Positions 1-64,000 of a DNA stretch of 64,000 nucleotides are shown here, one piece after another. The translations under genes were made by a program, and so were the position numbers. The notes under the pieces are model-generated. The model worked only from the letters and a program-made list of their open reading frames with translations, was not told where the DNA came from and made no database searches. Within the stretch, counting starts at the first letter, position 1. Each line of letters starts with the position of its first letter. This DNA comes from a virus: the IMG/VR virus record IMGVR_UViG_3300025834_000005. The stretch is one strand, 5' to 3'.

Positions 1-449
1 AATCACAACGTGGCATGTAAGATTGCAGCAGGTAGCTTGAGTGGTATATAATTCGATTCTAAAGGGAATCACAAATAAGCTTCAAAAGTATGATAATGAC
101 ATTATAGTGGTATATAGTTCAACACCAAAGGGAATCAGAACATATAAACAACTGTTCTTTGAAATATTTAAAATCCAAAGGGAATTACAACCATTCGTGC
201 AACCTCAGCAAATATTGTAAATGGTATATAGTTCAACACCAAAGGGAATTACAACTCAATACGATTAGCATTCACATAATTGATCAGTGTTATATAGTTC
301 AATACCAAAGGGAATTACAACTCCATATAATCAACCAAATCTTTTAATTGATTATATAGTTCAACACCAAAGGGAATCACAACAACCCTCTTATACAGGT
401 CTTTATAGTACCAAATGGTATATATCTCAAATCCAAAGGGAATTATTAT
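1..449 (+). CRISPR. CRISPR-like array (36-nt repeats, ~30-nt spacers), truncated by window start; no cas gene in window
   Basis: Repeat 3' ends at 9,75,141,191,255,321,383,449 (periods 66,66,50,64,66,62,66). Consensus AGTGGTATATAGTTCAACACCAAAGGGAATCACAAC. Seven unique spacers. Copy ending at 191 is 5'-truncated; copy 414-449 is degenerate. Confidence 0.8.
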
Positions 450-488
450 CAAACATTTGGCACTATTTGATATTTAGTGTCAAATGTT

Positions 489-518
489 TGTAACCTTATT
501 AAATCATTTACGTATAAT
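489..518 (+). promoter_or_regulatory. phage promoter-like bipartite motif
   Basis: TGTAACC 489; TACGTATAAT 509; ATG 531. Confidence 0.7.
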
Positions 519-530
519 AAAGAAAAAACA

Positions 531-719
531 ATGGATATTATGGCTTACTTAACGATTTTCGCTTTTTGTATTGGGCTTTGTAACTTTAAGGAATGGCAAG
601 GTAGCCATTGGTCTACGGCTAAATGGTATGTGCCAACACTGGCTGGAATTGCTGTTGCGATAGCCATACTATCATGCATTAGTTTTTTGAAAGCAGTACT
701 TTATTTAATTTTTAATTAA
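531..719 (+). CDS. small membrane protein (2 predicted TM segments)
   Basis: Track ORF 477..719 trimmed to ATG 531 downstream of the promoter motif; hydrophobic stretches AYLTIFAFCIGL and LAGIAVAIAILSCISF. Confidence 0.6.
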   Translation: MDIMAYLTIFAFCIGLCNFKEWQGSHWSTAKWYVPTLAGIAVAIAILSCISFLKAVLYLIFN

Positions 720-721
720 AA

Positions 722-1015
722 ATGATCAGGCACTTTAAAACAAATTCACCTAAATTATTCTTATTATCACTGTTAGCTGTTTTCATTGCGACAGTATTTG
801 GAATCGTTGAGATTATATCGGCAGGTATCTTACTAACCTTTATATTATTACCATTACTAATTCTGCTTATTATCATCGCTTTCATATTTTTTATCGTGTT
901 AGTTGCTTTTATCATTATGTTACTCTTTGCTTTTAGATTAAAAAGAGACGGTAATAAAGCGTATATTAATCGAAAGCGTGGCAATGAGCGTGATTATAAA
1001 GAAGAAATGCTGTAA
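722..1015 (+). CDS. highly hydrophobic membrane protein
   Basis: ORF track; starts 2 nt after upstream stop; long Leu/Ile/Phe-rich TM stretches. Confidence 0.6.
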   Translation: MIRHFKTNSPKLFLLSLLAVFIATVFGIVEIISAGILLTFILLPLLILLIIIAFIFFIVLVAFIIMLLFAFRLKRDGNKAYINRKRGNERDYKEEML

Positions 1016-1040
1016 CCTTTTATAAGGAATTACGTATAAC
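1011..1040 (+). promoter_or_regulatory. phage promoter-like bipartite motif
   Basis: TGTAACC 1011 (overlaps stop of 722..1015); TACGTATAAC 1031; ATG 1056. Confidence 0.7.
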
Positions 1041-1055
1041 TAAGAAAAGCATATC

Positions 1056-1424
1056 ATGAAAAGAGAAAACGAGTTAGGAGCATCTAAATATTTTGCGAAT
1101 AAAGGTTTGAAAAGAACTAAATCAGCCCTTCCAAATATTATTTACAAGATTGAGATAACTCAATTAAAGTCAGATGCTAATGTGGCATACTTTGAGCCTT
1201 ATAAGTTTAAGGACTTAGGCTACATGGTTTTGTCATGGACAAACCAAAAGGCGGATTCATTCGGAGAATATTCATGGTACTGGCATGGTTTTATAACAAT
1301 CGATGAATTGAAGCGTTATATCGGTACGAATCAATATTCGAAATTTTGCCAAGGTAAAAGAGAATTCATTATTCAACGAAGAGTTGATGGAAATAATACA
1401 TACATTCAAGATTTAGCATTATGA
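1056..1424 (+). CDS. hypothetical protein
   Basis: ORF track; promoter motif upstream. Confidence 0.65.
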   Translation: MKRENELGASKYFANKGLKRTKSALPNIIYKIEITQLKSDANVAYFEPYKFKDLGYMVLSWTNQKADSFGEYSWYWHGFITIDELKRYIGTNQYSKFCQGKREFIIQRRVDGNNTYIQDLAL

Positions 1425-1648
1425 TGATTATATACTGTCCTAAATGTCACGAGCCAATTGGCGATACCAGTTTCGCATCAGGCTTTAAGGAGAATTTTTA
1501 CAAGGTTAATAAGCATGGACGTCCAGTTTGTGATCTTTGCGGTCACAACAAAGATCACCCAAGGTTGCGTTTTGCATTAGAAGCACTTGCACTCACTGCC
1601 GTATTGATCGGCGTTTCTATATTTTTTATATATTATTCAAAACCATAA
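1421..1648 (+). CDS. zinc-ribbon protein with C-terminal TM helix
   Basis: CPKCH...CDLCGH cysteine pairs; ATGA start/stop overlap with upstream gene. Confidence 0.65.
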   Translation: MMIIYCPKCHEPIGDTSFASGFKENFYKVNKHGRPVCDLCGHNKDHPRLRFALEALALTAVLIGVSIFFIYYSKP

Positions 1649-1650
1649 TT

Positions 1651-1857
1651 ATGGAATTTGTTTACAAATTGTTCAAATATAATTACACGTATGACGTGCA
1701 AGGTTCAACAGAGAAAGACACTGAATATGCTTTAATGCATGTGCCTAAAGACGCAAGCTTTAGCAACAATCGAAGCACGTTGATAAATGCAAGATATAAA
1801 AAGTATTCGCATGAAATTGATGTGTATAGCGTTGAAGATTTAACAATTCAATTTTAA
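1651..1857 (+). CDS. hypothetical protein
   Basis: Track ORF 1537..1857 trimmed to ATG 1651, 2 nt after upstream stop. Confidence 0.55.
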   Translation: MEFVYKLFKYNYTYDVQGSTEKDTEYALMHVPKDASFSNNRSTLINARYKKYSHEIDVYSVEDLTIQF

Positions 1858-1864
1858 TTAAAAC

Positions 1865-2104
1865 ATGGCAGAAACAAAAGAGATTACCAAACTATTCGTT
1901 GTCACAGACAGCGAAACATCTTTCGATAACATTGGTGATATCGATGGTGGAATGTTTAATGAGGTGTGGCTAAAAAGCTATGTCAAATTTCATGGCACGC
2001 ATCGTCTTATTGAAAAATTGGCGGAAATGCAAATGCAGGTACTGCAAATGAAATATGAGATCATTAATGAAAGTGATTCAAGTGTATGTGCTGCAAACAT
2101 TTAG
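1865..2104 (+). CDS. hypothetical protein
   Basis: ORF track; co-directional gene train. Confidence 0.6.
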   Translation: MAETKEITKLFVVTDSETSFDNIGDIDGGMFNEVWLKSYVKFHGTHRLIEKLAEMQMQVLQMKYEIINESDSSVCAANI

Positions 2105-2356
2105 TTAAAGCATATTCTTTATGGTGCTTAGATGATTGCTTTTATCAACAAAGCGTTGATACATATACCATATGTCATGGCATTTGGATGGTTAATGGCT
2201 TGCAGATTAAAGAAAATGGCTTAAAACTACACACTCTGACGTGTGTATCAACATCGCATAAAGACTTAAAAATTGGTGATACAAGATATTTAATCGAGAT
2301 ACATTTACTGTATTTTTGTCACCCTGTACAAATTATTCATTTACCAAAAATTCAAA

Positions 2357-2626
2357 ATGAAAACAGTAAAATTACTTGTAGCGTCCATTGATGTTAGTCT
2401 ATGGTTATTAAGAATTACATTGGATGACGGAACTAAGTATGAGGCTAATTCCAGTGATGCTAAATTGGTCGCAGATATTTTATCATGTGAAGACGATAAA
2501 ATAATTGTAAATGCTATCGTTGTCGCTATCAACTATGTGCTTGATCAAAATAATGTTGACTATCTATACGCTAATTTCACATGGAATAACCAACATGGCT
2601 ACACTTTTTATATTGAAGAGGTGTAA
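2357..2626 (+). CDS. hypothetical protein
   Basis: ORF track. Confidence 0.6.
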   Translation: MKTVKLLVASIDVSLWLLRITLDDGTKYEANSSDAKLVADILSCEDDKIIVNAIVVAINYVLDQNNVDYLYANFTWNNQHGYTFYIEEV

Positions 2627-2651
2627 CCTTTTCATTTAATCTACGTATAAA
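2622..2651 (+). promoter_or_regulatory. phage promoter-like bipartite motif
   Basis: TGTAACC 2622 (overlaps stop); TACGTATAAA 2642; ATG 2664. Confidence 0.7.
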
Positions 2652-2663
2652 GAAATAAACGTT

Positions 2664-3011
2664 ATGGCAAAAATGAAAACATTGGAGCAGTTGACAAAGA
2701 AGGAACTTATCGAACTGATCATAGAGATTAGACCAAAAGCAATGGCTTATGATCGCATATGTGAAATACTTGGTATCGAAAAGAACATACTGCATTACAT
2801 AAATGATTTAAAAGCTGAATTAGCCGATAAAAAAGCTAACGAAAAGCCTGTTGAAATGTCAATGGACGATAAAATTGATCAGGAATTGATTGAAATACCG
2901 ATACCTATAGGTGATTTTGTCATGGAACATGGTAATGGCGTCATGTTTACGGATGGTATGTATTACCATTTCGCTGAGGTTATTAAACTCTTAAGAGCCT
3001 ACGTATCGTGA
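2664..3011 (+). CDS. hypothetical protein
   Basis: ORF track; promoter motif upstream. Confidence 0.65.
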   Translation: MAKMKTLEQLTKKELIELIIEIRPKAMAYDRICEILGIEKNILHYINDLKAELADKKANEKPVEMSMDDKIDQELIEIPIPIGDFVMEHGNGVMFTDGMYYHFAEVIKLLRAYVS

Positions 3012-3126
3012 CATTAAACCCTATAGATAATTAAGTTATGTTAACAGAATATCAGCAAATGATCATTAAACAACTGCAATCAGTTGAGATAATTACACTC
3101 AGTATAAACACTAATTTAGGTAAAAA

Positions 3127-3540
3127 ATGGATGGCTTTATAGATTTATCATTATATAATCCTTTAAAAAATTTTTTAAGTAATTCATTACGTAATCAATG
3201 GCTGACTTTCGATCACATGGAAATATATGTTCGAAAAAGCTGGCGTAACTATTGGCATATCAGAACCGATTTAAGGCATCCGACATGTCTCGACATAGCT
3301 TCTGTTAAGGTTGAGGAAAGCTTTCAGCATACAGGAATTTTTAAAGAATTTCTTAAACATGCGGAAGCCATTAATACACTACCTCTTATAATGGTTGAGA
3401 ATGTTTATAATCCTGTCTTGCCAGAGTTCTTAAAATCAGTTGGGTATACTGAATTTGACAGTATAAGCTATGTTAAGTTTAATGATCATTGTAAAGAATA
3501 TGATGATTGGCAAGCTGTAATAGAATCATTAAAGAAATAA
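3127..3540 (+). CDS. hypothetical protein (weak GNAT-like C-terminal pattern)
   Basis: ORF track; HTGIFKEFLKHAE...VENVYNPVLPEFLKSVGY is only a loose acetyltransferase-like resemblance. Confidence 0.55.
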   Translation: MDGFIDLSLYNPLKNFLSNSLRNQWLTFDHMEIYVRKSWRNYWHIRTDLRHPTCLDIASVKVEESFQHTGIFKEFLKHAEAINTLPLIMVENVYNPVLPEFLKSVGYTEFDSISYVKFNDHCKEYDDWQAVIESLKK

Positions 3541-3549
3541 AAATACATA

Positions 3550-3580
3550 TTTTCACATAATGTCGTTTTTCACATAATGT
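3550..3580 (+). repeat. 14-nt direct repeat TTTTCACATAATGT x2
   Basis: Copies at 3550-3563 and 3567-3580, just upstream of the HNH endonuclease gene, which has no TGTAACC motif. Confidence 0.8.
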
Positions 3581-3606
3581 TTCTGTATTTATATGAAAAA
3601 TATTAT

Positions 3607-4332
3607 ATGAAAATAACAAAAGATATCGCATGTAAAATTATAAATTTATTTTATGACGGAAATGGTTACTATGAAATCGCTAATATTGTTGGCGTCAGCG
3701 ATAATACAATTTATAGATTCATCAAATCAAAGGGCTTAAAATCTATTGATAGATTGAAACGACATAAGTGCTCCTTCGACCTAAATGAAATTGGTAATAA
3801 GTATAATCGATTGACAATTGTTGGCACTGAGTATAGCGAAATGTATAAGACTTGGTGCGCAAAATGCATTTGCGACTGTGGACAGGAAACCATTGAGACG
3901 TTACGAAAATTAAAAAATGGCGAAAGAAAAACATGCGGAAATAAAAATTGTGAGCATCATACTGAATTAAAAAGAATTAATGGCACTTTGACCACCACAA
4001 CAGGATATGAAAATATTTTAGGTAGCTCATGGGCATCATGGCGATTAGGAGCAGAACGAAGAAAAATAGATTTTTTAGTCACAATTGAAGAGGCTTGGGA
4101 TATTTATGTAAAACAAAATGGTAAATGTGCATTAACTGGCATAACATTAAAATTCAGAAAGGGTGAAAATAGAATACAAACAGCGTCATTAGATAGAATA
4201 GATTCATCGAAACATTATACTATTGATAATATACAGTGGGTTCATAAAGAAATTAATCGAATGAAAGGTTGTTTGCCCGAAGACAAATTTTTAGAATTTT
4301 GTAAAAATGTTGTAACATGGAACAAGAGTTGA
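3607..4332 (+). CDS. HNH homing endonuclease with N-terminal HTH
   Basis: C-terminal LDRIDSSKHYTIDNIQWVHKEINRMKG (HNH_3-like); N-terminal HTH YYEIANIVGVSDNTIYRFIK; start taken at second ATG. Confidence 0.75.
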   Translation: MKITKDIACKIINLFYDGNGYYEIANIVGVSDNTIYRFIKSKGLKSIDRLKRHKCSFDLNEIGNKYNRLTIVGTEYSEMYKTWCAKCICDCGQETIETLRKLKNGERKTCGNKNCEHHTELKRINGTLTTTTGYENILGSSWASWRLGAERRKIDFLVTIEEAWDIYVKQNGKCALTGITLKFRKGENRIQTASLDRIDSSKHYTIDNIQWVHKEINRMKGCLPEDKFLEFCKNVVTWNKS

Positions 4333-5345
4333 CAAGAGACGAATTTAGGGAAGGCGTTTTTAAACGTGACGATCATAAGTGTGTTATATGCGGTAATTTA
4401 GCTAAAGATGCCCATCACATAATTGAAAGAAGATTATTCAATCCTTCCAGCTCAGGATATTTCATTGATAATGGAGCATCTTTATGCTTTAATCACCATA
4501 TTGAGGCTGAGCAAACTACGCTTAGTTGCGATGAAATTAGATTAAAAGCTGGCATAACAACGATAGTAATTCCAGAGCATTTCTATGGAGATCAGACTTA
4601 CGATAAGTGGGGTAACATAATACTACCAACCGAGCAACGTATTAAGGGAGAGTTGTTTTATGATGAATCTGTTCAAAAGATTTTAAAACAAGGCAACGTC
4701 TTAGACCTGTTTCAAAAATATGTTAAATACCAACGTACCTATCATTTGCCTTGGAGTAATCTGTTAAAGGATGATCGAATCATTAAAGACGATAGCAATT
4801 TCACAGGCAAGAGGGTTATAGCTACGTTGAAAATGGACGGTGAAAACACTACCATGTACAATGACTACATTCATGCGAGGTCATTGGAAAATGCATCGCA
4901 TGAAACAAGGAATTGGGTTAAGGGCTTATGGTCGCAGATCGGCTACATGCTTGATGACAACATGCGAATTTGCGGCGAAAATTTATACGCACAACATTCT
5001 GTTAAATATGATAGTCTTCCATCGTATTTTATGATGTTCTCAATGTGGAGTGACAATACATGCATGTGCTGGGATGAAACTATTGAATACTCAAAGATAT
5101 TAGGGCTGGAAATGGTTCCAATTATCTATGATGGTATCTATGATAAGGATAAAATCATCGCAGCATTCGAGCCTTACAGACTTGCTAATGAGGGCTATGT
5201 AATCAGAATTGCCGATGAATTTAATTACATTGATTTCAGAAGATCAATTGCTAAGTTCGTCAGACCTGAATTTAGGCAAGCTGTTAACAATTCACATGGT
5301 CACTGGATTTCAAAAAAGATTGAAGCAAATGGCTTAAAGTTGTAA
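4317..5345 (+). CDS. HNH-like domain fused to ATP-dependent RNA ligase (Rnl2/PF09414-like)
   Basis: N-terminus HKCVICG...AHHIIERR...NGASLCFNHH (HNH). Ligase motif I KMDGEN, motif IV EGYVIR, motif V AKFVR. Confidence 0.7.
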   Translation: MEQELTRDEFREGVFKRDDHKCVICGNLAKDAHHIIERRLFNPSSSGYFIDNGASLCFNHHIEAEQTTLSCDEIRLKAGITTIVIPEHFYGDQTYDKWGNIILPTEQRIKGELFYDESVQKILKQGNVLDLFQKYVKYQRTYHLPWSNLLKDDRIIKDDSNFTGKRVIATLKMDGENTTMYNDYIHARSLENASHETRNWVKGLWSQIGYMLDDNMRICGENLYAQHSVKYDSLPSYFMMFSMWSDNTCMCWDETIEYSKILGLEMVPIIYDGIYDKDKIIAAFEPYRLANEGYVIRIADEFNYIDFRRSIAKFVRPEFRQAVNNSHGHWISKKIEANGLKL

Positions 5346-5370
5346 CCTTTTATATTGTTTTACGTATAAC
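5341..5370 (+). promoter_or_regulatory. phage promoter-like bipartite motif
   Basis: TGTAACC 5341; TACGTATAAC 5361; ATG 5384. Confidence 0.7.
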
Positions 5371-5383
5371 TAAGAAAAAAGCT

Positions 5384-5689
5384 ATGAAAAAATTACCAGA
5401 AGTCGGAGACAAAATCTATATCGCAGGTCAGATGTATGTGTATAGAGGCGAGGATGACGTCGCAGGGGGATTGGCAACAATTATCGAGGTCATAGTTAGT
5501 GATACTCTACCAGTTGGTCACATCAATAGAGTATTCATTAAACTTAAAGAAGTCCCATATAAGTCATATAATTGGGACATGCTTGAAGAAAAGCAAGAAA
5601 AGCTTGCAAAGGATTATGCTGGTAAAATAGCACATCCAGACCCTGATAACAGACCTGAGTTCAATGACGATAACGAGGGGTGGCATTAA
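5384..5689 (+). CDS. hypothetical protein
   Basis: ORF track; promoter motif upstream. Confidence 0.65.
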   Translation: MKKLPEVGDKIYIAGQMYVYRGEDDVAGGLATIIEVIVSDTLPVGHINRVFIKLKEVPYKSYNWDMLEEKQEKLAKDYAGKIAHPDPDNRPEFNDDNEGWH

Positions 5690-5759
5690 TAAGCTATTGC
5701 CATTGTAGACAGTATGATGCTTTTCAGATATCTTTAGTATTTATTATAAAATTAAAGAT

Positions 5760-6521
5760 ATGCGAGAAGAAATAATTCACGACTACGTGATTAATTTCAT
5801 GAGTACAACAGATTTAGCCACTAAATATAAATTAAATAGGGTAACAATTCAAAGATATTTAATTAAAGGCGGCGTAAGTCTGAGAAGAATTACCCCAAAG
5901 ACAAAGGTAAATCACTATTATTTTTCGAAATATAGTAAAGAAAATTGTTATTGGGCTGGCTTTATCTTAGCGGATGGTTATATCAGAACAAATAAAAGGT
6001 TTACATTATCCATAAAACTTCAAAAGGGCGACATAGATCATCTTGAAAAACTAAAAAATGATATTAAATTTGAAGGTAAAATAATTGAGAGACCCTTATA
6101 TGTAAATATTGACATATCATCAACCCAAATAGTTAAAGACCTTCAAGAAAATTTTGGCATTCACACGAAAAAATCACTTACCTGTGAAATATCGAGTAAA
6201 ATACCTCAAAAGTATCTTAAAGACTTTATTCGTGGGTATTTTGATGGCGATGGCTGTATTACGTATACAACCGTTGATACGATTAGCTTCGTGGGAACTG
6301 AAAAGACTGTAAATTTTATCAAAAATTTCATATATGAAACTGCTCGCATAAAATTAAGAAGTAAAAATTTACCCGATACTGTAGTAAATGGTAATATTTG
6401 TTGCATTTACTACAGCGGCAAAACAGCATATAGTTGCTTAAAATATCTATATGAAAATTCAACAACATATTTAAGTCGTAAATTTAAATTATATCAAGAG
6501 CTAATTAATAAATATCAATAA
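5760..6521 (+). CDS. LAGLIDADG homing endonuclease
   Basis: Two LAGLIDADG motifs, AGFILADGY and RGYFDGDGC; N-terminal HTH. Confidence 0.85.
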   Translation: MREEIIHDYVINFMSTTDLATKYKLNRVTIQRYLIKGGVSLRRITPKTKVNHYYFSKYSKENCYWAGFILADGYIRTNKRFTLSIKLQKGDIDHLEKLKNDIKFEGKIIERPLYVNIDISSTQIVKDLQENFGIHTKKSLTCEISSKIPQKYLKDFIRGYFDGDGCITYTTVDTISFVGTEKTVNFIKNFIYETARIKLRSKNLPDTVVNGNICCIYYSGKTAYSCLKYLYENSTTYLSRKFKLYQELINKYQ

Positions 6522-6527
6522 AAAAAT

Positions 6528-6557
6528 TGTAACATTTTACAAATTACATCGTATAAT
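6528..6557 (+). promoter_or_regulatory. phage promoter-like motif (variant)
   Basis: TGTAACA 6528; ATCGTATAAT 6548; ATG 6573. Confidence 0.6.
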
Positions 6558-6572
6558 ATAAAAATAAACACA

Positions 6573-7328
6573 ATGGGAAATAAAAAAGATTCATTAGGCG
6601 ATAGGATAAAATCCAACTATGAAAACAGAACAAGGTATCTATTGCCGAGACGCACATACACCATGATACGTCTCGATGGAAAGTCCTTCCATTCTTATAC
6701 AAAAGGACTTACAAGACCATTTGACATTAAATTGGTCAATGATATGGATGAAACCACCATTTATCTTTGTAAAAATATTCAAGGAGCAAAGATGGCTTTC
6801 GTTCAATCGGATGAAATTACCATTTTACTTACAGACTTTGATAGTCTAACTTCTGATGCATGGTTTGATGGTAATATTCAAAAAATCGCCAGTATATCAG
6901 CAAGTATGGCTACGGCTAAATTCAATGAATTGAGACCGAATAAGATTGCATTATTCGATAGTAGAGTGTTTACCTTACCAACTGCTACCGAGGTCGCAAA
7001 TGCTTTCATTTGGCGTCAAATGGACACTGTACGCAACAGTATTAGCTCCGTTGCTCAGTCTCTTTACAGTCACAAGGAATTGATGAATAAGAACACGAAT
7101 CAGATGCAAGAACTATGCTTTCAAAAAGGTGTAAACTGGAATGATTACGATCTTAAATTAAAAAACGGTAGGATTATCATGAAAGTTGAAGAAACTCTGG
7201 AAACGCCGTTTAAAGGTGCTGAGTTTGCTCAATCCAATTATACACGTAGTAAATGGAAAAGTGTTGGTGCGCCAACCTTTACGGCTGATCATTCGTTTCT
7301 CGATGCATTGATTCCGATTAACGATTAA
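6573..7328 (+). CDS. Thg1-like protein (tRNA-His guanylyltransferase family, 3'-5' nucleotidyltransferase)
   Basis: MIRLDGKSFHSYTKG...; FVQSDEITILL; size and motif order typical of Thg1/TLP. Confidence 0.8.
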   Translation: MGNKKDSLGDRIKSNYENRTRYLLPRRTYTMIRLDGKSFHSYTKGLTRPFDIKLVNDMDETTIYLCKNIQGAKMAFVQSDEITILLTDFDSLTSDAWFDGNIQKIASISASMATAKFNELRPNKIALFDSRVFTLPTATEVANAFIWRQMDTVRNSISSVAQSLYSHKELMNKNTNQMQELCFQKGVNWNDYDLKLKNGRIIMKVEETLETPFKGAEFAQSNYTRSKWKSVGAPTFTADHSFLDALIPIND

Positions 7329-7359
7329 GTCTGTAACAAATATATACTAAATTCGTTAC

Positions 7360-7402
7360 AAATCTTTGTCGCAAATTTAGTATATATTTGCGACAAAGAT
7401 TT
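7360..7402 (+). terminator. 17-bp perfect hairpin; its loop and flanks are complementary to an upstream 14-mer
   Basis: AAATCTTTGTCGCAAAT 7360-7376 pairs with ATTTGCGACAAAGATTT 7386-7402. 7339-7352 is the exact complement of 7375-7388. Confidence 0.65.
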
Positions 7403-7464
7403 CTTATACTATACTGTTTTATAATTATTTACCAATCAAATAATGCCAGAAGGGGTTAGCAATT

Positions 7465-7704
7465 ATGACATGCGATACAATTGAGAGATATGAAAACGGA
7501 ATGCCTGTCTATAAAAAGAAAAGAGCATTTAATACACAGGATGAAGCTATTACGGAAGCTAAGAAAGTAAACTCTGGTGATCATGTGATTCATAAGGTGG
7601 TCGCTTACAGATGCAACTACTGTTTTAAGTTTCACTTAGGCAGAAATGGTCATGAGTTGACAGACAAAGATCGTGATAAATTTAAAAAAGCAATAAAGAA
7701 ATAA
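7465..7704 (+). CDS. hypothetical protein
   Basis: ORF track. Confidence 0.6.
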   Translation: MTCDTIERYENGMPVYKKKRAFNTQDEAITEAKKVNSGDHVIHKVVAYRCNYCFKFHLGRNGHELTDKDRDKFKKAIKK

Positions 7705-7706
7705 TT

Positions 7707-7976
7707 ATGTCAATCGAGAAGATTAAAGAAGATATCATTGCCATGAGCAAAGAATTCGATGAAAAAGATGGATGTGTAACATGTGAAATTTCCATACAAT
7801 ATCAAGAGATTGACGAATTTTCTGAATTTGTAATTAAAAATACTAATATCAAATTAGGCAAATGGATTTTTTATGAATGCGAAACATGTACCAAACTTTA
7901 TGGTAAGGATTATATTCACGCAAGCATAGAATCAGCTGATAGTATCAAATGGATTGACAAATCAAAATTAATTTAA
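7707..7976 (+). CDS. hypothetical protein
   Basis: ORF track; 2 nt after upstream stop. Confidence 0.6.
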   Translation: MSIEKIKEDIIAMSKEFDEKDGCVTCEISIQYQEIDEFSEFVIKNTNIKLGKWIFYECETCTKLYGKDYIHASIESADSIKWIDKSKLI

Positions 7977-7978
7977 TC

Positions 7979-8008
7979 TGTAACCTTTTGATCTTATTTA
8001 CGTATAAC
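7979..8008 (+). promoter_or_regulatory. phage promoter-like bipartite motif
   Basis: TGTAACC 7979; TACGTATAAC 7999; ATG 8024. Confidence 0.7.
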
Positions 8009-8023
8009 TGATAAAATTATCAT

Positions 8024-8491
8024 ATGAAAGTAAAAGAGCCTTTATCATCAGAATTTCAATTAGGTTATTATGTCGGAGAATTTATTGTTCATCGATTTCT
8101 ACCCACTATTGATGTTGAGTGCCAAGGGGCAACAACACAAGTTATCCATGTGTCTGATAATGATAAAGCTGAATATGAAAGGCTTAGCGATGCGCATCAC
8201 CAATCATATGATCGTAATAACCCAAAGGCAAACGCAATTGAGTGGGAAGCTTATCGTAAATGCTCTCGTGAGTTGCAGGAAAAGTATATGCCTGAAACTC
8301 TATTATGCTACTTAAATCCTCTTACCATTACAAATATGGATGAATTTAAGTTAGGTTTATGGGATTCATTATGGAATTCAGATGTTTGCTCTTATGACAT
8401 ACAGCCTGAGAACATAAAAATTTATGATGACATAACAGCAACAGGTCACATATTTTTCACAATTATTGAATTTAAATTAAGAACAGAATAA
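8024..8491 (+). CDS. hypothetical protein
   Basis: ORF track; promoter motif upstream. Confidence 0.65.
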   Translation: MKVKEPLSSEFQLGYYVGEFIVHRFLPTIDVECQGATTQVIHVSDNDKAEYERLSDAHHQSYDRNNPKANAIEWEAYRKCSRELQEKYMPETLLCYLNPLTITNMDEFKLGLWDSLWNSDVCSYDIQPENIKIYDDITATGHIFFTIIEFKLRTE

Positions 8492-8492
8492 G

Positions 8493-8693
8493 ATGGAAGA
8501 TAAGAAATTTAAAGAAACGACTACAATTACTCTCAAAGAATACATAGATTTAAGGTATTTCAGGAGAAACATCGATGGAAAATTTACATTAAAAGTAATG
8601 AAACGTCAGTATGGTGTAAAAAGACTCCAATACATGTCAACAGAAGATGCCGTTTTGGAAATATCTGAACAGAAAGTTAACCAACGAGAATGA
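8493..8693 (+). CDS. hypothetical protein
   Basis: ORF track. Confidence 0.55.
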   Translation: MEDKKFKETTTITLKEYIDLRYFRRNIDGKFTLKVMKRQYGVKRLQYMSTEDAVLEISEQKVNQRE

Positions 8694-8805
8694 GACGTTA
8701 TCAGAAATGTGGATAAAAAGTGCGAAAGAACTCAATAGCCTGAAAAGGGACTTAGCAAAAATGTCGATCTGGCAATTTATCAAATGGGGACATACCGTTT
8801 AAATC

Positions 8806-9174
8806 ATGAGGAAAATAACCATTAAGTACGATAAAAGCACAATTCTCGACGATGTGTTAAAAGTTGTTGAATACCCTTGTCGAATAAACATCATAAAAAT
8901 GCTTGACAATGATGTATATGATTACAACTATGAGTTTTACGCTGGTTCATGGGCGCATGATTGTATTCGAGACGTAAAGGTTGCGTTGTATCTGGACGAT
9001 GACACAAAAAATCTTCAAGATGGACTTGTAATCATAACAATTTTTGAGGAAAAAGAATATGTCGATCATGTGATTAAAGAAGGTGGAAAGATTTGTTCAG
9101 ACACTCGTCATAAGCTAATTATAGCCTCTGATTATGATATTATTAATTATTATAAAAAGATTTCTGGAAAATAA
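8806..9174 (+). CDS. hypothetical protein
   Basis: ORF track. Confidence 0.6.
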   Translation: MRKITIKYDKSTILDDVLKVVEYPCRINIIKMLDNDVYDYNYEFYAGSWAHDCIRDVKVALYLDDDTKNLQDGLVIITIFEEKEYVDHVIKEGGKICSDTRHKLIIASDYDIINYYKKISGK

Positions 9175-9332
9175 TTTTACTTAGGTGTATTTACAACTAT
9201 TTATAGTAAATATGATGAACTGTAAATATGTGTATTAATTTAATGGCTATTTTAAAAATATAGCACATTTTTTGTGACATATCGATATTTATCATGTGAT
9301 ATATAAATAATGACAATTAAAAATGTTATATC

Positions 9333-9929
9333 ATGTCAAATAATAATATAAGCAAAGAACCTAAGAGAAGTTTGCTTAAAAAAATCTCTGATGATATAGT
9401 GCATCACAAATATCTCATATTTGCACTTACTGTTTACTTTGGTTTAGCGATATTTTTCATTCCGCCATTAATGCATCAATTAAATTCGTGGAAGTCTATC
9501 AGTAAAAATATCTCAGGAATAAACTACATTAATAACAAAGACCGTTCAATCAGCTTCGGAAATCGCAGTTATGCTGAAATGATACCATCAGATAGCATAC
9601 CTAAATTACTCTACTTTTTTGATTGCGCTGATAAATTAGCTGAATACTGCAACACAAATTCAACTCCCGATCTTGAAAGAGTTATTGGCAATATTTGTGG
9701 ATATGAGTTAACATTCAGACATTCATATGAAGTTAATATGATCATAATAACATATGACAATATTAACGTCTCAATCATTTCAAATAATAAATCAGAATAT
9801 TTCGTAAAAGTATTAACAACTGAGCGAAATTATTATTACGATCATTTAACTGCAAATATTGACGTTATGATACGTACCAATACCGAATTGGATAAGATTA
9901 CGGAAGATTTAAAACAAAAACACTATTAA
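9333..9929 (+). CDS. membrane-anchored hypothetical protein
   Basis: ORF track; N-terminal TM YLIFALTVYFGLAIFFIPPL. Confidence 0.6.
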   Translation: MSNNNISKEPKRSLLKKISDDIVHHKYLIFALTVYFGLAIFFIPPLMHQLNSWKSISKNISGINYINNKDRSISFGNRSYAEMIPSDSIPKLLYFFDCADKLAEYCNTNSTPDLERVIGNICGYELTFRHSYEVNMIIITYDNINVSIISNNKSEYFVKVLTTERNYYYDHLTANIDVMIRTNTELDKITEDLKQKHY

Positions 9930-9953
9930 TTAAAACAAATATCATAAATATTG

Positions 9954-9988
9954 AAAAAAGGTTGCATTAATTTGTAACCTTTTTTTTA
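9954..9988 (+). terminator. hairpin + T-run whose 3' arm is the promoter box 1
   Basis: AAAAAAGGTTGCA 9954-9966 pairs with TGTAACCTTTTTT 9973-9985. Confidence 0.6.
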
Positions 9989-10002
9989 TGTCTACGTATA
10001 AT
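9973..10002 (+). promoter_or_regulatory. phage promoter-like bipartite motif
   Basis: TGTAACC 9973; TACGTATAAT 9993; ATG 10018. Confidence 0.7.
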
Positions 10003-10017
10003 GAAGAAAACAATTAT

Positions 10018-10245
10018 ATGAAAGCATTTTTTAAAAAATTTATAATTTCATTATGGGCTGCAAGATACACTGTATGCGTGGCGTGGTTATTCTTTTTTTG
10101 CATAGCTCTTGCAGGTAAAACACCTCATACAATATTCATCAATTTTCTTATAAGCGGAGCATTTTCATTAGGCATATGTTCTATATTTATAATATTAATC
10201 ATAACAGGAATTTATCCGATAATTTATCATGACAAATACAGGTAA
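10018..10245 (+). CDS. membrane protein
   Basis: Track ORF 9988.. trimmed to ATG 10018 downstream of the motif; several TM stretches. Confidence 0.6.
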   Translation: MKAFFKKFIISLWAARYTVCVAWLFFFCIALAGKTPHTIFINFLISGAFSLGICSIFIILIITGIYPIIYHDKYR

Positions 10246-10489
10246 AAAAATACCAATAACGGCGGCTAAAGCCATTGCTAATAACTATGGTTATACGCAA
10301 GTGATCATACATGCCTATGATGGCGAAACAGGCATTCAGAGTGTTGCTACCTTTGGTAAGACACTTGACGATTGTAAAAATGCTGCCGAGGGCGGTAATG
10401 TGATAAAACGACTGATGGGCTGGCCTGAAGAAATGTGCCATGCAGCACCAGCAAGAAGAACAAAAAAACCAAAAACAGACGCATTATGA
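10229..10489 (+). CDS. hypothetical protein
   Basis: ORF track. Confidence 0.55.
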   Translation: MTNTGKKIPITAAKAIANNYGYTQVIIHAYDGETGIQSVATFGKTLDDCKNAAEGGNVIKRLMGWPEEMCHAAPARRTKKPKTDAL

Positions 10490-10794
10490 GAAGTTTAATA
10501 TCAGCTATCGCCATGAAATTATTCATAGTATTGACTTTTTTTGTTGGCGTTTATATGATTTCATGTACGCCAGATACCAAAACATATGCCGAAACTGTGA
10601 AAAAAGACTTACCAGTCGTAAACGGCTATCAACAATACGTTTGCGTTATTGATAGTTGTGAATATTTAGTATCAGGCACTGGTAATTCTCAAAACATGTG
10701 TCATAAAGGTAATTGTAAATTTTGTGCTGAACGTAGAAAAAAAGAACTTGTAACCTTTTTTAATGAATTACGTACAACCAATCAAAAACATTAA
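10486..10794 (+). CDS. putative lipoprotein, Cys-rich
   Basis: Track ORF trimmed to ATG 10486 (ATGA overlap); signal peptide ending VYMISC. Confidence 0.6.
   Translation: MRSLISAIAMKLFIVLTFFVGVYMISCTPDTKTYAETVKKDLPVVNGYQQYVCVIDSCEYLVSGTGNSQNMCHKGNCKFCAERRKKELVTFFNELRTTNQKH
10749..10778 (+). promoter_or_regulatory. phage promoter-like motif (variant, inside 3' end of upstream CDS)
   Basis: TGTAACC 10749; TACGTACAAC 10769; ATG 10801. Confidence 0.55.
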
Positions 10795-10800
10795 AATAAT

Positions 10801-11214
10801 ATGGAAACAAAATTATCGACATTCGCAGAAGTTGCCGAAAAAACGGAAAGAAAATTGGTTGAATATGTTGTTGGGTCTATTGAAGGACACAATGGCGACT
10901 GTTTCGTAAAATTTACAGCAGATATTAACGACTTATTCCGTAAGGCAACTTTAAACGTCAAGCAACTAAGCGATTTCGCAATTAACGTTGAGAGTACTGA
11001 TTATAATGGCAGGTTCACACTTAATGTGGTCGGTATGGGTTTTGAGAAAATCGAGAAGTATAACGAGCGTGTCGCAAGAATCCTCACCCAAACCAATGAG
11101 AAGGAAAAACGGAAACAGCGAAAGGAAGCTGATGAAGCTGATCGTAAAGCTATTAAATATCAGCATTATCTGGAAATGAAACAATGGGCTGAGGAAAATG
11201 GATTAAAATCTTAA
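10801..11214 (+). CDS. hypothetical protein
   Basis: ORF track. Confidence 0.65.
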   Translation: METKLSTFAEVAEKTERKLVEYVVGSIEGHNGDCFVKFTADINDLFRKATLNVKQLSDFAINVESTDYNGRFTLNVVGMGFEKIEKYNERVARILTQTNEKEKRKQRKEADEADRKAIKYQHYLEMKQWAEENGLKS

Positions 11215-11224
11215 TAAAAAAATC

Positions 11225-11503
11225 ATGGACGAATTTAAAAATCCTTTATGGTCTATACCATTAAATCCAATTCCAAGTGATTCTCACATAGTATACTGTG
11301 GAAATGGTATTAGCTTCGAGTTTAAATGCACAAAGCTAATGGACTTGTCAAGTAAAGAAGTGCTCGACTACATTAAGTTACTCGAAAGTCAGTCTTTTGA
11401 TGGATGGTCAGAAGATGATGAAAAAGGCTATCGCACAGCATGTATCTCAATAACGGAAAAAATTAAGAAACTTACAAATAAATTACAAAATGAAATTAAG
11501 TAA
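11225..11503 (+). CDS. hypothetical protein
   Basis: ORF track. Confidence 0.6.
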   Translation: MDEFKNPLWSIPLNPIPSDSHIVYCGNGISFEFKCTKLMDLSSKEVLDYIKLLESQSFDGWSEDDEKGYRTACISITEKIKKLTNKLQNEIK

Positions 11504-12047
11504 AATAATTGATAATATCGATAAATCCAGTCTAAATGAATCATATGTGTCTGATTACGGCATGTTTGAATTGTTTGGCTTGGATTATTACACAGCTAAC
11601 GTTGAGTTATCGAGAATTACAGCATATTTCTATTGTAAATGGATATGCACAGACTCATGGGTCGGCGGTAGGGCGTATTTCCTTGATGGCGTATTTGTAG
11701 CAACTTCGTGGCAACAAAATAGAAAAGGTGATGAAGATTTTAAATGGGTTTCCCAAGAATCTTACACTAAAGTTAAAAATTATCTTTTGTCATTATGTGG
11801 CGCAAGTCCAGATGTTTTCGAAACTGTTGATCTTGAAGAAGAAATGGGTTACGGCTATCGGGTTCAATATGGCGAAGAATTATTAACCAAAGAAGTGCTT
11901 TACAACGGTAAGCTTGTGGAAGTTACGAAAACATGGAGAACTATGGATGACGTAAAAAAATGGAGCATGATCGAAATCAATGATGACGGTGAATTAAAAA
12001 CAATTCATGTCGGCGAATTCCTTGTACCTTATAACATAAAAAAATGA
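11490..12047 (+). CDS. hypothetical protein
   Basis: ORF track. Confidence 0.65.
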   Translation: MKLSKIIDNIDKSSLNESYVSDYGMFELFGLDYYTANVELSRITAYFYCKWICTDSWVGGRAYFLDGVFVATSWQQNRKGDEDFKWVSQESYTKVKNYLLSLCGASPDVFETVDLEEEMGYGYRVQYGEELLTKEVLYNGKLVEVTKTWRTMDDVKKWSMIEINDDGELKTIHVGEFLVPYNIKK

Positions 12048-12319
12048 AACTATCAAAGGTACAGGAAAATGCTGTCTCTAAAATGAGACAAGGCTATGAA
12101 TTAGGATGCTGGCGTGGTGTAGCAAGAGGTGCTCACTTTTCCCTTCAAAAAGGTGGCTGTGGAATGGGTGGTGATGCTTTTAGCATAACACTAACCACTT
12201 TTCATTCATTACTGGATAAGGGGATTATTCAGCCATACGGCGAATTTTCATTCAGACTTGTCAGGTATGAATTAACTGAGTTAGGTAAAACAATTAAATT
12301 AACAATAGCAGATGAATAA
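12044..12319 (+). CDS. hypothetical protein
   Basis: ORF track; ATGA overlap. Confidence 0.6.
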   Translation: MKLSKVQENAVSKMRQGYELGCWRGVARGAHFSLQKGGCGMGGDAFSITLTTFHSLLDKGIIQPYGEFSFRLVRYELTELGKTIKLTIADE

Positions 12320-12584
12320 AGTTACCAATAAATTAGAGGTCTGGCATTATCCACAAGTGCCTTGTGAACCTTTTCGTGTTTCAGTTGTGGATGAAGCTAT
12401 GGCTGATATAGTTGTGAATATGCTTGCAGATCAGCATCTTTTTCTATATGAAAAGAATATGATCGGTGACTATAACAATATTATCTCCGTAATGATGTAT
12501 GACGAAGACACTGATACATGGGAAGAATATTATAATGTTGAGGATGATATGGACTTCGACGAATTTGTTGAGGCATTTCTGTAA
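12312..12584 (+). CDS. hypothetical acidic protein
   Basis: ORF track. Confidence 0.6.
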   Translation: MNKVTNKLEVWHYPQVPCEPFRVSVVDEAMADIVVNMLADQHLFLYEKNMIGDYNNIISVMMYDEDTDTWEEYYNVEDDMDFDEFVEAFL

Positions 12585-12609
12585 CATTTTATACTCATTT
12601 ACGTATAAC
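12580..12609 (+). promoter_or_regulatory. phage promoter-like bipartite motif
   Basis: TGTAACA 12580 (overlaps stop); TACGTATAAC 12600; ATG 12627. Confidence 0.7.
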
Positions 12610-12626
12610 ATAGAAAAATTAGTATT

Positions 12627-12839
12627 ATGGGAATAATGAACTGGATTAGGAATTTAGGGTCTCCAAAAGCAAAGGCATACGTTGAGCCACTGCCAGCCAT
12701 TTGTAGATGTGGTAAAAATGGTTATGACTGCACAGTGTATAACGATCAAGAGAATGCAAAAGGATTCGCATACAATGAACCACTTTGTTTGGATTGTATG
12801 AAAGTACTTTGCGAGAAAGGGTGTTTAGTTGCACTATGA
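12627..12839 (+). CDS. small Cys-rich protein
   Basis: ORF track. Confidence 0.55.
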   Translation: MGIMNWIRNLGSPKAKAYVEPLPAICRCGKNGYDCTVYNDQENAKGFAYNEPLCLDCMKVLCEKGCLVAL

Positions 12840-13021
12840 GAGATTTATTTAAAAGTGCTGGAGCTAAGTTCATCGGGCTTGGTGGTATTCATTGCCAATG
12901 TTGCGATAGTAAGATGTCTACCAAACGAAAGAGTAAAAGGACTAAGCACCTTTTCTCACGTATCAGACGTTCTATTTTAAAACGTAATACCATTAAAGAA
13001 ATTCGTGATGAAACAAATTAA
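12836..13021 (+). CDS. small basic protein
   Basis: Track ORF 12785.. trimmed to ATG 12836 (ATGA overlap). Confidence 0.5.
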   Translation: MRDLFKSAGAKFIGLGGIHCQCCDSKMSTKRKSKRTKHLFSRIRRSILKRNTIKEIRDETN

Positions 13022-13220
13022 ATATCATCTGGAATATAAGCCTGTACTATCATTTACAATGGTTGACGTTCCTAATGAACCAATCATACATGAAATTCAG
13101 CCGTTTATGTTCAGTTCTGAACAAATGAAAGCAATAGAAGATTACATTATTGCAATGAACAAATATGCTGACGAATATATGAATACATTATTAATACCTT
13201 CAAAACACCTACAAAAATGA
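13005..13220 (+). CDS. hypothetical protein
   Basis: ORF track. Confidence 0.55.
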   Translation: MMKQIKYHLEYKPVLSFTMVDVPNEPIIHEIQPFMFSSEQMKAIEDYIIAMNKYADEYMNTLLIPSKHLQK

Positions 13221-13657
13221 AAGATCATGAACTCTTATTTAAAATTGAATGCGAAAAATTCTTACCTTTATATATTCGCTCCAATAGTCAGAATTACAAA
13301 CTATATGTATCTCTTCTGGGTGGTGACTGGAAGCATTTTGAGTATGTGAGATTCGATGGCGATGAATATGACTTTTCGAATGATATTCTTACTCTTGAAT
13401 ATGATGGCACATGGACAATTGACACAGCCATTGCCGATTACATGATTGAATTAAAAAGGCTGGACTATACAATCCTTAATGAAATTGTATCTAAAGATAC
13501 ATTATTCAAGAGAGAATTGACACAGCTTATTAATAAGTATAGCAAAGATAACGATAGTAATACGCCAGACTATATTTTGGCTGAGTATCTAATCAACTGC
13601 CTGAATGCCTTTACGATAGCAAAAAACACAATCGACGAACGTAATGCGAGAGGATAG
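13217..13657 (+). CDS. hypothetical protein
   Basis: ORF track; ATGA overlap. Confidence 0.65.
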   Translation: MKDHELLFKIECEKFLPLYIRSNSQNYKLYVSLLGGDWKHFEYVRFDGDEYDFSNDILTLEYDGTWTIDTAIADYMIELKRLDYTILNEIVSKDTLFKRELTQLINKYSKDNDSNTPDYILAEYLINCLNAFTIAKNTIDERNARG

Positions 13658-14000
13658 CGATAAAGTCATAATTGCTGACTTAAAACGAATAGTTAAGGAG
13701 CATCCTAATCTAAAAACAGTTAGGGCTGCATATAGATTTTTAGAATTATTAGACCTTAATAAGCAACTATATGCGGTCAACTGGCGATTTGCGTCCTCTT
13801 TTTTAAGGCGATATAAGATAGATGATGTTACATATAACGGCTATCCTTGTATCGTAACACAACGTTGGCATGGCGATTATTTTGATTTACAGACTAAATC
13901 AGAAACCGAAAAATATATTATAGAGGTATATTTGAGTGTAGGTGGCGAAGAAATTCGTGAACAAGGAAATGATCATTTGGAAAGGGATTTAGATTACTAA
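13644..14000 (+). CDS. hypothetical protein
   Basis: ORF track. Confidence 0.6.
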   Translation: MREDSDKVIIADLKRIVKEHPNLKTVRAAYRFLELLDLNKQLYAVNWRFASSFLRRYKIDDVTYNGYPCIVTQRWHGDYFDLQTKSETEKYIIEVYLSVGGEEIREQGNDHLERDLDY

Positions 14001-14539
14001 TGGGAAGACTTAAAAGAACACAGATAAAATCGCCGAAAGGCAAAGTAGTGTCATTAGTCGAAATGGAAGAATCCATTGCGAGATTATTTGGCATAAGAAT
14101 TAATATAATTGTTCCCAACATATCATGGGGTTTGGGTGGAATGCATGAATGCGACTTACTAATTGTTAGACCGTCTGGATATGCTATTGAGGTTGAGATT
14201 AAACGTTCGAAGTCTGATCTTAAAGCCGACTTTAAAAAGAAACATGATCACTCAGATAAGAGGATTCAGAAATTCTACTATGCATTACCAGAAGAATTAT
14301 TAGCCTCTTGTATCGAGTTAATTCCAGATAGATGTGGAATAATTACCGTTTCTAAATTAAGAGGCGGAGTTCAAGCAAAAATTCACAGAGACATTAAAGC
14401 TGGCACATGTAGAAAACTAACTGATGCTGAAATGTTTAAAGTCGCTAAGCTCGGAGTAATGCGAGTATGGAATTTAAAAAGAAAGCTTGCCGTTGCAAAT
14501 GATAAAATCGAAGAGTTAAAAATTGATAAAATTTTGTAA
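14000..14539 (+). CDS. PD-(D/E)xK nuclease-like protein (MmcB-like)
   Basis: HECDLLIV...AIEVEIKRSKSDL fits a D...E-x-K core; assigned from the motif only. Confidence 0.5.
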   Translation: MGRLKRTQIKSPKGKVVSLVEMEESIARLFGIRINIIVPNISWGLGGMHECDLLIVRPSGYAIEVEIKRSKSDLKADFKKKHDHSDKRIQKFYYALPEELLASCIELIPDRCGIITVSKLRGGVQAKIHRDIKAGTCRKLTDAEMFKVAKLGVMRVWNLKRKLAVANDKIEELKIDKIL

Positions 14540-14564
14540 CCTTTTTTATTAGTTTACGTATAAC
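14535..14564 (+). promoter_or_regulatory. phage promoter-like bipartite motif
   Basis: TGTAACC 14535 (overlaps stop); TACGTATAAC 14555; ATG 14583. Confidence 0.7.
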
Positions 14565-14582
14565 AGTGAAAATAACAATTAA

Positions 14583-15716
14583 ATGAAAAGAATAAGTATT
14601 CAACCACGTAAGGATTATATTCAGAAACTGGAAGCTATTTCCTTTAATTTCCACACCATTGATGGAGTATATTGGGATGAATCAGCGTACTACGCATTCA
14701 ATATGCGTCAGGTAGAGCAGATCGAAAAAGCTACCAATGATCTATTCGAAATGATGCTCACAGCCGTTCAGTATGTAATTGATAAAAAGCTTTATAATAG
14801 GTTAAAAATCGATAACAAGATGATTGCCTTAATTGAGCAGTCATGGGAAGACGAACACCCAAGCGTGTATGGTCGATTTGATTTCGGATATGATGGAATC
14901 GGCACTCCTAAGATGTTAGAGTTTAATGCTGATACGCCAACATCGTTGTATGAGGGTTCTGTCGTACAATGGCACTGGATGCAAGAAATGTTTAAAGACA
15001 AAGATCAGTTTAATTCAATCCATGAAAAGCTCATAGCATATTGGGAAAGCTGTTTGAGTTACTTTGCTGATGAAACTGTTTATTTCACATCTGCCGACAC
15101 TATCGAAGATTTTACAACTGTTGAATATCTTCGAGACACTGCCTCACAAGCTGGACTTGATACAAAATTCATTGACATTAAAGACATTGGGTGGGATAAT
15201 AACAATCTCGAATTCATTGATATGGACGGTAATAAGATTGTAAACATCTTTAAACTATATCCTTGGGAATGGCTTATCGATGAAGAGTTTGGCAAGAATA
15301 TTTTAATCGAAAGAGAAAATACAATATGGTTTGAGCCAGCTTGGAAAGCAATTTTAAGTAACAAAGGTATTCTACCTATCTTATGGCAATTGTTTCCAAA
15401 TCATGAAAACCTTTTACCAGCCTATTTCGACTCATGTCACGAAATGAAAGATTATGTTAAGAAACCAATCTACTCTCGTGAAGGTGCAAACGTTACAATT
15501 TATCGTAACGGCGAAATCGTAGAATCATCAGATGGCGAATACGGCGAAGACGGCTATATCTATCAGGAATTCTATCAATTACCGTGTTTTAATGAGAACT
15601 ACCCAATCATAGGTAGTTGGGTTATCGGTGGCGAAAGTGCTGGAATGGGAATCAGAGAATGTAAAACTTTAATCACTGATAACATGAGCCGATTTGTACC
15701 ACACATCATAATTTAA
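14583..15716 (+). CDS. glutathionylspermidine synthase-like ATP-grasp amidoligase (YgiC/YjfC family)
   Basis: YGRFDFGYDG...MLEFNADTPTSLYE and C-terminal KPIYSREGANV...GGESAGMGIRE are typical of GSP_synth. Confidence 0.8.
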   Translation: MKRISIQPRKDYIQKLEAISFNFHTIDGVYWDESAYYAFNMRQVEQIEKATNDLFEMMLTAVQYVIDKKLYNRLKIDNKMIALIEQSWEDEHPSVYGRFDFGYDGIGTPKMLEFNADTPTSLYEGSVVQWHWMQEMFKDKDQFNSIHEKLIAYWESCLSYFADETVYFTSADTIEDFTTVEYLRDTASQAGLDTKFIDIKDIGWDNNNLEFIDMDGNKIVNIFKLYPWEWLIDEEFGKNILIERENTIWFEPAWKAILSNKGILPILWQLFPNHENLLPAYFDSCHEMKDYVKKPIYSREGANVTIYRNGEIVESSDGEYGEDGYIYQEFYQLPCFNENYPIIGSWVIGGESAGMGIRECKTLITDNMSRFVPHIII

Positions 15717-15719
15717 CAT

Positions 15720-16049
15720 ATGAGACGTAAAGTAACAGAAGAACAATTTGAAGCATTAGATGCTATTAAAGGTAAACGAATATTATTTGCAGGTTCAATT
15801 CACATTTTTTCAAATCCTGTGTATGAACTATGTGAGGAAAGACGAGGCATTTTACAACAGTATAAGACACTGCGATATCTAACTGATTTAACTGTTGCAT
15901 ACGTTGATAAGGTTGAGGGAACAATTCATCGTGGCAAAGCAAATGACAGATCATTAAAAATGATATTTTATCTCAACTTAAAAGATTGTCGTAAGGCATA
16001 TTTAACAATCGAAAAGCAATTTGAGGCTTTTAATCAGGAAATTAATTAA
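15720..16049 (+). CDS. hypothetical protein
   Basis: ORF track. Confidence 0.6.
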   Translation: MRRKVTEEQFEALDAIKGKRILFAGSIHIFSNPVYELCEERRGILQQYKTLRYLTDLTVAYVDKVEGTIHRGKANDRSLKMIFYLNLKDCRKAYLTIEKQFEAFNQEIN

Positions 16050-16068
16050 CAATTATAAAAGAAGAAGT

Positions 16069-16425
16069 ATGAAGCAATTTTTATTTATCGCAAGCTTGAT
16101 GATCTTATTCGTCGCTTGCAACGATCAGAAGCCACTTGAAGGCGAAAAAATGGTACGTGATACCAAAGCATCTATTTTCACGACAATTCAAACCAAGCAT
16201 GTAGCTGGCTTTGATATCCGTTACACGACTGACACTATACATAATGAGTTGGGTATGGTTGTGAAAGTATTCTCGCATGTTGACACTATTCCTCAAATGG
16301 GTATGACCAAAGACACTCTTGCCACAGGTCGCACATACAGAGATAGTGACGATAATGAAATCGAAAAGGACACAATTATTGTGCATCCTAAAGACTATCA
16401 GATGTATATTTCCGTAAAAAATTAA
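16069..16425 (+). CDS. putative lipoprotein
   Basis: Track ORF trimmed to MKQFLFIASLMILFVAC (lipobox-like). Confidence 0.65.
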   Translation: MKQFLFIASLMILFVACNDQKPLEGEKMVRDTKASIFTTIQTKHVAGFDIRYTTDTIHNELGMVVKVFSHVDTIPQMGMTKDTLATGRTYRDSDDNEIEKDTIIVHPKDYQMYISVKN

Positions 16426-16427
16426 GG

Positions 16428-16787
16428 ATGAAAAAGAGCAAAGCAATTTCAATCGGCTTACTGGCATTGTCTATCGCTGCATGTACCAGTAATGAAAAAA
16501 GGCAGCGACAAAATGTCGTAGGACAACCTAATTATTACGTTGATAATGGTCAAGGGTATCAACGTGGTGGCGTATCGCCAATGTGGATTTTCTGGGCATA
16601 TCATATGGGTTCAATGGGTAGAGTTAGCTCATATCCAACATATGTTCATCAGAGCTATGGCAGAAATGGTTCATATCATATGGCATCCAATGGCAGACGC
16701 ACGACATTTTCGAAATCAACACCTATTTCGAGATCATCAGTTTCACGTGGAGGCTTTGGAAGTTCTGGACACTCAGCAAGTTCATAG
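16428..16787 (+). CDS. putative lipoprotein, Gly/Ser/Tyr-rich
   Basis: MKKSKAISIGLLALSIAAC signal. Confidence 0.65.
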   Translation: MKKSKAISIGLLALSIAACTSNEKRQRQNVVGQPNYYVDNGQGYQRGGVSPMWIFWAYHMGSMGRVSSYPTYVHQSYGRNGSYHMASNGRRTTFSKSTPISRSSVSRGGFGSSGHSASS

Positions 16788-16794
16788 TTTTAAC

Positions 16795-16828
16795 AAAAAG
16801 GTTCATTAATTTGTAACCTTTTTTTTCA
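16795..16828 (+). terminator. hairpin + T-run sharing the promoter box 1
   Basis: AAAAAGGTTCA 16795-16805 pairs with TGTAACCTTTTT 16812-16823 (1-nt bulge). Confidence 0.55.
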
Positions 16829-16840
16829 TTTACGTATAAC
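16812..16840 (+). promoter_or_regulatory. phage promoter-like bipartite motif
   Basis: TGTAACC 16812; TACGTATAAC 16831 (box offset 19 instead of 20); ATG 16857. Confidence 0.7.
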
Positions 16841-16856
16841 ATAGAAAACAACTATT

Positions 16857-17183
16857 ATGGATATTTTTAAAAATAAAGGTAAAGAGTTTACGGCTAATAT
16901 TGATGGCGTAAATTGTAAGGGTATCGTCGAAATTGAAGAACAGGATGTTTACTTATGTCAGTCAGAAAAAGATGGCAGTCCGTGTACAAATAAACAGGGT
17001 TTTGCTTTCTCATGGTTTGTTGGAGAGGCATCCAAGAATTTTTTATTGGATAAGGATTATGAAGTTCAGAACCTAATCATAAATGATGAAGAGGTTAATT
17101 TCAACGACTATAAAGTTCGTATGACACTTAATGAAATCGAGGTTAAGCTTGGACTTGAGAAAAATAGTCTAATAATCGTGTAA
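16857..17183 (+). CDS. hypothetical protein
   Basis: ORF track. Confidence 0.6.
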   Translation: MDIFKNKGKEFTANIDGVNCKGIVEIEEQDVYLCQSEKDGSPCTNKQGFAFSWFVGEASKNFLLDKDYEVQNLIINDEEVNFNDYKVRMTLNEIEVKLGLEKNSLIIV

Positions 17184-17208
17184 CCTTTTTTTTTCATTTA
17201 CGTATAAC
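17179..17208 (+). promoter_or_regulatory. phage promoter-like bipartite motif
   Basis: TGTAACC 17179 (contains the TAA stop); TACGTATAAC 17199; ATG 17234. Confidence 0.7.
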
Positions 17209-17233
17209 ATAGAAAATTAATACATTTAAGAAT

Positions 17234-17779
17234 ATGAAAGAAGATAATTTAGTAATTGGCGATGTCATTTTAATTAAAAATGGTCACAATGTAAATGTTA
17301 GTGGTGTACCTTCAAAATTTTTTATATCTAATCGGCGTTTCAGTTCTGAAACTCGTAATGAGGATGTTGTAATCGGTCACCTATATAAACTTGACGTTGA
17401 TATCGCTAAGTCGTTGAAATGTATTGCCCAACGCATTATAGAGGCATTCAGCTATGAAGGTGTAAAACTACCTGTCGCAGATGCCGTTCAATTTGCGACA
17501 GGTCATATTGACATACCTAAATCTGAAACATTTATAGTTAAAGGTGGCGAATTCGTTATCATTGATACCAAAATGGAAGGGGGAGGTTCTGCTATGGGTA
17601 ATCATGATTACTACCCAGATGCCTTAAGGGTATATTGTAAAAAATTACACGCCGATGGCACATATAATCCAGATGGTCAGGAAATTAAGTTTTATTACAA
17701 AAGCAGAAGTCATTCAAGTGGTATCACCGAAACCATTAAACCAATCGGAACTTTAAAAAAAGAAGTTACTTTTAAATAA
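17234..17779 (+). CDS. hypothetical protein
   Basis: ORF track. Confidence 0.65.
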   Translation: MKEDNLVIGDVILIKNGHNVNVSGVPSKFFISNRRFSSETRNEDVVIGHLYKLDVDIAKSLKCIAQRIIEAFSYEGVKLPVADAVQFATGHIDIPKSETFIVKGGEFVIIDTKMEGGGSAMGNHDYYPDALRVYCKKLHADGTYNPDGQEIKFYYKSRSHSSGITETIKPIGTLKKEVTFK

Positions 17780-17790
17780 AAAAATCAAAT

Positions 17791-18222
17791 ATGAAAATTC
17801 AAATTAACAGCCTTGCGGCTTTAGAACGTTTAATCGGCGGTGATAATGACGTCGAGATCGAAATCAGAAAATCTGTTGTCGAAAACTTCATGAAAAAACA
17901 TATCAATGCCATTGCTAACAGTAAAGTTACGGAAGGTATTAAGACTGAAATCATGAACACATTGGTGACGAATCCGACAGGTTATAGGAGTGATGTCACT
18001 TTAACACCAAAAGCTAAAGAACTTTTCGCATCTGAAATCGATCATCAATTCAGAAGTATTGTTCGTGAATCTTTCAACGAATATATGTCAGCTAATGGTA
18101 TTGATCAGCTGATTAAAGATAAAGCAGCTTATATTGAACAGGAATTGACTGACAGAATTCTCGATAACAGAATTGAGCGAGAAGTTGATCTGGCGATTAA
18201 AAGAAGATTAAATTTAAAATAA
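17791..18222 (+). CDS. hypothetical protein
   Basis: ORF track. Confidence 0.65.
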   Translation: MKIQINSLAALERLIGGDNDVEIEIRKSVVENFMKKHINAIANSKVTEGIKTEIMNTLVTNPTGYRSDVTLTPKAKELFASEIDHQFRSIVRESFNEYMSANGIDQLIKDKAAYIEQELTDRILDNRIEREVDLAIKRRLNLK

Positions 18223-18234
18223 TTCATTTATTTT

Positions 18235-18264
18235 TGTAACCTTTTTATTTCAATTACGTATAAC
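18235..18264 (+). promoter_or_regulatory. phage promoter-like bipartite motif
   Basis: TGTAACC 18235; TACGTATAAC 18255; ATG 18301. Confidence 0.7.
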
Positions 18265-18300
18265 ATAGAAACAATTTAATAACAATTAATAATTATAACA

Positions 18301-18837
18301 ATGAAAAGTAAATTTTTAGGATTTTTTATGATCGCCATTATGGGAATTATGTTAATGGCTTCAAGTTGCGTTGAGACAGAGCAAAAAGAAACAGTCTCCC
18401 AGAGTGGTGTGAAAAAGGCTACCGTCACCGTTAAAACCGACTTAAATGGTAACACAACCGAGCAAGTTCATGTGCAACAGCGACTTATCGAAGACAACAC
18501 GCCTGGAAGTATTAAGCATTTATACATAATTTCGGCTTATTCTGGTCAGGTTATTCTTTACTCAACGGTAAAAAGCAAAGTAACTTCAAGCGGTAAAAGA
18601 CTAAACCCAACATCATTAGCATATACAGCAGGTCAAAGTTCAGGACAATGGTATAATCCAGACCTTATTCAGGATGATGGAACATATGGTAATAGTATTG
18701 AATACATTTATTGGTGGGATTCTAAAAACATCTATCATCAGCAGTACATTACTGGCGGAATGATTCTACATATCAGTAATCAGCCAATTGCCGTTAAATC
18801 GATCACATTAAACCTCGAAACTAATTCAAGTAACTAA
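18301..18837 (+). CDS. putative lipoprotein
   Basis: Signal peptide ending LMASSC. Confidence 0.65.
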   Translation: MKSKFLGFFMIAIMGIMLMASSCVETEQKETVSQSGVKKATVTVKTDLNGNTTEQVHVQQRLIEDNTPGSIKHLYIISAYSGQVILYSTVKSKVTSSGKRLNPTSLAYTAGQSSGQWYNPDLIQDDGTYGNSIEYIYWWDSKNIYHQQYITGGMILHISNQPIAVKSITLNLETNSSN

Positions 18838-18838
18838 T

Positions 18839-19312
18839 ATGAGAAAAATCATTTTATGGGGATTATTAATCCTTGTCGGTCTGTTCTTCGTGAACATTAT
18901 CTTTAAAACTTGCAGCACTGCCAATAAAATGGTTGACAATGGCTTCAAGACAGCTTACGAGCAGTTTAAGCCAGAAGTGCTCTTGAAGAAATATGAGTGG
19001 TTTAAGGATGCTGCATCGCAGTGCGATCAGAAAATTGCCACACTCGGAACATACGATACCCGATTCAAAGAACTGAAATCAACATATGGTGCTGACAGTA
19101 CGAAAAGAAAGTCATGGGCACGTGATGACAGGGAACAGTGGAATGTATGGCAATCTGAATATCTTGGCTTAAAGGCAAGCTATAACGATCTATCAGCCGA
19201 ATACAATGCAGCTATGGTAAAATTCAATTATAGGTTTTGTAATGTGGGCGATTTGCCACAAGGCGCAACGGTGGTATTGCCAAGGAGTTTTAAGCCTTAT
19301 TTAAATAATTAA
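18839..19312 (+). CDS. membrane-anchored hypothetical protein
   Basis: N-terminal TM ILWGLLILVGLFFVNIIF. Confidence 0.65.
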   Translation: MRKIILWGLLILVGLFFVNIIFKTCSTANKMVDNGFKTAYEQFKPEVLLKKYEWFKDAASQCDQKIATLGTYDTRFKELKSTYGADSTKRKSWARDDREQWNVWQSEYLGLKASYNDLSAEYNAAMVKFNYRFCNVGDLPQGATVVLPRSFKPYLNN

Positions 19313-19328
19313 AAAAATCGCAAATATT

Positions 19329-19358
19329 TGTAACCTTTTTTAAGTTGCAACGTATAAG
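19329..19358 (+). promoter_or_regulatory. phage promoter-like motif driving an RNA gene
   Basis: TGTAACC 19329; AACGTATAAG 19349; tRNA-like element starts 19373. Confidence 0.65.
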
Positions 19359-19372
19359 TGATAAAGAATATG

Positions 19373-19439
19373 GGAGTTTTAGCTCAGTTTGATAGAGCGG
19401 TAGAAATACAGGTCAGAGGTTTGAATCCTCTACACTCCC
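19373..19439 (+). ncRNA. tRNA-like element lacking an anticodon arm
   Basis: Acceptor GGAGTTT/ACACTCC (1 mismatch). D arm GCTC-AGTTTGATA-GAGC. T arm AGAGG-TTTGAAT-CCTCT. Variable region AGGTC. Anticodon arm replaced by GTA-GAAA-TAC (19400-19409). Confidence 0.55.
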
Positions 19440-20157
19440 ACTTAGACATGAGTCTACAATAAATACGTTCTTTGAAAATATTTAAATGTTATGGATATTA
19501 CCCGAAGTAATGAGGATAGAGAAAGCTGAGCGATGGCTCATAAAGTCGATGGCAAGTAATGATGTGTAATAAAATCAACTTGATCAGACTCCCGATTGAA
19601 TAATGGACGGACTAAGTGCATATCTCTCAAAATCCATAGTATAAACTTTTCTGCTTGAAGCAATTAGCATAAGATCGTATTAAATGTTACGTGAGTGTAG
19701 ATGTATGCAGATATCGTTAATTGTGTAAAGGATAATTGGTGTAAGCGATGGCTGACGAACAACATTGTGATGAACTTTGCGTATAGGTCGTTTACGGTTA
19801 TTTCCCTGCAATGGACGGAAAAGTTTAAAACATTGTGAATTAAAAACAGGCGTAGTATCATAAAGGCATCTATGTATGTCACGCATAGACTTATCGCCGA
19901 TTGTCAATTTGATACAGTTCACATCACATAATAATCCTGATTTAACAGGATGTTGATAGAGAAATCTAAAGTAAAAATCCATCTGGTAAATGGTATGATT
20001 CGAAGTAGTATAGTGTGTCACTAACCATGAACATTATGACGTTGAAATCTGGGTAAATCGAAAAGAATCACGCTGTTGTTGACATTTCATAGGAGTTCGA
20101 AGCTCTGAAAAATTTGTTGTATCAGCAGACCATCAACGGGGCAACCCTATTTTTTTT
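19440..20157 (+). ncRNA. ORF-free tract 1 (~0.72 kb), candidate large structured RNA
   Basis: No + strand ORF of 60 aa or more in an otherwise tightly packed genome. Lies between a promoter plus tRNA-like element and GGG-GCAA-CCC + T8 (20138-20157). Shares blocks with 20498-21110. Confidence 0.5.
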
Positions 20158-20177
20158 ACAAAATAATGTGTTATTTT

Positions 20178-20207
20178 TGTAACCTTTTTAAAGTTGTTAC
20201 GTATAAC
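20178..20207 (+). promoter_or_regulatory. phage promoter-like bipartite motif
   Basis: TGTAACC 20178; TACGTATAAC 20198; ATG 20226. Confidence 0.7.
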
Positions 20208-20225
20208 ATAGAAACAATAATAATC

Positions 20226-20348
20226 ATGTTAAGTTTACCAGAAGAAAAAGATAGCATTTGGGATAAAAGAAGCTCAGCAAAAGTACGTAGCGATGCAAAA
20301 CATAAAGCTTCGTGTGCTAAAGCTCATTCCAAACGAAAAAGAAAATAA
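20226..20348 (+). CDS. small basic protein (40 aa)
   Basis: Track ORF 20166.. trimmed to ATG 20226 after the promoter motif; Lys/Arg/Ser-rich. Confidence 0.45.
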   Translation: MLSLPEEKDSIWDKRSSAKVRSDAKHKASCAKAHSKRKRK

Positions 20349-20353
20349 AATAT

Positions 20354-20497
20354 GGGCGTGATTCAGTCAACAATGTTTTCAAATCGCATGCAGATAAAAA
20401 ACGTTGTCGGAGAGTTTTCAATGTGAAAGTATAAGAATATCGATAATTCTTTATGATAATATTGATAAAGGGGTTCGATTCCCTACACTGTCCACCA
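20354..20497 (+). ncRNA. tRNA-like RNA with encoded CCA (resembles a tmRNA tRNA-like domain)
   Basis: 5' GGGCGTG pairs with 3' CAC(T)GTCC, including a G3-U pair. T arm GGGG-TTCGATT-CCCT. Ends ...TCCACCA. No D stem or anticodon arm; ~95 nt internal. Confidence 0.4.
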
Positions 20498-21110
20498 TGA
20501 GGGCTTTAGAGGGTATGCATACTTTCAAAAGTTATTGATTGCCAAGTCTAAAACGCCGAGATATCTAAGGCGATAAAGATTATAATCTCTAAAACTCAAC
20601 AGAATTATCATAGAATGATTGAAGTAGTACAAGTAGAAGGCGATGTGGGTATATGCATGTATTCCAAGTAGTTCAGGCAACATTAGTCCATGATGAATAC
20701 GTAGTTATTATGGGTGAGTAAAATAATCTTCAATCATTTTTACATTATTAAAAATAAGTTCAGTTCTGCTTAAAGCAAATAGCAACAAGGCATATATTTC
20801 ACATGAAAGTGTGAGCAGTGGATGTTGAAGATCAATACCAGATCGTTATTTGTGGAGAGTTCAGGCACTGCCAGAGGGTAGGTTAGCCAAATTATGACTT
20901 GGTAAGTTAGACCAGAAATGTTCTTTAAAAGGTTTGCGATGTGGTTCGAATGCTAAGAGCGATAATAGAACTATTTTGGTTTGTGGTATACCAAGAGACG
21001 ACAAAATCCTACAACTCGGTCTTATAAATCGAGGACAGGTGTAAACCACTGCATAAGTCAGCTTGTCGGCGAAAATCCGATCATCGCAAATCTTTTTTTA
21101 TTTAAAAACT
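20498..21110 (+). ncRNA. ORF-free tract 2 (~0.6 kb), candidate large structured RNA
   Basis: No credible + strand ORF. Blocks 20764-20784 and 20811-20859 match 19649-19669 and 19691-19731. T-rich end at 21094-21100. Confidence 0.5.
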
Positions 21111-21118
21111 TTAGAATT

Positions 21119-21424
21119 ATGTTAGAAGCAAAAGAAGCACGTTGTCGTGTTGTTCACTGTAAAAAAGAACCATATGACATTTATATTGGCAGACCAAGCA
21201 AATGGGGAAATCCATTCACGCATTTAAAAGGCTCTACGCAAGCGAAATATACAGTCGAAACCAGAGAAGAATCTATTGAGGCTTTTCGTGATTGGGTTGT
21301 AAATGGTGAAGGAAACTATCTTATGGCTGACTTACACGAATTAAAGGGTAAAACATTAGGATGCTGGTGTAAACCATTATCATGTCACGGCGACATTCTT
21401 GCTGAATTAGCTGATAATATTTGA
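21119..21424 (+). CDS. DUF4326-like protein
   Basis: Track ORF trimmed to ATG 21119; YIGRPSKWGNPF...GCWCKPLSCHGDIL. Confidence 0.7.
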   Translation: MLEAKEARCRVVHCKKEPYDIYIGRPSKWGNPFTHLKGSTQAKYTVETREESIEAFRDWVVNGEGNYLMADLHELKGKTLGCWCKPLSCHGDILAELADNI

Positions 21425-21440
21425 ATAATCGCATATTTAT

Positions 21441-21626
21441 ATGGGACGCACACATGAGGATTTTGATAAATTCACAACACAGGATTTATTTGATGAAATT
21501 TTAAGTATGGAAAGCGGCGATCTATACGACGGCTGTAGCAGTAAAGGACTACAACGTGAGCAAAATGCCGCAAAAAAAGTGTTCGGAGAACGAATGCAAA
21601 AATTAGGAGTTGATTGGATTTTATAA
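21441..21626 (+). CDS. hypothetical protein
   Basis: ORF track. Confidence 0.5.
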   Translation: MGRTHEDFDKFTTQDLFDEILSMESGDLYDGCSSKGLQREQNAAKKVFGERMQKLGVDWIL

Positions 21627-21635
21627 ATTTTACAC

Positions 21636-21956
21636 ATGATTTTGAAAAAAGTGAAAACGATTAAAACAACAACAATAATTACAATACTTTCGCTATTATT
21701 AGCAATTGGATTGTATTCAGTTTACAACGTTGTTGACAGCCATAATAGATATACGCTTGCTCTCAATGAGAACCGTATTGCTGTTACGAATGCAATTAAC
21801 ATAACAATGAAAGAGGCGCAAAATGCGGCATATCTTCAAGGTGTTATTGATGGCAAAAATGGAACAATAAAAAAGGAATTTAAAGGTGGGACATATAATT
21901 TTTATCTACCGTTAATTAAAGATTCGCTTGAAGCGAGAATCAATAGTATAAAATGA
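21636..21956 (+). CDS. membrane-anchored hypothetical protein
   Basis: N-terminal TM TTTIITILSLLLAIGLYSV. Confidence 0.6.
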   Translation: MILKKVKTIKTTTIITILSLLLAIGLYSVYNVVDSHNRYTLALNENRIAVTNAINITMKEAQNAAYLQGVIDGKNGTIKKEFKGGTYNFYLPLIKDSLEARINSIK

Positions 21957-22026
21957 AGATAACAGAATCAGCGAGTTTGATCACTTGGGATTCGGGGAAT
22001 AGTTGATGAAGTATCAGGAATAAGGT

Positions 22027-22057
22027 TTTCGATTGAAAGATGATCATCGAAATTTTT
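22027..22057 (+). terminator. hairpin + T-run
   Basis: TTTCGAT 22027-22033 pairs with ATCGAAA 22046-22052, followed by TTTTT. Confidence 0.55.
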
Positions 22058-22085
22058 GAGTAGTTGACTATTTTTTGTAAATAAT

Positions 22086-22218
22086 GGCAGAATAGCGGAA
22101 TTGGTAAACGCTATATCAGAACTATGGGCGACGTTTAACGATAAGGCAAACCCTAAATGTTTGATATAATCAGGGACTTATCGCTCTGAATTTATTGGTT
22201 CGAGTCCAATTTCTGCCA
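22086..22218 (+). tRNA. tRNA-Leu(UAA)-like gene, expanded to 133 nt
   Basis: Acceptor GGCAGAA/TTCTGCC. D region GCG-GAATTGGTAAA-CGC. T arm ATTGG-TTCGAGT-CCAAT. Anticodon hairpin CAAAC-CCTAAAT-GTTTG (22147-22163, C at position 33). 34 extra nt after the D arm; ~30-nt variable region. Confidence 0.55.
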
Positions 22219-22290
22219 CAGGTCGGGTCATAACCGAATGAACTTTGGAGATCGAGGTAGCCAAAGAGAGATTGAAAAAATGCTCGACCA

Positions 22291-22381
22291 GTCGAAGTAG
22301 CTCAGTTGGTTTAGAGCACCAGCATCGGTCTACGTTTACGTAACGTGTAGGGGGTCAGGGGTTCGAGTCCCTTTTTCGACA
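22291..22381 (+). tRNA. tRNA gene with a 16-nt insert in the anticodon-stem 5' strand
   Basis: Acceptor GTCGAAG/TTTCGAC, with canonical D and T arms. Deleting 22321-22336 gives stem CCTAC/GTAGG and loop GTAACGT (anticodon AAC). The unspliced alternative has a TTACGTA loop (ACG). Confidence 0.55.
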
Positions 22382-22467
22382 CAATGCAGTATTCTCCGAA
22401 AGGAACGAGCATTAGTAGTAACATAGTCAGTGAGGTTCACACTATAGTTTTAGCAACTGACAATCAT

Positions 22468-22647
22468 AGAGCTATGCAGCAGGGGAACTGTTGTACCTAT
22501 TTATAGGATGGCAATGATGCAGAACGGAGTTATCAAATGGATTACATTTAGCTAATGTTTCCATTTAACCAATCTGTAATCATAAATAAAAATAGCAAAT
22601 GCGCATTTGCTTATTTTAGCCTTTGGGTTCGACTCCCTTTAGCTCTG
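22468..22647 (+). ncRNA. tRNA-like gene of 180 nt with a ~106-nt internal expansion
   Basis: Perfect 7-bp acceptor AGAGCTA/TAGCTCT. D arm CAGC-AGGGGAACT-GTTG. T loop GGG-TTCGACT-CCC. Short hairpin CCTA-TTTA-TAGG where the anticodon arm should be. Internal hairpins at about 22533-22567 and 22595-22612. Confidence 0.4.
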
Positions 22648-22735
22648 CATAAAGGAAGAGGCGGTTCATAAAAATCTGGAAAATCCAGATACCGAGAAGT
22701 ATAAAAAATTCTTCTTCCGATTAAAGTATTAATAC

Positions 22736-22777
22736 ACCTTCCATGCCTCTCCACGATGCACACTTGGAAGGTTTTTT
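22736..22777 (+). terminator. hairpin + T-run closing the tRNA-like cluster
   Basis: ACCTTCCA 22736-22743 pairs with TGGAAGGT 22765-22772, followed by TTTTT. Confidence 0.5.
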
Positions 22778-22781
22778 CTTT

Positions 22782-22811
22782 TGTAACCTTTTCAACTTTA
22801 TTACGTATAAC
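22782..22811 (+). promoter_or_regulatory. phage promoter-like bipartite motif
   Basis: TGTAACC 22782; TACGTATAAC 22802; ATG 22827. Confidence 0.7.
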
Positions 22812-22826
22812 TTAGAAAATATTTAC

Positions 22827-23339
22827 ATGAAAACATTAGTAATACATCCATCAGATCGGTCTACAGACTTTTTAAAGGTTATCTACATGGATAAGGATTG
22901 GACAGTTATAAATGACGTAAGAGTATCTAAAAGACAGCTAAAAATGCAAATAATGGCACATGACCGTATCGTTATGCTTGGTCATGGCAGTCCTGATGGT
23001 TTATATGCGCAAATGAGACTCATGATCGATTCGACATTCGTTCAATTCTTAAGGAATAAACAATGCGTATGTATCTGGTGTAACGCTGACTTATTTGTTC
23101 ATAGGTACGGTTTAAAGGGTTTTTATACTGGTATGATTTTATCCGATACATTTGAGTGCAACCTATATAGCGTAATGCATACCTTTGAGCATTTAATGGA
23201 GTCTAACGACTTATTTCCAACAGCTATCAAAGCAGCTATAGACTCTGACGATATGATTGGAATTTCCAAGTCACTGTATCATAGCGATGTAAACCCTGTC
23301 ATATATTTCAATCAGAATAATTTGTATCAAAATCTGTAA
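22827..23339 (+). CDS. hypothetical protein
   Basis: Track ORF 22743.. trimmed to ATG 22827 after the promoter motif. Confidence 0.65.
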   Translation: MKTLVIHPSDRSTDFLKVIYMDKDWTVINDVRVSKRQLKMQIMAHDRIVMLGHGSPDGLYAQMRLMIDSTFVQFLRNKQCVCIWCNADLFVHRYGLKGFYTGMILSDTFECNLYSVMHTFEHLMESNDLFPTAIKAAIDSDDMIGISKSLYHSDVNPVIYFNQNNLYQNL

Positions 23340-23364
23340 CAAATGCAATTTCGTTACGTATAAG
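23335..23364 (+). promoter_or_regulatory. phage promoter-like bipartite motif
   Basis: TGTAACA 23335 (contains the stop); TACGTATAAG 23355; ATG 23370. Confidence 0.65.
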
Positions 23365-23369
23365 AGGAT

Positions 23370-23657
23370 ATGAATCAAAAATTAGAAAGGCTATTAAAAG
23401 GCGAAACATTCACTACAAGTGAGAAGGGTAATTCGATGATGCCTCTTATTAAATCAGGGCAAGATCATGTATTAGCACCTGTAAAACTTGACGAGCTTGC
23501 TCGTGGCGATATTGTTTATTGCAAGGTTAAAGGTAATTTTTACACACATTTGGTAAAAGCTGTGAGCACTGATAAAGGTGCGCTAATCGGGAATAATAAA
23601 GGTAATATTAACGGATGGACTAAACAAGTCTATGGAAGAGTAATTAAAATAATTTAA
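23370..23657 (+). CDS. S24/LexA-like peptidase domain protein
   Basis: GNSMMPLIKSGQ...GDIVY resembles the S24 GDSMxP core; weak. Confidence 0.5.
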   Translation: MNQKLERLLKGETFTTSEKGNSMMPLIKSGQDHVLAPVKLDELARGDIVYCKVKGNFYTHLVKAVSTDKGALIGNNKGNINGWTKQVYGRVIKII

Positions 23658-23659
23658 AT

Positions 23660-23833
23660 ATGAGAGAGATTAATAAAGCTGAAACCATTATGAATATCAT
23701 GGACAGCATTAAAAAGGATAAATCAACTGGTGTGGATATGGTTAAGTTAAAAGAAAAATTGAAAAATCCGACAGATGAATTCATTTCAAACATTGCAACG
23801 TATTACGGAGCAGAAATAGTTTACGAAAATTAA
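23660..23833 (+). CDS. small hypothetical protein (57 aa, below track cutoff)
   Basis: ATG 23660 lies 2 nt after upstream stop; read by hand to TAA 23831-23833. Confidence 0.5.
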   Translation: MREINKAETIMNIMDSIKKDKSTGVDMVKLKEKLKNPTDEFISNIATYYGAEIVYEN

Positions 23834-23840
23834 TAAAAAT

Positions 23841-24311
23841 ATGAAAGGAATATTTGACTGGCTTAGAACATCTGTTTTAAAATCGAAAGAAATTAAAGAT
23901 GATCAATTTGCCATAAACGCATTGGGTGCTGAACCGTCATTAGATTATAATGCAATGGCAAAGGAGTATAAAAAAACAGCCGCATCGGAAATGGCAATAG
24001 GCGATGTAATGTTTATCGCTATGGGACAGCCGCTTGAAACGAACATATCGCCAGAAGGCATGACTGCTTATAAATGGAAACCAGAGTCATTTGAGTTCTT
24101 ATTAACAATGGTCGATGAAATAAGCCGTCGAGTTGGCAAACATTCGTCATTCAAATCCACTGTTTATAAAAACGGTACGATACCTTCGAAATATTTCTCA
24201 TACTACTGGTATCACGAAACGCCTATAATCTCATTATCCTGTATTTGCAGCGAAATAGGTAAAAATAAGCCTGATCGTATTGATGTACTATTAATTGTAG
24301 CACCAAAATAA
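23841..24311 (+). CDS. hypothetical protein
   Basis: ORF track. Confidence 0.65.
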   Translation: MKGIFDWLRTSVLKSKEIKDDQFAINALGAEPSLDYNAMAKEYKKTAASEMAIGDVMFIAMGQPLETNISPEGMTAYKWKPESFEFLLTMVDEISRRVGKHSSFKSTVYKNGTIPSKYFSYYWYHETPIISLSCICSEIGKNKPDRIDVLLIVAPK

Positions 24312-24313
24312 TT

Positions 24314-24628
24314 ATGAACTACACAACATTAGGCTCTGTCACCAAATATCCTATGATTATTCAGCTAACGGATAATTTAGCGAAAATGAATGATAATCAG
24401 AGGATTTATATCACAAGTTTCGTCAACAGATTCCATATCGGAATACGGAATACTCGGCAAATAAAAGACACCAAATTTAGAGATTATGTGCTATCTTTAG
24501 TGCGAAAGGATTATCTATCGATGGTCGATGAATTCATGGAAAAGTATGATAATGAATCTATGACATATCTAAAGTGTTTTATAGTGGCAATAATAAGAAA
24601 TGAGACAACCCATGATACTTTTAAATAA
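24314..24628 (+). CDS. hypothetical protein
   Basis: ORF track. Confidence 0.6.
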   Translation: MNYTTLGSVTKYPMIIQLTDNLAKMNDNQRIYITSFVNRFHIGIRNTRQIKDTKFRDYVLSLVRKDYLSMVDEFMEKYDNESMTYLKCFIVAIIRNETTHDTFK

Positions 24629-24633
24629 ATTGT

Positions 24634-24663
24634 TGTAACCTTTTTCTTTTTAGTACGTATAAG
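24634..24663 (+). promoter_or_regulatory. phage promoter-like bipartite motif
   Basis: TGTAACC 24634; TACGTATAAG 24654; ATG 24676. Confidence 0.7.
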
Positions 24664-24675
24664 AAAATAAAAGCC

Positions 24676-25128
24676 ATGAAATTAAAATTACTTTTGGTCA
24701 CCATTATCATGTTTTTAGCAATTAAATCTGTTGTTGCTATTGAAAAACCATTACAGCAGATATTATCCGAGAAGTACGGAATGTATGAGAAGGTCGAAAT
24801 AGATACCGATGGTTACACTTCATACATATGGAAAACAGAATTACGTGATTACACTGAGGGCATGATTGAAACCATTAATGTATATGTTGGTGATCTACCC
24901 TATAATAAGGTAATCGGACGATACAATGGCGATGCTGTGCCAGCTGTTTCTGATATTACAGAATGGGAAAGTAGAACAATTTATGTCTCAATGGTAAAAG
25001 TATTTGGAAAACTTGAAGTAGATGGGATTAAATTTGAGGTGATGAGCTTATGTGTGATCATAAAAAATAAAAAAGGTGCGAAAAACACTAAGAATCAACA
25101 TACAGTACAAGAACGATTAAAAAAATAA
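24676..25128 (+). CDS. secreted or membrane-anchored hypothetical protein
   Basis: N-terminal signal LLLVTIIMFLAIKSVVA. Confidence 0.6.
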   Translation: MKLKLLLVTIIMFLAIKSVVAIEKPLQQILSEKYGMYEKVEIDTDGYTSYIWKTELRDYTEGMIETINVYVGDLPYNKVIGRYNGDAVPAVSDITEWESRTIYVSMVKVFGKLEVDGIKFEVMSLCVIIKNKKGAKNTKNQHTVQERLKK

Positions 25129-25130
25129 TT

Positions 25131-25388
25131 ATGGAAAAGAAAAAATTAACAGTCACAGTCGCTGGTGCTGCTGGCTCAGGAAAGTCACACCTGCTATTTT
25201 TAATTAAAAGCTTTCTAAAAGATAATGGTTTCGACGTGAACCATAATGTTAGCTACGATTTAAACTCTGAAATAGGCTTTGATTGGTGCGTAAACACCAA
25301 TTTCAACAAAGCGATTGAATCGATAAGGCAAACTACCTCAATAACAGTTAATGAGGTTCAGACAGCACAAAAACCAAAAGAAAATTAA
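25131..25388 (+). CDS. small protein with a P-loop-like GAAGSGKS
   Basis: ORF track; Walker A-like motif only. Confidence 0.55.
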   Translation: MEKKKLTVTVAGAAGSGKSHLLFLIKSFLKDNGFDVNHNVSYDLNSEIGFDWCVNTNFNKAIESIRQTTSITVNEVQTAQKPKEN

Positions 25389-25390
25389 TT

Positions 25391-25570
25391 ATGCACGAAG
25401 TAACAATAGAAGAATTGAAATTGAATAGTACCATTTATGTTAAAAAGTTTGGTACGAATATGGCGGTAGCTGAAAAAACAAAGCTACCGAATAAGAATTA
25501 CGAAATCACTTTCGAAAATGGCGATACAATGATTTGTAAGCCACGTACAGTATTGGAGCTAATAGGTTGA
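25391..25570 (+). CDS. small hypothetical protein (59 aa, below track cutoff)
   Basis: ATG 25391 lies 2 nt after upstream stop; read by hand to TGA 25568-25570. Confidence 0.5.
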   Translation: MHEVTIEELKLNSTIYVKKFGTNMAVAEKTKLPNKNYEITFENGDTMICKPRTVLELIG

Positions 25571-25890
25571 AAGATATTGATAAAGAATATGTTCTTGAAA
25601 GAATTGTAAATGAATTCTGGATTGATCGTAATGGTAAGTCTCACTATTACAGCGGAACACTTGAAGATGCTTATCAGGTTTGCTCTTTTCATTTCGATAT
25701 TGCTCGAAGTTTATACCCAGAAATAAATTACCCTGATGACGTTTTAACAAGATTAGGATGGATTGCTGTTGGCTCAGGTTCTTATAAGGAAAGTATTAAC
25801 AAATACCCTACGAATAGACAATGCCAAGCATTACGTAAATTAGGACATTGCTCAATAACATTATATGATGGGACAGAGCTATCACTTTAA
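25567..25890 (+). CDS. hypothetical protein (TTG start)
   Basis: ORF track; TTGA overlap with upstream stop. Confidence 0.55.
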   Translation: MKDIDKEYVLERIVNEFWIDRNGKSHYYSGTLEDAYQVCSFHFDIARSLYPEINYPDDVLTRLGWIAVGSGSYKESINKYPTNRQCQALRKLGHCSITLYDGTELSL

Positions 25891-25899
25891 ATTAAAAAT

Positions 25900-26094
25900 A
25901 TGAGATACGATAAAATCGATAGGTATTGTGAGTTAATCGCTACTATTAACTCTGAGAATTCAAAATTAAGAGAATTGCGCAATGAACATCATGAAGGCGG
26001 TTACAGTTTTGAAGATATTTATGTGGAAGATATAAAAAGGCTTCATGAGTACCGTTGCGAATTAAGAGACATAATTAAATTTATAAACTCTTAA
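25900..26094 (+). CDS. hypothetical protein
   Basis: ORF track. Confidence 0.55.
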   Translation: MRYDKIDRYCELIATINSENSKLRELRNEHHEGGYSFEDIYVEDIKRLHEYRCELRDIIKFINS

Positions 26095-26095
26095 T

Positions 26096-26248
26096 ATGCA
26101 GGAAATTTACATGGAAGTGACACTCCAATACATGTTCGCTTTAGGTCAAATGGATGATGCACAAGCACTTGTAGCTAAATCAAGTCAACATATACTTGAA
26201 ACAGTAAGTTATATCAAGCTATTGCCTGAAAATGAGCCGACCAATTAA
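26096..26248 (+). CDS. small hypothetical protein (50 aa)
   Basis: Read by hand; ATG lies 1 nt after upstream stop. Confidence 0.45.
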   Translation: MQEIYMEVTLQYMFALGQMDDAQALVAKSSQHILETVSYIKLLPENEPTN

Positions 26249-26396
26249 AGAAACGCCTATATTATATGGCGAAGATGCTCGTAGGTTTATCTCTAATCAT
26301 GAAAATCCTACGCAGCTTTCCAATGAGGTAAAAGAGAGAATGAAGAGGAATTATGAGAAAATCTCCAAATTAGTGAAAAGCACATCGAAGGACTAA
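26232..26396 (+). CDS. small hypothetical protein (54 aa)
   Basis: Read by hand; overlaps the previous small ORF by 17 nt. Confidence 0.45.
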   Translation: MSRPIKETPILYGEDARRFISNHENPTQLSNEVKERMKRNYEKISKLVKSTSKD

Positions 26397-26405
26397 AGTT
26401 TATTT

Positions 26406-26434
26406 CATAGTATTTATGTGAAAATAATACTATG
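26406..26434 (+). promoter_or_regulatory. 9-bp hairpin that sequesters the lysozyme start codon
   Basis: CATAGTATT 26406-26414 pairs with AATACTATG 26426-26434 (ATG = 26432-26434). Confidence 0.4.
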
Positions 26435-26956
26435 AACCAGAAAATAAGCCAAAACGGAATTGATCTCATAAAACATTATGAAAGTATTAATGATGGTGAC
26501 CTATCAAAAATAGGGTTACAACCAAAACCTGATTGTAGCGGATATATGACTATCGGCTATGGTAGAGTTTTAATTAAACCACAAGGCGGATATGTAAAAA
26601 CTCTTGCAGATGTGGATAAATACTTTCCACAATATGGAACAATTACTATACAACAAGCTGAACAATACCTTGCTGAGGACTGTAACAAATTCGAAAATAA
26701 TGTTAATTCACTTGAATTAACATTAACACAAGGACAGTTTGATGCTTTGGTCTCATTTAGTTTTAACGTCGGGTTTGGTGCATTGAAAGGGTCTACATTA
26801 TTAAAAAGAATAAAACAGATCGTATCAACACCTTCAATTGAAGTATGTTTTGGAATGTGGAATAAAAGTGCTGGCGTTGCTTATAGGGGTTTAACTTTCA
26901 GACGCCAAACAGAAGCCCTATTATACAATACTGGTGTACTTAAGTTTTTTAATTAA
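26432..26956 (+). CDS. GH24 (T4-type) lysozyme / endolysin
   Basis: LIKHYE...PD...GYMTIGYGR catalytic E/D/T pattern; FDALVSFSFNVG. Confidence 0.85.
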   Translation: MNQKISQNGIDLIKHYESINDGDLSKIGLQPKPDCSGYMTIGYGRVLIKPQGGYVKTLADVDKYFPQYGTITIQQAEQYLAEDCNKFENNVNSLELTLTQGQFDALVSFSFNVGFGALKGSTLLKRIKQIVSTPSIEVCFGMWNKSAGVAYRGLTFRRQTEALLYNTGVLKFFN

Positions 26957-26968
26957 AAACAGTTTGTA

Positions 26969-27400
26969 ATGAAACAAGATACAAAAAGAGAAATATCTCA
27001 CATAGCTAAGAGAATCAATGAAATACTTGATACATGCAATCCGTCATCGGCAACGCCACCACCATCATCAATGGCTGGTGGTTCAACACCTGTTCCTGAC
27101 GAAATCGGTAATCATCCTCAAAGTACTAATGAACAAATAGCTGGAACACCACCGCAAGCATCTGTACAAACAGCACAACAAAAGCCATTAGCATCTGACG
27201 TACAATCATTACAAAGAGCCACTGCAAATGCTGGTTCTGTTAGTAAGGCAAGCGGACGTATTAACACATCAACTGAATTTCCGCAAGCTTTTAAAGTATG
27301 GTTTGGAACTTTAGGATATAATCCGCAAAATAAGGCTATAACAATTCAACGAGTACGAACAGAGGTTGAGAAAGCCATGCGAGAAATGGGTTACAGATAA
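26969..27400 (+). CDS. hypothetical protein (Pro/Ser/Gln-rich centre)
   Basis: ORF track. Confidence 0.6.
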   Translation: MKQDTKREISHIAKRINEILDTCNPSSATPPPSSMAGGSTPVPDEIGNHPQSTNEQIAGTPPQASVQTAQQKPLASDVQSLQRATANAGSVSKASGRINTSTEFPQAFKVWFGTLGYNPQNKAITIQRVRTEVEKAMREMGYR

Positions 27401-27417
27401 TCAGATATTCATATATT

Positions 27418-27450
27418 AAAAAGGTTACATTAGTTTGTAACCTTTTTTTT
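27418..27450 (+). terminator. perfect 12-bp hairpin + T9; 3' arm is the promoter box 1
   Basis: AAAAAGGTTACA 27418-27429 pairs with TGTAACCTTTTT 27436-27447. Confidence 0.7.
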
Positions 27451-27465
27451 TCGTTTACGTATAAT
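27436..27465 (+). promoter_or_regulatory. phage promoter-like bipartite motif
   Basis: TGTAACC 27436; TACGTATAAT 27456; ATG 27486. Confidence 0.7.
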
Positions 27466-27485
27466 GAAGAAAACAATTCATTATT

Positions 27486-27770
27486 ATGGAAAAAGAATTT
27501 AAATATCTTGTCGGAGAATTTCAGATCACTGGTGATAATCAGGTTAATGTCGATCTTGTGTGTAAAGACTGGAATCATTTATGGGTTATTCTTCAACATG
27601 ATGACACATTCAGACTTGTTAAATATGTTCGAAAAGATTCCCAAAACACAGCCATTAAGACAGACATATCACAGATTCAAGCACTTGAAATAATTAAGAA
27701 GCTTAAATTAGAGAGTAATCCAACATTTTTACGTTCATCATCAGCTTGGAGACTGCCAGTAAAAAATTAA
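27486..27770 (+). CDS. hypothetical protein
   Basis: ORF track. Confidence 0.6.
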   Translation: MEKEFKYLVGEFQITGDNQVNVDLVCKDWNHLWVILQHDDTFRLVKYVRKDSQNTAIKTDISQIQALEIIKKLKLESNPTFLRSSSAWRLPVKN

Positions 27771-27774
27771 TCAT

Positions 27775-28077
27775 ATGAAAACGCCATTAGAATTATTAGC
27801 TGTATTACAGTATTCTCGGAAGTATAATATTTGGAGCAATCCGAAGCGACCTGATGATGTTCAAACAGACTGTTGCGAATTTTGCGGAAAAAAGACAGGT
27901 AAAAATCCTTTAGCTGTTCATGTTACATTCGCTGGCACATGCTTACCCAATGAGATCACAGAGGACGAAATCAACACAGTTGAGCAATCGCAAGGACGTT
28001 TTAATATTGGCATTAATTGTGCAAAAACAATGTTTGGCTCTGATATTGATCATTACACATCGAAATTAATTAAATAG
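27775..28077 (+). CDS. hypothetical protein
   Basis: ORF track. Confidence 0.6.
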   Translation: MKTPLELLAVLQYSRKYNIWSNPKRPDDVQTDCCEFCGKKTGKNPLAVHVTFAGTCLPNEITEDEINTVEQSQGRFNIGINCAKTMFGSDIDHYTSKLIK

Positions 28078-28079
28078 TC

Positions 28080-28109
28080 TGTAACCTTTTTTCACCATTT
28101 ACGTATAAC
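28080..28109 (+). promoter_or_regulatory. phage promoter-like bipartite motif
   Basis: TGTAACC 28080; TACGTATAAC 28100; ATG 28136. Confidence 0.7.
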
Positions 28110-28135
28110 ATAGAAACAATTTAAATTTTTACATT

Positions 28136-30403
28136 ATGATTCTTGATTTAACACTTAATAGCGACGAAATTAGCTCAACTGACGATAGCTCAACCACTGA
28201 AATGGGAGTTAGTGCCAATGCTGCTCAAATCTTCTTTAGAATGTTTACCAAGAACACGTACTCCAATCCAATTGGTAGTGTTGTTAGGGAAATTACAAGT
28301 AACTGTTTCGATAGTCACATCGAAGCGAATGTTACAAAGCCTATTTTAATTAAAAGAGGCGTCGATGCTCACACAAAAATCGATTACATTTCATTCATCG
28401 ACTTTGGTATCGGAATGTCGCCTGAACGAATTAAAAAGGTTTACAATGTTTTGTTTACAAGCACAAAGCAAAGTGATAATACGCAAATCGGAGGCTTCGG
28501 ATTAGGCTCAAAATCACCACTGGCTTATTACCGTCAAGTTGGTGATAGAAGTAGTGATCAGGATAACAGCTTTTTTGTTACAACTATTTTCGATCATAAA
28601 AAATACACATACTGTATTTACGAAGGCCCTAAAACACCACTTATCAACTTACTCCATGTTGAAGATTGCACAGAGGGTAACGGTACAGAAGTTCGCATAC
28701 CTGTCTTAAGTAAAGATATGTATCGCTTTAAAACAGAGATCGTAAAACAATTATATTACTTTGACAGCATTGTTTTTGAAGGGTTTGATGATTACAGTGG
28801 AATCACCAATGAATTCAACATTGTTCGTGGTACAAGCTTTCTATACAGAGGTACATCATACTCAGATTATATGCATATCTGCTTAGGTAAAGTAGCATAT
28901 CCTATCAATTACGATACTCTTGGTCTTAATTCATCTGAATACAGATTCCCTGTTGCTATTAAGCTTGAAATTGGCGATATCAATGTTGTGACGTCACGTG
29001 AGGCAATTGATTATTCTGAGAACACTATTAAGCTTATTATTAAGAAGCTTAAAGAAGCCAAAGCTGAAATAGTTGCGCTTATTGCAAAACAATATGATAC
29101 TGTTGTATCGCTTCCAGACTATTTTAATTTTAAAAAAGAGTTTGGTATGCTATACTTTCCTAACGATATTCAAATGAACATTTCAAACATGTGTAAATTC
29201 AAGGATATTGAATTACCTAATTTTAAGTATTCAGATGTTCCAGTAATTAATGACGTTAAGATGTTTAATAATTTATATACTATCGGGGTTTATGGAAAAA
29301 AAGAATCACGTCACAGTTGGAAAGATAGCATTTTTGATGGTAGTTACGATAAATTAGACCTTGGCAATGTTTTCTTAGTTGATAGTTTCTACAAACGTAA
29401 AGTTTTAAAGCATGCTTATTTAAAAAGTATGAATAGTAGAAATTATTTTGTAAGTCCAAATCCATTGGCTAAGTCAGCGCATATCCTTGCAGAAATCTTT
29501 GATGTTAAACGTAGCGAATTAATGACTGTTAATAAGGATGACGCAAGAGACATAATGTTTACGCCACTATACATGACAATATGTGAAATGCTTGACGAAT
29601 ATCGTGAAATTGTTGAGTCTAAAATATCAACGTATGATGATATTATTGTTCCAAGTACATTTGTGAGAGAGAAATCTTATACAGCAGACAAAGAAGATAT
29701 TACAATCACAATGGTATACAGATATAATAATGTTGAGAAGTATACTTTCAAGTTCACACAACTCCTTAAATTCAAAGGCACAATTATTTACGGTGATTTT
29801 GATAAAGTACTTGATTTAAAAAATGCTTGCGATACTTATGAGGATTTATTTTCACCAAGATCAGAAGCTGTAAGAAAATACAGTCGACATGAAGGTTTTT
29901 ATTCTGATAATAGCAAGGCAAGGGTCATGTTCTTAATGGTATCTAAAGCCAACATGAGAAGAATTAAGCAGCTTAAGAATATCTGTCATGTGGATGATAT
30001 CTATAATCGTTTCTTTTATCGTAAGAAAGAACTTGTGGAACGCAGTTTCTTTGTAGGTAAAATTGCTAACAGGTATAATGAACTGGACTCATTTTACAGA
30101 TCGGAAGATTTTAAACAAATCTTTCCAGAAATAGGTAAAGATTTGACAGAATTAACCGATTATCTTCGTGTTAACAATGTTAAGCAACTTTTCAAGACTA
30201 CTCAAACACTTAAACTTGAAAGGTACTTCAAGATTGATAAAGATAAAGTACCTGTTGGGCATGAAAAGCATTTTAAGACTATTAATAATATAGACGATAT
30301 CTGCGCAAAATACAAGCATGTATTTAAATTTATCAATATCCCTTATAATTATGGTAGCAATCAGGAATTCACCGACTTCATGAAAACTGTAATTAAACTG
30401 TAA
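28136..30403 (+). CDS. rIIA: rIIA-like protein with N-terminal GHKL ATPase fold
   Basis: Bergerat motifs REITSNCFDS, DFGIGMS, GGFGLGSKS; 755 aa; directly upstream of the rIIB homolog. Confidence 0.75.
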   Translation: MILDLTLNSDEISSTDDSSTTEMGVSANAAQIFFRMFTKNTYSNPIGSVVREITSNCFDSHIEANVTKPILIKRGVDAHTKIDYISFIDFGIGMSPERIKKVYNVLFTSTKQSDNTQIGGFGLGSKSPLAYYRQVGDRSSDQDNSFFVTTIFDHKKYTYCIYEGPKTPLINLLHVEDCTEGNGTEVRIPVLSKDMYRFKTEIVKQLYYFDSIVFEGFDDYSGITNEFNIVRGTSFLYRGTSYSDYMHICLGKVAYPINYDTLGLNSSEYRFPVAIKLEIGDINVVTSREAIDYSENTIKLIIKKLKEAKAEIVALIAKQYDTVVSLPDYFNFKKEFGMLYFPNDIQMNISNMCKFKDIELPNFKYSDVPVINDVKMFNNLYTIGVYGKKESRHSWKDSIFDGSYDKLDLGNVFLVDSFYKRKVLKHAYLKSMNSRNYFVSPNPLAKSAHILAEIFDVKRSELMTVNKDDARDIMFTPLYMTICEMLDEYREIVESKISTYDDIIVPSTFVREKSYTADKEDITITMVYRYNNVEKYTFKFTQLLKFKGTIIYGDFDKVLDLKNACDTYEDLFSPRSEAVRKYSRHEGFYSDNSKARVMFLMVSKANMRRIKQLKNICHVDDIYNRFFYRKKELVERSFFVGKIANRYNELDSFYRSEDFKQIFPEIGKDLTELTDYLRVNNVKQLFKTTQTLKLERYFKIDKDKVPVGHEKHFKTINNIDDICAKYKHVFKFINIPYNYGSNQEFTDFMKTVIKL

Positions 30404-30420
30404 ATAAATATCAGTTATTT

Positions 30421-30450
30421 TGTAACCTTTTATATTTTGTAACGTATAAC
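30421..30450 (+). promoter_or_regulatory. phage promoter-like bipartite motif
   Basis: TGTAACC 30421; AACGTATAAC 30441; ATG 30474. Confidence 0.7.
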
Positions 30451-30473
30451 AAGTAAATTAATACAATTTAAGT

Positions 30474-31796
30474 ATGAACATAATTAACGCAATTAAAATC
30501 GGAAACATTATCAATCTATCGATTAACGGTATTTTGGAAAAGAAGATTTGTGCTACCAGCGAAGAAGCTAAAAGCATTTTCGAAATGGTTTTAAAAACCA
30601 AGGCTGACCCGACAGACCTGAACATTAAGAATCTTTTTTTATTTCTTAATAACAAGGTTCGGGAAGTCATTATTGCTGGCTTTGAATGCGATCTTGTTGA
30701 TGGAAATATTTATCTTCAAGGCTTTAACACGCCAGTGCCTGATGCTATTCTTGATGTGGTTAAGGATTACAACGAGAACAATTTTCCATATGAAACCATC
30801 ATCAATTTCTGGAAACTTTTGATGATCAATCCAGATGAAATAGTTCGCAAGTCATTGTTTGATTTTATCAGCAAGTTCAATTTGGTTTTATCCAATTACG
30901 GCTATTTCTTAGCTTATAAAGCTGTCAAGCTTTATGTTGATCCTAAAAGTTCAACCCCTGTTGCTGCTCCTGTTAAGAAAAAGGCAAAAAAGGGCAAAGA
31001 AACCACAGTGAAGCCAGCATCGAAGAGTGGATTAACAGTTGATGAACAGTTCATTGCCGCCGAATACAACAAGGTGAAAAATACATGGAAATGTGCACCA
31101 AAGAACTATACTGTTTATGTCACCAATGCTGACGGAAAGCCACATGCAACCGAAACAAAGACATTCGCTAAATGGAACTTAGCCGAGAAGAATGTTACCG
31201 AACTTGGGTGTCTTAAGGATATGTTTGAGTTAGCACCTTACACGAGCAACGCAACCATTACTGTGGCAGAGCAAGAAGTCGAGGTTGTGAAACAAGCAGA
31301 TGAAATACAAGTCGACAATGTACCAGTGTATACTGACAAGCACACTGGCAAAATGAGGATTATCCTTGGAAAGCCTGTGCAAATGGAACGTAAAGACTGT
31401 AACGGTGATCCTAAACAGGATTGTAGCTATGGATTGCACGTTGGAAGTACAAAGTACGTTGAAAGCTTCGCAAGTTCAGATGATACAATTCTTCTATGCC
31501 TTGTGAATCCAGCACATGTTGTCGCTGTACCTAATTCAGACACGAGCAAAATGAGAGTATCTGAGTATTTTCCGATTAGTATCGTAAGTCGTACAGACTC
31601 AAAGATTAACGCCATACAACAGTCATACTTCGAAAGCGATTATATCGCTTACGAACAGGGTGAGCTTAATAAAATGGCAGATAAAATTCGTGCTAATCAG
31701 TATCCTATTGCCGTAGCAAAAACAACAAAAGCAGAAGATCGTCCTTTGGCTGACTTGCTTAAAATTATCGAATCACGCTTAATTGATCTTAAATAA
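30474..31796 (+). CDS. rIIB: rIIB-like protein
   Basis: GYFLAYKAVK and DCSYGLHVGSTKYV...VNPAHVVAVP...KMRVSEY match T4 rIIB segments as I recall them (GYFYAWKVV; CSRGLHVCSKSYI...HPRDVVSIP...KMRTCQY). Confidence 0.8.
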   Translation: MNIINAIKIGNIINLSINGILEKKICATSEEAKSIFEMVLKTKADPTDLNIKNLFLFLNNKVREVIIAGFECDLVDGNIYLQGFNTPVPDAILDVVKDYNENNFPYETIINFWKLLMINPDEIVRKSLFDFISKFNLVLSNYGYFLAYKAVKLYVDPKSSTPVAAPVKKKAKKGKETTVKPASKSGLTVDEQFIAAEYNKVKNTWKCAPKNYTVYVTNADGKPHATETKTFAKWNLAEKNVTELGCLKDMFELAPYTSNATITVAEQEVEVVKQADEIQVDNVPVYTDKHTGKMRIILGKPVQMERKDCNGDPKQDCSYGLHVGSTKYVESFASSDDTILLCLVNPAHVVAVPNSDTSKMRVSEYFPISIVSRTDSKINAIQQSYFESDYIAYEQGELNKMADKIRANQYPIAVAKTTKAEDRPLADLLKIIESRLIDLK

Positions 31797-31801
31797 AAAC
31801 A

Positions 31802-32098
31802 ATGTCCAAGAAAAGAAAAACAGCAGCGGATTACCGCATCGACCATAAATCAGCTTCGACAGAATTAAAGTCTGTCGAAGCCAAGATCAGACAACGACTT
31901 TTTGAGTTAGCTTCGGCTAATCCAGAAGTTCCAATTATGACAGGCGTAGCTGGCGAAACGCTTAATAAAGCCAAGTCACTGGTAAATAAATATTACATTG
32001 AGACGTTAAATATCGAGACACAGTTCTACTTTATCGATCTTATTGAAAAGTATAATGCCGATCAAATTGGTAAACAATTGGAAATTAAATTCGTATAA
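31802..32098 (+). CDS. hypothetical protein
   Basis: ORF track. Confidence 0.6.
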   Translation: MSKKRKTAADYRIDHKSASTELKSVEAKIRQRLFELASANPEVPIMTGVAGETLNKAKSLVNKYYIETLNIETQFYFIDLIEKYNADQIGKQLEIKFV

Positions 32099-32101
32099 TT
32101 A

Positions 32102-32377
32102 ATGATAAACGAAATAGCACAAATTGGTTCCTTTAGGACTTTACCTAAAGGAACTTTATGTTTCACTTTGGATGGGCATGTATCTGTCAACAATAATGTG
32201 ATTGTAAAAATAGTAAGTAATAACATGCATACAGTTAAGGGAAGGGTTCAGCGTTTATTATTCGACATGAACACATATACGCCTTCATTAATTGACAACA
32301 ATGAAGAACCTGACATTTGTTTCGATTACGAACATACATTACCATATTCCTTACCGACCTCAATTTTTGGACGATGA
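32102..32377 (+). CDS. hypothetical protein
   Basis: ORF track. Confidence 0.55.
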   Translation: MINEIAQIGSFRTLPKGTLCFTLDGHVSVNNNVIVKIVSNNMHTVKGRVQRLLFDMNTYTPSLIDNNEEPDICFDYEHTLPYSLPTSIFGR

Positions 32378-32814
32378 TCAAATACGTAAAAGGTGACGCC
32401 ACGAAACCGATTGGTCATGGCAACAAATTAATAATACACTGCTCCAACGATGAAAATAAATGGGGGGCAGGTTTTGTACTTGCCCTTAGCAAACGATGGA
32501 AACAACCAGAAGCGATGTTTAGGCTTTTAAAAAACGCTAAACTTGGCGAAGTTCAATTCGTAAACGTTGAGAAAGATATTACTGTGGCAAATATGATTGG
32601 ACAACATGGTATTAAAGCCATGCCAAATGATAAGCCAATCAGGTACGACGCAATCAATGAGGCACTGAAAAAGGTTAATGAGTATGCTATTCAAAATAAC
32701 TTTACAGTACATTGTCCTAAATTCGGGGCAGGTCTCGCAGGTGGAGATTGGAATGTAATCGAAACATTGATCAAATCAAATATTACAGTCGATGTAACTG
32801 TTTATGAGTTCTAA
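32374..32814 (+). CDS. macro domain protein (ADP-ribose binding/hydrolase fold)
   Basis: Track ORF trimmed to ATG 32374 (ATGA overlap); KGDATKP...IIHCSNDENKWGAGFVLAL...CPKFGAGLAGGDW. Confidence 0.7.
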   Translation: MIKYVKGDATKPIGHGNKLIIHCSNDENKWGAGFVLALSKRWKQPEAMFRLLKNAKLGEVQFVNVEKDITVANMIGQHGIKAMPNDKPIRYDAINEALKKVNEYAIQNNFTVHCPKFGAGLAGGDWNVIETLIKSNITVDVTVYEF

Positions 32815-33208
32815 ATTAAAAGCGACAATGTCTGTCCGATATGGTATATACGGCGGAGATATAATGTATCTATCAATACCCATTTTCACTGGTAAGGATA
32901 GTAACAAAGCATATGATAAACATGTAATCGAATCATTTGACTCTGGCGATTTTATAAGGGACTGGTATAATGCCGTTCAGTATGTCGCAAAATATATGAT
33001 CGGTTATGAAATGAAATATTCAGATGGAATCAAAGACTTCATAAATTTATCAGACCTTTATGAAGAGGCTTATTTAAAAAACGTTAACAAACAATGGTTA
33101 TTAAGCCATGATAAGCCTAACGATTCTGAAAGATCATTTCAGTTATATGTAAATAAGGGAGAATGCCCATCATGGGAAGAATTTAAAAACTATTGTTCAA
33201 CTATATAA
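32804..33208 (+). CDS. hypothetical protein
   Basis: ORF track. Confidence 0.6.
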   Translation: MSSKLKATMSVRYGIYGGDIMYLSIPIFTGKDSNKAYDKHVIESFDSGDFIRDWYNAVQYVAKYMIGYEMKYSDGIKDFINLSDLYEEAYLKNVNKQWLLSHDKPNDSERSFQLYVNKGECPSWEEFKNYCSTI

Positions 33209-33215
33209 ACCTAAT

Positions 33216-33632
33216 ATGAGTAAACCAGAATTGTTTTTACATATCGAATTGGAATTACCTGATCACACCGCTAAATTAACCGATGCGGAAGCTAAGATTG
33301 AAAATCTAAGAACAAGATTTGTCGAAATACAGAATAGCGGCAAAATTAATAACTACACACATGAGCCACTGTATGATGAAACAGTGCTTATGCTTGATTA
33401 TCTGGGAAGACTTTCAAGACCAATATTTGGTATCGAAAGCACGATTGAAGAGAAATACTGTAAAGAATATGTTTCAGAACCTGTTAAAGTGAAAAAATTA
33501 TGGTACGAGCATTATGAATACATTCATCGCCCATATACTATCTTAAAAAATAGGTGCTACAGGGTTCTCGAAGACCTTGATGACGAATTTTTCAGAGTTA
33601 ATCACTGTTTTCCGAGTAATTATAATTTATGA
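33216..33632 (+). CDS. hypothetical protein
   Basis: ORF track. Confidence 0.6.
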   Translation: MSKPELFLHIELELPDHTAKLTDAEAKIENLRTRFVEIQNSGKINNYTHEPLYDETVLMLDYLGRLSRPIFGIESTIEEKYCKEYVSEPVKVKKLWYEHYEYIHRPYTILKNRCYRVLEDLDDEFFRVNHCFPSNYNL

Positions 33633-33910
33633 AAAAGCTCATAAGGGATAAAATAGTTAAATACTATAAAGAAAGTGAATTCGAGCACATAACCAATCAG
33701 GAAGAATTGAATGAGTTTTATGCTTTAAAGGTTTATGAGGAACTTGATGAAATACAGCGATCTGGTCATAAGGATGTTACTGAATTCGCTGATCTTATTC
33801 AAGTGGCTATATCGTTTGCAAATGCAAATGGATTCACACTACCTATAGTAATGACGGCGGTGCAAAAAAAAGCAGACGAAAAGGCGAATTTAGTGATATT
33901 GCTTTGCTAA
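33629..33910 (+). CDS. MazG/PRA-PH-like NTP pyrophosphohydrolase; the family-like C-terminus continues in the -1 frame to 33951
   Basis: KLIRDKIV...EELDEI...EFADLIQV. After the A8 run (33865-33872) the -1 frame reads KKSRRKGEFSDIALLNL, resembling the family ...KRGGF...ILL ending. Confidence 0.6.
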   Translation: MKKLIRDKIVKYYKESEFEHITNQEELNEFYALKVYEELDEIQRSGHKDVTEFADLIQVAISFANANGFTLPIVMTAVQKKADEKANLVILLC

Positions 33911-33952
33911 ATCTAAATCCTAATAATCCAAGCAACAAGATTTATCTATAAT

Positions 33953-33998
33953 AAATGTTGCCAGAAAGTGGTATATAATGCACTTTCTGGCAACATTT
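33953..33998 (+). terminator. perfect 18-bp hairpin
   Basis: AAATGTTGCCAGAAAGTG 33953-33970 pairs with CACTTTCTGGCAACATTT 33981-33998. Confidence 0.7.
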
Positions 33999-34208
33999 GC
34001 TGTTTATAGCCAACATTGTTATATGAAAGTGCTATTTAATGCACAAATTATTTCCCATATAATTCGATATAGTAGCCAAAAACACTATTTTTGTCGCAGA
34101 TATCATGCATTAGCATCACAAATCGGGGTTTTCGCATGATTTTTCAGTCATGCAAATTAACATAAATAGCCATATTTAGCATTTTTTGTAAAAATAAGTA
34201 TGTATAAT

Positions 34209-34238
34209 TGTAACAAAAACAATTTTTGTACGTATAAA
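34209..34238 (+). promoter_or_regulatory. phage promoter-like bipartite motif
   Basis: TGTAACA 34209; TACGTATAAA 34229; ATG 34251. Confidence 0.65.
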
Positions 34239-34250
34239 CAAGAAAAAGAT

Positions 34251-34709
34251 ATGGTAAAAAGAATATTAATGTTAACCTTATTTTTTATGACGATTCTACC
34301 TTTCAGTGGATTTGTCGTAGCAAATAAATCATCGGCGGATGAAAAGAATACTCTAACTCTGGAGAACGTCTACAACGAATTGTGCAGGCTGGGCGTAAGA
34401 GATAAGAATATCGTAATGGCGCAAGTTAGACTTGAAACAGGTCATCTAAATAAAATACAGCATAAAAACAACCTATTTGGCTTCAAGAAGCCTAACGGTA
34501 AATATAACACATATGACACATGGCAAACGAGTGTGGCTGATTTTAAAAGATGGCAAGATAAGTATTTCGTTAATGGCACATATTTAGAATTTATAAAAAA
34601 AAGAGGCTATGCTGCTAACATGCAGAATTATATTATGAATCTAAAAAAATTAATGTCTAAGTATAATAAAGTAAACGCAAGTTATGAACAAACTGATACA
34701 ATTGATTAA
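34251..34709 (+). CDS. secreted glucosaminidase-family peptidoglycan hydrolase
   Basis: Track ORF 34200.. trimmed to ATG 34251 after the motif; signal peptide; AQVRLETGHL...NNLFGFK (PF01832-like). Confidence 0.65.
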   Translation: MVKRILMLTLFFMTILPFSGFVVANKSSADEKNTLTLENVYNELCRLGVRDKNIVMAQVRLETGHLNKIQHKNNLFGFKKPNGKYNTYDTWQTSVADFKRWQDKYFVNGTYLEFIKKRGYAANMQNYIMNLKKLMSKYNKVNASYEQTDTID

Positions 34710-35193
34710 CGAAATGATTGATGTTTTTCACGGAAGTACTAACAAATTTGATGTCTTCGATACAAGTAAAATAGGCACAGGCGACGGCAAAAGTATTGGT
34801 GGCTGGGGTTTAAATTTTTCAGACACAAGGGAAGTTGCTCAACAGTATTTTCTAAAAAGCGGATTTGTTGGTAGCTATAAAATTCCCAATGGAGATTATT
34901 TTAGCTTAGATGATAGGTTTGACCCAAGTGTGGGCGAGCTTATAAAAAGGGCACTCGATAAAATCGGAACTATAAAAGATGATGATATCGAAGAATTTCA
35001 AAACGATTTTATCGATAATGCCGATGAAGTTACCAATAAACAAGTGTATGAGTGGTTGTCATATGTTGTAGGATCTGAAAAGAATGCTTCTCTGCTTTTA
35101 GATCGGATAGGTTTTGTCGGCAATAAGTTCAGCGACAGGTGGAACAGAGAAGCAACAAATTATGTTATTTTCGATTCTAAAAATATTAGATAA
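34684..35193 (+). CDS. hypothetical protein
   Basis: ORF track. Confidence 0.6.
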   Translation: MNKLIQLINEMIDVFHGSTNKFDVFDTSKIGTGDGKSIGGWGLNFSDTREVAQQYFLKSGFVGSYKIPNGDYFSLDDRFDPSVGELIKRALDKIGTIKDDDIEEFQNDFIDNADEVTNKQVYEWLSYVVGSEKNASLLLDRIGFVGNKFSDRWNREATNYVIFDSKNIR

Positions 35194-35194
35194 A

Positions 35195-35440
35195 ATGAAA
35201 GATACGCACTCCAAAATTATTCAGATAGTGTCTGAATTCTTAGATCAAAATCCAAATCAACGATTTGGTGAAGCACTTTTTAATTTAAACATCACACAGT
35301 TTAAATACGACCTGAAAGATATCGTAAAGCCGACAGACGTAAGTTATCAAATGCGAGACATTTACAACGATAACGATACATGCATGCTTAACAGAGTAAT
35401 AGAGTCAGGCAAGATTTTTAATTTAAAATCGGCAGAATAA
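35195..35440 (+). CDS. hypothetical protein
   Basis: Track ORF 35114.. trimmed to ATG 35195, 1 nt after upstream stop. Confidence 0.55.
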   Translation: MKDTHSKIIQIVSEFLDQNPNQRFGEALFNLNITQFKYDLKDIVKPTDVSYQMRDIYNDNDTCMLNRVIESGKIFNLKSAE

Positions 35441-35441
35441 A

Positions 35442-35717
35442 ATGGCAACTCCAATTATTTTCGCTATAGAATACGTTATTCTGAACTCTGACGGTAGGGT
35501 TATAAAAGAAGGCGAAATAAACGTAAAGAATAAAACCACCAAATTTGAAGCTCAATGCTCATTAGAAGTGTTTTTAAAGAAAAAGCATCCTGATTTCAAG
35601 TCGATGATCATAAAAAAATGTAACGAAAAAAGTGACATTTTAAATATGTTTGACGAGATATTTGGGAAAAATAATAAATCGAACCCATTTGGAGGGTCAA
35701 ATCCATTTAAATTTTAA
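35442..35717 (+). CDS. hypothetical protein
   Basis: ORF track. Confidence 0.6.
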   Translation: MATPIIFAIEYVILNSDGRVIKEGEINVKNKTTKFEAQCSLEVFLKKKHPDFKSMIIKKCNEKSDILNMFDEIFGKNNKSNPFGGSNPFKF

Positions 35718-35722
35718 TTATC

Positions 35723-36112
35723 ATGATTCTAAAACTTGACACAGTAGCAAAAACCATCCAAATTGATGGTAGCGTAAATGCTTTTGATTTATTCGAAGCA
35801 TTAGTGGTAATGCTTCCTAATGATCTCTGGAAAGAATTCTCATTATTCCAGAAACCAACTGAATACATTTTTAATCCTGTTTATCCAGCATATCCGACGA
35901 TTCCATATACATCACCGTATATTTGGAATCCGTTCAGTCCAGTTGTAACATTGCCTTGGATTAACTATACAGCCAATGGTAATAATTTTACAGTATCGGC
36001 GGATGCTGGTAATACAGGCGGTAATTTTACTGTTATGCAGCAATATAAAGGCATTTTAAATGAAGGCATTTTTGACGTAGTTTTAATGTCGAAAGACGAT
36101 ATTAAAGAATAA
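35723..36112 (+). CDS. hypothetical protein
   Basis: ORF track. Confidence 0.6.
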   Translation: MILKLDTVAKTIQIDGSVNAFDLFEALVVMLPNDLWKEFSLFQKPTEYIFNPVYPAYPTIPYTSPYIWNPFSPVVTLPWINYTANGNNFTVSADAGNTGGNFTVMQQYKGILNEGIFDVVLMSKDDIKE

Positions 36113-36115
36113 TTT

Positions 36116-36976
36116 ATGATTTGTGTATACCATAAAAAAGATAATGATGGTTTCTGTAGTGCCGCAATTATACAGAGAAAATATCCAGATGCTGAATTTA
36201 TTGGCTATGATCATGGCGATGATCATATCAAATTTCTTGACTTTATCGACGAAGAAATCATAGTTGTTGATATTAGTTTCCCTATGAATATCATGTATAA
36301 CATTGCCAGTCGTAATAAGCTAACATGGATAGATCATCACGCATCGAGCATTGATAGTTATAATGTTTTTGATCATTCTACTGATAATAATATTAATGCT
36401 ATTCTTGAGGTGGGTAGAGCCGCTTGCGAATTAACATGGGAATATATTTTTCCTAATGAATTCATGCCTATAGGTATTGAATGCTTGGGAAAATATGATA
36501 CTTGGCGTGGATATGGCTCTGATGAATGGAATCATTACATTCTACCATTTGAATATGGAATGAGATCAATTTGTTCAAGCTTTGAGACATTTCCAAAGTT
36601 TGTCATAGATTACAATGAAGGCGAAGCTATTGATAGCATAATTAATAGTGGTAGAATCATAATTGGCTACCAAAATGTGGTTGACTCAAAACTATGTGTT
36701 TCAAATTCATTTGTTCGTCGTTTTAAAGGTTATAGAGCACTTTGTTTGAATGTTCCTTACATTGACTCGAATACAATGCAAAGTGTTTTCAACGCATCTG
36801 AACACGATTTAATGCTATCATTTACTTTTAAAGGCACACATTGGAGTTGCAGCCTTAGAAGTCAAGGTGATTTAGATGTCAGTGCTATTGCCAAATCAAT
36901 GGGCGGTGGTGGGCACAAAAACGCATCGGGCATGGAATTAACAACAGCCCAATTAGTAGAATTATTTAAATTGTGA
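36116..36976 (+). CDS. DHH/DHHA1 phosphoesterase (NrnA-like)
   Basis: DNDGFCSAAI, VVDISF, WIDHHAS, GGGHKNASG. Confidence 0.8.
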   Translation: MICVYHKKDNDGFCSAAIIQRKYPDAEFIGYDHGDDHIKFLDFIDEEIIVVDISFPMNIMYNIASRNKLTWIDHHASSIDSYNVFDHSTDNNINAILEVGRAACELTWEYIFPNEFMPIGIECLGKYDTWRGYGSDEWNHYILPFEYGMRSICSSFETFPKFVIDYNEGEAIDSIINSGRIIIGYQNVVDSKLCVSNSFVRRFKGYRALCLNVPYIDSNTMQSVFNASEHDLMLSFTFKGTHWSCSLRSQGDLDVSAIAKSMGGGGHKNASGMELTTAQLVELFKL

Positions 36977-37659
36977 AAGGAATTTATAAAATAGTATGTA
37001 CTGCTAATGATGTAACTTATATTGGCAGTACATGTGTAGATTTTAAGAAGCGTTTTAAAAAGCATAAACAAAGATTGAGACATAATTATCATGAGAATAG
37101 TTACCTCCAAAATGCATGGAATAAATATGGAGAGGAAACATTTAATTTTATAGTCATAGAAGAATTATTAGACGATATTGAAATAAAGACCAGAGAAAAA
37201 TACTGAATTGATCTATATATCCCATTAGGTAGAGATAGCTGCTTTAATTTAACTGATAATGTTGGTGGTGGTAACACAATTAAAACTGCTGAGATAAAAG
37301 CAAAGCACTCAAATAATTTAAAAAAATCTTATACGCCAGAACTTAGAGAAAAAAGGCGTATAGACCTTACACAAAGAAGCGATCTCTTTAAGATAAATGG
37401 CGATAAAGCAAGATATACTAAAGAATGGAGAGTGGCGCATTCAGCGGCAATGTCTAAATTATCCGATAATAAAATATGGCTTGAAAAGACCAGAGCAAAT
37501 AATAAGTCAAAAGGAAAGCCAGTGAAGACAGATCGAAATGAAATCTTTGAATCCGTATCAGAAGCTGCACGTCAAACAGGAGCATTAAATCCAAATATTA
37601 GACTTTGTATTAGAGGTAAAATAAAATCATGTATGGGTAGAAAGTGGTTTTATTGTTAA
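36973..37659 (+). pseudogene. GIY-YIG homing endonuclease (I-TevI/Seg-like) interrupted by one in-frame TGA
   Basis: GIYKIV...YIGS... The two track ORFs (36973..37206, 37432..37659) share a frame and the sequence between them is open. TGA 37204-37206 sits where the conserved Trp of the E-x-x-W-I motif is expected (REKY*IDLY). C-terminus ...EAARQTG...RKWFY is like the I-TevI DNA-binding end. Confidence 0.75.
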
Positions 37660-37733
37660 TAAAAATGCATCTGGGTTCGAAGTCAAAAGCTTTGATGATA
37701 ATTTTGACTAACTAAATACACAGCTTTTAATTA

Positions 37734-37770
37734 AAAATTGCCAATCGGATATAATCTGATTGGCAATTTT
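37734..37770. terminator. bidirectional 17-bp hairpin between convergent genes
   Basis: AAAATTGCCAATCGGAT 37734-37750 pairs with ATCTGATTGGCAATTTT 37754-37770 (one G-U pair). Confidence 0.7.
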
Positions 37771-37771
37771 A

Positions 37772-38755
37772 TTATCCCCTAAAATAGCTATCCCCTGCAA
37801 TTTGTTTTGCCTTGTCTTCGCTGCTGGTCTTAATATATCTAAAAAAGCTTTTCTCCGTTGTGTGTCCCGTTAGTGCCATAATCTCATATGTTCCCATCCT
37901 TGCGGTCTGGTACATGTTCGTGGCTGCACTACGTCGAGCTGTATGACTTGAAATAAGTTCCCATGCCTGCTTAGTCTCATAAATCAATTTACCGCCTTTC
38001 GTATAATTAAATTTCACATCCTCGTTAAATCCAATTAGTTTACAAATCTTTTTTATGCTTCTATTAAAGTATTGGATTGAAACTCCCGAATACAAATTTC
38101 CATTATATTTATTAAGAATTTCACGCACATAATCATGGATCGGAATAGTAATCCTTGTTTTTGTTTTCTTGACTATTTTTATGATAAAATCCTTTGTGAA
38201 ATTGTCCGTAGTCAAGGTGGAATAATCAGAAAAGCGTAATGCTGTCAAACATCCAACCACAAACAAATCTCTTATTTTCTCCTGCTTTTTAGTCAATCCC
38301 ATATAGTAATAAATTCTCGTGATTTTATTCATGCTCAGAAAAATCGAGAAAGTGTTTTCAAGCTTAATGCTAACGTCATCATAAGATGGATCAACTGCAT
38401 AGCCGTATTTTGCCGCTTTAGCCGCCATCGATTTAACAAGCGACAGCAAATTTGAGATGTAGTTTTGACGAAGATCATTCCCCTCAAGGTAAGTCACAAA
38501 ATCTTCAAGAAACTCCTCTCCAACAGAGTTCGTATAGATGTTGGCGTTGTATTGTTTCGAAAATGCGTTGAGATGTAGGATAAGGGTATTGTAGTTCTTC
38601 ACATACATTTCACTCATTCTATTTGATTTCCGCAGTGCAGTCACTGCAACAAAATCCGCAAAAAGTACGCCAGTTTTGGGTTCATTTTGTATTAAACGGT
38701 TAATGTAGTCCCGTTTGCCCGATAGGTCTTTTTCCACTTTTAAAGCTACGCTCAT
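37772..38755 (-). CDS. tyrosine recombinase / integrase (Bacteroidota-type)
   Basis: ALRFSD (Arg I), SHTARRS (H-x-x-R), GHTTEKSFFRYI (His/Tyr); N-terminal SAM-like domain. Confidence 0.85.
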   Translation of the reverse strand: MSVALKVEKDLSGKRDYINRLIQNEPKTGVLFADFVAVTALRKSNRMSEMYVKNYNTLILHLNAFSKQYNANIYTNSVGEEFLEDFVTYLEGNDLRQNYISNLLSLVKSMAAKAAKYGYAVDPSYDDVSIKLENTFSIFLSMNKITRIYYYMGLTKKQEKIRDLFVVGCLTALRFSDYSTLTTDNFTKDFIIKIVKKTKTRITIPIHDYVREILNKYNGNLYSGVSIQYFNRSIKKICKLIGFNEDVKFNYTKGGKLIYETKQAWELISSHTARRSAATNMYQTARMGTYEIMALTGHTTEKSFFRYIKTSSEDKAKQIAGDSYFRG

Positions 38756-38873
38756 TTCGTAATTTCATTTATAATAATAAAGCCATAATAAGTGTAGAGC
38801 GGCTTACGAAAACCGTTAGTAATGTATCTAAAGCACTTATGGCTTCATTATATATTAATATATAACTCCGTAA

Positions 38874-38881
38874 TTTCTCGC
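38874..38881 (-). promoter_or_regulatory. possible Bacteroidota -7 box TAACTTTG upstream of the integrase
   Basis: Minus-strand TAACTTTG matches the TAnnTTTG consensus; no clear -33 TTTG. Confidence 0.3.
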
Positions 38882-39063
38882 TGCAAAGTTACGGATTTAA
38901 TTTGAAATGATAATAAAAACATATTTTTTTTTCAAACGCACCTCGTTGTTCTCCAATATAAGCTATTAGCATTGGGTTAACTCAACATTTATCAAGAATT
39001 CGTGATAGATCCTGACCCGTCACAAATTAATGTAACAAAGTTCATGTAGTCTCTAAATGTGAA

Positions 39064-40779
39064 CTAAAGTGACTTTGTATATGCCACCCAAGAAAGCACA
39101 TCATAAGCAAGTGAATAAAGCCCCAATAAATCGGGATGATCCGCATCTGCTGCATTTACCCGAACATTATTTCCCGTCATTAGATCAATCGTTGGATATG
39201 ATGTACTGCCGCCGACTGGCAAAGTAAAAAACGATGAAAGTAAAGAAACTCTATCGGTTACTTCAACGTTGTAAACTGCAAGCAAAGCCGCAATAAGAGC
39301 ATGATAATACGCTATTCTTGCATTGCCGGCCTGTAATTTATAGCCAACCAAATTGTCATAATCAAATAGTGTTCCTAACGCTCTCTGTGGCAAAATAGCA
39401 ATGTAAGAGGTTGGTAAATCAGCCTTAGCCTTAGCGACTAATTGCTGAATATCTGCCAGTACTTTAGTGACATTATCGGCAACACTCGTTTGTCCGAAAG
39501 CATTCAAATCATTTCCGCTTACCTCAATTACAAAGTTTGTCGGAGTATTCACATCATAGGCTGCAACGTCAGTAACTTTTGTCCCCACTGTCGGACTTTG
39601 CAGCGTTAATCTTACGCCTGAATCATCAAGCGTACGATAACGTGATATATACTTTGTAATTGAAAAGGCGTAAGTACCCGTTGACCTTGCTACGGCAACA
39701 TCAAAGAAAGGGTTTAATGGATTGACTTCGATTAAATCCTTCATTGCGGCCATGACAGCTACATTCTCACCTATCGAATATGAAGAACCTAAAACATAGC
39801 CCATGTTATTGTATTTCAAGGCATTCCAAAGTTCTTGCGTTAAGTCTGGAAGATAATAGCCATGAGGTGTTGACCGGATTAATTCAAGTTGTGAAACCGA
39901 TCCGGTATAGGTTGTATAAGCAGTTCCTGTGTATGAATCATAGCCATTTGCTTCACTCGTAGTATTCCACACTATTTTTTTACCTAATCCCAAAGAATCC
40001 CATGCCTGTGCACCTTTAGTAAACCATCCTGTCACATAAGATGTTGATGTAGGACGTATATTAGTGCAATGTCTTAAATATGATGCAGCCGTATAACCGC
40101 CACGTCCTTCACAACCGGCATTAAATGTTTTCGTTTGCCCCCTCCATGTTGCTTTTCTGGTAGCAGGTAGAACAGTACCGAGTATATTGTAACCTATCTT
40201 AGGGTCATTGACGCTGTAAGCGGTCATATCCAAATTGATCATCTCGATCATCTTTCCAATCAGAGCAGGGTAATGATAACCCTTTCCCCATGCCGTAGGG
40301 TCAATATTGAACCAATAACCAAAGTCCTGATAGCTCTGACCACTCCAACTATCCCCCATTGCAAGCACCGATAGATATTTATTACGCATATTGGCGGTTG
40401 TGGACTTTACAAGTTTGAAAGTTACATTTTTAGCGATATAACCAGGTGCTGATAATTCAACTGTAATGTTTTCAGATACAACTTTTTGAACATCAGTAAC
40501 CCTTGTATTCGATTCAAGCAAAAAAGTGTCATTTTTATTAATCATCAATTTAATGAGTGAATAAATAAATGATTCCCTGTATAACCTTTGAACAAAGCCA
40601 GAATTATTAAAGTCTGTCCAATTACTAAATTTGTTATCTAAAGCAAAAATTATAGTAGGGTTAAGCGTCATAGGTATTTCAGAATCCCCATCAATGACTG
40701 TTTCATAATGATTTAAATCACTATTCAATGAATTTACAAACTGATCACCTGTCATTCCTATTGTTACATTATTTCTCAT
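39064..40779 (-). CDS. SGNH/GDSL-type esterase domain protein (possible receptor-modifying tail fibre or spike)
   Basis: LAMGDSWSG (block I GDS) and C-terminal DADHPD (D-x-x-H). Confidence 0.6.
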   Translation of the reverse strand: MRNNVTIGMTGDQFVNSLNSDLNHYETVIDGDSEIPMTLNPTIIFALDNKFSNWTDFNNSGFVQRLYRESFIYSLIKLMINKNDTFLLESNTRVTDVQKVVSENITVELSAPGYIAKNVTFKLVKSTTANMRNKYLSVLAMGDSWSGQSYQDFGYWFNIDPTAWGKGYHYPALIGKMIEMINLDMTAYSVNDPKIGYNILGTVLPATRKATWRGQTKTFNAGCEGRGGYTAASYLRHCTNIRPTSTSYVTGWFTKGAQAWDSLGLGKKIVWNTTSEANGYDSYTGTAYTTYTGSVSQLELIRSTPHGYYLPDLTQELWNALKYNNMGYVLGSSYSIGENVAVMAAMKDLIEVNPLNPFFDVAVARSTGTYAFSITKYISRYRTLDDSGVRLTLQSPTVGTKVTDVAAYDVNTPTNFVIEVSGNDLNAFGQTSVADNVTKVLADIQQLVAKAKADLPTSYIAILPQRALGTLFDYDNLVGYKLQAGNARIAYYHALIAALLAVYNVEVTDRVSLLSSFFTLPVGGSTSYPTIDLMTGNNVRVNAADADHPDLLGLYSLAYDVLSWVAYTKSL

Positions 40780-41918
40780 AGTCCATTGATTGATTTAAGA
40801 TAGTTATAAATTAATTGGTGATTTCCATCAGTATCCTTTATTTTTCTTATAATGATTCCTTTAACTTTTATATTACTAAACCTATCATCACCCAGGTAGC
40901 GTGAACCTAACCTGAATCCCGTCATATTAGAACCACCATATATTGCCGTTTCTTTAATATTATTATTGATAATAGAAAATCCATCCCATCCATTCAGGCA
41001 CAATCTCAAAATGCTCCATGTATTTAATCCAAATTGCGTACTAACTAAATGCTGAGCGTTTGTGTAAAAACAAGTTTGAGGCGCTGTATCTCTTAGTTCA
41101 AATGTTCCTTGTCCATGTGGATTTTGATATACATCAAATATTACATCTAATGATGACCATGTGATTACTTTTCCGACAAAATATATCATTTCTGCTGGTT
41201 GTGTTATTCCTAATACCCCAAACAGAGAATCATTTAATCCGTCAAATAAAACCCCATCTGAGTCTAATACTGGCTTTAACGAATCTGCGCCTGTCTGTAA
41301 TAAGTGATTATTATTACCTGATTTATCTGGCCACGATGAAATTGATGTGCCGCTTAAATCTTTATAGCTATACCATCCAACCGTATTGCCATCTGATAAA
41401 ATTGCAGGAGCGTCAATAGGAAATATGCTTTGGCCAATTCTATTTCCTTTTACATGACCATTTGCATTCAAAGAGTTATTCCAAAAAATAGATAGTTGAA
41501 ACCATTTAAAAAGGTCATTTAACTGAGGTTGTGTAAATGTTTCTCCCGACTTGATGATAGCAATCATTCTTATCTGATACGGAGTTGTATCGTCATACTT
41601 AACGGGCGTTCGTTGCAAGTCATATCCAATTAATTCGGCTGTTGTAACTGTCCGATTTGTGGCACTCGTATTAAACCAAATAAAATCAGTATCAGCGGCA
41701 ATGTAGGGTGCAGTATTGGGACATTGAAAAGTTTCTAATCCTGCACTTCCCGAAACGGTGAGCCAATCTGATCCCACCTTATTTGGCATCTTTCCCCCCG
41801 AAATAGCAGAGTAGTCCCCTAAGAACAGAAACTTATCTTTCAGCCATTGCGGAAGTTTCAACAATGCCCCTTGTTGAAATATCTGTCTTATACCTATTCC
41901 TGTTTTTATTCTTGGCAT
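40776..41918 (-). CDS. LamG/concanavalin-like lectin domain protein
   Basis: WPDKSGNNNHLLQ...KPVLDSDGVLFDGLNDSL is typical of Laminin_G_3 domains in phage fibres; ATGA-type overlap with the downstream gene. Confidence 0.55.
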   Translation of the reverse strand: MPRIKTGIGIRQIFQQGALLKLPQWLKDKFLFLGDYSAISGGKMPNKVGSDWLTVSGSAGLETFQCPNTAPYIAADTDFIWFNTSATNRTVTTAELIGYDLQRTPVKYDDTTPYQIRMIAIIKSGETFTQPQLNDLFKWFQLSIFWNNSLNANGHVKGNRIGQSIFPIDAPAILSDGNTVGWYSYKDLSGTSISSWPDKSGNNNHLLQTGADSLKPVLDSDGVLFDGLNDSLFGVLGITQPAEMIYFVGKVITWSSLDVIFDVYQNPHGQGTFELRDTAPQTCFYTNAQHLVSTQFGLNTWSILRLCLNGWDGFSIINNNIKETAIYGGSNMTGFRLGSRYLGDDRFSNIKVKGIIIRKIKDTDGNHQLIYNYLKSINGL

Positions 41919-41988
41919 GTCACGAGTTTTTTTTTACCGTCCGAGTTTTCATGAAAATAAACAAACGGTGAATTATGTAATATTTTCA

Positions 41989-42429
41989 TTATATTGGTTT
42001 TAACCAAGCTGTAATCGAGTCAGCTGCGCCTGTAAGCCGAATACTTGTAATTTTATTTGCGAATGGTTGCCATTCGGTATTTGTTAAAACAAGAGGAACG
42101 GTCTTAAGAACCTCTTCTCCGCCAACTGCGCCAGCGACAATAGGCGTTAAAGCGACATTCTTTTTCAATGCTGCAATGATCACGCCGTCTGTTCGACAAG
42201 TAAATGAGCCAAAACAAAATCCATTAGGCGCAAATGCTTCGGCTATTCCGACAATAATTTTATTTCCGTAATAGCCCTGACTCATTTTTGCATATATATC
42301 GGAAGCATTATTCAAGTCCAAAAGAATTGCGACGCCACTATTAATCAGGATTAAACCTGTTGTATCATCCACATCTACAGATTTTCCAGAAGCTACATCG
42401 TTCCAAGATTGAGTTAATTGTATCAGCAT
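41989..42429 (-). CDS. hypothetical protein
   Basis: ORF track; first gene of the minus-strand cassette. Confidence 0.55.
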   Translation of the reverse strand: MLIQLTQSWNDVASGKSVDVDDTTGLILINSGVAILLDLNNASDIYAKMSQGYYGNKIIVGIAEAFAPNGFCFGSFTCRTDGVIIAALKKNVALTPIVAGAVGGEEVLKTVPLVLTNTEWQPFANKITSIRLTGAADSITAWLKPI

Positions 42430-42575
42430 ATCATTTTAAATTAATTACGTATTAAAAATAAATACTATATTAATCAGAAAAAAATATTATTTTACACATT
42501 AAATAGAAAATAATATTAACTCTAAAATGTTGATAGTTTACGGATTTGTTTTTTATCAAATTAGTCGCACACTTT

Positions 42576-42605
42576 TGTAACAAAATAGAAAGTAGTTCGT
42601 ATAAG
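42576..42605 (+). promoter_or_regulatory. phage promoter-like motif (variant)
   Basis: TGTAACA 42576; TTCGTATAAG 42596; ATG 42627. Confidence 0.6.
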
Positions 42606-42626
42606 TAAGAAAAATAATACGAGCGA

Positions 42627-43514
42627 ATGACAGATATTGAAATTATTAATAAGCTTCTTGCATCGAAAAAATCGTCAGATATTTTCACAGGTAGTGAATG
42701 GAAGAAAGCATACATCACGTATTCAAAAATGATTCATCCAGATTTTTGTAAGCATCCTAAGTCGGGTGAGGCAATGTCTATAATGAATATATATAAGGAT
42801 ATTATTGAGAATGGCGTTGAGTATGAAGATGAGGCTGGTAAGTTTCGTGTGTTTGATGATAAGATTGTTTACCCGATAAATGCGGCGAATAAATCTCTAA
42901 TCACCGCATCGTTCAGCAATTATCGCATCCTTAAACAAAAAACTGATGCAGCTTCAATTAATTTTCAGAAATACATGCCATTAAGCATGGACATAACAGC
43001 AGATAAATTAACGATAAATCTATTGAATCGTGCTGTTCCGCTTACCAATCAAAAATTACCACAGGAACATGTTAACTGGATATTCAGCCGTTTGTTCGAA
43101 CTTTCAATGTATATTCAAGATCAGGGTTACGCTCATTTAGGCTTTAATCCCACTTCGATCTTTGTAGTCCCTGTAAATCATGGTATAATTTGCACAACAT
43201 TTTATCACATGGCTAAACTGAATAATAAGGCAAAAACAGTTTCGGCAAAGTATAAGATGTGGTATCCAGCGTCATTATTCACGAACAAAATCGCAACTGG
43301 CGATATTGATCTCGAATTAGCTAAAAAGATTGCTTTATATTTGCTCGGCGATAAATCAGCTGCTGGCATGAAATTGAAAACGGACAAATCTGTTAATAAA
43401 GATATCCTGAATTTCTTCATCATTAAACATGATTGCTCCGTTGATCTTTATCAGAAATATAGAGACTTATTAAAGAAGCATTTTCCACCCAAATTTTTTG
43501 ACTTAGATTTATAA
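42627..43514 (+). CDS. J-domain (HPD) protein with an uncharacterised C-terminal domain
   Basis: KKAYITYSKMIHPDFCKH... has the J-domain HPD signature; C-terminal HLGFNPTSIFV is loosely kinase-catalytic-loop-like. Confidence 0.55.
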   Translation: MTDIEIINKLLASKKSSDIFTGSEWKKAYITYSKMIHPDFCKHPKSGEAMSIMNIYKDIIENGVEYEDEAGKFRVFDDKIVYPINAANKSLITASFSNYRILKQKTDAASINFQKYMPLSMDITADKLTINLLNRAVPLTNQKLPQEHVNWIFSRLFELSMYIQDQGYAHLGFNPTSIFVVPVNHGIICTTFYHMAKLNNKAKTVSAKYKMWYPASLFTNKIATGDIDLELAKKIALYLLGDKSAAGMKLKTDKSVNKDILNFFIIKHDCSVDLYQKYRDLLKKHFPPKFFDLDL

Positions 43515-43517
43515 GCT

Positions 43518-43784
43518 ATGATTGCAAGAATAAACGATAAAGTAAAAATAGTGAGCATTGGTGATTTATGTGAGGATGGCAGTTGCACACTAATTATTAA
43601 CAGAGGTAAGATCATCGTTAATAATATTACGGAAATATTTAACTCAGGTAGATTATATATGCTGATTGTTTGTAACTTCGAACTTGAATTAACAGAGTCA
43701 GAAGCGGATATGATTAATAAAACAGATGCTCACGATTCATTGGACGATATTTATCCTGATATTTATAAAAAGAATGAAAAATAA
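43518..43784 (+). CDS. hypothetical protein
   Basis: ORF track. Confidence 0.55.
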   Translation: MIARINDKVKIVSIGDLCEDGSCTLIINRGKIIVNNITEIFNSGRLYMLIVCNFELELTESEADMINKTDAHDSLDDIYPDIYKKNEK

Positions 43785-43795
43785 TCACTGAAAGT

Positions 43796-43825
43796 TGTAA
43801 CCTTTTACATTCTTTTACGTATAAC
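43796..43825 (+). promoter_or_regulatory. phage promoter-like bipartite motif
   Basis: TGTAACC 43796; TACGTATAAC 43816; ATG 43868. Confidence 0.7.
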
Positions 43826-43867
43826 ATAGAAACAACATTTTAATATTTACATTTAATAATTTTTATC

Positions 43868-44005
43868 ATGGGAAATCCAAATCATTCAACATTTAAGTCT
43901 TTCGAAGAGGAAGCCGATGCAGCAGAAGCTGTTCTCGTAGAAAAAACATTAGACGAAGCAGTAGCTGGCGAAGTTTCAGACGTAACTCCTGAACCAGTAG
44001 CATAA
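43868..44005 (+). CDS. small acidic protein (45 aa)
   Basis: Read by hand; TAATG overlap with the vWA gene start. Confidence 0.45.
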   Translation: MGNPNHSTFKSFEEEADAAEAVLVEKTLDEAVAGEVSDVTPEPVA

Positions 44006-44928
44006 TGGGAGGCGGAAGTTGGTCAGATGATGCTTTCAGAAGCATTAGTTCATCGAAAAAGTATAAGTCAGCAACTGAGATTTTTTCAAGCAAAGAATCA
44101 GTTGATATGACTCCGAAGGTTCTCATTGACAAAAACAGAGAATCAAGGGATAGTGACGAGCATCCCGAATCTTTAGCGGTAATGGTCTTTCTTGACGTTA
44201 CTGGTAGCATGGGAATGGTTCCCGAAAATATCGTGAAAAACAATCTTGGTGGATTAATGAACACCATTATCGACAACGGTATTAAAGACCCACAAGTTCT
44301 ATTCGGAGCAATTGGCGATCATATCAGCGACAATTCACCGCTTCAATTAGGTCAATTTGAGTCCGATACAGTTTTAATTGATAGCTGGCTCACAAAAATG
44401 TACCTTGAAGGTAGAGGCGGAGGTGGTAATCATGAGAGTTACCTATTAGCTTGGCTTGCTGCTGGAAGGCACACATCAATCGATTGCTTTGAGAAAAGAA
44501 GCGTAAAAGGTTTCTTATTCACAATCGGTGACGAACGTAGTCACACTTCGATTGACACCGCTGGTTTGAAAAAGGTCATGGGTTATCCACAAGCTGACGA
44601 TGTTACAGACGAGCAGTTGCTTGCAGAAGCACAGCGTATGTATAACGTTTACCATATTCATGTGAATGAAACCAGTTACAAAGACGATACTCTCGTATTC
44701 AATTACTGGAAAAAGATGATCGGACAGAATTTTATCGTTCTTGAAGACTATACCACGATTTGCGAAACTATTGCAACCATCATTGCTATGCAGAATGGTA
44801 TTGACATGGAAAAAGTAACAAGTAAATTCGATGCAGCGACTTCAAAAAGTGTAACGAATGCTTTGATGGTATTGTCTAAATCAGGCGATTCTATTTCAAA
44901 GACCGATACAGGCGTTATTGAACTTTAA
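44005..44928 (+). CDS. von Willebrand factor A domain protein
   Basis: VFLDVTGSMG (MIDAS DxSxS-like). Confidence 0.7.
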   Translation: MGGGSWSDDAFRSISSSKKYKSATEIFSSKESVDMTPKVLIDKNRESRDSDEHPESLAVMVFLDVTGSMGMVPENIVKNNLGGLMNTIIDNGIKDPQVLFGAIGDHISDNSPLQLGQFESDTVLIDSWLTKMYLEGRGGGGNHESYLLAWLAAGRHTSIDCFEKRSVKGFLFTIGDERSHTSIDTAGLKKVMGYPQADDVTDEQLLAEAQRMYNVYHIHVNETSYKDDTLVFNYWKKMIGQNFIVLEDYTTICETIATIIAMQNGIDMEKVTSKFDAATSKSVTNALMVLSKSGDSISKTDTGVIEL

Positions 44929-44944
44929 TTAAAAGGTAATAAAT

Positions 44945-44980
44945 AAAAAGGCGATAATATTCATTTATTATCGCCTTTTT
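44945..44980 (+). terminator. perfect 14-bp hairpin + T-run abutting the promoter box 1
   Basis: AAAAAGGCGATAAT 44945-44958 pairs with ATTATCGCCTTTTT 44967-44980. Confidence 0.7.
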
Positions 44981-45010
44981 TGTAACCTTTTATATTTCTT
45001 TACGTATAAA
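44981..45010 (+). promoter_or_regulatory. phage promoter-like bipartite motif
   Basis: TGTAACC 44981; TACGTATAAA 45001; ATG 45027. Confidence 0.7.
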
Positions 45011-45026
45011 TAAGAAAACATTTCAC

Positions 45027-45524
45027 ATGGATAATATCTTTTGGGTTGACACCGATGGCTGCACTGATTTTCACATTAGCTACAACATTAATTATGGTAA
45101 CGAAATTCGTCTCGATGACGATGACGATAATAATATTGAGGCATACGTTGATGAAATGCTTTGCTTCGATTCACTCATTCAATTTGATAAAGAACAGAAT
45201 GAGATAAATCAAATTGAACTCAACTATGTTAAAGATCATATAAACTATTCCATAGATAATATGAATCTTGATGAATTGTATTGGCAACATGTAGGCTATG
45301 TTGAGGTTGTGGAAACCAGCAATGTTAATACTGGATATCCGAGTTATAAATTCTATCTCGAAAAAGACAACCCCAAATCATTAAGGTATATGCGTCAGGA
45401 TGATGACGGCGAATATCACAACATGGTATGGCAAACAGTGGGTTGCTGTGAGGATGATTATTCAGGATTTCTACTATTTCCATTAAATGATGGAAGATAC
45501 TGGAAAATATCCTATTCTTGTTAA
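45027..45524 (+). CDS. hypothetical acidic protein
   Basis: ORF track. Confidence 0.6.
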   Translation: MDNIFWVDTDGCTDFHISYNINYGNEIRLDDDDDNNIEAYVDEMLCFDSLIQFDKEQNEINQIELNYVKDHINYSIDNMNLDELYWQHVGYVEVVETSNVNTGYPSYKFYLEKDNPKSLRYMRQDDDGEYHNMVWQTVGCCEDDYSGFLLFPLNDGRYWKISYSC

Positions 45525-45545
45525 TTAACTGTAAAATAATATAAT

Positions 45546-46709
45546 ATGAGAACAAGTGTCGTACTCGGATTAGGATTCGGGGATGAAGGTAAGGGAAGTA
45601 TGGTAAACTTTCTATGTAAGGTACATAAAAATGAACGTCCATTGGTGGTTAGATTTAGTTCTGGACACCAAGTAGGTCATACCGTTGTCGAGGGTGATCT
45701 TAGACATGTTTTTTCAAATTTTGGGTCAGGGACTCTTAGTGATGTGCCAACATACTGGTCAGAGTATTGCACGATGAATCCATCAGCCATACGGTCAGAG
45801 GGCGAAGCATTAAAGAAGATGGGTGTATTTCCGACACTATATATTAACGATAATGCGATGGTTACAACACCATACGACATATTAAAGAATCGTATGTCAG
45901 AGACTAAGAATCGTCATGGCAGTGTTGGTGTTGGGTTTGGCTCGACTATTCAGCGTAATGAGGATCATTTCAAGCTATATGCCAGAGATTTGAAATTTCC
46001 TAAAATTCTTGATATTAAATTGAAACATATTGCCGAGATATATCATAAAAGCACTTTTGTCGAATATCCTGATGGTTATGTTGAGAAACTGATAAATAAT
46101 TTTAAGCTTGATTGCAAATATGTTGTAAATGAGCATATGTTTGTTTCTCGCATTAATGATGTTATATATGATAAGCAATTTGGACATTTAATATTCGAAG
46201 GAAACCAAGGTATCATGCTTGATCAGGATTATGGTTTCTTTCCAAATGTAACCAGATGCAATACAACGTCGAAAAATGCTTTTGAGATCATGAAAAAATA
46301 TGGTGTTCATACTGGCGAAACAAACGTTTACTATATGACACGTGCATATCAAACTCGTCATGGTAATGGTGAAATGATTAATGAGGGAATGGATGTGCAA
46401 TACATTGCTGAGAATCCTCTTGAAACCAACGTACAAGGCGAATTTCAAGGTAGTTTTAGGAAAGCACCTCTGGATTTACAGACAATTAAATATGCTTTAT
46501 CATGCGATAAAGTATATAATGACTATAGCATATCGAATCTTGTTATAACATGCATGGATCAAGTTCCTGAACGCATACCTATTATGAACGGCGATAAATT
46601 AGCTCACATGTATCCGTCACTAATAGGTTCTATTCTGAATATAAGACCCTTAAATATATTCATAAGTAAATCGGATAAAGGTGATTTTGAAAATGCAATG
46701 GATTTATGA
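45546..46709 (+). CDS. adenylosuccinate synthetase family protein (divergent PurA, or PurZ-like)
   Basis: GLGFGDEGKGSMV (P-loop), SSGHQVGHTV, GNQGIMLDQDYGFFPNVT, TRAYQTRHGNG. Confidence 0.8.
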   Translation: MRTSVVLGLGFGDEGKGSMVNFLCKVHKNERPLVVRFSSGHQVGHTVVEGDLRHVFSNFGSGTLSDVPTYWSEYCTMNPSAIRSEGEALKKMGVFPTLYINDNAMVTTPYDILKNRMSETKNRHGSVGVGFGSTIQRNEDHFKLYARDLKFPKILDIKLKHIAEIYHKSTFVEYPDGYVEKLINNFKLDCKYVVNEHMFVSRINDVIYDKQFGHLIFEGNQGIMLDQDYGFFPNVTRCNTTSKNAFEIMKKYGVHTGETNVYYMTRAYQTRHGNGEMINEGMDVQYIAENPLETNVQGEFQGSFRKAPLDLQTIKYALSCDKVYNDYSISNLVITCMDQVPERIPIMNGDKLAHMYPSLIGSILNIRPLNIFISKSDKGDFENAMDL

Positions 46710-47056
46710 TAGACGTAGCATATAAAATAGTTGAGAAGCAATCAGACGGCTCGTATAAATTTTTATTTCACGATAGGAAAAAATCTTTCCGTTCTGGCGA
46801 CATGCTGGTAGCCAATAAAAAATCAGGCTATGAGGATTACAACAAAGATGGCTCAAAAAAGTTATACCTGACAGGTATTCATGCGATTGAAACTCTTGAA
46901 TTGTGCCGAAAGTATCTAAAATATTTTAAAAGAAAGGATAATAAAGCCATAATTTTTTGCGATGTTTTTCATACACGTAAAAAGCCAAATTCACGTAAGG
47001 GTGTCATGCTTGCTGATACAATTATCGTTAGGTCGGAAGTATCCATCGATTTGTAA
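46706..47056 (+). CDS. hypothetical protein
   Basis: ORF track; ATGA overlap. Confidence 0.6.
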   Translation: MIDVAYKIVEKQSDGSYKFLFHDRKKSFRSGDMLVANKKSGYEDYNKDGSKKLYLTGIHAIETLELCRKYLKYFKRKDNKAIIFCDVFHTRKKPNSRKGVMLADTIIVRSEVSIDL

Positions 47057-47198
47057 TCACTGTAAATACTATTTTTTTTGACATTCATCAGAGTTATTTA
47101 TACATATATGTTAATATCTTTAATGTTTGTCAAAAAATAACATAGCTTAGGGAAGTTTTCAGGTATTTTCCGTATTTATAGTAAACGGAATTATTATC

Positions 47199-47471
47199 AT
47201 GGTAGACAGACTTAACAGAAATGTGCAAGTACCGATTTGGGCAATTGGTATAATTATGACAATTTTAATTGCACTGTTTTCATTTACATATAGTTTTAGT
47301 AAAGAATTCAGCAAGGTTGCAACACAAATTGAATTAAACACGGTGGATATTAGATATCTACAGCAAACAAAAACAGATAAAGAAACGATCTTTACCATTG
47401 TCAATACATTGGAACGTATTGAGACCAAGTTAGATAATCACATTGCCAGAGGCTCAGGTAACGGAAATTAA
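47199..47471 (+). CDS. membrane-anchored hypothetical protein
   Basis: TM WAIGIIMTILIALFSF; no TGTAACC motif upstream. Confidence 0.55.
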   Translation: MVDRLNRNVQVPIWAIGIIMTILIALFSFTYSFSKEFSKVATQIELNTVDIRYLQQTKTDKETIFTIVNTLERIETKLDNHIARGSGNGN

Positions 47472-47502
47472 TTAGAACACCCTTTCTCCCTTTCATAGTA
47501 TG

Positions 47503-47534
47503 GCTGGATATCTAAAAAATATCCAGCTTTTTTT
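47503..47534 (+). terminator. hairpin + T7 running into the promoter box 1
   Basis: GCTGGATAT 47503-47511 pairs with ATATCCAGC 47519-47527. Confidence 0.65.
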
Positions 47535-47563
47535 GTAACAAAAAATAATGTGTTACGTATAAT
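47534..47563 (+). promoter_or_regulatory. phage promoter-like bipartite motif
   Basis: TGTAACA 47534; TACGTATAAT 47554; ATG 47582. Confidence 0.65.
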
Positions 47564-47581
47564 AGATAAAAAATAAACACT

Positions 47582-47947
47582 ATGGGATATTTAACCACAA
47601 TTACAATTTATAATGACGGCTGCGATCAGATCACAAAATTTCCAAAAGAATTTGCAGAAAAAGTACATAATGCATGCTCTGGCGTGTATTCCAGACAAGA
47701 CTGGAATGAGGGTTCATTTGGCTTAGGGTATCATGCAAATCTTGTTACGGTTCAAGCACCGAGACATATGGATGATAGCACTATATATGTTCATATGGGT
47801 AATACTGTGTGCGAAATGAATGCATACTCTGAAAGAACACGAAATCAAATGTATTCATCACCTAAATTCTTCGATGAAATGCTTAAAGAAATGGAGAGAC
47901 AAGTAAAAATGCTAAAAAAACTAAAAATAGAACGTGATGCCGATTAA
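47582..47947 (+). CDS. hypothetical protein
   Basis: ORF track. Confidence 0.6.
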   Translation: MGYLTTITIYNDGCDQITKFPKEFAEKVHNACSGVYSRQDWNEGSFGLGYHANLVTVQAPRHMDDSTIYVHMGNTVCEMNAYSERTRNQMYSSPKFFDEMLKEMERQVKMLKKLKIERDAD

Positions 47948-48167
47948 AATCTATGATGATAAGAAAGAAAAGTGGCAATCATTCGAAGCTACTATCGATA
48001 TTGTTAGAGAAGATATACCCACAGCTGGGTACGGTTCTGATATTAATGAGGCAATCCAAAGTCTTAAAGCCGAAGTGCTTATAGAAATACTCAGACTAAA
48101 GAGGCAAATAGAGGCACTCGAATCTATTGATTATAATGATTTTAGAATCGTAAATACACGAAATTAA
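47934..48167 (+). CDS. hypothetical protein
   Basis: ORF track. Confidence 0.55.
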   Translation: MMPIKIYDDKKEKWQSFEATIDIVREDIPTAGYGSDINEAIQSLKAEVLIEILRLKRQIEALESIDYNDFRIVNTRN

Positions 48168-48168
48168 A

Positions 48169-48381
48169 ATGGCAGATAAATTAATGTGTCCTGTTGTGAC
48201 AATCAGAGCATGTAAAGTAGGTGGTGTTTATAGTGAAGAGTATCCAGACGGATGTGACAATTGTGAAATGCTTAACTGGTGGTCGGCTTTCAAATCTGAA
48301 ATCGAGTGTAATGCAGCATACTTCGCTCAAAATTCTGATGACTTAGAAATAAAGGCTGAATTCATAAAAAAATACTCATAA
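48169..48381 (+). CDS. small Cys-containing protein
   Basis: ORF track. Confidence 0.55.
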   Translation: MADKLMCPVVTIRACKVGGVYSEEYPDGCDNCEMLNWWSAFKSEIECNAAYFAQNSDDLEIKAEFIKKYS

Positions 48382-48451
48382 TGACAAAGACAAAAAAGAA
48401 AAAATACGAATTTGATCAATTTGCATGTAGCACTCATTTTATTTAAAAACC

Positions 48452-48766
48452 ATGACAGAAAAGGATATAATCAATGCGTACTGTAGGATCAGGGAGATTG
48501 ATCAGACAATACCAGACGAAGTATTAGACTTCATGAAAGAAGCGGCTATCGAAAAGCTTGTTAAAGCTAACCAAGATGATGCAAACTGGATTCCATATGA
48601 TTTTTTTATAAAAGAATCACGACCAAAAGTTTCTGGCAAATATTTCATCTGCCGCAAAGATGGTAAAACACATTGGGAAACATGGAACGGTAATGGATGG
48701 GCTTATAATGAGTCAGTCATTAAATATTGGAAAGATATAAAAGCACCTGCAAAATTAAAGCAATAA
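48452..48766 (+). CDS. hypothetical protein
   Basis: ORF track. Confidence 0.6.
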   Translation: MTEKDIINAYCRIREIDQTIPDEVLDFMKEAAIEKLVKANQDDANWIPYDFFIKESRPKVSGKYFICRKDGKTHWETWNGNGWAYNESVIKYWKDIKAPAKLKQ

Positions 48767-48779
48767 AGTCATTTTATTT

Positions 48780-48809
48780 TGTAACCTTTTAATCTTCTTT
48801 ACGTATAAT
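48780..48809 (+). promoter_or_regulatory. phage promoter-like bipartite motif
   Basis: TGTAACC 48780; TACGTATAAT 48800; ATG 48834. Confidence 0.7.
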
Positions 48810-48833
48810 TAAGAAACAATTAAAAATTACAAG

Positions 48834-50159
48834 ATGTTTGATTTAAAAGGAAAGCACACAGATGCTATTTTATATTTAGATAATTATGAGGACGGTTTAT
48901 TCGAGCAAATCTACCCAATCATTAACTCATATGTATCCAAAGGCTTAAAGGTTCGTATTATGCCAGATGCCCATATTGGTAAAGGTATCTGTATCGGTTT
49001 CACTATGGAATTGGGTCAGTATTTGAATCCGAACTGGTGTGGCGTTGATATTGGCTGCGGAATGCTGTCAGGCAGATTTAAAGCAAATGGCGTATTAGAC
49101 TTAGCCATGATCGATGAAAAGATCAAGAAATTAGTTCCTATGGGATTTAATGTTCATGAGGGTGCTAAGTCGAAAAAGATTCCATATGCCGAAGTACAGG
49201 AATTAGCGAACAAATTTGCTGAAAAGTATAATGAAAAGTTTGGTACTTCTTATGTTGCGCCTTCTTACAATGAGAAATGGCTGAAAACTAAGCTAAAGAC
49301 TATTGGTATGGATGCTGAGAAGTTATTCAAGTCAATCGGAACTTTAGGTGGTGGTAATCACTTCATTGAACTTGGGTATGACGAAGAGTCAAAGGATAAC
49401 TGGATTACAGTTCACTGTGGTTCAAGAAACTTAGGTGTTAAGGTATGTGAGTACTGGCTGAACCAAGCTAAAACACAGTCAAATGATACCTCACCTGAAT
49501 ATCTTGCGGAATTCGATGCTTTGGTTAAGAATACTGTGGATAGATCAACAATACCTCAGTTGATGAAGGAATTAAGAGAGAAATATAAAAAGGGTATTGA
49601 TCGTGATTACCTTTCAGATGAATTGTCCGTAGGATATTTGTTTGATATGATCTTTGCTCAAAAATATGCTGAATGGAATCGTCAGACTATACTTGATATA
49701 ATCCAAAAGATTTTGAAAGTGAAGGCTTTTGACGAAGTTATTTCATCAGTGCATAACTATGTCGACTTTCATGACTTCATCATCAGAAAAGGCTCTATTT
49801 CATCATATGTGGGTCAAAAAATGATTATTCCTTTTAATCAAAAGGATGGTATGCTTATCTGCGAAGGTAAATCAAATCCTGACTGGAATAACTCTGCGCC
49901 ACACGGAGCAGGTAGACTCTATTCAAGATCGAAAGCTAAGGAATTGATCACTCTTGAAATGGTTGAAGAATCAATGAAAGGAATCTATTCAACATCAGTA
50001 TGTAATTCGACTATTGATGAATCGGTTTTTGCCTACAAAGATTCTAAAATGATCGAAGAAGCGATTCAAGATACCGCAACAATTCTTCATAGGGTAAAAC
50101 CTATTTTGAATATTAAGGATTCAACAGCCGCTCCAAGACGTTCGAAGAAAAATCAGTAA
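48834..50159 (+). CDS. rtcB: RtcB RNA 3'-phosphate/5'-OH ligase
   Basis: CGVDIGCGM, TLGGGNHFIELG, HCGSRNLG, NSAPHGAGR. Confidence 0.9.
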   Translation: MFDLKGKHTDAILYLDNYEDGLFEQIYPIINSYVSKGLKVRIMPDAHIGKGICIGFTMELGQYLNPNWCGVDIGCGMLSGRFKANGVLDLAMIDEKIKKLVPMGFNVHEGAKSKKIPYAEVQELANKFAEKYNEKFGTSYVAPSYNEKWLKTKLKTIGMDAEKLFKSIGTLGGGNHFIELGYDEESKDNWITVHCGSRNLGVKVCEYWLNQAKTQSNDTSPEYLAEFDALVKNTVDRSTIPQLMKELREKYKKGIDRDYLSDELSVGYLFDMIFAQKYAEWNRQTILDIIQKILKVKAFDEVISSVHNYVDFHDFIIRKGSISSYVGQKMIIPFNQKDGMLICEGKSNPDWNNSAPHGAGRLYSRSKAKELITLEMVEESMKGIYSTSVCNSTIDESVFAYKDSKMIEEAIQDTATILHRVKPILNIKDSTAAPRRSKKNQ

Positions 50160-50163
50160 AAAT

Positions 50164-50197
50164 AAAGCCACGTAATTGTAACCTTTTACGTGGCTTT
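50164..50197 (+). terminator. 12-bp hairpin whose loop is the promoter box 1
   Basis: AAAGCCACGTAA 50164-50175 pairs with TTACGTGGCTTT 50186-50197; loop TTGTAACCTT. Confidence 0.55.
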
Positions 50198-50206
50198 ACG
50201 TATAAC
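50177..50206 (+). promoter_or_regulatory. phage promoter-like bipartite motif
   Basis: TGTAACC 50177; TACGTATAAC 50197; ATG 50223. Confidence 0.65.
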
Positions 50207-50222
50207 TAAGAAAATTAAATAA

Positions 50223-50690
50223 ATGGAGAACGCATTGAATAATCAGAAATTAAGCATTTTTAGCGAAATAAGCGATTTCACAAAAGATATGGCGATTTTA
50301 ACAGGCTCACTCGCATTAATAATGCATAATCAGCTTATAGAAAGAGACGCAGGTGATCTTGACATTATTCTTCCGTATTATATTGACTTATCATCATTTG
50401 GTAAGATTGAAAGATTTAACAATCCATATAGTACGGTTTGTTTTGGTCTTAGATACAGAGGATGTGAAATTCATGCAATTATAGACCCTGAATGTCATTA
50501 CACCTCAATGTCACACAACGAAAGAACGTTTAAACTCTCAAATATTCATGATATATGGATTGAGAAATTCAAATCATTTATGTTCTTTAATACGCAAAAG
50601 AATTGTAAAGACTTGAACGAATTGATTCAAAGGAATCTTGTAACAAGGGCTGATAATTCAATAGACTTTAATGACTTAATAAAATCATGA
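50223..50690 (+). CDS. possible Pol-beta-superfamily nucleotidyltransferase
   Basis: LTGSLALIMHNQLIERDAGDLDII fits the G[GS]-x(n)-D-x-D pattern; assigned from the motif only. Confidence 0.45.
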   Translation: MENALNNQKLSIFSEISDFTKDMAILTGSLALIMHNQLIERDAGDLDIILPYYIDLSSFGKIERFNNPYSTVCFGLRYRGCEIHAIIDPECHYTSMSHNERTFKLSNIHDIWIEKFKSFMFFNTQKNCKDLNELIQRNLVTRADNSIDFNDLIKS

Positions 50691-51136
50691 GAACGCCTAT
50701 TATTAATGAGAGGATTAAGCCTGAAACAGCTATAATCGCTAAAGACCTTGGGTTTGACGAATATTGTGATCAGTGGTATGAAATAGCTAAGAAAGATATC
50801 ATTGAGTATGATTCAACAAAAATTCAATTTGAAAAGGGCGAAGTTATAGATGCTGCTATGCGCAATTATAATAGTCAGAATACCGATAATAATAACTGGC
50901 GTATATGTTCAGCACCAAATCAAAGTTTATTACAACGATGGTTGAGAGAGAAATATAATTTACACGTTCGAGTTGATATTTCTTTAAATGTATTCGAAGA
51001 AAACTGGTATTTCGAGGTGCAAAAAATACCAGTCGGTGTAACATATATGGTATCTGAATCTACGCCGTTTTTCAATTCATATGAAGAAGCAATGGAAGCA
51101 GGTTTATTAACAGCATTAAAACAAATTAAATTATGA
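50687..51136 (+). CDS. hypothetical protein
   Basis: ORF track; ATGA overlap. Confidence 0.6.
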   Translation: MRTPIINERIKPETAIIAKDLGFDEYCDQWYEIAKKDIIEYDSTKIQFEKGEVIDAAMRNYNSQNTDNNNWRICSAPNQSLLQRWLREKYNLHVRVDISLNVFEENWYFEVQKIPVGVTYMVSESTPFFNSYEEAMEAGLLTALKQIKL

Positions 51137-51378
51137 AATACATCATCTACGAACTTACCCAGCCAAACATTTTACAAAAAATGGTTCCAGATGGCTATTA
51201 TGTTAAAGAATTGGTGCGCAATGTACTTGAAGAACTCGATGAACCGATGATTTCGTCGAATCACGATACATACGATCTTGCGATGCGAGAAATCATCGAG
51301 AATAAGGATAAATTAAAATACAAAAATCTTACCATACTGCCGATCATATCAATCAAATGGAATGGGGATATATATTAA
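51133..51378 (+). CDS. hypothetical protein
   Basis: ORF track; ATGA overlap. Confidence 0.55.
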   Translation: MKYIIYELTQPNILQKMVPDGYYVKELVRNVLEELDEPMISSNHDTYDLAMREIIENKDKLKYKNLTILPIISIKWNGDIY

Positions 51379-51382
51379 GAAC

Positions 51383-51754
51383 ATGAGAGTAGAATATATT
51401 ATAATCATCATTATCTTCATACATTGGGTTGGGGATTTCCTTTGTCAGACTTTCGAAATGGCTACGAAGAAAAGTACAAGCAATTTTCATCTTTTTACAC
51501 ATGTTTGCATATATTCGCTTGTGTGGCTGTTCGCAGGTATATTCTTTTTTAGACTTGAGCAAGTAATGGTATTTGTCTGCATCACATTTCAAACGCATTT
51601 CATGGTGGATTATATTACAAGTAGATGGACTTCGAAGCTTCATAAGAAAGAAAAATTTTATGGCTTTCCAGCATTTTTTAGCGTAATTGGCTTAGATCAG
51701 TTTATACATTACGCACAATTAATATTGACTTATATGCTAATAAACACATTTTAA
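51383..51754 (+). CDS. DUF3307-like membrane protein
   Basis: IHWVGDFLCQT motif; several TM segments; start trimmed to ATG 51383. Confidence 0.55.
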   Translation: MRVEYIIIIIIFIHWVGDFLCQTFEMATKKSTSNFHLFTHVCIYSLVWLFAGIFFFRLEQVMVFVCITFQTHFMVDYITSRWTSKLHKKEKFYGFPAFFSVIGLDQFIHYAQLILTYMLINTF

Positions 51755-51755
51755 T

Positions 51756-51785
51756 TGTAACCTTATATAATTATTTACGTATAAC
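51756..51785 (+). promoter_or_regulatory. phage promoter-like bipartite motif
   Basis: TGTAACC 51756; TACGTATAAC 51776; ATG 51795. Confidence 0.7.
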
Positions 51786-51794
51786 TAAGAAAAT

Positions 51795-52124
51795 ATGAGT
51801 ATGATGAGAATAAATAATATGAGTTATAGTGGCAACAACATAGTTATTTCCAAAGGAAAGGTTATAATTGATGGCGTTGACGTAACACCTGATTCAAAAA
51901 AAATCAACATTGTTGTTGACGGTAACATCGATAAATTGAATGTGGATACTTGCGATACACTACAAATAACTGGTGATGTGGACACAGTGTCTACTATGTC
52001 TGGCGACGTTGATATAACTGGTAATGTTACTGGCAGTGTTAAAACTATGTCTGGCGATGTTAAATGCGAAAATATCGGCGGTGGCGTATCTACTATGTCT
52101 GGCGATATCAAATACAGAAAATAA
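51795..52124 (+). CDS. repeat protein (TMSGDV/I x3, beta-helix-like)
   Basis: ACTATGTCTGGCGA recurs at 51993, 52044 and 52092 (17- and 16-codon spacing). Confidence 0.6.
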   Translation: MSMMRINNMSYSGNNIVISKGKVIIDGVDVTPDSKKINIVVDGNIDKLNVDTCDTLQITGDVDTVSTMSGDVDITGNVTGSVKTMSGDVKCENIGGGVSTMSGDIKYRK

Positions 52125-52813
52125 TGAAATTTTTAATTCAAATAGATAAAGGCAGAGTAATACATGATTTTGCCTTCACATTGCTTGAGAGTATTGAGTA
52201 TCTAAACTGGATTTCAGACGAAAAAATAGTGACGTACAGGCTCACTGAAAACTCAATGCCAGCTGGTTTTGTGCCGATAGGTACTGTTGAGTTTGTTAGC
52301 GACTACATTGAGAAATATTCAGGTAGTAGACCTAAGCCTATAAATATACCAGCTGAATTAATGTCACATGAATTTACCCATAGGCATGTGAAGAACGGTA
52401 CTGAACTGGACATTGTTCAGAAGTCATTTGTAAAATCGAGTGACCACATCAAGTCATTCGCAGAGATTTGCGATCATGCACCAATGGGTAACTACCAAAT
52501 ATCTGATATTATCGAGATTGAGAGCGAATGGAGAGCATTTGTATACAATGGTAAGTTAGTTGGGCTTCAAAATTATTCTGGAAGTTTTACCGAGTTTCCC
52601 AACGTGTACTCAATTCAATGTATGATTAATGCTTATAAGTCAGCACCCATAGCATACACATTAGATGTTGCAATTACAAAAGGCGGATGGACTTCGGTAA
52701 TTGAGGTTCATGACTTTTTTAGCTGTGGATTATACGGATTTGCTGATCACAAAATACTACCATTCATGTTTTCAAGATGGTATGGCGAATATATACGTAA
52801 TTTAGCTTACTAA
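52124..52813 (+). CDS. ATP-grasp domain protein
   Basis: Track ORF trimmed to ATG 52124 (TAATG overlap); ...EWRAFVYNGKLVGLQNY...VIEVHDFFSCGLYG. Confidence 0.55.
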   Translation: MKFLIQIDKGRVIHDFAFTLLESIEYLNWISDEKIVTYRLTENSMPAGFVPIGTVEFVSDYIEKYSGSRPKPINIPAELMSHEFTHRHVKNGTELDIVQKSFVKSSDHIKSFAEICDHAPMGNYQISDIIEIESEWRAFVYNGKLVGLQNYSGSFTEFPNVYSIQCMINAYKSAPIAYTLDVAITKGGWTSVIEVHDFFSCGLYGFADHKILPFMFSRWYGEYIRNLAY

Positions 52814-53013
52814 TGGCGGAAATAAGAAATACAGGCGCAAAATTCAAAATATACGACGTCACAGAAATACAAAAAGTTTATGCTCAACATGCTTATCATT
52901 GCGGAACAGTTTTATATTCTACTGATGGGGGCTATGTCTGGCAATCAGTTGGGATGGACTCTGGAAAATGGGATTATCATAATTGGCTATTCGCATTCAT
53001 TAGTTTTAAATAA
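52813..53013 (+). CDS. hypothetical protein
   Basis: ORF track. Confidence 0.55.
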   Translation: MAEIRNTGAKFKIYDVTEIQKVYAQHAYHCGTVLYSTDGGYVWQSVGMDSGKWDYHNWLFAFISFK

Positions 53014-53022
53014 AAATACAAT

Positions 53023-54081
53023 ATGAAAGATTTATTAATAACAGCATTCAGGGATATTCAGGCTAAAGGTATTATTCCGCTTCAAAAAGACGGATTATAT
53101 CACACAGGCGATATATGCGCAGCGAATAATAATTGGTATAAGGCTGAATCCTTTTTATTTGACACTGACAATTACGAAATTTTTAGTGTAAAAAGACTCA
53201 CTGATAACGTTGAATTCCATATAGGCGACAGCTTTATCTGGTGTGAAGAGAAAATTTTAACGATAGATAAAATCAGTTATGAGGGTGGGTCAATTCTATT
53301 GAAAAATTCGGCTCGTGATAAAATAGCATATGGCGGTAACGTGCTATTCGCAAAAAAAGCGAATATTAAAAATATGCGTAGATTTGAATTAATAAAGAGA
53401 TACCCAAATAGTCCTGAATTAGGTGTAGTTGGATATGTCGGATATAAAGGTTTAAAACTTGAAGATTTTATAATGTTTACAGACAATTGGAAAGAGATTG
53501 AGAAATCTTTCAAGGTTTTACGATATGCTGACGGTTTCAGCGAATATTATTTAAAAAAGAATGGTATGTATACCGTTAACGGTAAAGACGAATACAGCTA
53601 TGCCGATTTAGCTCATTTCGTTAATAAAAATCTCCATATAAAAACTGTTCGCAGAGAATCTGATGGTGTTAATTTTACTCTTGGGGATAAAATAGTTAGC
53701 AGTAATAACAGTGTTTGTGCTATTGAGAGATTTATGATATCTGCTAATTTTTCCGACATAAAAATATACTCAAAAGACTCTGTATTAACATATATATCTC
53801 TTGAAAAAGCTGTATTGGTCGATATGCTATTCACAACAGCCGATGGCGTTATAATTACTGAGAAAAATTTTAATAATTACGACTACTTTTATGTGGGTGA
53901 AAATTACGGTATCTCACTTATTTGTTTTCCTATGGATTATGATTACAGCAGGTATCTAAACACTCTATTCACATCAAAAAAAGCTGCTGATAAATATATT
54001 TACGACCATAAGCCAGTATACACTGAAAAGGAATATCAACAAGCCTTAGCACCGAAAGGTGGTGACGGTATGTTTAACTAA
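53023..54081 (+). CDS. hypothetical protein
   Basis: ORF track. Confidence 0.65.
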   Translation: MKDLLITAFRDIQAKGIIPLQKDGLYHTGDICAANNNWYKAESFLFDTDNYEIFSVKRLTDNVEFHIGDSFIWCEEKILTIDKISYEGGSILLKNSARDKIAYGGNVLFAKKANIKNMRRFELIKRYPNSPELGVVGYVGYKGLKLEDFIMFTDNWKEIEKSFKVLRYADGFSEYYLKKNGMYTVNGKDEYSYADLAHFVNKNLHIKTVRRESDGVNFTLGDKIVSSNNSVCAIERFMISANFSDIKIYSKDSVLTYISLEKAVLVDMLFTTADGVIITEKNFNNYDYFYVGENYGISLICFPMDYDYSRYLNTLFTSKKAADKYIYDHKPVYTEKEYQQALAPKGGDGMFN

Positions 54082-54085
54082 TATA

Positions 54086-54601
54086 ATGGCAGAACTAATA
54101 TTTAATCGTGTGTGGGAAATGCCTAATAGTCGAACATTCGACATTAGATGCATTAAGAAACTGATCGGTAAGTATCATGCTGACGGTGTTGTAAGTATTG
54201 ACCCTTTCGCTAATTTGAATAAAATTGCAAGCATTACCAATGACTTAGACCCTGACATGGGAACTACGTATAATTTAGATGCTATGGACTTTTTGAAATT
54301 ATTTAAGGATAATAGCGTCGATTTTGTCTTATACGACCCACCATATTCAACACGTCAGGTATCTGAATGCTATAAGAAATTTGGTAGGACTGTGAATATG
54401 CAGACAACCCAAGCAAGCTTCTGGGGTAATTTAAAAAAAGAAATTGCTCGAATAGTTAAGCCTAATGGATTAGTGATCTCATTCGGTTGGAACTCAAACG
54501 GCATCGGTAAAACATTAAATTTTGAACAGCTTGAAATATTGATGGTTGCACATGGCGGAATACATAACGACACAATTTGCACCGTAGAACGTAAAAAATA
54601 A
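54086..54601 (+). CDS. small DNA methyltransferase (DPPY motif, N6A/N4C class)
   Basis: VLYDPPYSTRQ (motif IV) and SIDPFANLN (AdoMet-binding-like); start trimmed to ATG 54086. Confidence 0.7.
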   Translation: MAELIFNRVWEMPNSRTFDIRCIKKLIGKYHADGVVSIDPFANLNKIASITNDLDPDMGTTYNLDAMDFLKLFKDNSVDFVLYDPPYSTRQVSECYKKFGRTVNMQTTQASFWGNLKKEIARIVKPNGLVISFGWNSNGIGKTLNFEQLEILMVAHGGIHNDTICTVERKK

Positions 54602-54606
54602 ATATT

Positions 54607-54762
54607 ATGGACTTTGTATTATATGATAAAGAAATTTCAGAAAAGATTACATCACACGCAACTGTACGTCTCGACGAATTAGTGCAAGTACTAAAGGAAA
54701 ACCAAAGCAGCGGAATTCACCCAACATTCGAATTAACATATATAAGAAAAAATCATGCATAA
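54607..54762 (+). CDS. small hypothetical protein (51 aa)
   Basis: Read by hand. Confidence 0.45.
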   Translation: MDFVLYDKEISEKITSHATVRLDELVQVLKENQSSGIHPTFELTYIRKNHA

Positions 54763-55522
54763 AAATATTACAACAATAGAATTTAAGGATATCATATCCT
54801 TTCCATGCTTATCATGCGATTTGGGTGACGGCGACTGGTGCGTGACAACCTCTCTGTTTACAGTGCCTCGACATTACTTCCAGTTAGCATTACTATCGGA
54901 TGAAAGTTTCGTACCAAGGAACTCGCCCATATATTATGATGGTGAGATACATCAATCAAAAACAAATGAACCTAACGTGATGATAGTCGCTATATTTCCA
55001 AAAATGTATGAACTGCCAACATTTACGGATGAATTTATAGCTGAATGGCTTATAACACGACCAACTGGTGTTGATGTGGCATATTTGGAAGAAATGGGAC
55101 AAGATTATCATAAAGCTAAACTGTTCGTATTCAATGATTTGGTTCATTGTAAAATAATCGAACCGTTATTTAATGCCGAAGAAATAATCGAATTACATAA
55201 GAGAAATGATATTTCCACCAATATAACTACAGAGGTTTTAGCTGAAATGGAAACAAAACTTGATAAAGCTCTTGAAGATGAAAGCGAGGAAACCCTAACA
55301 GCTTGGGTTGAAGAACAGCGTGAAAAAGACAAAATTCTATGTAAGCTTATCCCTAAAACGATGGCATTTGAATTTGCTGAATATTGTGGAGAAGGCTATA
55401 TTAAATGTGGCGGTGGCTGGATGTCTAAATATGCATCGCAAATAAAATCAAGCATTTATACAACAGCCGATTTATTCGAATCATATAAAACGTTTAAATA
55501 TTTTTTTACAAATGGAAGATAA
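54755..55522 (+). CDS. hypothetical protein
   Basis: ORF track. Confidence 0.6.
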   Translation: MHKNITTIEFKDIISFPCLSCDLGDGDWCVTTSLFTVPRHYFQLALLSDESFVPRNSPIYYDGEIHQSKTNEPNVMIVAIFPKMYELPTFTDEFIAEWLITRPTGVDVAYLEEMGQDYHKAKLFVFNDLVHCKIIEPLFNAEEIIELHKRNDISTNITTEVLAEMETKLDKALEDESEETLTAWVEEQREKDKILCKLIPKTMAFEFAEYCGEGYIKCGGGWMSKYASQIKSSIYTTADLFESYKTFKYFFTNGR

Positions 55523-55616
55523 AAGAGTTAAATGCCTAAGTTGTGGTATTATACATTATAGCGTTATTTGTCCAAATTGTAATTCTGTGGTTTGTGCTGA
55601 TGTTATCGATAAATAA
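55512..55616 (+). CDS. 34-aa zinc-ribbon peptide
   Basis: Read by hand; CLSCG...CPNCN. Confidence 0.4.
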   Translation: MEDKRVKCLSCGIIHYSVICPNCNSVVCADVIDK

Positions 55617-55629
55617 AATTCACCAAATT

Positions 55630-55659
55630 TGTAACAAATACATATTTTTCACGTATAAT
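55630..55659 (+). promoter_or_regulatory. phage promoter-like motif (variant)
   Basis: TGTAACA 55630; CACGTATAAT 55650; ATG 55677. Confidence 0.6.
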
Positions 55660-55676
55660 AAATAAAATTCACGATA

Positions 55677-55958
55677 ATGGAAATAGATGAACTGAAATTA
55701 GGAAATGATCTTCACGAAAAAATCAAAAAATCTGATGACCTTTTGGATTGCTTTGATTGGATTGCCGAAGATGAAAATGGTAACGTAACAAACTGCGGAA
55801 GTAGAAACCCAAGGCTAATCATCGAATTTGACGGTAATGACGATGATCGGGAAACCATGAAAGTCCCTTTCGTATTAAATCCTGTCTTAATCGAAATGAT
55901 TAAAGATTTCATTAGACATGAGAGATTTAAATTAGCCAAAGAATTTAAGGAATTGTGA
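55677..55958 (+). CDS. hypothetical protein
   Basis: ORF track. Confidence 0.6.
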   Translation: MEIDELKLGNDLHEKIKKSDDLLDCFDWIAEDENGNVTNCGSRNPRLIIEFDGNDDDRETMKVPFVLNPVLIEMIKDFIRHERFKLAKEFKEL

Positions 55959-56114
55959 AAATACCCAACCCAAAAACAGAAATTGCTTATTGGGAAGAGG
56001 GACAGAAAAATCCATACCCTTGGTATAAGAAAGGGTTTTTCAAAAAGTATCTAAGAAAGAAATTTCTACGAAAAATATTCGCACAGGATAATAACAATCA
56101 TAAATAATAAAAAC

Positions 56115-56483
56115 ATGTATAAAGAGAACGAAGTAGAAGGAACTGTCTTAGAATTTGACGGCGAGGTAATTGCAACAGCTGAACAATGTAACGGCGAAAT
56201 AATTCCGACAAAGGAATTATCAAATAATAATGGTTCATTCAAAGGATTTAGTCCTGCTGAATATTATCTGTTAACAGTTAAGTCATTATTGCTATCGCAA
56301 TTATCATTAATGCGTAATGTATTCCCAGATAGTGACGCATGGTATTGCGGTTCAGCTATTATCGGCGATCTTAGCAATTGTAGAAATTTGAGTTTTGTAT
56401 TTGGCTCAGAAGAAGATGCCGAATCCATTAAAGAAGGCTCAGATGTTTACGTTGAATTACCTTATCCTGTAGTAAATGAATAA
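56115..56483 (+). CDS. hypothetical protein
   Basis: ORF track. Confidence 0.6.
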   Translation: MYKENEVEGTVLEFDGEVIATAEQCNGEIIPTKELSNNNGSFKGFSPAEYYLLTVKSLLLSQLSLMRNVFPDSDAWYCGSAIIGDLSNCRNLSFVFGSEEDAESIKEGSDVYVELPYPVVNE

Positions 56484-56694
56484 TTGGATTAAATTAGAAG
56501 CACAATTTCCAGCAAATGGTCGAGAGGTTATTTGCTGGAATGGCACATCTGCTGTAATGGCTATCTATTTCGATGGTATCGGAGGTGGCTTTCAGGCTCA
56601 ACGCTATGCGACAATTGGTGATAGAATATCAGTATTATACTGGAATAATGTAACTCATTGGATGCCAAAACCCTTAAAACCAGAGGAATTGTGA
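56476..56694 (+). CDS. hypothetical protein
   Basis: ORF track. Confidence 0.55.
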   Translation: MNNWIKLEAQFPANGREVICWNGTSAVMAIYFDGIGGGFQAQRYATIGDRISVLYWNNVTHWMPKPLKPEEL

Positions 56695-56963
56695 GCATAC
56701 TTCAAGATATCATCGAATCATATGATGACGAAACATTTTTAAAAGCCGATGGCTTCGACGAAGCAATTATAGGCGTTGATGAAGCCACTATGAGACTAAT
56801 CTATTCAGTATCCAAATGTTTGGATATATTAATCAAACGTGATGGACTGTTATGGGAAGAAGCTGTTGAGCATTTCAACTTCAATGTAAGCGGAGCATAT
56901 ATGGGTGTGAAAACGCCAATCTGGTGTGAAGATCAATTTGAATCCTTTCGTGATGAAAAATAA
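56658..56963 (+). CDS. hypothetical protein (alternative in-frame GTG start at 56691, GTGA overlap)
   Basis: ORF track. Confidence 0.55.
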   Translation: MDAKTLKTRGIVSILQDIIESYDDETFLKADGFDEAIIGVDEATMRLIYSVSKCLDILIKRDGLLWEEAVEHFNFNVSGAYMGVKTPIWCEDQFESFRDEK

Positions 56964-57008
56964 TCTACAATCACCCCGAAAAATATTTCGAAAATAATTA
57001 AAGATTTT

Positions 57009-57038
57009 TGTAACATTTGAAAAGTTCTTACGTATAAC
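57009..57038 (+). promoter_or_regulatory. phage promoter-like bipartite motif
   Basis: TGTAACA 57009; TACGTATAAC 57029; ATG 57068. Confidence 0.65.
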
Positions 57039-57067
57039 GAAGAAACAATAATTAAAACAATAAAAAT

Positions 57068-58501
57068 ATGAGTAAATTGAACCCTATTTTAAAAAGTGGC
57101 GTTTCTGATTTAAAATCAGATGAAAGACTTGCTGGTGGATTTGGAACCAGAGCAGCTAAACAAGACGAATTAGCTCTATTACGTAGAGTTGTTTTAGCGA
57201 ACCTATTATGGGAAAACATTGCGTATGCTAACGGTGAAGATGTTTCAACACAGATCAGCCAGTTGATTCCGCAATGTAATCCTCAAGATGTTGCTGATCT
57301 TGCTGTTGAGGCGAGACTTGAGCAGAAATTGCGTCATACTCCTTTGTTTATTTGTGTTGAAATGCTGAAACACGTTGGATATTCTGCGTTGGTTGCCGAT
57401 ATCTTACCAAAGATTATCACAAGAGCAGACATGATTACAGACTTTCTTGCTATCTACAAGAAACAGAATGGCGGTAAGCTAAAGCCTTTGGCTGCTGCTG
57501 CTAAGAAAGGTTTGGCGAAAGCATTCGATAACTTTAACGAATACCAATTCGCTAAATATGACAGGGATGCCGAGATCAAGTTAAGGGATGCTATGTTTTT
57601 AGCTCACCCAAAACCATCTTCACAGGAAAAGATTGAACTTTACAAGAAAGTTGCTGATCGTACTTTGAAAACTCCTGATACATGGGAAGTTGCTTTATCG
57701 ACAGGTAAAGATAAGAAAGCCACATGGGAGAGATTGATCGATGAAAAGAAAATCGGTGGTTTGGCAATGTTGCGCAATGTACGTAATATGGTTCAGTCGG
57801 GTGTTAACTCGAATAGCATTAGAAAGGGATTGAAAAATCTAAATAGTTCGATGTTATTGCCTTTCAATTTCTTAACAGCCTCAAGGTTTGCACCTGAGTA
57901 TTCGAGAGATATTGAGGATGCTATGGTTGAGTCTTATAAGAATCTTCCTAAATTATCTGGAAAGACATTATTCATTGTCGATATTTCAGGCTCAATGGGT
58001 GCTAAATTATCTGACAAGTCGGGAATGTCCAGAATGGATGCTGCTTGTGCAATGGCTATGCTTGCGATTAATCAATGTGAAAACTATGAAATCGTAGCAA
58101 CTGCTGGGAATGATGGTTCGCATAAAGGTGCTCATAAGCATATTCTAAATCCAAAAAAGGGATTCGATGTGTTCAAGCAAATTCAAAGTGCTGGAAGTGA
58201 AATCGGCTGTGGTGGTATTTTCACCAGACAGTGTATCGAATGGTGTAAAGCCAACGTATCTGATACATTCGACAGAATTATCATATTCTCTGACTCACAG
58301 GATTGCGATCTTATGAATGCGAGAATTCCAGCACCTTACGGCAAATATAACTATATTTGCGACGTATCGTCAAATGAGAGAGGCGTTAACTTTAGGAATG
58401 TATGGGATGCCGAAATTACAGGTATGTCTGAAAACTTCCTAACATATATCGCTGCAAACGAAGGTCTAACAAATAAATTTGACGACCAGAGTGAAAATTA
58501 A
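57068..58501 (+). CDS. rsr: Ro60 ortholog (TROVE domain + C-terminal vWA)
   Basis: TROVE signatures ...TPDTWEVALS..., GGLAMLRNVRNMVQSG; vWA MIDAS FIVDISGSMG. Confidence 0.85.
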   Translation: MSKLNPILKSGVSDLKSDERLAGGFGTRAAKQDELALLRRVVLANLLWENIAYANGEDVSTQISQLIPQCNPQDVADLAVEARLEQKLRHTPLFICVEMLKHVGYSALVADILPKIITRADMITDFLAIYKKQNGGKLKPLAAAAKKGLAKAFDNFNEYQFAKYDRDAEIKLRDAMFLAHPKPSSQEKIELYKKVADRTLKTPDTWEVALSTGKDKKATWERLIDEKKIGGLAMLRNVRNMVQSGVNSNSIRKGLKNLNSSMLLPFNFLTASRFAPEYSRDIEDAMVESYKNLPKLSGKTLFIVDISGSMGAKLSDKSGMSRMDAACAMAMLAINQCENYEIVATAGNDGSHKGAHKHILNPKKGFDVFKQIQSAGSEIGCGGIFTRQCIEWCKANVSDTFDRIIIFSDSQDCDLMNARIPAPYGKYNYICDVSSNERGVNFRNVWDAEITGMSENFLTYIAANEGLTNKFDDQSEN

Positions 58502-58504
58502 TCA

Positions 58505-58554
58505 ACAAAGGTACTATTTATACTTGCAAATTAAATATTAAATAGTACCTTTGT
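58505..58554 (+). terminator. 16-bp perfect hairpin with an 18-nt loop
   Basis: ACAAAGGTACTATTTA 58505-58520 pairs with TAAATAGTACCTTTGT 58539-58554. Confidence 0.55.
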
Positions 58555-58570
58555 AAAAATATTAAGTAAT

Positions 58571-58635
58571 AGCGTTCGGTAAGGGTTACTTCCTCCATAA
58601 ATGAAATCACACCCTACCATCAGTTCTTTGCTTAC
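58571..58635 (+). ncRNA. structured RNA module U1 (Y-RNA-like candidate)
   Basis: AGCGTTC + helix GGTAAGGGT (58578-58586) / ACCCTACC (58611-58618) + tail ATCAGTTCTTTGCTTAC. Confidence 0.5.
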
Positions 58636-58650
58636 AAAAATTTAGATAAT

Positions 58651-58720
58651 GGCGTTCGATACGGTTACTTCCTTTTACGAAATATTCACCGTATTATCTT
58701 TTTCCTTATCTATTTATATC
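58651..58720 (+). ncRNA. structured RNA module U2
   Basis: GGCGTTC + helix GATACGGT (58658-58665) / ACCGTAT (58688-58694) + tail TATCTTTTTCCTTATC... Confidence 0.5.
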
Positions 58721-58785
58721 GGAGTGTGTCTTGGCTTGTAATGCAGTATACGGTATTATATGAGGATCGTCCCCTCGCACACCGA
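58720..58785 (+). ncRNA. short tRNA-like element (acceptor/T-arm minihelix plus one hairpin)
   Basis: CGGAGTG/CACACCG (1 mismatch); T-arm-like TGAGG-ATCGTCC-CCTCG; no D arm. Confidence 0.25.
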
Positions 58786-58797
58786 CAAATGAATAAT

Positions 58798-58909
58798 GGC
58801 GTTAGAAACAGTTTCATCAACTCAATCTCAATAATTAAGATCAACTCAATCTCAATAATTAAGTAAATACAAAACTCTGTCTCTCATTTTCCTTATTCAT
58901 CTATATTAT
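58798..58909 (+). ncRNA. structured RNA module U3 (contains a 24-nt tandem duplication)
   Basis: GGCGTTA + helix GAAACAG (58805-58811) / CTGTCTC (58877-58883) + tail TCATTTTCCTTATTCATC... Confidence 0.45.
58817..58864 (+). repeat. tandem duplication 2 x 24 nt
   Basis: TCAACTCAATCTCAATAATTAAGA at 58817-58840 and TCAACTCAATCTCAATAATTAAGT at 58841-58864. Confidence 0.9.
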
Positions 58910-59033
58910 AGGGCGTTAGCTCAGTTGGTAGAGCGCGAAATTCTCTTTTACACCTTTTCCCTTTATTGTGGCGTTCGTAAAAGTTACTTCATTCTTAATG
59001 ACGAGGTCGGTGGTTCGAGTCCATCATGCCCTA
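58910..59033 (+). tRNA. tRNA-Lys(CUU)-like gene interrupted by a 51-nt insert in the anticodon stem
   Basis: Acceptor AGGGCGT/ATGCCCT. D arm GCTC-AGTTGGTA-GAGC. T arm GGTGG-TTCGAGT-CCATC. Variable region AGGTC. Deleting 58938-58988 gives stem CGTCA/TGACG and loop TTCTTAA. Confidence 0.65.
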
Positions 59034-59044
59034 CGAAAAACAAT

Positions 59045-59120
59045 AGTGTTCGAGACAGTTTCATCAAAAAAATCGAAATTTTTATACAAAAAACTCTGTC
59101 TTAACTGTTCTTTGTTTTTT
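59045..59120 (+). ncRNA. structured RNA module U5
   Basis: AGTGTTC + helix GAGACAG (59052-59058) / CTGTCTT (59096-59102) + tail AACTGTTCTTTGTTTTTTTT. Confidence 0.45.
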
Positions 59121-59128
59121 TTGAATAT

Positions 59129-59164
59129 AAAAGGTCAACATACTCAAAATATGTTGACCTTTTT
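59129..59164 (+). terminator. 13-bp hairpin + T-run abutting the promoter box 1
   Basis: AAAAGGTCAACAT 59129-59141 pairs with ATGTTGACCTTTT 59151-59163. Confidence 0.7.
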
Positions 59165-59194
59165 TGTAACCTTTTTTATCGAGTTACGTATAAT
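59165..59194 (+). promoter_or_regulatory. phage promoter-like bipartite motif
   Basis: TGTAACC 59165; TACGTATAAT 59185; ATG 59220. Confidence 0.7.
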
Positions 59195-59219
59195 ATAGAA
59201 ACAATTTAAATTTATTGAA

Positions 59220-59777
59220 ATGTTAAAAAATACTGAAATTAAGATCATCGACTTTAGAACGTCGTTAAACAAAGAAAACGAAAATGAATACGTTATTCAG
59301 CCTAATTATAAGGTTCAATACGAGAACGTTATAATTGAATTAAAAGGTAAAACATTTCTCGTTAATATTGGCTGTCAGAGTGTGACAATCAATAAGGATA
59401 ATGTATTACCAATCGCTCAAGAGTTTGAGGGTATCGATAAAAAACCAGTGCTTTACAAACTAATTTTGCCAAATGATGATAAACGTGAATTAAAATCAAT
59501 GAGAAATCTCCCAATATATAAAGAGTCTTCGCCATCCTTACACATATCGTCAAATGGTAAAGTTTATGACAGAGAGAAATTTAGCATCGTTGAAAAAACG
59601 ATAACGCCATCTAATGAGTATTTTAAGAAAAGTGATACGTTGAGCACTGTGCAATATTTAAAAAAAGACCGTAGATTGTACAGGGACGACATACAAAATA
59701 TAAGAAAAATTTTAAATACAATGTGCGATCATTTTAACATTGAATACCCTGACGTTAAAGACTCTAAAAATGAGTAG
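59220..59777 (+). CDS. hypothetical protein
   Basis: ORF track. Confidence 0.65.
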   Translation: MLKNTEIKIIDFRTSLNKENENEYVIQPNYKVQYENVIIELKGKTFLVNIGCQSVTINKDNVLPIAQEFEGIDKKPVLYKLILPNDDKRELKSMRNLPIYKESSPSLHISSNGKVYDREKFSIVEKTITPSNEYFKKSDTLSTVQYLKKDRRLYRDDIQNIRKILNTMCDHFNIEYPDVKDSKNE

Positions 59778-59907
59778 TTCCGAGGTTAAAATAGAGTTTC
59801 CATCGCCAAAATTAATCGCATGGCTGGTTGCGGAACGAAAGCGTCAAAAAGAGAAAATGGATATGTTAAAGATCACCGAAACAGATACAAATATAATAAG
59901 AAAATGA
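59770..59907 (+). CDS. small hypothetical protein (45 aa), alternative to the 5' part of track ORF 59820..60188
   Basis: Read by hand. ATG overlaps the upstream stop, and its TGA forms an ATGA overlap with in-frame ATG 59904 of the next ORF. Confidence 0.4.
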   Translation: MSSSEVKIEFPSPKLIAWLVAERKRQKEKMDMLKITETDTNIIRK

Positions 59908-60188
59908 AAAAAGCTAAAGAAGTTAATTTAAAAAAAATACTGGCACAAGTATTTGCCATTGCGGCTAATTCTGAATCGTTTTTATCACTCGGTTTGAAAG
60001 ATGAACAGTTATTACAGACAGTTGTATTAACCGCAATGAAAGAAGCCTGTGAGCAGACAATCAAGCTTTGTGTCGATAACGCTGCCGTCACAACAAAAAA
60101 AGTGCCTACTGGTAGTTTTGGTATATTCTATCCTTTAAAAATTGTCGATAAAAAATCAATAAAAAACACTTTAAAACAAATAGTATAA
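59904..60188 (+). CDS. hypothetical protein (the start could instead be 59820)
   Basis: Track ORF 59820..60188; its first 28 codons are low-complexity basic and overlap the 45-aa ORF. Confidence 0.5.
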   Translation: MKKAKEVNLKKILAQVFAIAANSESFLSLGLKDEQLLQTVVLTAMKEACEQTIKLCVDNAAVTTKKVPTGSFGIFYPLKIVDKKSIKNTLKQIV

Positions 60189-60189
60189 T

Positions 60190-60459
60190 ATGGAATTGAA
60201 AATGAATAGTAACTTCTCAGTGCTTTACGATGGTAAGCCAATGATGAAAGCAATTACAACCCAGAAAAGGGATATGACCGAAGATGAAAAAAGAAATTTC
60301 ATCGAAAAGTTGAATCTGGCGTATAAAACCGTCAACGAGCTTACTGATCAATTAGCCGAAATTTACAAGCTACACTCAAACAGAAATCTGAGCGATGCTA
60401 TGGTCTCTGCGGCTGAATGCCAACGATCTATAAATGTTTTTAACAGCTCCCTACAGTAA
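60190..60459 (+). CDS. hypothetical protein
   Basis: ORF track. Confidence 0.6.
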   Translation: MELKMNSNFSVLYDGKPMMKAITTQKRDMTEDEKRNFIEKLNLAYKTVNELTDQLAEIYKLHSNRNLSDAMVSAAECQRSINVFNSSLQ

Positions 60460-60650
60460 TGCCGATATTTAAAAGTGTTAAGGTGGAATTAGAAAATGGC
60501 GATATAGTTGATATCACTGATCTACCGCAAGATAAATATGAGTATTTCTTAAATATGATTGTTATGATAAACAATGCATACAGATTAATGATACTTAAAG
60601 GCGAAATAATTAATTCAAATAATTATGAATCACAACCCTTACAATCTTGA
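60459..60650 (+). CDS. hypothetical protein
   Basis: ORF track. Confidence 0.55.
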   Translation: MPIFKSVKVELENGDIVDITDLPQDKYEYFLNMIVMINNAYRLMILKGEIINSNNYESQPLQS

Positions 60651-60816
60651 AGTTGGCGACGAAGTCGTTTTAGACGCCGACTTTGCTAATCATGGTCTTG
60701 TTACTATTGAGTCATTCACGCCACTCAAACTATATGCTATGGTGCGATCAGGCACTACTTGCTGGGAAACTATGACAGGTAGATTAACTCCAAAAACAGA
60801 AAAAGATGTTAAATAA
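60625..60816 (+). CDS. hypothetical protein
   Basis: ORF track. Confidence 0.5.
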   Translation: MNHNPYNLEVGDEVVLDADFANHGLVTIESFTPLKLYAMVRSGTTCWETMTGRLTPKTEKDVK

Positions 60817-61186
60817 TGAGAAAATAAGTCTCTATGAGAAAATAGAAAGCCATCTTATTAATAAATTTAAGGATGATATGATCTCAGAATTAAAGAAAAA
60901 TAGGAATAAAGGCACTATTTTAGACATGACAGACTTTAACGCCATAATAGCTGAAATGGAGTATCATAAAGCCAAACTATTTTTAGCTATACGAGTAAAA
61001 AATGAAGGTGCTATACGTGAATATATTGCAGACACAGCTAATTATTTGTTCGCTATAGGTAATTTGTTCGGACTTTACGATGAAGAGGCTAATAATCCAG
61101 AAACATGCTTCGAAATTAATAAAGAAGCCGAATTATTCATAGAGATTCCAATTAACAAGAAATCATTAGGGCAAACTCTTATTTAA
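60806..61186 (+). CDS. hypothetical protein (weak all-alpha MazG-like pattern)
   Basis: ORF track; EMEYHKAKLF...IADTANYLF is only suggestive. Confidence 0.55.
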   Translation: MLNNEKISLYEKIESHLINKFKDDMISELKKNRNKGTILDMTDFNAIIAEMEYHKAKLFLAIRVKNEGAIREYIADTANYLFAIGNLFGLYDEEANNPETCFEINKEAELFIEIPINKKSLGQTLI

Positions 61187-61187
61187 A

Positions 61188-61430
61188 ATGGCATTATTAA
61201 CTGATAACTCTGATTTTAGTACCGTCTATTTCCGAATTATAACTGGAAACGATGGTGATTACTATCCGCAGATCATTTCTGAGGACGAAAATGGTAATCT
61301 GAATACGGCTGGTATAAGGGTTTGTATGAGCGGAGGAAATGCTCCTACTGATGTTAAATTGGCTATTGCTAATTTATACCGAGCATTGGAGAAACATCAT
61401 CTGAATGAATATCCAAATGATGCTCCATAA
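61188..61430 (+). CDS. hypothetical protein
   Basis: ORF track. Confidence 0.55.
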   Translation: MALLTDNSDFSTVYFRIITGNDGDYYPQIISEDENGNLNTAGIRVCMSGGNAPTDVKLAIANLYRALEKHHLNEYPNDAP

Positions 61431-61676
61431 TTACCAAGTCTTTTTATTAAAAAGATAAACAGGCATATACATCCATCCTGTAGGCCATTGACGATTATCC
61501 GTAACATTTGTATTTGGCGTAATCGGTGTAGATGCTATAATATTTCTGGGGTTCTTTGGATTAGAACGACCATTTCTCTCTTTAGTCTCAACCCCAACCG
61601 TTAATTTTATCATAAAGTATTTACATATAAATACGAAAATATGGATAATAGTTACTAATTTCTGTAACAAAAACAA
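61431..61676 (-). CDS. possible small minus-strand membrane protein
   Basis: Only ORF covering a 276-nt + strand gap; its start overlaps the + strand promoter motif, so it is doubtful. Confidence 0.3.
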   Translation of the reverse strand: MFLLQKLVTIIHIFVFICKYFMIKLTVGVETKERNGRSNPKNPRNIIASTPITPNTNVTDNRQWPTGWMYMPVYLFNKKTW

Positions 61677-61692
61677 TTTAATTACGTATAAA
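61663..61692 (+). promoter_or_regulatory. phage promoter-like bipartite motif
   Basis: TGTAACA 61663; TACGTATAAA 61683; ATG 61707. Confidence 0.65.
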
Positions 61693-61706
61693 AAGAAAAA
61701 AGAACT

Positions 61707-61952
61707 ATGATTTTTAAAAAAATTACAGATACATGTAAACCACCGTTTAATCAGCCAATACTTTTACTTGAAAGTAGAAATAAAGTAAATACAGTATCAA
61801 CAGGGCATTTAACGTCTATAGATGCAAAAGGCTTTAATTTCTCAACGTCAAATATGGGTGACATATTCGGCATATTCGGTTCGAATTTGAATCCATTTAA
61901 GCCGACGCATTGGTGTGAAATTATTATAGAATTGGAGGACTCATGTCAATAA
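61707..61952 (+). CDS. hypothetical protein
   Basis: ORF track. Confidence 0.55.
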   Translation: MIFKKITDTCKPPFNQPILLLESRNKVNTVSTGHLTSIDAKGFNFSTSNMGDIFGIFGSNLNPFKPTHWCEIIIELEDSCQ

Positions 61953-62200
61953 AACTAAATGACAGATGTGCCAATTTTAAAGTAGCCATGAATATCGCAG
62001 AAATGCCTGTTGATGACGTTGGTATCGAATTTATAGTAGGGGTGTTCGATCTCTTAAATCAAAAAAGAGGCGAAGCTACTATTAGAGAAATTTTAAAACT
62101 AAAAAATAAAATTATCAGTAAATATGTTGTAGACGCTCAACAACAGCAACTTAATAGCATGAATGATATAAATGACGAAAATATAAACGAAAATGAATAG
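61943..62200 (+). CDS. hypothetical protein
   Basis: ORF track. Confidence 0.55.
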   Translation: MSIKLNDRCANFKVAMNIAEMPVDDVGIEFIVGVFDLLNQKRGEATIREILKLKNKIISKYVVDAQQQQLNSMNDINDENINENE

Positions 62201-62663
62201 AACAAATTTAGAATATAGAATGTATTTTCTTGTGTTAGGCTCACTACAAGGTATTAATAAAGGAATTCAGTGTGGGCATGCCGCATTAGAGTATGTGGAC
62301 GAATATGGCAGTAATGACGATTACCGAGACTTTTTCGAGAATGATAAAACATTCATTATGCTGAATGGCGGAACGTCTAATAATGGCTTCGATGAAGATG
62401 GTAAATTCTTAGGTTCTTTGAATATGATTGCTGATGAATTAAATTCAAATAATATCAACTTTGCCATGTTTTATGAGCCAGATATTAACAATGCCTTAAC
62501 AGCTGTATGTTTTCTTGCTGATGAAAGAGTTTATAATAAGTTTATTTATCCTGACTATGATTCAGATAATTTCACGTCCTATGAGCAATGGCTTTCAGAT
62601 ATTGGCGGAACTAAGAACTTCATCCTACGAGAAATTCTCGACGGAAAAAAATTAGCGTCATGA
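62193..62663 (+). CDS. hypothetical protein (weak PTH2-like GIQCGHAA motif)
   Basis: ORF track; the motif resemblance is weak. Confidence 0.55.
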   Translation: MNRTNLEYRMYFLVLGSLQGINKGIQCGHAALEYVDEYGSNDDYRDFFENDKTFIMLNGGTSNNGFDEDGKFLGSLNMIADELNSNNINFAMFYEPDINNALTAVCFLADERVYNKFIYPDYDSDNFTSYEQWLSDIGGTKNFILREILDGKKLAS

Positions 62664-63187
62664 CAACAGAGCCAACATTCATAATTATAGCGGCTGTTAG
62701 CCTTGACGGAAAAATTGGACATGATAATGATCTATTATGGCATATACCCGAAGACCTTAAGCATTTCAAAGAAAACACCATAAATCAGGTATTACTTATG
62801 GGCTTAAATACCTTTAAGTTTTTGCCAGAGGTTGCAAAAAAGAACCGTAAGTTTATCATTCTTAATGGTAGCGAAGAAGATTTAAAACATGAGTCTATCT
62901 TATTTCAATGTGCTTCAATAACTGAATTATTCGAAGAATTAAAATTTGATCAATATCAGGATATAAAAAGCATTTATGTTGCTGGTGGTGCAATGGTTTA
63001 CAATTCAATGATACCATTCTGCGATAAGGCTTTATTAACTCTTGTTGAAGAATGTTTCCCCGATGCTAATAAAGGCTTTCCATCGGAACTATTTCTAAAA
63101 ATGTTTGAATTAGATGATGATGATTTCGTATACAATAGAAGCAAATCAAATATAATATATTCATTTCGTCGATATACTCGCAAATGA
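62660..63187 (+). CDS. dihydrofolate reductase
   Basis: IIAAVSLDGKIG...LLWHIPEDLKHFKE...LLMGLNTF...YVAGGAMVY. Confidence 0.85.
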   Translation: MTTEPTFIIIAAVSLDGKIGHDNDLLWHIPEDLKHFKENTINQVLLMGLNTFKFLPEVAKKNRKFIILNGSEEDLKHESILFQCASITELFEELKFDQYQDIKSIYVAGGAMVYNSMIPFCDKALLTLVEECFPDANKGFPSELFLKMFELDDDDFVYNRSKSNIIYSFRRYTRK

Positions 63188-63214
63188 TGTAACAAAAAAA
63201 AATAACTTAGTATG

Positions 63215-63250
63215 AATAATGTGTATGAGTCAAACCATGCACATTATTTT
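63215..63250 (+). terminator. 13-bp hairpin + T-run
   Basis: AATAATGTGTATG 63215-63227 pairs with CATGCACATTATT 63236-63248 (one G-U pair). Confidence 0.6.
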
Positions 63251-63262
63251 TAATATATACAT

Positions 63263-64000
63263 ATGAACGACAAAGAACTAATATTACCAAATAATAAGTT
63301 GATCACATTTAATGATCAGCAATATGATGGCATTAATTTAATGCGTCAATGGCTTAAAACCGATAATAAGTTCTTCACTTTAGCTGGCTATGCTGGAACA
63401 GGTAAAACTACCATAGTAAAGAAAATACTTGATGAATCCAGCAGAAAAATAGCCGTATCAGCACCTACACATAAAGCTAAGAAAGTTGTTGCACGATCAA
63501 CATCACAAGAAGCTTTAACATTACAAGCTATATGTGGATTAAGACCAGATGTAGACCTTGATAATTTCAATCCAAATAGTCCCGAATTCGGAGTAATCGC
63601 AATACCTAAGATCAGCAATTTTGATATTTTAGCTATTGATGAAGCATCTATGATCAACGCTGATTTATTCGCTTTAATTAAAAGGTTATCCGAAAAAGCA
63701 GCTACTCAGATATTATTCATGGGTGACCCTGCACAGATACCGCCCATAAATGAGAAAGAAAGTGTTGTTTTCAACGATTCGTCAATCTTAATGCATTGGC
63801 TTACAAAGATAGAACGTCAAACTGACGGCAATGCATTGTGTGTTATTTACGATGCATTAAGAAACAACCTAAACAGATCGGACGGCGGATTCAACAGAAT
63901 CACAGATATTAACAGCGATGGTGAAGGCGTTATCTTTACAAAGAGTAAAAGATTTTTTAGAGATCGCTTACTAAAGGAATTTTCATCAGAAGAGTTTAAA
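63263..64000 (+). CDS. dda: Dda-like SF1 (RecD-family) DNA helicase, 3'-truncated by window end
   Basis: Not in the ORF track because it has no stop; read by hand from ATG 63263. Walker A GYAGTGKTT, motif II AIDEASM, motif III FMGDPAQIPP. Confidence 0.85.
   Translation, partial: MNDKELILPNNKLITFNDQQYDGINLMRQWLKTDNKFFTLAGYAGTGKTTIVKKILDESSRKIAVSAPTHKAKKVVARSTSQEALTLQAICGLRPDVDLDNFNPNSPEFGVIAIPKISNFDILAIDEASMINADLFALIKRLSEKAATQILFMGDPAQIPPINEKESVVFNDSSILMHWLTKIERQTDGNALCVIYDALRNNLNRSDGGFNRITDINSDGEGVIFTKSKRFFRDRLLKEFSSEEFK

Follow-up and report, generated by a model that had tools for sequence, protein, structure and literature searches.

A putative Y RNA array beside a phage Ro60 gene includes a circularly permuted, tRNA-ordered form of YrlA

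Y RNAs and their protein partner Ro60 are conserved from bacteria to humans, though only a handful of systems are understood mechanistically. In M. smegmatis, YrlA and YrlB originate from one precursor, are processed and are bound by the Ro60 ortholog Rsr; YrlA is furthermore cut by RNase P and receives CCA, and the published YrlA/YrlB motif reads GNCGAAN0-1G, accompanied by a conserved YUAY (PMC4201824). The Ro60 protein of the Thermus phage phiLo binds stem-bulge-stem Y-like RNAs encoded beside its gene and forms a complex with the host PNPase (PMC12135203). Two architectures are relevant for comparison: YrlA, which combines the Ro60-binding stem holding the RNA termini with a tRNA-like body whose acceptor hairpin is closed (RF02553; PMC4201824; bioRxiv 10.1101/312249), and the short YrlB and phiLo Yrl1/Yrl2 RNAs, which have no full tRNA domain (PMC4201824, PMC12135203).

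The locus described here belongs to a crAss-like phage and lies in a 64,000-nucleotide stretch of its DNA, hereafter the window. Its Ro60 gene (57068-58501, + strand, 477 aa, TROVE + vWA) was recognized by Pfam TROVE with an E-value of 1.6e-16, while the vWA match is weak and stays under the curated cutoff. In the profile search the protein matched phiLo Ro60 (PDB 9L5Y/9KOP) at E 1e-41 over residues 19-462 as well as Xenopus Ro60 (1YVP, 5e-7) and human Ro60, and these profile matches establish the predicted product as a full-length Ro60. The gene shares about 65% nucleotide identity with the TROVE gene of phage crAss001, which is expressed early according to transcriptomics (PMC8375218). As further context, an RtcB RNA ligase gene is found at 48834-50159 on the + strand (Pfam RtcB E 4e-56) with a promoter-like motif nearby at 48780-48808. 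RtcB is an RNA-repair enzyme that in Salmonella belongs to one operon with rsr and the Y RNAs.

A phage promoter-like bipartite motif, TGTAACATTT-N-TTACGTATAA, occurs in 21 copies in the 64-kb window, all of them on the + strand, where 0 are expected. One copy (57009-57037) is located 31 nt 5' of the Ro60 start codon and the next at 59165-59193, whereby the unit of Ro60 and array has promoter motifs on both sides and none within. Directly 3' of the Ro60 stop codon, the repeat search detected a perfect 16-bp hairpin without a following T-run (58505-58554, + strand), which is kept in the ortholog locus L002 and may act as an mRNA 3' stabiliser or processing site. The unit appears to end at an intrinsic-terminator-like hairpin, GGTCAACATA/TATGTTGACC, followed by TTTTTT (59129-59169, + strand), found by repeat search and inspection of the sequence; this obvious hairpin was not reported by the consensus terminator scan. 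A sigma-70 promoter scan was uninformative, its promoter-like counts equalling those in shuffles.

Five copies of one structured module occupy 58563-59120, 62-620 nt past the end of the Ro60 gene and, like it, on the + strand, in agreement with the first-pass annotation, which had placed five motif copies in the 0.55-kb stretch behind the gene. The repeat search grouped five direct repeats into a single family, with starts at 58570, 58650, 58797, 58969 and 59044, and the motif RG[CT]GTT[CA]G was seen six times on the + strand within 58571-59052 versus about 0.03 expected, compared to 11 seen versus 6.6 expected on both strands of the window. The sixth of the clustered matches (58912) is no module but the acceptor/D junction on the 5' side of a tRNA-like RNA.

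The free-standing units U1, U2, U3 and U5, all on the + strand and about 70-112 nt long, are folded as stem/bulge/stem with their 5' end paired to their 3' end. U1 (58563-58634) consists of the lower stem TAAGTAA/TTGCTTA, a bulged U at 58570, the pairs AG:CT, the internal loop CGTTC / ATCAGTT, the upper stem GGTAAGGGT/ACCCTACC and an apical region beginning with UUACUUCC; its L002 ortholog has the compensated upper stem TGGCATGGT/ACCATGCCA. U2 (58643-58712) has the lower stem TAGATAA/TTATCTA, a bulged U at 58650, GG:CC, the loop CGTTC / ATCTTTTT and the upper stem GATACGGT/ACCGTATT. In U3 (58789-58900) the lower stem ATGAATAA/TTATTCAT, the bulged U at 58797 and GG:CC are joined to the upper stem GAAACAG/CTGTCTC, and its apical loop, which opens with the variant UUUCAUC, contains a 24-nt tandem duplication at 58816-58863 detected in the repeat search. 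U5 (59035-59120) shows the lower stem (GAA)AAACAA/TTGTTT(TTT), a bulged U at 59044, AG:CT, the loop TGTTC / AACTGTT, the upper stem GAGACAG/CTGTCTT and the same UUUCAUC variant.

These structures modify the earlier description of the units in several respects. The upper helices stand as first described apart from one bulged A in U1, an A.C mismatch in U3, which is perfect in L002, and a terminal G.U in U5, whereas the "U-rich tails" turned out to be the 3' strand of the internal loop (..UKUU), followed by C-Y, which pairs to the motif's R-G, and then by the lower-stem strand that pairs with the 5' flank. Of the 8-mer, the first half following the bulged U (U-R-G-Y-G) is conserved in relatives and the second half is not, the L002 orthologs reading GGTGACTG, GGCGTCTT and GGCGACTG at this place. 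Between U2 and U3, folding furthermore indicated a mini tRNA-like element (58720-58785, + strand) with a 7-bp acceptor-like stem CGGAGTG/CACACCG including one A.A, a discriminator A and a T-arm-like stem of 5 bp capped by the 7-nt loop AUCGUCC. It is kept in L002, where the T stem GAGG/CCUC is replaced by AAGG/CCUU, and having been seen in this lineage only it stays a weakly supported candidate.

Across the family, the module runs from the lower stem over the bulged U, the R-G:C-Y pairs, an irregular internal loop and a covarying upper stem to UUACUUC or UUUCAUC. UUACUUC, which opens the apical region, is its most conserved element; the 5' strand follows the consensus U-R-G-Y-G-W-A, and U6, G8, G10, UUAC and UUC are invariant. 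In the internal loop, 5' Y-G-W-A faces 3' U-U-K-U with an invariant G.U; no Watson-Crick covariation was found across this loop, and its facing positions are conserved non-canonical pairs. Pairing in the stems is kept in 95.7% of the cells compared to 41-50% after shifting the partners by 1-3 columns, counts that are somewhat inflated because the alignment A3 was fitted to the structure of the model. Two-sided changes were found in 15 of 16 pairs, with a covariation score of 0.94 versus 0.23 in shuffles, so the helix covariation in homologs on which the first-pass annotation had staked its reading is present. Folding energies of single units were the same as those of shuffles (z -0.9 to +0.7), and thermodynamics alone is therefore uninformative in such AT-rich RNA.

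The 56 G.U cells, set against 7 A.C cells, identify the + strand as the RNA strand. This also bears on a role of the repeats as DNA, for instance as protein-binding iterons or an origin, which one might suspect from direct repeats that cluster in AT-rich, non-coding sequence. An eightfold excess of G.U over A.C is, however, sensible only for a + strand transcript, the pairing is conserved where the sequence is not, and each of roughly 270 matches to the module lies on a single strand, leaving a function at the DNA level with almost no probability.

A covariance model built from 21 units of other phages only (R1) retrieved U2 (36.0 bits, E 1.5e-6 over the whole window) and U1 (22.4 bits) and nothing else when run over both strands of the 64 kb at E<=10. 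U3 and U5, with their long loops and the UUUCAUC variant, were not recovered by R1 even with filters off, and a refined model, R2, was therefore required. In the window, R2 detects exactly U5 (47.9 bits, E 1.3e-8), U2 (47.2 bits), U1 (39.8 bits) and U3 (30.0 bits, E 1.6e-4); U1 was absent from both training sets, and U3 and U5 were absent from that of R2. A looser descriptor written by hand, which required T-R-G and any two stems, was given up after returning about 500 matches in shuffled sequence. The Rfam Y_RNA and YrlA models, which the first-pass annotation had proposed as a check, gave no match on 58400-59250 even at E<=10; both at gathering threshold and, on the locus, at E<=10, the tRNA model is the sole Rfam match.

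Applied more widely, R2 yielded 207 matches across 83 Ro60-encoding viral loci, all on the Ro60 strand, with at least one match in 70 of the 83 loci and no unit within the flanks searched in the other 13. In a genome collection, another 65 matches, again all on the Ro60 strand, were obtained in 20 bacterial rsr loci, mostly chromosomal contigs of Acidobacteria, Reyranella and Cytophagales plus a few MAG contigs. The placement of the units differs, as they are found upstream of the Ro60 gene in other phages and bacteria. In crAss001, the unannotated 0.9-kb gap 3' of the TROVE gene (region of about 95.9-96.9 kb on the minus strand of record MH675552) contains three free units and two tRNA-ordered chimeras, and many crAss-like phages therefore carry Y RNA arrays beside an early-expressed Ro60. 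No earlier description emerged from the literature searched on crAss-like phages together with Ro60 or Y RNAs.

The units are thus located near Ro60 on its strand and, in U1, U2, U3 and U5, possess stem-bulge-stem ends supported by covariation; U4 differs in that its stem is closed by a hairpin instead of the 5' and 3' ends. Finding the family beside Ro60 in phages and bacteria, on one strand and with strong covariation, bears out the Y-RNA-like reading. The same data speak against functionless remnants, either decayed tRNA gene fragments, as the first-pass annotation had offered as an alternative, or selfish repeats. Although GGCGTTAG also stands at the 5' end of the tRNA-like RNA and the phage has several aberrant tRNA-like sequences, decay is refuted by covariation and distribution and hardly merits further consideration: the helices persist through numerous two-sided changes among loci whose Ro60 proteins share only 38-86% identity, U6, G8, G10, UUAC and UUC are invariant, and the linkage to Ro60 in strand and position is strict in phages and bacteria alike.

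Among known Y RNAs, the short YrlB and phiLo Yrl1/Yrl2 come close to U1, U2, U3 and U5, with which they share a short stem/internal-loop/stem beside Ro60, a motif located in the internal loop and several units per locus, probably from one precursor. They differ in that both internal-loop strands are conserved in the window units (5' URGYG, 3' UKUUCY), while the RNAs of Salmonella and M. smegmatis show a recognisable 5' strand alone, in the nearly invariant hinge UUACUUC of the window units and in the presence of four free and one embedded copy at one locus. With metazoan Y RNAs and D. radiodurans Yrn1, the units share a bulged end-pairing helix as Ro60 site, a putative one in the window, and a variable effector loop, yet their bulge is a single 5'-strand U adjoining R-G:C-Y, and there is no detectable sequence similarity to the metazoan GGUCCGA/Y_RNA models. 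Yrn1 has tRNA-like arms too, in another orientation again; some crAss-like loci other than the window contain units whose D, anticodon and T arms are arranged in a Yrn1-like order.

The parallel to YrlA reaches further. Some family members carry the published motif exactly as GGCGAAG, and the covariance models align the window motif with these members column for column. Its 5' strand, RG[CU]GUU[CA]G, keeps G-N-C/U-G and has UU for the published AA (GGCGUUCG vs GNCGAANG), placing CGUUC where YrlA has CGAA. The UUAC directly 3' of the upper stem corresponds to the YUAY "kink" published for YrlA. The bacterial members of the family show the canonical YrlA order of module, V, T arm, closed acceptor hairpin, D arm and module, which together with the GGCGAAG of some members supports the kinship to YrlA first suspected. 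As a positive control, RF02553 partly matches the units of another locus of the same family, L078, with 34-42 bits relative to its gathering threshold of 69 bits, a threshold that no sequence in the window reached.

In the tRNA-ordered RNA at 58910-59033 (+ strand), the 7-bp acceptor stem is open and the D arm canonical; V region and T arm are present, and both an anticodon arm and an encoded CCA are missing. Rfam tRNA (RF00005) scores it with 42.6 bits, aligning the acceptor, D and T arms and leaving 64 nt where 13 are expected, so that a 64-nt putative Ro60-binding module stands where a canonical tRNA has its anticodon arm. The earlier label "tRNA-Lys-like" had to be dropped, since no anticodon arm, and hence no cloverleaf with a decoding anticodon stem-loop, can form and ARAGORN called neither a tRNA nor a tmRNA in the window. 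A covariance model from 18 chimeras of other phages (R3), from which the window and L002 were excluded, matches the RNA over its full length with 92.6 bits (E 2e-20), and in an independent RNAalifold consensus the helices of acceptor, D arm, upper stem, CY:RG and T arm reappear, 17 of 25 pairs showing compensatory changes.

Within this RNA, the module U4 (58945-58990, + strand) stands in place of the anticodon arm with its strands exchanged: the upper-3' strand CTTTTAC (58945-51), the loop 3' strand ACCTTTT and CC come first, a closing C-G pair around the 6-nt loop TTTATT, the bulged U at 58969, GG and CGTTC follow, and the upper-5' strand GTAAAAG (58977-83) leads into UUACUUC. The order in the window thus reads acceptor-5', D arm, closed module, V, T arm, acceptor-3', and the tRNA-embedded copy is an exact circular permutation of the YrlA order; strand order, R3 and RNAalifold all uphold the permutation of U4 noted in the first pass. 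Beside Ro60 and on its strand, the two RNAs have in common a putative Ro60 module with 5' G-N-C/U-G followed by YUAY (UUAC here) and a tRNA-like body that lacks an anticodon loop, its D stem being GCUC/GAGC, its T loop UUCGA and its acceptor stem 7 bp long, and the window D arm UAGCUCAGUUGGUAGAGC fits the YrlA consensus GUAGCUCAauuuGGUAGAGC. In YrlA, however, the termini are in the Ro60-binding stem and the acceptor hairpin is closed, whereas here the acceptor termini are open and the putative Ro60-binding stem is closed by a tiny hairpin; the nearest functional equivalent is the M. smegmatis form after RNase P cleavage. As a circular permutation, the RNA would therefore be YrlA-like in working, yet outside the family as defined.

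The tRNA-ordered form recurs in 43 of 83 viral loci (59 matches) and in none of the bacterial chromosomal loci, and the tRNA order of a Ro60 partner RNA is an arrangement without earlier report. Y RNAs are a known kind of RNA; what is new is this topological variant and the host group, which includes the cultured phage crAss001. It is worth considering whether the 124-nt gene could instead be a decoding tRNA with an intron, the module being excised and the exons ligated by the phage RtcB, whose gene lies 7 kb upstream, given that permuted and intron-containing pre-tRNAs are ligated in archaea and algae (bioRxiv 10.1101/312249). Removing the module leaves no 5-bp anticodon stem with a 7-nt loop in either the window or the crAss001 chimeras, ARAGORN finds no tRNA, and the "insert" is the most conserved portion of the RNA and the same module as in the free-standing units. 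Moreover, no splicing endonuclease is known from bacteria, and an intron is very unlikely.

Taken together, 58563-59120 is quite probably an array of Ro60 partner RNAs that is co-transcribed with Ro60 in a unit which begins at the promoter-like motif at 57009 and closes with the terminator near 59169. Alternatively, the modules might be cis-acting elements of the Ro60 mRNA 3' UTR, such as autoregulatory binding sites or stabilisers, that are never freed as Y RNAs. Between the Ro60 gene and the terminator there is no promoter motif, and action in cis is possible for units without promoters of their own that begin just 62 nt past the stop codon. A general 3'-UTR role is nevertheless impossible since the same units stand upstream of Ro60 in other phages and in bacteria, and each unit is closed by its own lower stem, with interleaved tRNA-like elements. 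Such elements are classic processing signals. YrlA and YrlB of M. smegmatis are likewise excised from a single precursor (PMC4201824), and we regard the cis-acting reading as improbable.

For an array of partner RNAs, the following course can be envisaged. The tRNA-like RNA and the mini element 58720-58785 would be targets of host RNase P and RNase Z, whose cuts would free the neighbouring units, with the mini element as proposed punctuation. Each released RNA would bind the phage Ro60 early in infection, presumably through the shared module, with the variable apical loop or the tRNA-like body as putative effector end. The bound RNA might then gate Ro60 or tether a host factor, e.g. PNPase or tRNA-handling enzymes, and the purpose may be RNA surveillance or repair alongside the phage RtcB. 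A bolder version, which we consider rather doubtful, is that crAss-like phages have turned YrlA back to tRNA order so that the acceptor end is genetically open for maturation by RNase P and RNase Z, for CCA and perhaps for aminoacylation. Ro60 would thereby be coupled to what handles tRNAs in the cell, be it the CCA-adding enzyme, EF-Tu and the ribosome, or defence nucleases that target tRNA. Joined by the free Y RNAs and RtcB, the RNA could constitute an early-expressed counter-defence or RNA-repair particle, the same cuts freeing the neighbours and the tRNA-like elements punctuating the array.

The two conserved strands, the bulged U, the invariant G.U and the UUACUUC hinge provide a sharper definition of the putative Ro60-binding module, which finds Y RNAs missed by the Rfam models in phages and bacteria. 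The tRNA-ordered form with its free acceptor end bears on the role of the YrlA tRNA-like domain and on the origin of YrlA from tRNA. CrAss-like phages are among the most abundant human gut viruses, and together with the cultured crAss001 they offer an abundant and tractable Ro60/Y RNA system.

The window comes from a crAss-like phage. Its gene at 57068-58501 shares ~65% nucleotide identity with the TROVE genes of crAss001, the PhiCrAssBcn phages, cr112_1 and cr106_1, and the product carries Pfam TROVE together with a weak Ro60-vWA match. A profile built from this protein and ten phage homologues matched the Ro60 structure of Thermus phage phiLo (9L5Y/9KOP) at full length with an E value of 1e-41, and matched Xenopus and human Ro60 as well. 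In the related phage L002, the locus is syntenic and its Ro60 is 86% identical. An RtcB RNA ligase gene is furthermore found at 48834-50159.

A repeat search of the window returned a five-member family with starts at 58570, 58650, 58797, 58969 and 59044, in agreement with the first-pass annotation, which had described five motif copies each with its own helix; the helices it listed are present. The motif RG[CT]GTT[CA]G as such occurs at chance-level frequency in the whole window (11 matches versus 6.6 expected), six of the matches falling within 482 nt on a single strand and one of these six being the 5' end of the tRNA-like RNA. Flanking sequence and comparison with the syntenic L002 locus led to a revised unit anatomy. 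The supposed U-rich tails are the 3' strand of a conserved internal loop, then a C-Y pairing with the R-G of the motif, then a lower stem whose 3' strand pairs with the 5' flank of its own unit and whose sequence differs among units (TAGATAA/TTATCTA, ATGAATAA/TTATTCAT, TAAGTAA/TTGCTTA, AAACAA/TTGTTT). A single bulged U always precedes the R-G. The free-standing units U1, U2, U3 and U5 are laid out as lower stem, bulged U, R-G:C-Y, internal loop, upper stem and an apical region that opens with UUACUUC or UUUCAUC. The apical loop of U3 holds a perfect 24-nt tandem duplication at 58816-58863 (ATCAACTCAATCTCAATAATTAAG twice) that the L002 ortholog lacks, showing that this loop tolerates insertions.

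Several copies of the anchor URGYG...UUACUUC lie beside every TROVE gene fetched, on the strand of the gene. A covariance model (R1) was trained on 21 units from other phages only, with loops trimmed to give a gapless alignment. On both strands of the whole 64-kb window, R1 found U2 (36 bits) and U1 (22 bits) and no other match at E<=10, while over 84 sources (83 viral loci and the window) it gave 96 hits, all on the + strand. In the alignment of these hits, which was fitted to the structure and somewhat inflates the covariation figures, 95.7% of stem cells are paired, a share that drops to 41-50% once the partner columns are shifted by 1-3. Both sides have changed in 15 of the 16 pairs, with four pair types at many positions, and the covariation score is 0.94 versus 0.23 in shuffles, an effect far exceeding such bias; the R:Y pair beside the bulged U is split AU 42 / GC 38. 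The pairing proposed to persist despite sequence change is thus borne out by covariation in homologs. A second model (R2), whose training set included only U2 of the window units, matched four sites in the window and no others (U5 47.9, U2 47.2, U1 39.8 and U3 30.0 bits). Across the 83 viral loci it gave 207 hits, every one on the strand of Ro60, and 70 of these loci have at least one. G.U pairs outnumber A.C pairs by 56 to 7, which identifies the + strand as the transcript. Covariation, strand bias and G.U excess together contradict both DNA-level repeats and decayed tRNA fragments, the alternative offered in the first-pass annotation.

Bacterial YrlA and YrlB RNAs are recognized near Ro60 on the same strand, share the 5' motif GNCGAAN0-1G and have a conserved YUAY where the V region begins, while YrlA alone carries a tRNA-like domain ordered V, T arm, closed acceptor stem-loop and D arm (Chen et al. 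2014, PMC4201824). The family consensus here is U-R-G-Y-G-W-A, exact GGCGAAG occurs in members such as L009, L078, L094 and Paracidobacterium acidisoli, and the UUAC is a YUAY. R2 detected 65 units in 20 rsr loci of the genome collection (mostly Acidobacteria, Reyranella and Cytophagales chromosomal contigs, with a few MAG contigs), all on the rsr strand and mostly just upstream of the gene, and most of the long units inspected there have the canonical YrlA order. The suggested Rfam check gave no YrlA (RF02553) match in the window and a partial match to L078 units at 34-42 bits, below its 69-bit threshold; in the window units, CGUUC sits at the CGAA position of the internal loop. Judged from sequence, and given the family members that read GGCGAAG, the UUAC, the same-strand rsr linkage and the YrlA-ordered relatives, the window units are divergent Y RNAs, as the Y-RNA-like reading had it. 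A role of the modules at the window locus as cis-acting 3'-UTR elements is less probable and does not fit the upstream position that the same units have elsewhere.

Two of the fetched loci have features of their own. Directly upstream of Ro60, L078 (IMGVR_UViG_3300037067_016568) carries at 2040-2440 six ~40-nt repeats (..GGAGAATAGCGTTCGTTCCCAGG.AACTACAGG..) separated by variable ~28-nt spacers in an array-like layout, and the repeat includes TAGCGTTCG, as does U1. In L105 (Bacteroidales MAG contig CAMEWE010000005.1), an 84-nt stretch at 2296-2379, with a Y RNA unit on either side and the Ro60 gene a short way downstream, matches 23S rRNA 1077-1160 with 59.9 bits. We take this part of 23S rRNA to be the L11/GTPase-associated-centre region, and the stretch could be an rRNA-fragment mimic within the Y RNA array.

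Several positions are strongly conserved across the family: the bulged U reaches 98%, G8 and G10 of U-R-G-Y-G reach 99-100%, and in UUACUUC the first U is invariant with the remaining positions at 85-96%; the U-U-C of the 3' strand is likewise among the conserved positions. Opposing positions of the internal loop form conserved non-canonical pairs (U.U 83%, G.U 100%, W.R, A-U 66%) that do not covary, a pattern with the look of a protein-recognition surface.

The fifth module, U4, lies within the tRNA-like RNA at 58910-59033, between U3 and U5. The Rfam tRNA model aligns its acceptor, D and T arms and leaves 64 nt at the anticodon-arm position; ARAGORN did not accept it as a tRNA, and an intron-containing decoding tRNA was rejected as no anticodon arm can form. 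The insert runs upper-3' strand, loop 3' strand, CC, closing hairpin, bulged U, GG, CGUUC, upper-5' strand, UUACUUC, V and T arm, which confirms the circular permutation described earlier. Parsing of the loci gave 55 distinct chimeras of this kind, with the presumed Ro60-binding module replacing the anticodon arm. Unguided RNAalifold on 20 of them recovered the acceptor, D, upper-stem, CY:RG and T helices, with compensatory changes in 17 of 25 pairs. A model trained on 18 chimeras (R3; window and L002 excluded) matched the window RNA over its full length with 92.6 bits (E 2e-20) and detected 59 such RNAs, spread over 43 of the 83 viral loci, including crAss001, cr112_1 and cr106_1, where these regions are unannotated. 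Among 80 genome-collection loci, R3 matched only six RNAs on five contigs, none of them in the Acidobacteria/Proteobacteria chromosomal loci rich in canonical units; the three best-scoring contigs encode a Ro60 59-64% identical to that of the window and resemble crAss-like phage sequence that ended up in MAG bins. Wang et al. (bioRxiv 10.1101/312249) liken YrlA to a tRNA that is circularly permuted and whose acceptor stem is closed; the phage RNA is the converse, having tRNA order, an open acceptor and a closed presumed Ro60-binding arm. The stretches that follow the TROVE (and HNH) genes in crAss001 (L012 4197-5101; MH675552 ~95.96-96.87 kb) and cr112_1 (L013 4883-5690) each hold three or four free units and two chimeras, none annotated in GenBank. 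A third topology was seen in some crAss-like loci (L032 3921-4048, L053 730-862, L055 1936-2068, L037 2778-2914) that also carry permuted chimeras and plain units: the Y RNA stem replaces the acceptor stem in a Yrn1-like manner and encloses D arm, true anticodon stem-loop and T arm, arranged as in an ordinary tRNA.

Between U2 and U3, a mini tRNA-like element at 58720-58785 combines a 7-bp acceptor-like stem with a T-arm-like hairpin (loop AUCGUCC); it is kept in L002 with a compensatory T-stem change and may be an RNase P/Z processing signal. The window encodes no canonical tRNA. Three further aberrant tRNA-like RNAs, at 19373-19439 (67 nt, without anticodon arm), 22086-22218 (133 nt, ~65-nt insert) and 22291-22381 (91 nt, 29-nt insert), were not called by ARAGORN, and the matches of R3 and Rfam tRNA to them are confined to the acceptor, D and T parts. 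An Rfam abiF RNA match at 22737-22772 (40.5 bits against a gathering score of 37) is closely followed by a promoter-like motif, with T-arm-like sequences nearby at ~22620-22650. In several crAss-like phages, a tmRNA gene lies no more than a few kb from the Ro60/Y RNA locus (L003 2593-3117, L005 6522-6829, L014 401-704); the one in cr106_1 is annotated.

Since 2014, Y RNAs have been known beside the Ro60 genes of some phages, namely mycobacteriophages, CcrColossus and phage G, and now phiLo. Our literature search found no paper that brings Y RNAs or Ro60 partners together with crAss-like phages, and the Y RNA regions are unannotated in GenBank records. New are a definition of the presumed Ro60-binding module by both of its strands, loci with arrays of 4-6 units, and the tRNA-ordered (permuted) YrlA, which appears confined to phage-like sequences.

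The bipartite motif TGTAAC(C/A)TTT-N(~12)-TTACGTATAA occurs in 21 copies versus 0 expected, all on the + strand and spanning 1011 to 59193, and lies upstream of many genes (for example 22782-22810), so that it probably represents the phage's own promoter class. One copy (57009-57037) precedes the Ro60 start by 31 nt, and the following copy (59165-59193) comes just after a hairpin-plus-T-run at 59129-59169, with none between, which points to a single transcription unit. One transcript would then comprise the Ro60 mRNA followed by the RNA array, and RNase P/Z cuts at the tRNA-ordered RNA and the 58720-58785 minihelix would free adjacent units. Each RNA would bind Ro60 via the conserved module, while its variable loop or tRNA-like body would be offered to an effector. 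This proposed function follows by analogy the Deinococcus/Salmonella Ro60/Y RNA/PNPase machine and the Ro60 of phage phiLo, which has the Y-like RNAs encoded next to it and host PNPase as binding partners (PMC12135203). Expression of the crAss001 TROVE gene within 10 minutes of infection (PMC8375218) fits an early takeover or protection of RNA metabolism.

What the first reader, a model, noticed from the sequence alone, without database searches (positions are those of the whole stretch)
58910..59033. tRNA-Lys(CUU)-like gene split by a 51-nt intervening sequence inside the anticodon stem (position 28/29)
**Canonical parts.** The acceptor (AGGGCGT/ATGCCCT), D arm, variable loop (AGGTC) and T arm are all canonical. 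Between G26 and the variable loop, however, there are 68 nt where 17 are expected.

**Effect of removing the insert.** Deleting one contiguous block (58938-58988) leaves CG|TCA-TTCTTAA-TGACG. That is a perfect 5-bp anticodon stem with a textbook loop: U33, anticodon CUU, A37.

**Why it matters.** Bacterial and phage tRNA introns known to me are group I introns in the anticodon loop. A short insert in the stem is more like archaeal non-canonical introns. The same genome encodes RtcB, the ligase that seals tRNA exons in archaea and eukaryotes. The insert also carries one copy of the RNA module repeated next to the Ro60 gene, described in a separate finding.

**Alternative.** The RNA may never be spliced and may act as a tRNA-shaped scaffold.
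Basis: partly seen in the sequence, partly recalled or inferred. Interest (0 to 1): 0.85.

Follow-up and report, generated by a model that had tools for sequence, protein, structure and literature searches.

The report
tRNA-shaped Y RNA beside phage Ro60
The "split tRNA-Lys" is most likely an unspliced Y RNA: a whole tRNA with the Ro60-binding arm of bacterial YrlA RNAs built into its anticodon stem, a non-permuted YrlA form found in many phages (including crAss001) and in myxobacteria.

Summary
**Observation: confirmed.** Window 58910-59033 is a canonical tRNA body with 68 nt where 17 are expected. Deleting 58938-58988 restores a 5-bp anticodon stem and a CUU loop.

**Interpretation: the insert is not a plain intron.**
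- It is one of five copies of an RNA module packed directly downstream of a Ro60 (TROVE) gene.
- The module has a lower stem with a bulged U, the motif RGYG, an internal loop, a 7-bp helix, then UUACUUC. The YrlA Y RNAs of Caulobacter phage CcrColossus have the same layout.
- The finding is therefore a circular permutation of YrlA. Its ends lie in the acceptor stem and the Ro60 stem is closed by a loop.
- Over 100 homologues were found in Ro60-encoding phages (crAss001, unannotated) and in Myxococcota.
- Both helices of the insert co-vary.
- No insert-less allele was found.
- About 40% of members cannot rebuild a canonical anticodon arm.
- Where the anticodon-like loop is canonical, it follows tRNA rules (U33, R37) but diverges about four times faster than the rest of the RNA.

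**Best reading (0.75).** An unspliced, tRNA-shaped Ro60 ligand. Splicing is not excluded (about 0.07).

**Novelty.** A new variant of a known kind.

The parts
57068..58501 (+). Ro60 (TROVE + vWA) gene. It is the presumed protein partner of the RNAs downstream.
   Evidence: Pfam TROVE E = 1.6e-16; vWA_Ro60 22.9 bits, below its cut-off. It is 60% identical to crAss001 gp96.
58505..58554 (+). Perfect 16-bp hairpin just after the Ro60 stop codon, with no T run behind it. It may be a processing or stability element.
   Evidence: Inverted repeat I1. No terminator call.
58564..58633 (+). Free-standing Y-RNA module 1. P1 is AAGUAA-U-AG / CU-UUGCUU and P2 is GGUAAGGGU / ACCCUACC. The motifs are AGCGUUCG and UUACUUC.
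   Evidence: The MFE fold recovers P1 and P2. P2 co-varies with L001: GGCAUGGU/ACCAUGCC.
58644..58711 (+). Free-standing Y-RNA module 2. P1 is AGAUAA-U-GG / CC-UUAUCU and P2 is GAUACGG / CCGUAUU.
   Evidence: The MFE fold recovers P1 with its bulged U, and P2.
58720..58786 (+). Minihelix-like element with a 9-bp terminal stem and a T-arm-like hairpin. It sits between modules 2 and 3, in the same slot the chimera occupies between modules 3 and 5. It may be an RNase P punctuation signal.
   Evidence: The hairpin co-varies in L001: GAGG/CCUC becomes AAGG/CCUU. No Rfam or R1 hit.
58791..58898 (+). Free-standing Y-RNA module 3. P1 is GAAUAA-U-GG / CC-UUAUUC and P2 is GAAACAG / CUGUCUC. It carries the UUUCAUC variant of the motif, and its loop holds a 24-nt tandem duplication.
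58910..59033 (+). THE FINDING: a tRNA-order YrlA-type chimera (124 nt).
   Evidence: Rfam tRNA 42.6 bits. Model R1 139.5 bits.
58910..58937 (+). tRNA 5' half: acceptor 5' strand 58910-16, D arm 58919-34, G26 at 58935, and C27 G28 at 58936-37 (the base of the anticodon stem).
   Evidence: In 43 homologues the acceptor is 98% paired and the D stem 100% paired. The base stem is 93.6% paired with compensatory changes.
58938..58988 (+). The '51-nt insert', which is the Ro60-binding arm. In order: A-rich linker 58938-44; P2 3' strand CUUUUAC 58945-51; internal loop ACCUUUU; P1 CCC 58959-61 paired to G58968 and GG58970-71, with U58969 bulged; cap UUUAUU 58962-67; motif GGCGUUC 58970-76; P2 5' strand GUAAAAG 58977-83; UUACU 58984-88.
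   Evidence: P2 is 97.7% paired with 5 of 7 pairs compensatory, and 6 of 7 compensatory in an independent set. The P1 R:Y pair co-varies in 56 of 58 cases. CcrColossus YrlAs have the same layout.
58989..59003 (+). Anticodon-like hairpin UCA-UUCUUAA-UGA, followed by C42 G43, which pair with C27 G28. It corresponds to the 'V' stem-loop of YrlA.
   Evidence: In 46 homologues with this geometry, U33 is present in 42 and R37 in 45.
59004..59033 (+). Variable loop AGGUC, T arm 59009-25, acceptor 3' strand 59026-32 and discriminator A 59033.
59038..59117 (+). Free-standing Y-RNA module 5. P1 is AAACAA-U-AG / CU-UUGUUU and P2 is GAGACAG / CUGUCUU. It starts 5 nt after the chimera.
59129..59170 (+). 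14-bp hairpin followed by a T-rich run. It is the probable terminator of the ncRNA array.
   Evidence: Inverted repeat I2; sequence. The simple scan did not call it.
48834..50159 (+). RtcB RNA ligase. Context only; no direct link to the RNA is shown.
   Evidence: Pfam RtcB E = 4.4e-56.

Best explanation
**What it is.** 58910-59033 encodes an unspliced Y RNA of about 124 nt (plus CCA) belonging to the YrlA class, but in natural tRNA order. It is a complete tRNA with a Ro60-binding stem-loop growing out of the 5' strand of the anticodon stem, between positions 28 and 29. That stem-loop runs: P2 helix, internal loop, P1 with a bulged U, then the motifs RGYG and UUACUUC.

**Relation to YrlA.** It is the circular permutation of known YrlA RNAs. 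In YrlA the ends lie in the Ro60 stem and the acceptor stem is closed by a loop. Here the ends lie in the acceptor stem and the Ro60 stem is closed by a loop.

**Proposed working (inferred).**
1. The Ro60 gene and a downstream array are transcribed together. The array holds four hairpin Y RNAs, a minihelix and this chimera.
2. The tRNA fold directs cleavage by RNase P at 58909/58910 and 3' trimming and CCA addition after 59033. These cuts also free the neighbouring Y RNAs.
3. The arm binds phage Ro60.
4. The L-shaped body, with a free acceptor end and an authentic-looking anticodon loop, engages a tRNA-recognising partner.

**Likeliest role (about 0.3 on its own).** A decoy or tether in the conflict over tRNA cleavage and repair, involving host anticodon nucleases and the phage RtcB and Rnl ligases. 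The anticodon-like loop keeps tRNA grammar yet turns over quickly between close relatives.

**Shown versus inferred.**
- Shown: anatomy, conservation, covariation, linkage to Ro60, and shared architecture with YrlA.
- Inferred: Ro60 binding, processing, absence of splicing, and the role.
For: **1. Placement.** The chimera lies 409 nt downstream of a TROVE/Ro60 gene on the same strand. It sits among four free-standing copies of the same module. All four RGYG-N10-WUWCWUC matches in the 64-kb window fall within 58651-59065.

**2. The module is Y-RNA-like.**
- P1 has a bulged U. The MFE fold recovers P1 and P2 in modules 1-3.
- P1's R:Y pair co-varies: A:U 29, G:C 27, discordant 2.

**3. Same layout as YrlA.** CcrColossus YrlAs read: P1-U-GGCGUAG-P2-UUACUUC-hairpin-NN-AGGUC-T arm-closed acceptor-D arm-G-NN-AAAAAC-P2'-GUUCC-P1'. 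This is the chimera read from a different starting point. Rfam's YrlA consensus has GGCGAAUGC-helix-CUAC.

**4. Covariation in 43 distinct homologues.**
- 97.3% of cells are paired.
- 24 of 28 pairs have double changes.
- The score is 0.621, against 0.178 for shuffles and 0.09 or less for slid controls.
- P2, which lies inside the 'insert', has 5 of 7 compensatory pairs.

**5. Replication in an independent set.** A second set was retrieved by DNA pattern alone. Its score is 0.607 against 0.166, and P2 has 6 of 7 compensatory pairs.

**6. Ro60 linkage without using Ro60 as bait.** 20 of 23 pattern-retrieved viral loci have a Ro60 homologue (33-62% identity) on the same strand within about 0.8 kb. 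In Sorangium the chimera lies 131 nt upstream of a TROVE ORF.

**7. D stem.** GCUC/GAGC is almost invariant while the acceptor and T stems vary. Conserved D and T stems are also reported for YrlA (bioRxiv 10.1101/312249).

**8. Against splicing.**
- No insert-less allele.
- 34 of 80 members lack a restorable canonical anticodon arm.
- The insert is as conserved as the body.

**9. Loop behaviour.** U33 in 42 of 46 and R37 in 45 of 46, with tRNA-like 36/37 coupling. In close pairs the loop diverges 26.1% against 6.2% elsewhere.

**10. Literature.**
- YrlA's tRNA-like domain has been proposed to inhibit an anticodon nuclease competitively (PMC7790460).
- A Ro60-like protein of phage Bas63, encoded next to 'tRNA' genes, counters a defence system (PMC11482910).
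- TROVE is an early gene in crAss001 (PMC8375218).
Against: - No expression, processing or binding data exist for any member. Ro60 binding rests on linkage and on shared architecture with YrlA.
- The CcrColossus YrlAs are themselves bioinformatic calls, and they score below Rfam's YrlA threshold (42 bits or less against 69).
- The window's motif is GGCGUUCG, not the published GNCGAAN0-1G. Only 1 of 112 chimeras has the canonical motif.
- Rfam YrlA does not hit the window.
- The exact restoration of a natural Lys/Arg-type anticodon stem (CGUCA/UGACG also occurs in ordinary tRNA genes) is what a spliced tRNA would require. So are the good anticodon-loop grammar and the RtcB gene in the same genome.
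- Covariation within the insert does not by itself exclude excision.
- The CM alignments are fitted to the structure.
- The close-pair comparisons are not independent.
Confidence: 0.75

Rival explanations
1. **True intervening sequence.** The 51-nt arm is cut out at 28/29 and the exons are joined, for example by the phage RtcB. The products would be a decoding tRNA-Lys(CUU) and a free or circular mini Y RNA.
For: - Removing 58938-58988 gives a perfect 5-bp stem and a textbook loop.
- The same operation works in L001, L005, L010a and many other homologues.
- Loops follow tRNA rules: U33 in 42 of 46 and R37 in 45 of 46.
- CGUCA/UGACG is a natural Lys/Arg anticodon stem.
- RtcB is encoded in the window.
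- In relatives the same module sits at a second site, the D loop, of otherwise complete tRNAs. That pattern recalls the multi-site archaeal introns.
Against: - No bulge-helix-bulge can be drawn. The junction flanks AAAUUCU and GUUACU stay unpaired in the MFE fold.
- No known bacterial or phage endonuclease for such a cut is known (own knowledge).
- The insert's sequence motifs are conserved across Ro60s only 33-40% identical, and they equal the integral Ro60 stem of YrlA.
- No insert-less allele.
- 34 of 80 members cannot restore a canonical arm.
- One tRNA body carries Lys, His, Ser or Glu anticodons in close relatives. This is unlike orthologous decoding tRNAs.
- Myxobacterial copies sit next to Ro60 in chromosomes.
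Confidence: 0.07
2. **Processing and stability scaffold only.** The tRNA part exists to recruit RNase P, RNase Z and the CCA-adding enzyme and to stabilise the Ro60-binding arm. It punctuates the polycistronic Y-RNA array and has no partner of its own.
For: - Packing is tight. Module 3 ends 11 nt before the chimera and module 5 starts 5 nt after it.
- A minihelix-like element fills the equivalent slot between modules 2 and 3.
- M. smegmatis YrlA is cut by RNase P and receives CCA (PMC4201824).
- Engineered tRNA scaffolds stabilise inserted RNAs (own knowledge).
Against: - It does not explain why the anticodon-like loop keeps U33, R37 and the 36/37 coupling while changing fast.
- It does not explain why the D stem sequence is nearly invariant when the other stems drift.
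- The free-standing modules in the same array manage without a tRNA body.
Confidence: 0.15
3. **Decayed tRNA gene.** A repeat copy landed in the gene by chance, and the result has no function.
For: ARAGORN does not call it. Folding energy is not better than shuffles.
Against: The architecture is kept, with compensatory changes, in more than 100 sequences from distant phages and from Myxococcota. It is always found beside Ro60.
Confidence: 0.02

Closest known systems
YrlA (Y RNA-like A; Rfam RF02553; Chen et al. 2014, PMC4201824; structure in bioRxiv 10.1101/312249)
   Same: - Encoded beside Ro60 on the same strand.
- Ro60 stem with an RGYG/GNCG-type motif on its 5' strand, followed by YUAY (here UUAC).
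- tRNA-like D and T arms with the tertiary-contact nucleotides, and a conserved GCUC/GAGC D stem.
- An optional small 'V' hairpin between the Ro60 stem and the T arm.
- CcrColossus YrlAs share the module nearly motif for motif.
   Different: - The topology is not permuted. The 5' and 3' ends lie in a 7-bp acceptor stem with discriminator A73, and the Ro60 stem is capped by a hexaloop.
- It keeps a 7-nt anticodon-like loop, whereas S. Typhimurium YrlA has none.
- The motif is GGCGUUCG rather than GNCGAAN0-1G.
- Rfam's YrlA model gives no hit.
Deinococcus radiodurans Yrn1 Y RNA
   Same: A Ro60-bound Y RNA with a T-arm-like hairpin and a possible anticodon-like arm (PMC4201824).
   Different: In Yrn1 the Ro60 stem takes the acceptor position and the D arm is doubtful. 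Here the acceptor stem is free and every tRNA arm is canonical.
Archaeal non-canonical tRNA introns and permuted/split tRNA genes (BHB motif, EndA, RtcB)
   Same: A short insert at a non-canonical site in a tRNA (28/29; the D loop in relatives). RtcB is present in the genome. The relation to YrlA is a circular permutation.
   Different: - No BHB motif.
- No endonuclease identified.
- The insert has conserved protein-binding-type motifs that are shared with free-standing RNAs.
- No intron-less alleles.
Group I introns in bacterial and phage tRNA genes
   Same: They interrupt the anticodon region of a tRNA gene.
   Different: The insert is 51 nt, whereas group I introns exceed 200 nt. It lies in the stem, not the loop. 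It has no P1-P9 core and gives no Rfam intron hit.
tRNA-scaffolded or tRNA-linked small RNAs (engineered tRNA scaffolds; gammaherpesvirus 68 tRNA-miRNA units; tmRNA)
   Same: A tRNA fold is used to process, stabilise or deliver a second functional RNA module.
   Different: Here the passenger is a Ro60-binding arm placed inside the anticodon stem, and the anticodon-like loop is kept. These comparisons come from my own knowledge and were not tested here.

Membership tests
YrlA / bacterial Y RNA | Encoded within about 4 kb of a Ro60 (TROVE) gene, on the same strand | tested here: met
   409 nt downstream of the TROVE ORF 57068-58501, same strand. The same holds in 20 of 23 pattern-retrieved viral loci and in Sorangium.
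YrlA / bacterial Y RNA | GNCGAAN0-1G motif on the 5' strand of the Ro60-binding stem | tested here: inconclusive
   The window has GGCGUUCG: GNCG, then UU where AA is expected. Family variants include GGUGUAG, GGCGUAG, AGCGAAG and GGCGAAG. Only 1 of 112 is strictly canonical. CcrColossus YrlAs have GGCGUAG.
YrlA / bacterial Y RNA | Conserved YUAY directly after the Ro60 stem | tested here: met
   UUAC at 58984-87. The family has UUACUUC in 94 of 112 and AUACUUC in 16 of 112. The Rfam consensus is CUAc.
YrlA / bacterial Y RNA | tRNA-like D and T arms with the tertiary-contact nucleotides | tested here: met
   Rfam tRNA 42.6 bits. U8, A14, G15:C48, G18G19, G53:C61 and U54U55C56 are read directly.
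YrlA / bacterial Y RNA | Circularly permuted order: ends in the Ro60 stem and the acceptor stem closed by a loop | tested here: not met
   The order is acceptor, D arm, Ro60 arm, T arm, acceptor. P1 is capped by UUUAUU.
YrlA / bacterial Y RNA | Reaches the Rfam RF02553 gathering score (69 bits) | tested here: not met
   No YrlA hit at E up to 10 in 56000-62000. The only related signal is a 22.6-bit, E = 1.1 match across a tandem chimera junction in L010. The CcrColossus YrlAs themselves score only 30-42 bits.
YrlA / bacterial Y RNA | Bound by Ro60 in vivo | not testable with these tools
   Requires RIP or EMSA.
Canonical decoding tRNA | Cloverleaf with 7-bp acceptor, D arm, T arm and a 4-5-nt variable loop | tested here: met
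Canonical decoding tRNA | Continuous 5-bp anticodon stem with a 7-nt loop in the primary transcript | tested here: not met
   51 nt interrupt the 5' strand between positions 28 and 29. ARAGORN makes no call.
Canonical decoding tRNA | Anticodon identity stable among orthologues; aminoacylation | tested here: not met
   Stability fails. The same body carries UUU, GUG, GCU or UUC, and the window (CUU) differs from L001 (CCU). Aminoacylation cannot be tested here.
Archaeal-type (BHB) tRNA intron | Bulge-helix-bulge at the two junctions | tested here: not met
   The flanks AAAUUCU (58938-44) and GUUACU (58983-88) cannot form the 4-bp central helix, and both are unpaired in the MFE folds.
Archaeal-type (BHB) tRNA intron | Splicing endonuclease encoded or available | not tested
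   Only selected ORFs were scanned. None of them is an EndA-like protein.
Archaeal-type (BHB) tRNA intron | RtcB-type ligase available | tested here: met
   RtcB at 48834-50159.
Archaeal-type (BHB) tRNA intron | Intron-less alleles or orthologues exist | tested here: not met
   None for 54 bodies in about 90 loci. The spliced-form pattern gives 0 hits in IMG/VR. Its 9 metagenome hits are unrelated cellular tRNAs, 53-77% identical.
Group I intron in a tRNA gene | More than 200 nt with a P1-P9 core, inserted in the anticodon loop | tested here: not met
   The insert is 51 nt and lies in the stem. No Rfam intron family matches.

The most novel reading that the evidence does not exclude
The Ro60-binding arm is a true excisable element. 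Phages and some bacteria would cut it out of tRNA precursors at non-canonical sites (28/29 here; the D loop in crAss-like relatives). An RtcB-type ligase would then reseal the exons. Each gene would yield both a working tRNA and a (possibly circular) mini Y RNA. This would be a bacterial and phage counterpart of archaeal tRNA splicing, tied to Ro60.
Probability: 0.07. Interest if true: 0.95.

Novelty: new variant of a known kind. Interest (0 to 1): 0.62.

Why it matters
**Origin of YrlA.** YrlA RNAs have been described as circularly permuted tRNA mimics without a free CCA end or an anticodon loop. This RNA is the unpermuted counterpart: a full tRNA with free acceptor ends and an anticodon-like loop, carrying the same Ro60 arm. 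That suggests a concrete route for the origin of YrlA. First a tRNA gains a Ro60 arm. Tandem copies then arise, as seen in L010. The permuted unit would be read across the junction between two copies.

**What Ro60 RNPs present.** In phages, Ro60 RNPs may display authentic, fast-changing anticodon loops. This points to the contest over tRNA cleavage and repair.

**Testability.** The family is common but unannotated. It occurs in at least 119 viral contigs and in crAss-like gut phages, including the cultured crAss001, and also in Myxococcota. The idea can therefore be tested directly in an existing phage-host pair.

**Annotation.** Such loci are currently missed or mislabelled as tRNA genes.

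Tried and rejected
- **Megablast of 57000-60000 against GenBank phages:** no match.
- **ARAGORN:** no tRNA or tmRNA in the window.
- **Single-sequence folding** of the chimera, the insert and the whole array: energies no better than shuffles. All support comes from comparison with relatives.
- **Promoter and terminator scan:** nothing useful.
- **Rfam at permissive E-values around the locus:** only the tRNA hit. No YrlA, Y_RNA, ribozyme or intron family.
- **MAFFT alignment of six chimeras:** it misaligned P2 in L003 and L005. I built the model from four sequences instead and let Infernal realign.
- **First automatic search for the helix partner:** allowing G-U gave chance 7/7 matches in AT-rich sequence. 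I replaced it with scored searches and checks against relatives.
- **First version of the loop parser:** it picked a false motif in the acceptor strand. Fixed.
- **Intron-less allele searches:** negative.
- **BHB motif:** cannot be drawn.
- **Literature search** for tRNA-order Y RNAs or for Y RNAs of crAss-like phages: nothing found in the held library. Two Wolin-lab reviews could not be opened. The supplements of Chen 2014 are not held, so I cannot exclude that some of their 276 'YrlA-related' hits were of this type.
- **Most of the 120 genome-contig pattern hits:** the model did not confirm them as chimeras. Only 11 long hits were confirmed, so the pattern count overstates the bacterial spread.
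Full report
**1.
- Rfam's tRNA model matches window 58910-59033 (+) over its full length. The score is 42.6 bits against a gathering score of 29, E = 1.1e-5. The model skips 64 nt where it expects 13.
- ARAGORN calls no tRNA in the whole window.
- Read directly, the RNA has:
  - acceptor AGGGCGU/AUGCCCU;
  - U8, A14, G15:C48, G18G19 and A21;
  - variable loop AGGUC;
  - T arm GGUGG-UUCGAGU-CCAUC;
  - discriminator A, with no encoded CCA.
- Between G26 (58935) and the variable loop (59004) lie 68 nt.
- RtcB is present at 48834-50159 (Pfam E = 4.4e-56). An Rnl-type RNA ligase lies at 4317-5345.

**2. The surroundings change the picture.**
- The ORF just upstream, 57068-58501 (+), is a Ro60 homologue (TROVE E = 1.6e-16).
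- The 720-nt gap after it holds five copies of one module, at 58570, 58650, 58797, 58969 and 59044. The copy at 58969 lies inside the 'insert'.
- All four strict matches to RGYG-N10-WUWCWUC in the 64-kb window fall within 58651-59065.
- The four free-standing copies share one plan:
  - a 6-bp stem;
  - a bulged U;
  - an RG:CY pair step (together, P1);
  - an asymmetric internal loop (CGUUC on the 5' side, N3-4 (G/U)UU on the 3' side);
  - a 7-9-bp helix (P2);
  - UUACUUC, or UUUCAUC, opening the terminal loop.
- Examples of P1: AGAUAA-U-GG/CC-UUAUCU, GAAUAA-U-GG/CC-UUAUUC, AAGUAA-U-AG/CU-UUGCUU and AAACAA-U-AG/CU-UUGUUU.
- A long stem with a bulge and an internal loop, encoded beside Ro60, is the hallmark of a Y RNA (PMC4201824).

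**3. Inside the chimera the same module is turned inside out.**
- First comes the P2 3' strand (CUUUUAC, 58945-51), then ACCUUUU.
- P1 follows: CCC 58959-61 pairs with G58968 and GG58970-71, with U58969 bulged. A UUUAUU cap closes it.
- Then come GGCGUUC, the P2 5' strand (GUAAAAG, 58977-83) and UUACU.
- The arm therefore hangs from the 5' strand of the anticodon stem.
- The 3' strand (39-43) runs unbroken through a 3-bp hairpin (UCA/UGA) and the 2-bp base (C27G28:C42G43).
- The unspliced RNA can thus be drawn as a full tRNA with one extra arm at a three-way junction.

**4. Relatives.**
- A search with the Ro60 protein found 11 and then 80 viral loci.
- I built covariance model R1 from four chimeras. 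It found 213 matches, about 50 of them strong 122-145-nt chimeras next to Ro60 on the same strand.
- On 43 distinct sequences:
  - 97.3% of pair cells are standard pairs;
  - 24 of 28 pairs show changes on both sides;
  - the covariation score is 0.621, against 0.178 in shuffles and at most 0.09 with slid partners.
- P2, inside the supposed intron, is 97.7% paired with 5 of 7 compensatory pairs. The 2-bp base stem is 93.6% paired. The small hairpin is 86.9% paired.
- The R of RGYG co-varies with the Y after UUC: A:U 29, G:C 27, discordant 2. This supports P1.
- The CM alignment is fitted to the structure, which inflates the paired percentages somewhat. The slid controls and the compensatory counts argue that the signal is real.

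**5. Independent replication.**
- I searched collections with a DNA pattern that uses no protein and demands no complementarity: GTAGAGC..TTCY..RGYG-N10-WTACTTC. It hit at least 119 viral contigs and at least 120 genome contigs.
- *Viral contigs.*
  - In 58 viral loci not seen before, R1 confirmed 27 chimeras in 23 loci.
  - A tblastn search found Ro60 (33-62% identical to the window's) in 20 of those 23 loci. It was always on the same strand and within about 0.8 kb.
  - Covariation repeats in this set: score 0.607 against 0.166, and P2 has 6 of 7 compensatory pairs.
- *Genome contigs.*
  - Only 11 long hits were confirmed.
  - Ten are in Myxococcota: Polyangium (three copies), Sorangium (three), and four further contigs labelled Myxococcota, Nannocystaceae, Polyangia and Polyangiaceae.
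  - One is in a Bacteroidota MAG.
  - In Sorangium the chimera lies 131 nt upstream of a TROVE ORF on the same strand.
- *crAss001.* The cultured phage has a chimera at NC_049977.1 complement 96453..96596, in a 900-nt stretch after gp96 (TROVE) that carries no annotation.

**6. Relation to YrlA.**
- Rfam holds YrlA (RF02553).
- PMC12135203, citing Chen et al. 2014, lists Caulobacter phage CcrColossus among phages with Y RNA-like ncRNAs and a Ro60 homologue. Several sub-threshold YrlA matches lie upstream of its Ro60 gene.
- Their sequence reads:
  - P1, U, GGCGUAG, P2 (7 nt), UUACUUC;
  - a 3-bp hairpin with a 7-nt loop, NN, AGGUC;
  - T arm, closed acceptor, D arm (GUAGCUCA..GGUAGAGC);
  - G, NN, AAAAAC, P2', nnnGUUCC, P1'.
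- That is the window's chimera read from another starting point, down to the A-rich linker after position 28 and the GUUCC before P1.
- Rfam's consensus shows the same order: GGCGAAUGC-helix-CUAC.
- So the finding is a YrlA-type RNA that is not circularly permuted.
[quoted passage not shown] This RNA has a 7-bp acceptor stem with free ends and a discriminator, and it keeps a 7-nt loop.
- Fittingly, Rfam's YrlA model gives a weak match across the junction of two tandem chimeras in L010 (22.6 bits, E = 1.1, not significant). It gives none to the window.
- The nearly invariant GCUC/GAGC D stem matches the D and T stem conservation reported for YrlA.

**7. Intron or integral arm?**

Against splicing:
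- (a) The arm's motifs are kept across Ro60s that are only 33-40% identical, and they equal an RNA part that is integral in YrlA.
- (b) Between the window and L001 the insert differs at 5 of 51 positions, all in linkers or loops. The tRNA body differs at 9 of 73.
- (c) For 54 distinct tRNA bodies, no copy without the insert exists in about 90 loci.
- (d) The spliced-form pattern has no hit in IMG/VR. Its nine metagenome hits are ordinary cellular tRNA-Arg(CCU) and tRNA-Lys(UUU) genes, 53-77% identical to the spliced window sequence.
- (e) No bulge-helix-bulge can be drawn at the junctions.
- (f) 34 of 80 distinct chimeras, including crAss001's, cannot restore a canonical anticodon arm.

For splicing:
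- The restoration is exact.
- CGUCA/UGACG is a natural Lys/Arg anticodon stem.
- RtcB is present.
- Crass-like relatives carry a second type, with the same arm in the D loop of otherwise complete tRNAs.

I put splicing at about 0.07.

**8. The anticodon-like loop.**
- In the 46 chimeras with the canonical geometry, U33 occurs in 42 and a purine at position 37 in 45.
- Positions 36 and 37 are coupled as in real tRNAs: U36-A37 in 24, G36-G37 in 11, C36-A37 in 5 and A36-A37 in 4.
- 23 different anticodons occur.
- One tRNA body (GAGGAGU...ACUCCUCC) carries UUU, GUG, GCU or UUC in close relatives. The window has CUU where L001 has CCU.
- In 23 pairs that differ by 12% or less elsewhere, the loop differs at 26.1% of sites against 6.2% (Fisher p = 2e-14; the pairs are not independent).
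- The loop is therefore kept tRNA-like while its identity turns over. This is odd for orthologous decoding tRNAs. It is expected if the loop is presented to something that reads anticodon loops.

**9. Mechanism, with shown and inferred steps marked.**
- *Shown:* anatomy, conservation, Ro60 linkage, and shared architecture with YrlA.
- *Inferred:*
  - The array 58564-59117 is transcribed with or after Ro60 and ends at the hairpin and T run at 59129-59170.
  - The tRNA fold directs RNase P cleavage at 58909/58910 (the -1 base is U) and 3' trimming and CCA addition after 59033. These cuts also release module 3, which ends 11 nt upstream, and module 5, which starts 5 nt downstream.
  - The arm binds phage Ro60.
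  - The tRNA body recruits a tRNA-recognising partner.
- *Favoured role (about 0.3):* a decoy or tether in tRNA damage and repair. The supports are:
  - the behaviour of the loop;
  - the RtcB and Rnl genes;
  - early expression of TROVE in crAss001 (PMC8375218);
  - the suggestion that YrlA's tRNA-like domain competes with an anticodon nuclease (PMC7790460);
  - the Ro60-like anti-defence protein of phage Bas63, which is encoded next to 'tRNA' genes (PMC11482910).
- A pure processing-scaffold role is possible (0.15) but leaves the loop grammar and the D-stem invariance unexplained.

**10. Novelty and limits.**
- I found no description of tRNA-order Y RNAs, or of Y RNAs in crAss-like phages, in the held literature.
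- I could not read two reviews or the supplements of Chen 2014. Earlier sightings therefore cannot be excluded.
- I file it as a new variant of a known kind: YrlA-class, unpermuted, and keeping an anticodon-like loop.
- It fails two defining YrlA features, the permuted order and the Rfam score. Its motif only partly fits GNCGAAN0-1G.
- It works like a YrlA by every feature I could test, but it is not a member as the family is now defined.
- No expression or binding data exist.

Noticed in passing
window 19373-19439 (+): A 67-nt tRNA-like RNA with acceptor, D and T arms. Its anticodon arm is replaced by a 3-bp hairpin with a GAAA tetraloop (GUA-GAAA-UAC). R1 scores it 46 bits. ARAGORN and Rfam (at gathering score) do not call it.
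   Followed up: partly
window 22086-22218 (+): A 133-nt tRNA-like RNA (GGCAGAA/UUCUGCC acceptor, D and T arms) with about 75 nt between the D and T arms. That stretch folds into two hairpins (z = -2.8). It does not carry the Ro60-type module.
   Followed up: partly
window 22291-22381 (+), ~22625 and 22737-22772 (+): Three further RNA signals lie in an ORF-poor stretch (19.3-22.8 kb) that looks like a second ncRNA island:
- An Rfam tRNA hit (45 bits) with 29 nt where 13 are expected, i.e. an extended anticodon arm.
- An isolated T-arm-like GGGUUCGACUCCC.
- An abiF RNA match (RF03085, 40.5 bits).
   Followed up: no
window 58720-58786 (+): A minihelix-like element with a 9-bp terminal stem and a T-arm-like hairpin that co-varies in L001. 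It lies between Y modules 2 and 3, in the slot a tRNA would occupy. It may be an RNase P substrate that punctuates the array.
   Followed up: partly
L033:4314-4445, L082:4261-4399, L056:4185-4322, L092 (crAss001) 5448-5586 and others: A second chimera type in crAss-like relatives. These are complete tRNAs with a 5-bp anticodon stem and a 7-nt loop (UGU, UGG, GGU, GUA, GAU, AGG and others). The same Ro60-type arm is inserted in the D loop. The 3' half of the D loop often appears twice (for example AAUGGUUAAAGCA ... AAGGUUAUAGCA). The window has none of these.
   Followed up: partly
L034:4705-4857: A 153-nt hybrid with the 5' half of an anticodon-stem-type chimera joined, at the shared module, to the 3' half of a D-loop-type chimera. 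It looks like a deletion by recombination between neighbouring chimeras.
   Followed up: no
L093 (CcrColossus NC_019406.1) 2053-2120; L092 (crAss001) 4920-5824: Two annotation points:
- The 'tRNA-Gln' annotated in CcrColossus is the 5' part of a YrlA-type RNA (Ro60 motif + UUACUUC + hairpin + T arm), not a tRNA.
- In crAss001 the 900 nt after gp96 that hold both chimeras carry no annotation.
   Followed up: partly
window 58816-58863 (+): A perfect 24-nt tandem duplication (AUCAACUCAAUCUCAAUAAUUAAG, twice) inside the terminal loop of Y module 3. L001 lacks it.
   Followed up: no
window 58505-58554 (+): A perfect 16-bp hairpin with an 18-nt loop starts 4 nt after the Ro60 stop codon and has no T run behind it. 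L001 keeps it with small changes. Its function is unknown.
   Followed up: no
window 4317-5345 (+), 14583-15716 (+), 37772-38755 (-), 45546-46709 (+): Other genes identified in the window:
- An Rnl-type RNA ligase, giving a second RNA ligase alongside RtcB.
- A glutathionylspermidine synthase homologue.
- A tyrosine integrase on the opposite strand.
- An adenylosuccinate synthetase homologue.
   Followed up: no
L005:4415-4560 and L010:2818-2888: Classical permuted YrlA-type units (motif, P2, UUACUUC, T arm, closed acceptor, D arm, P2') lie right beside tRNA-order chimeras in the same loci. Both topologies therefore coexist in one phage.
   Followed up: partly
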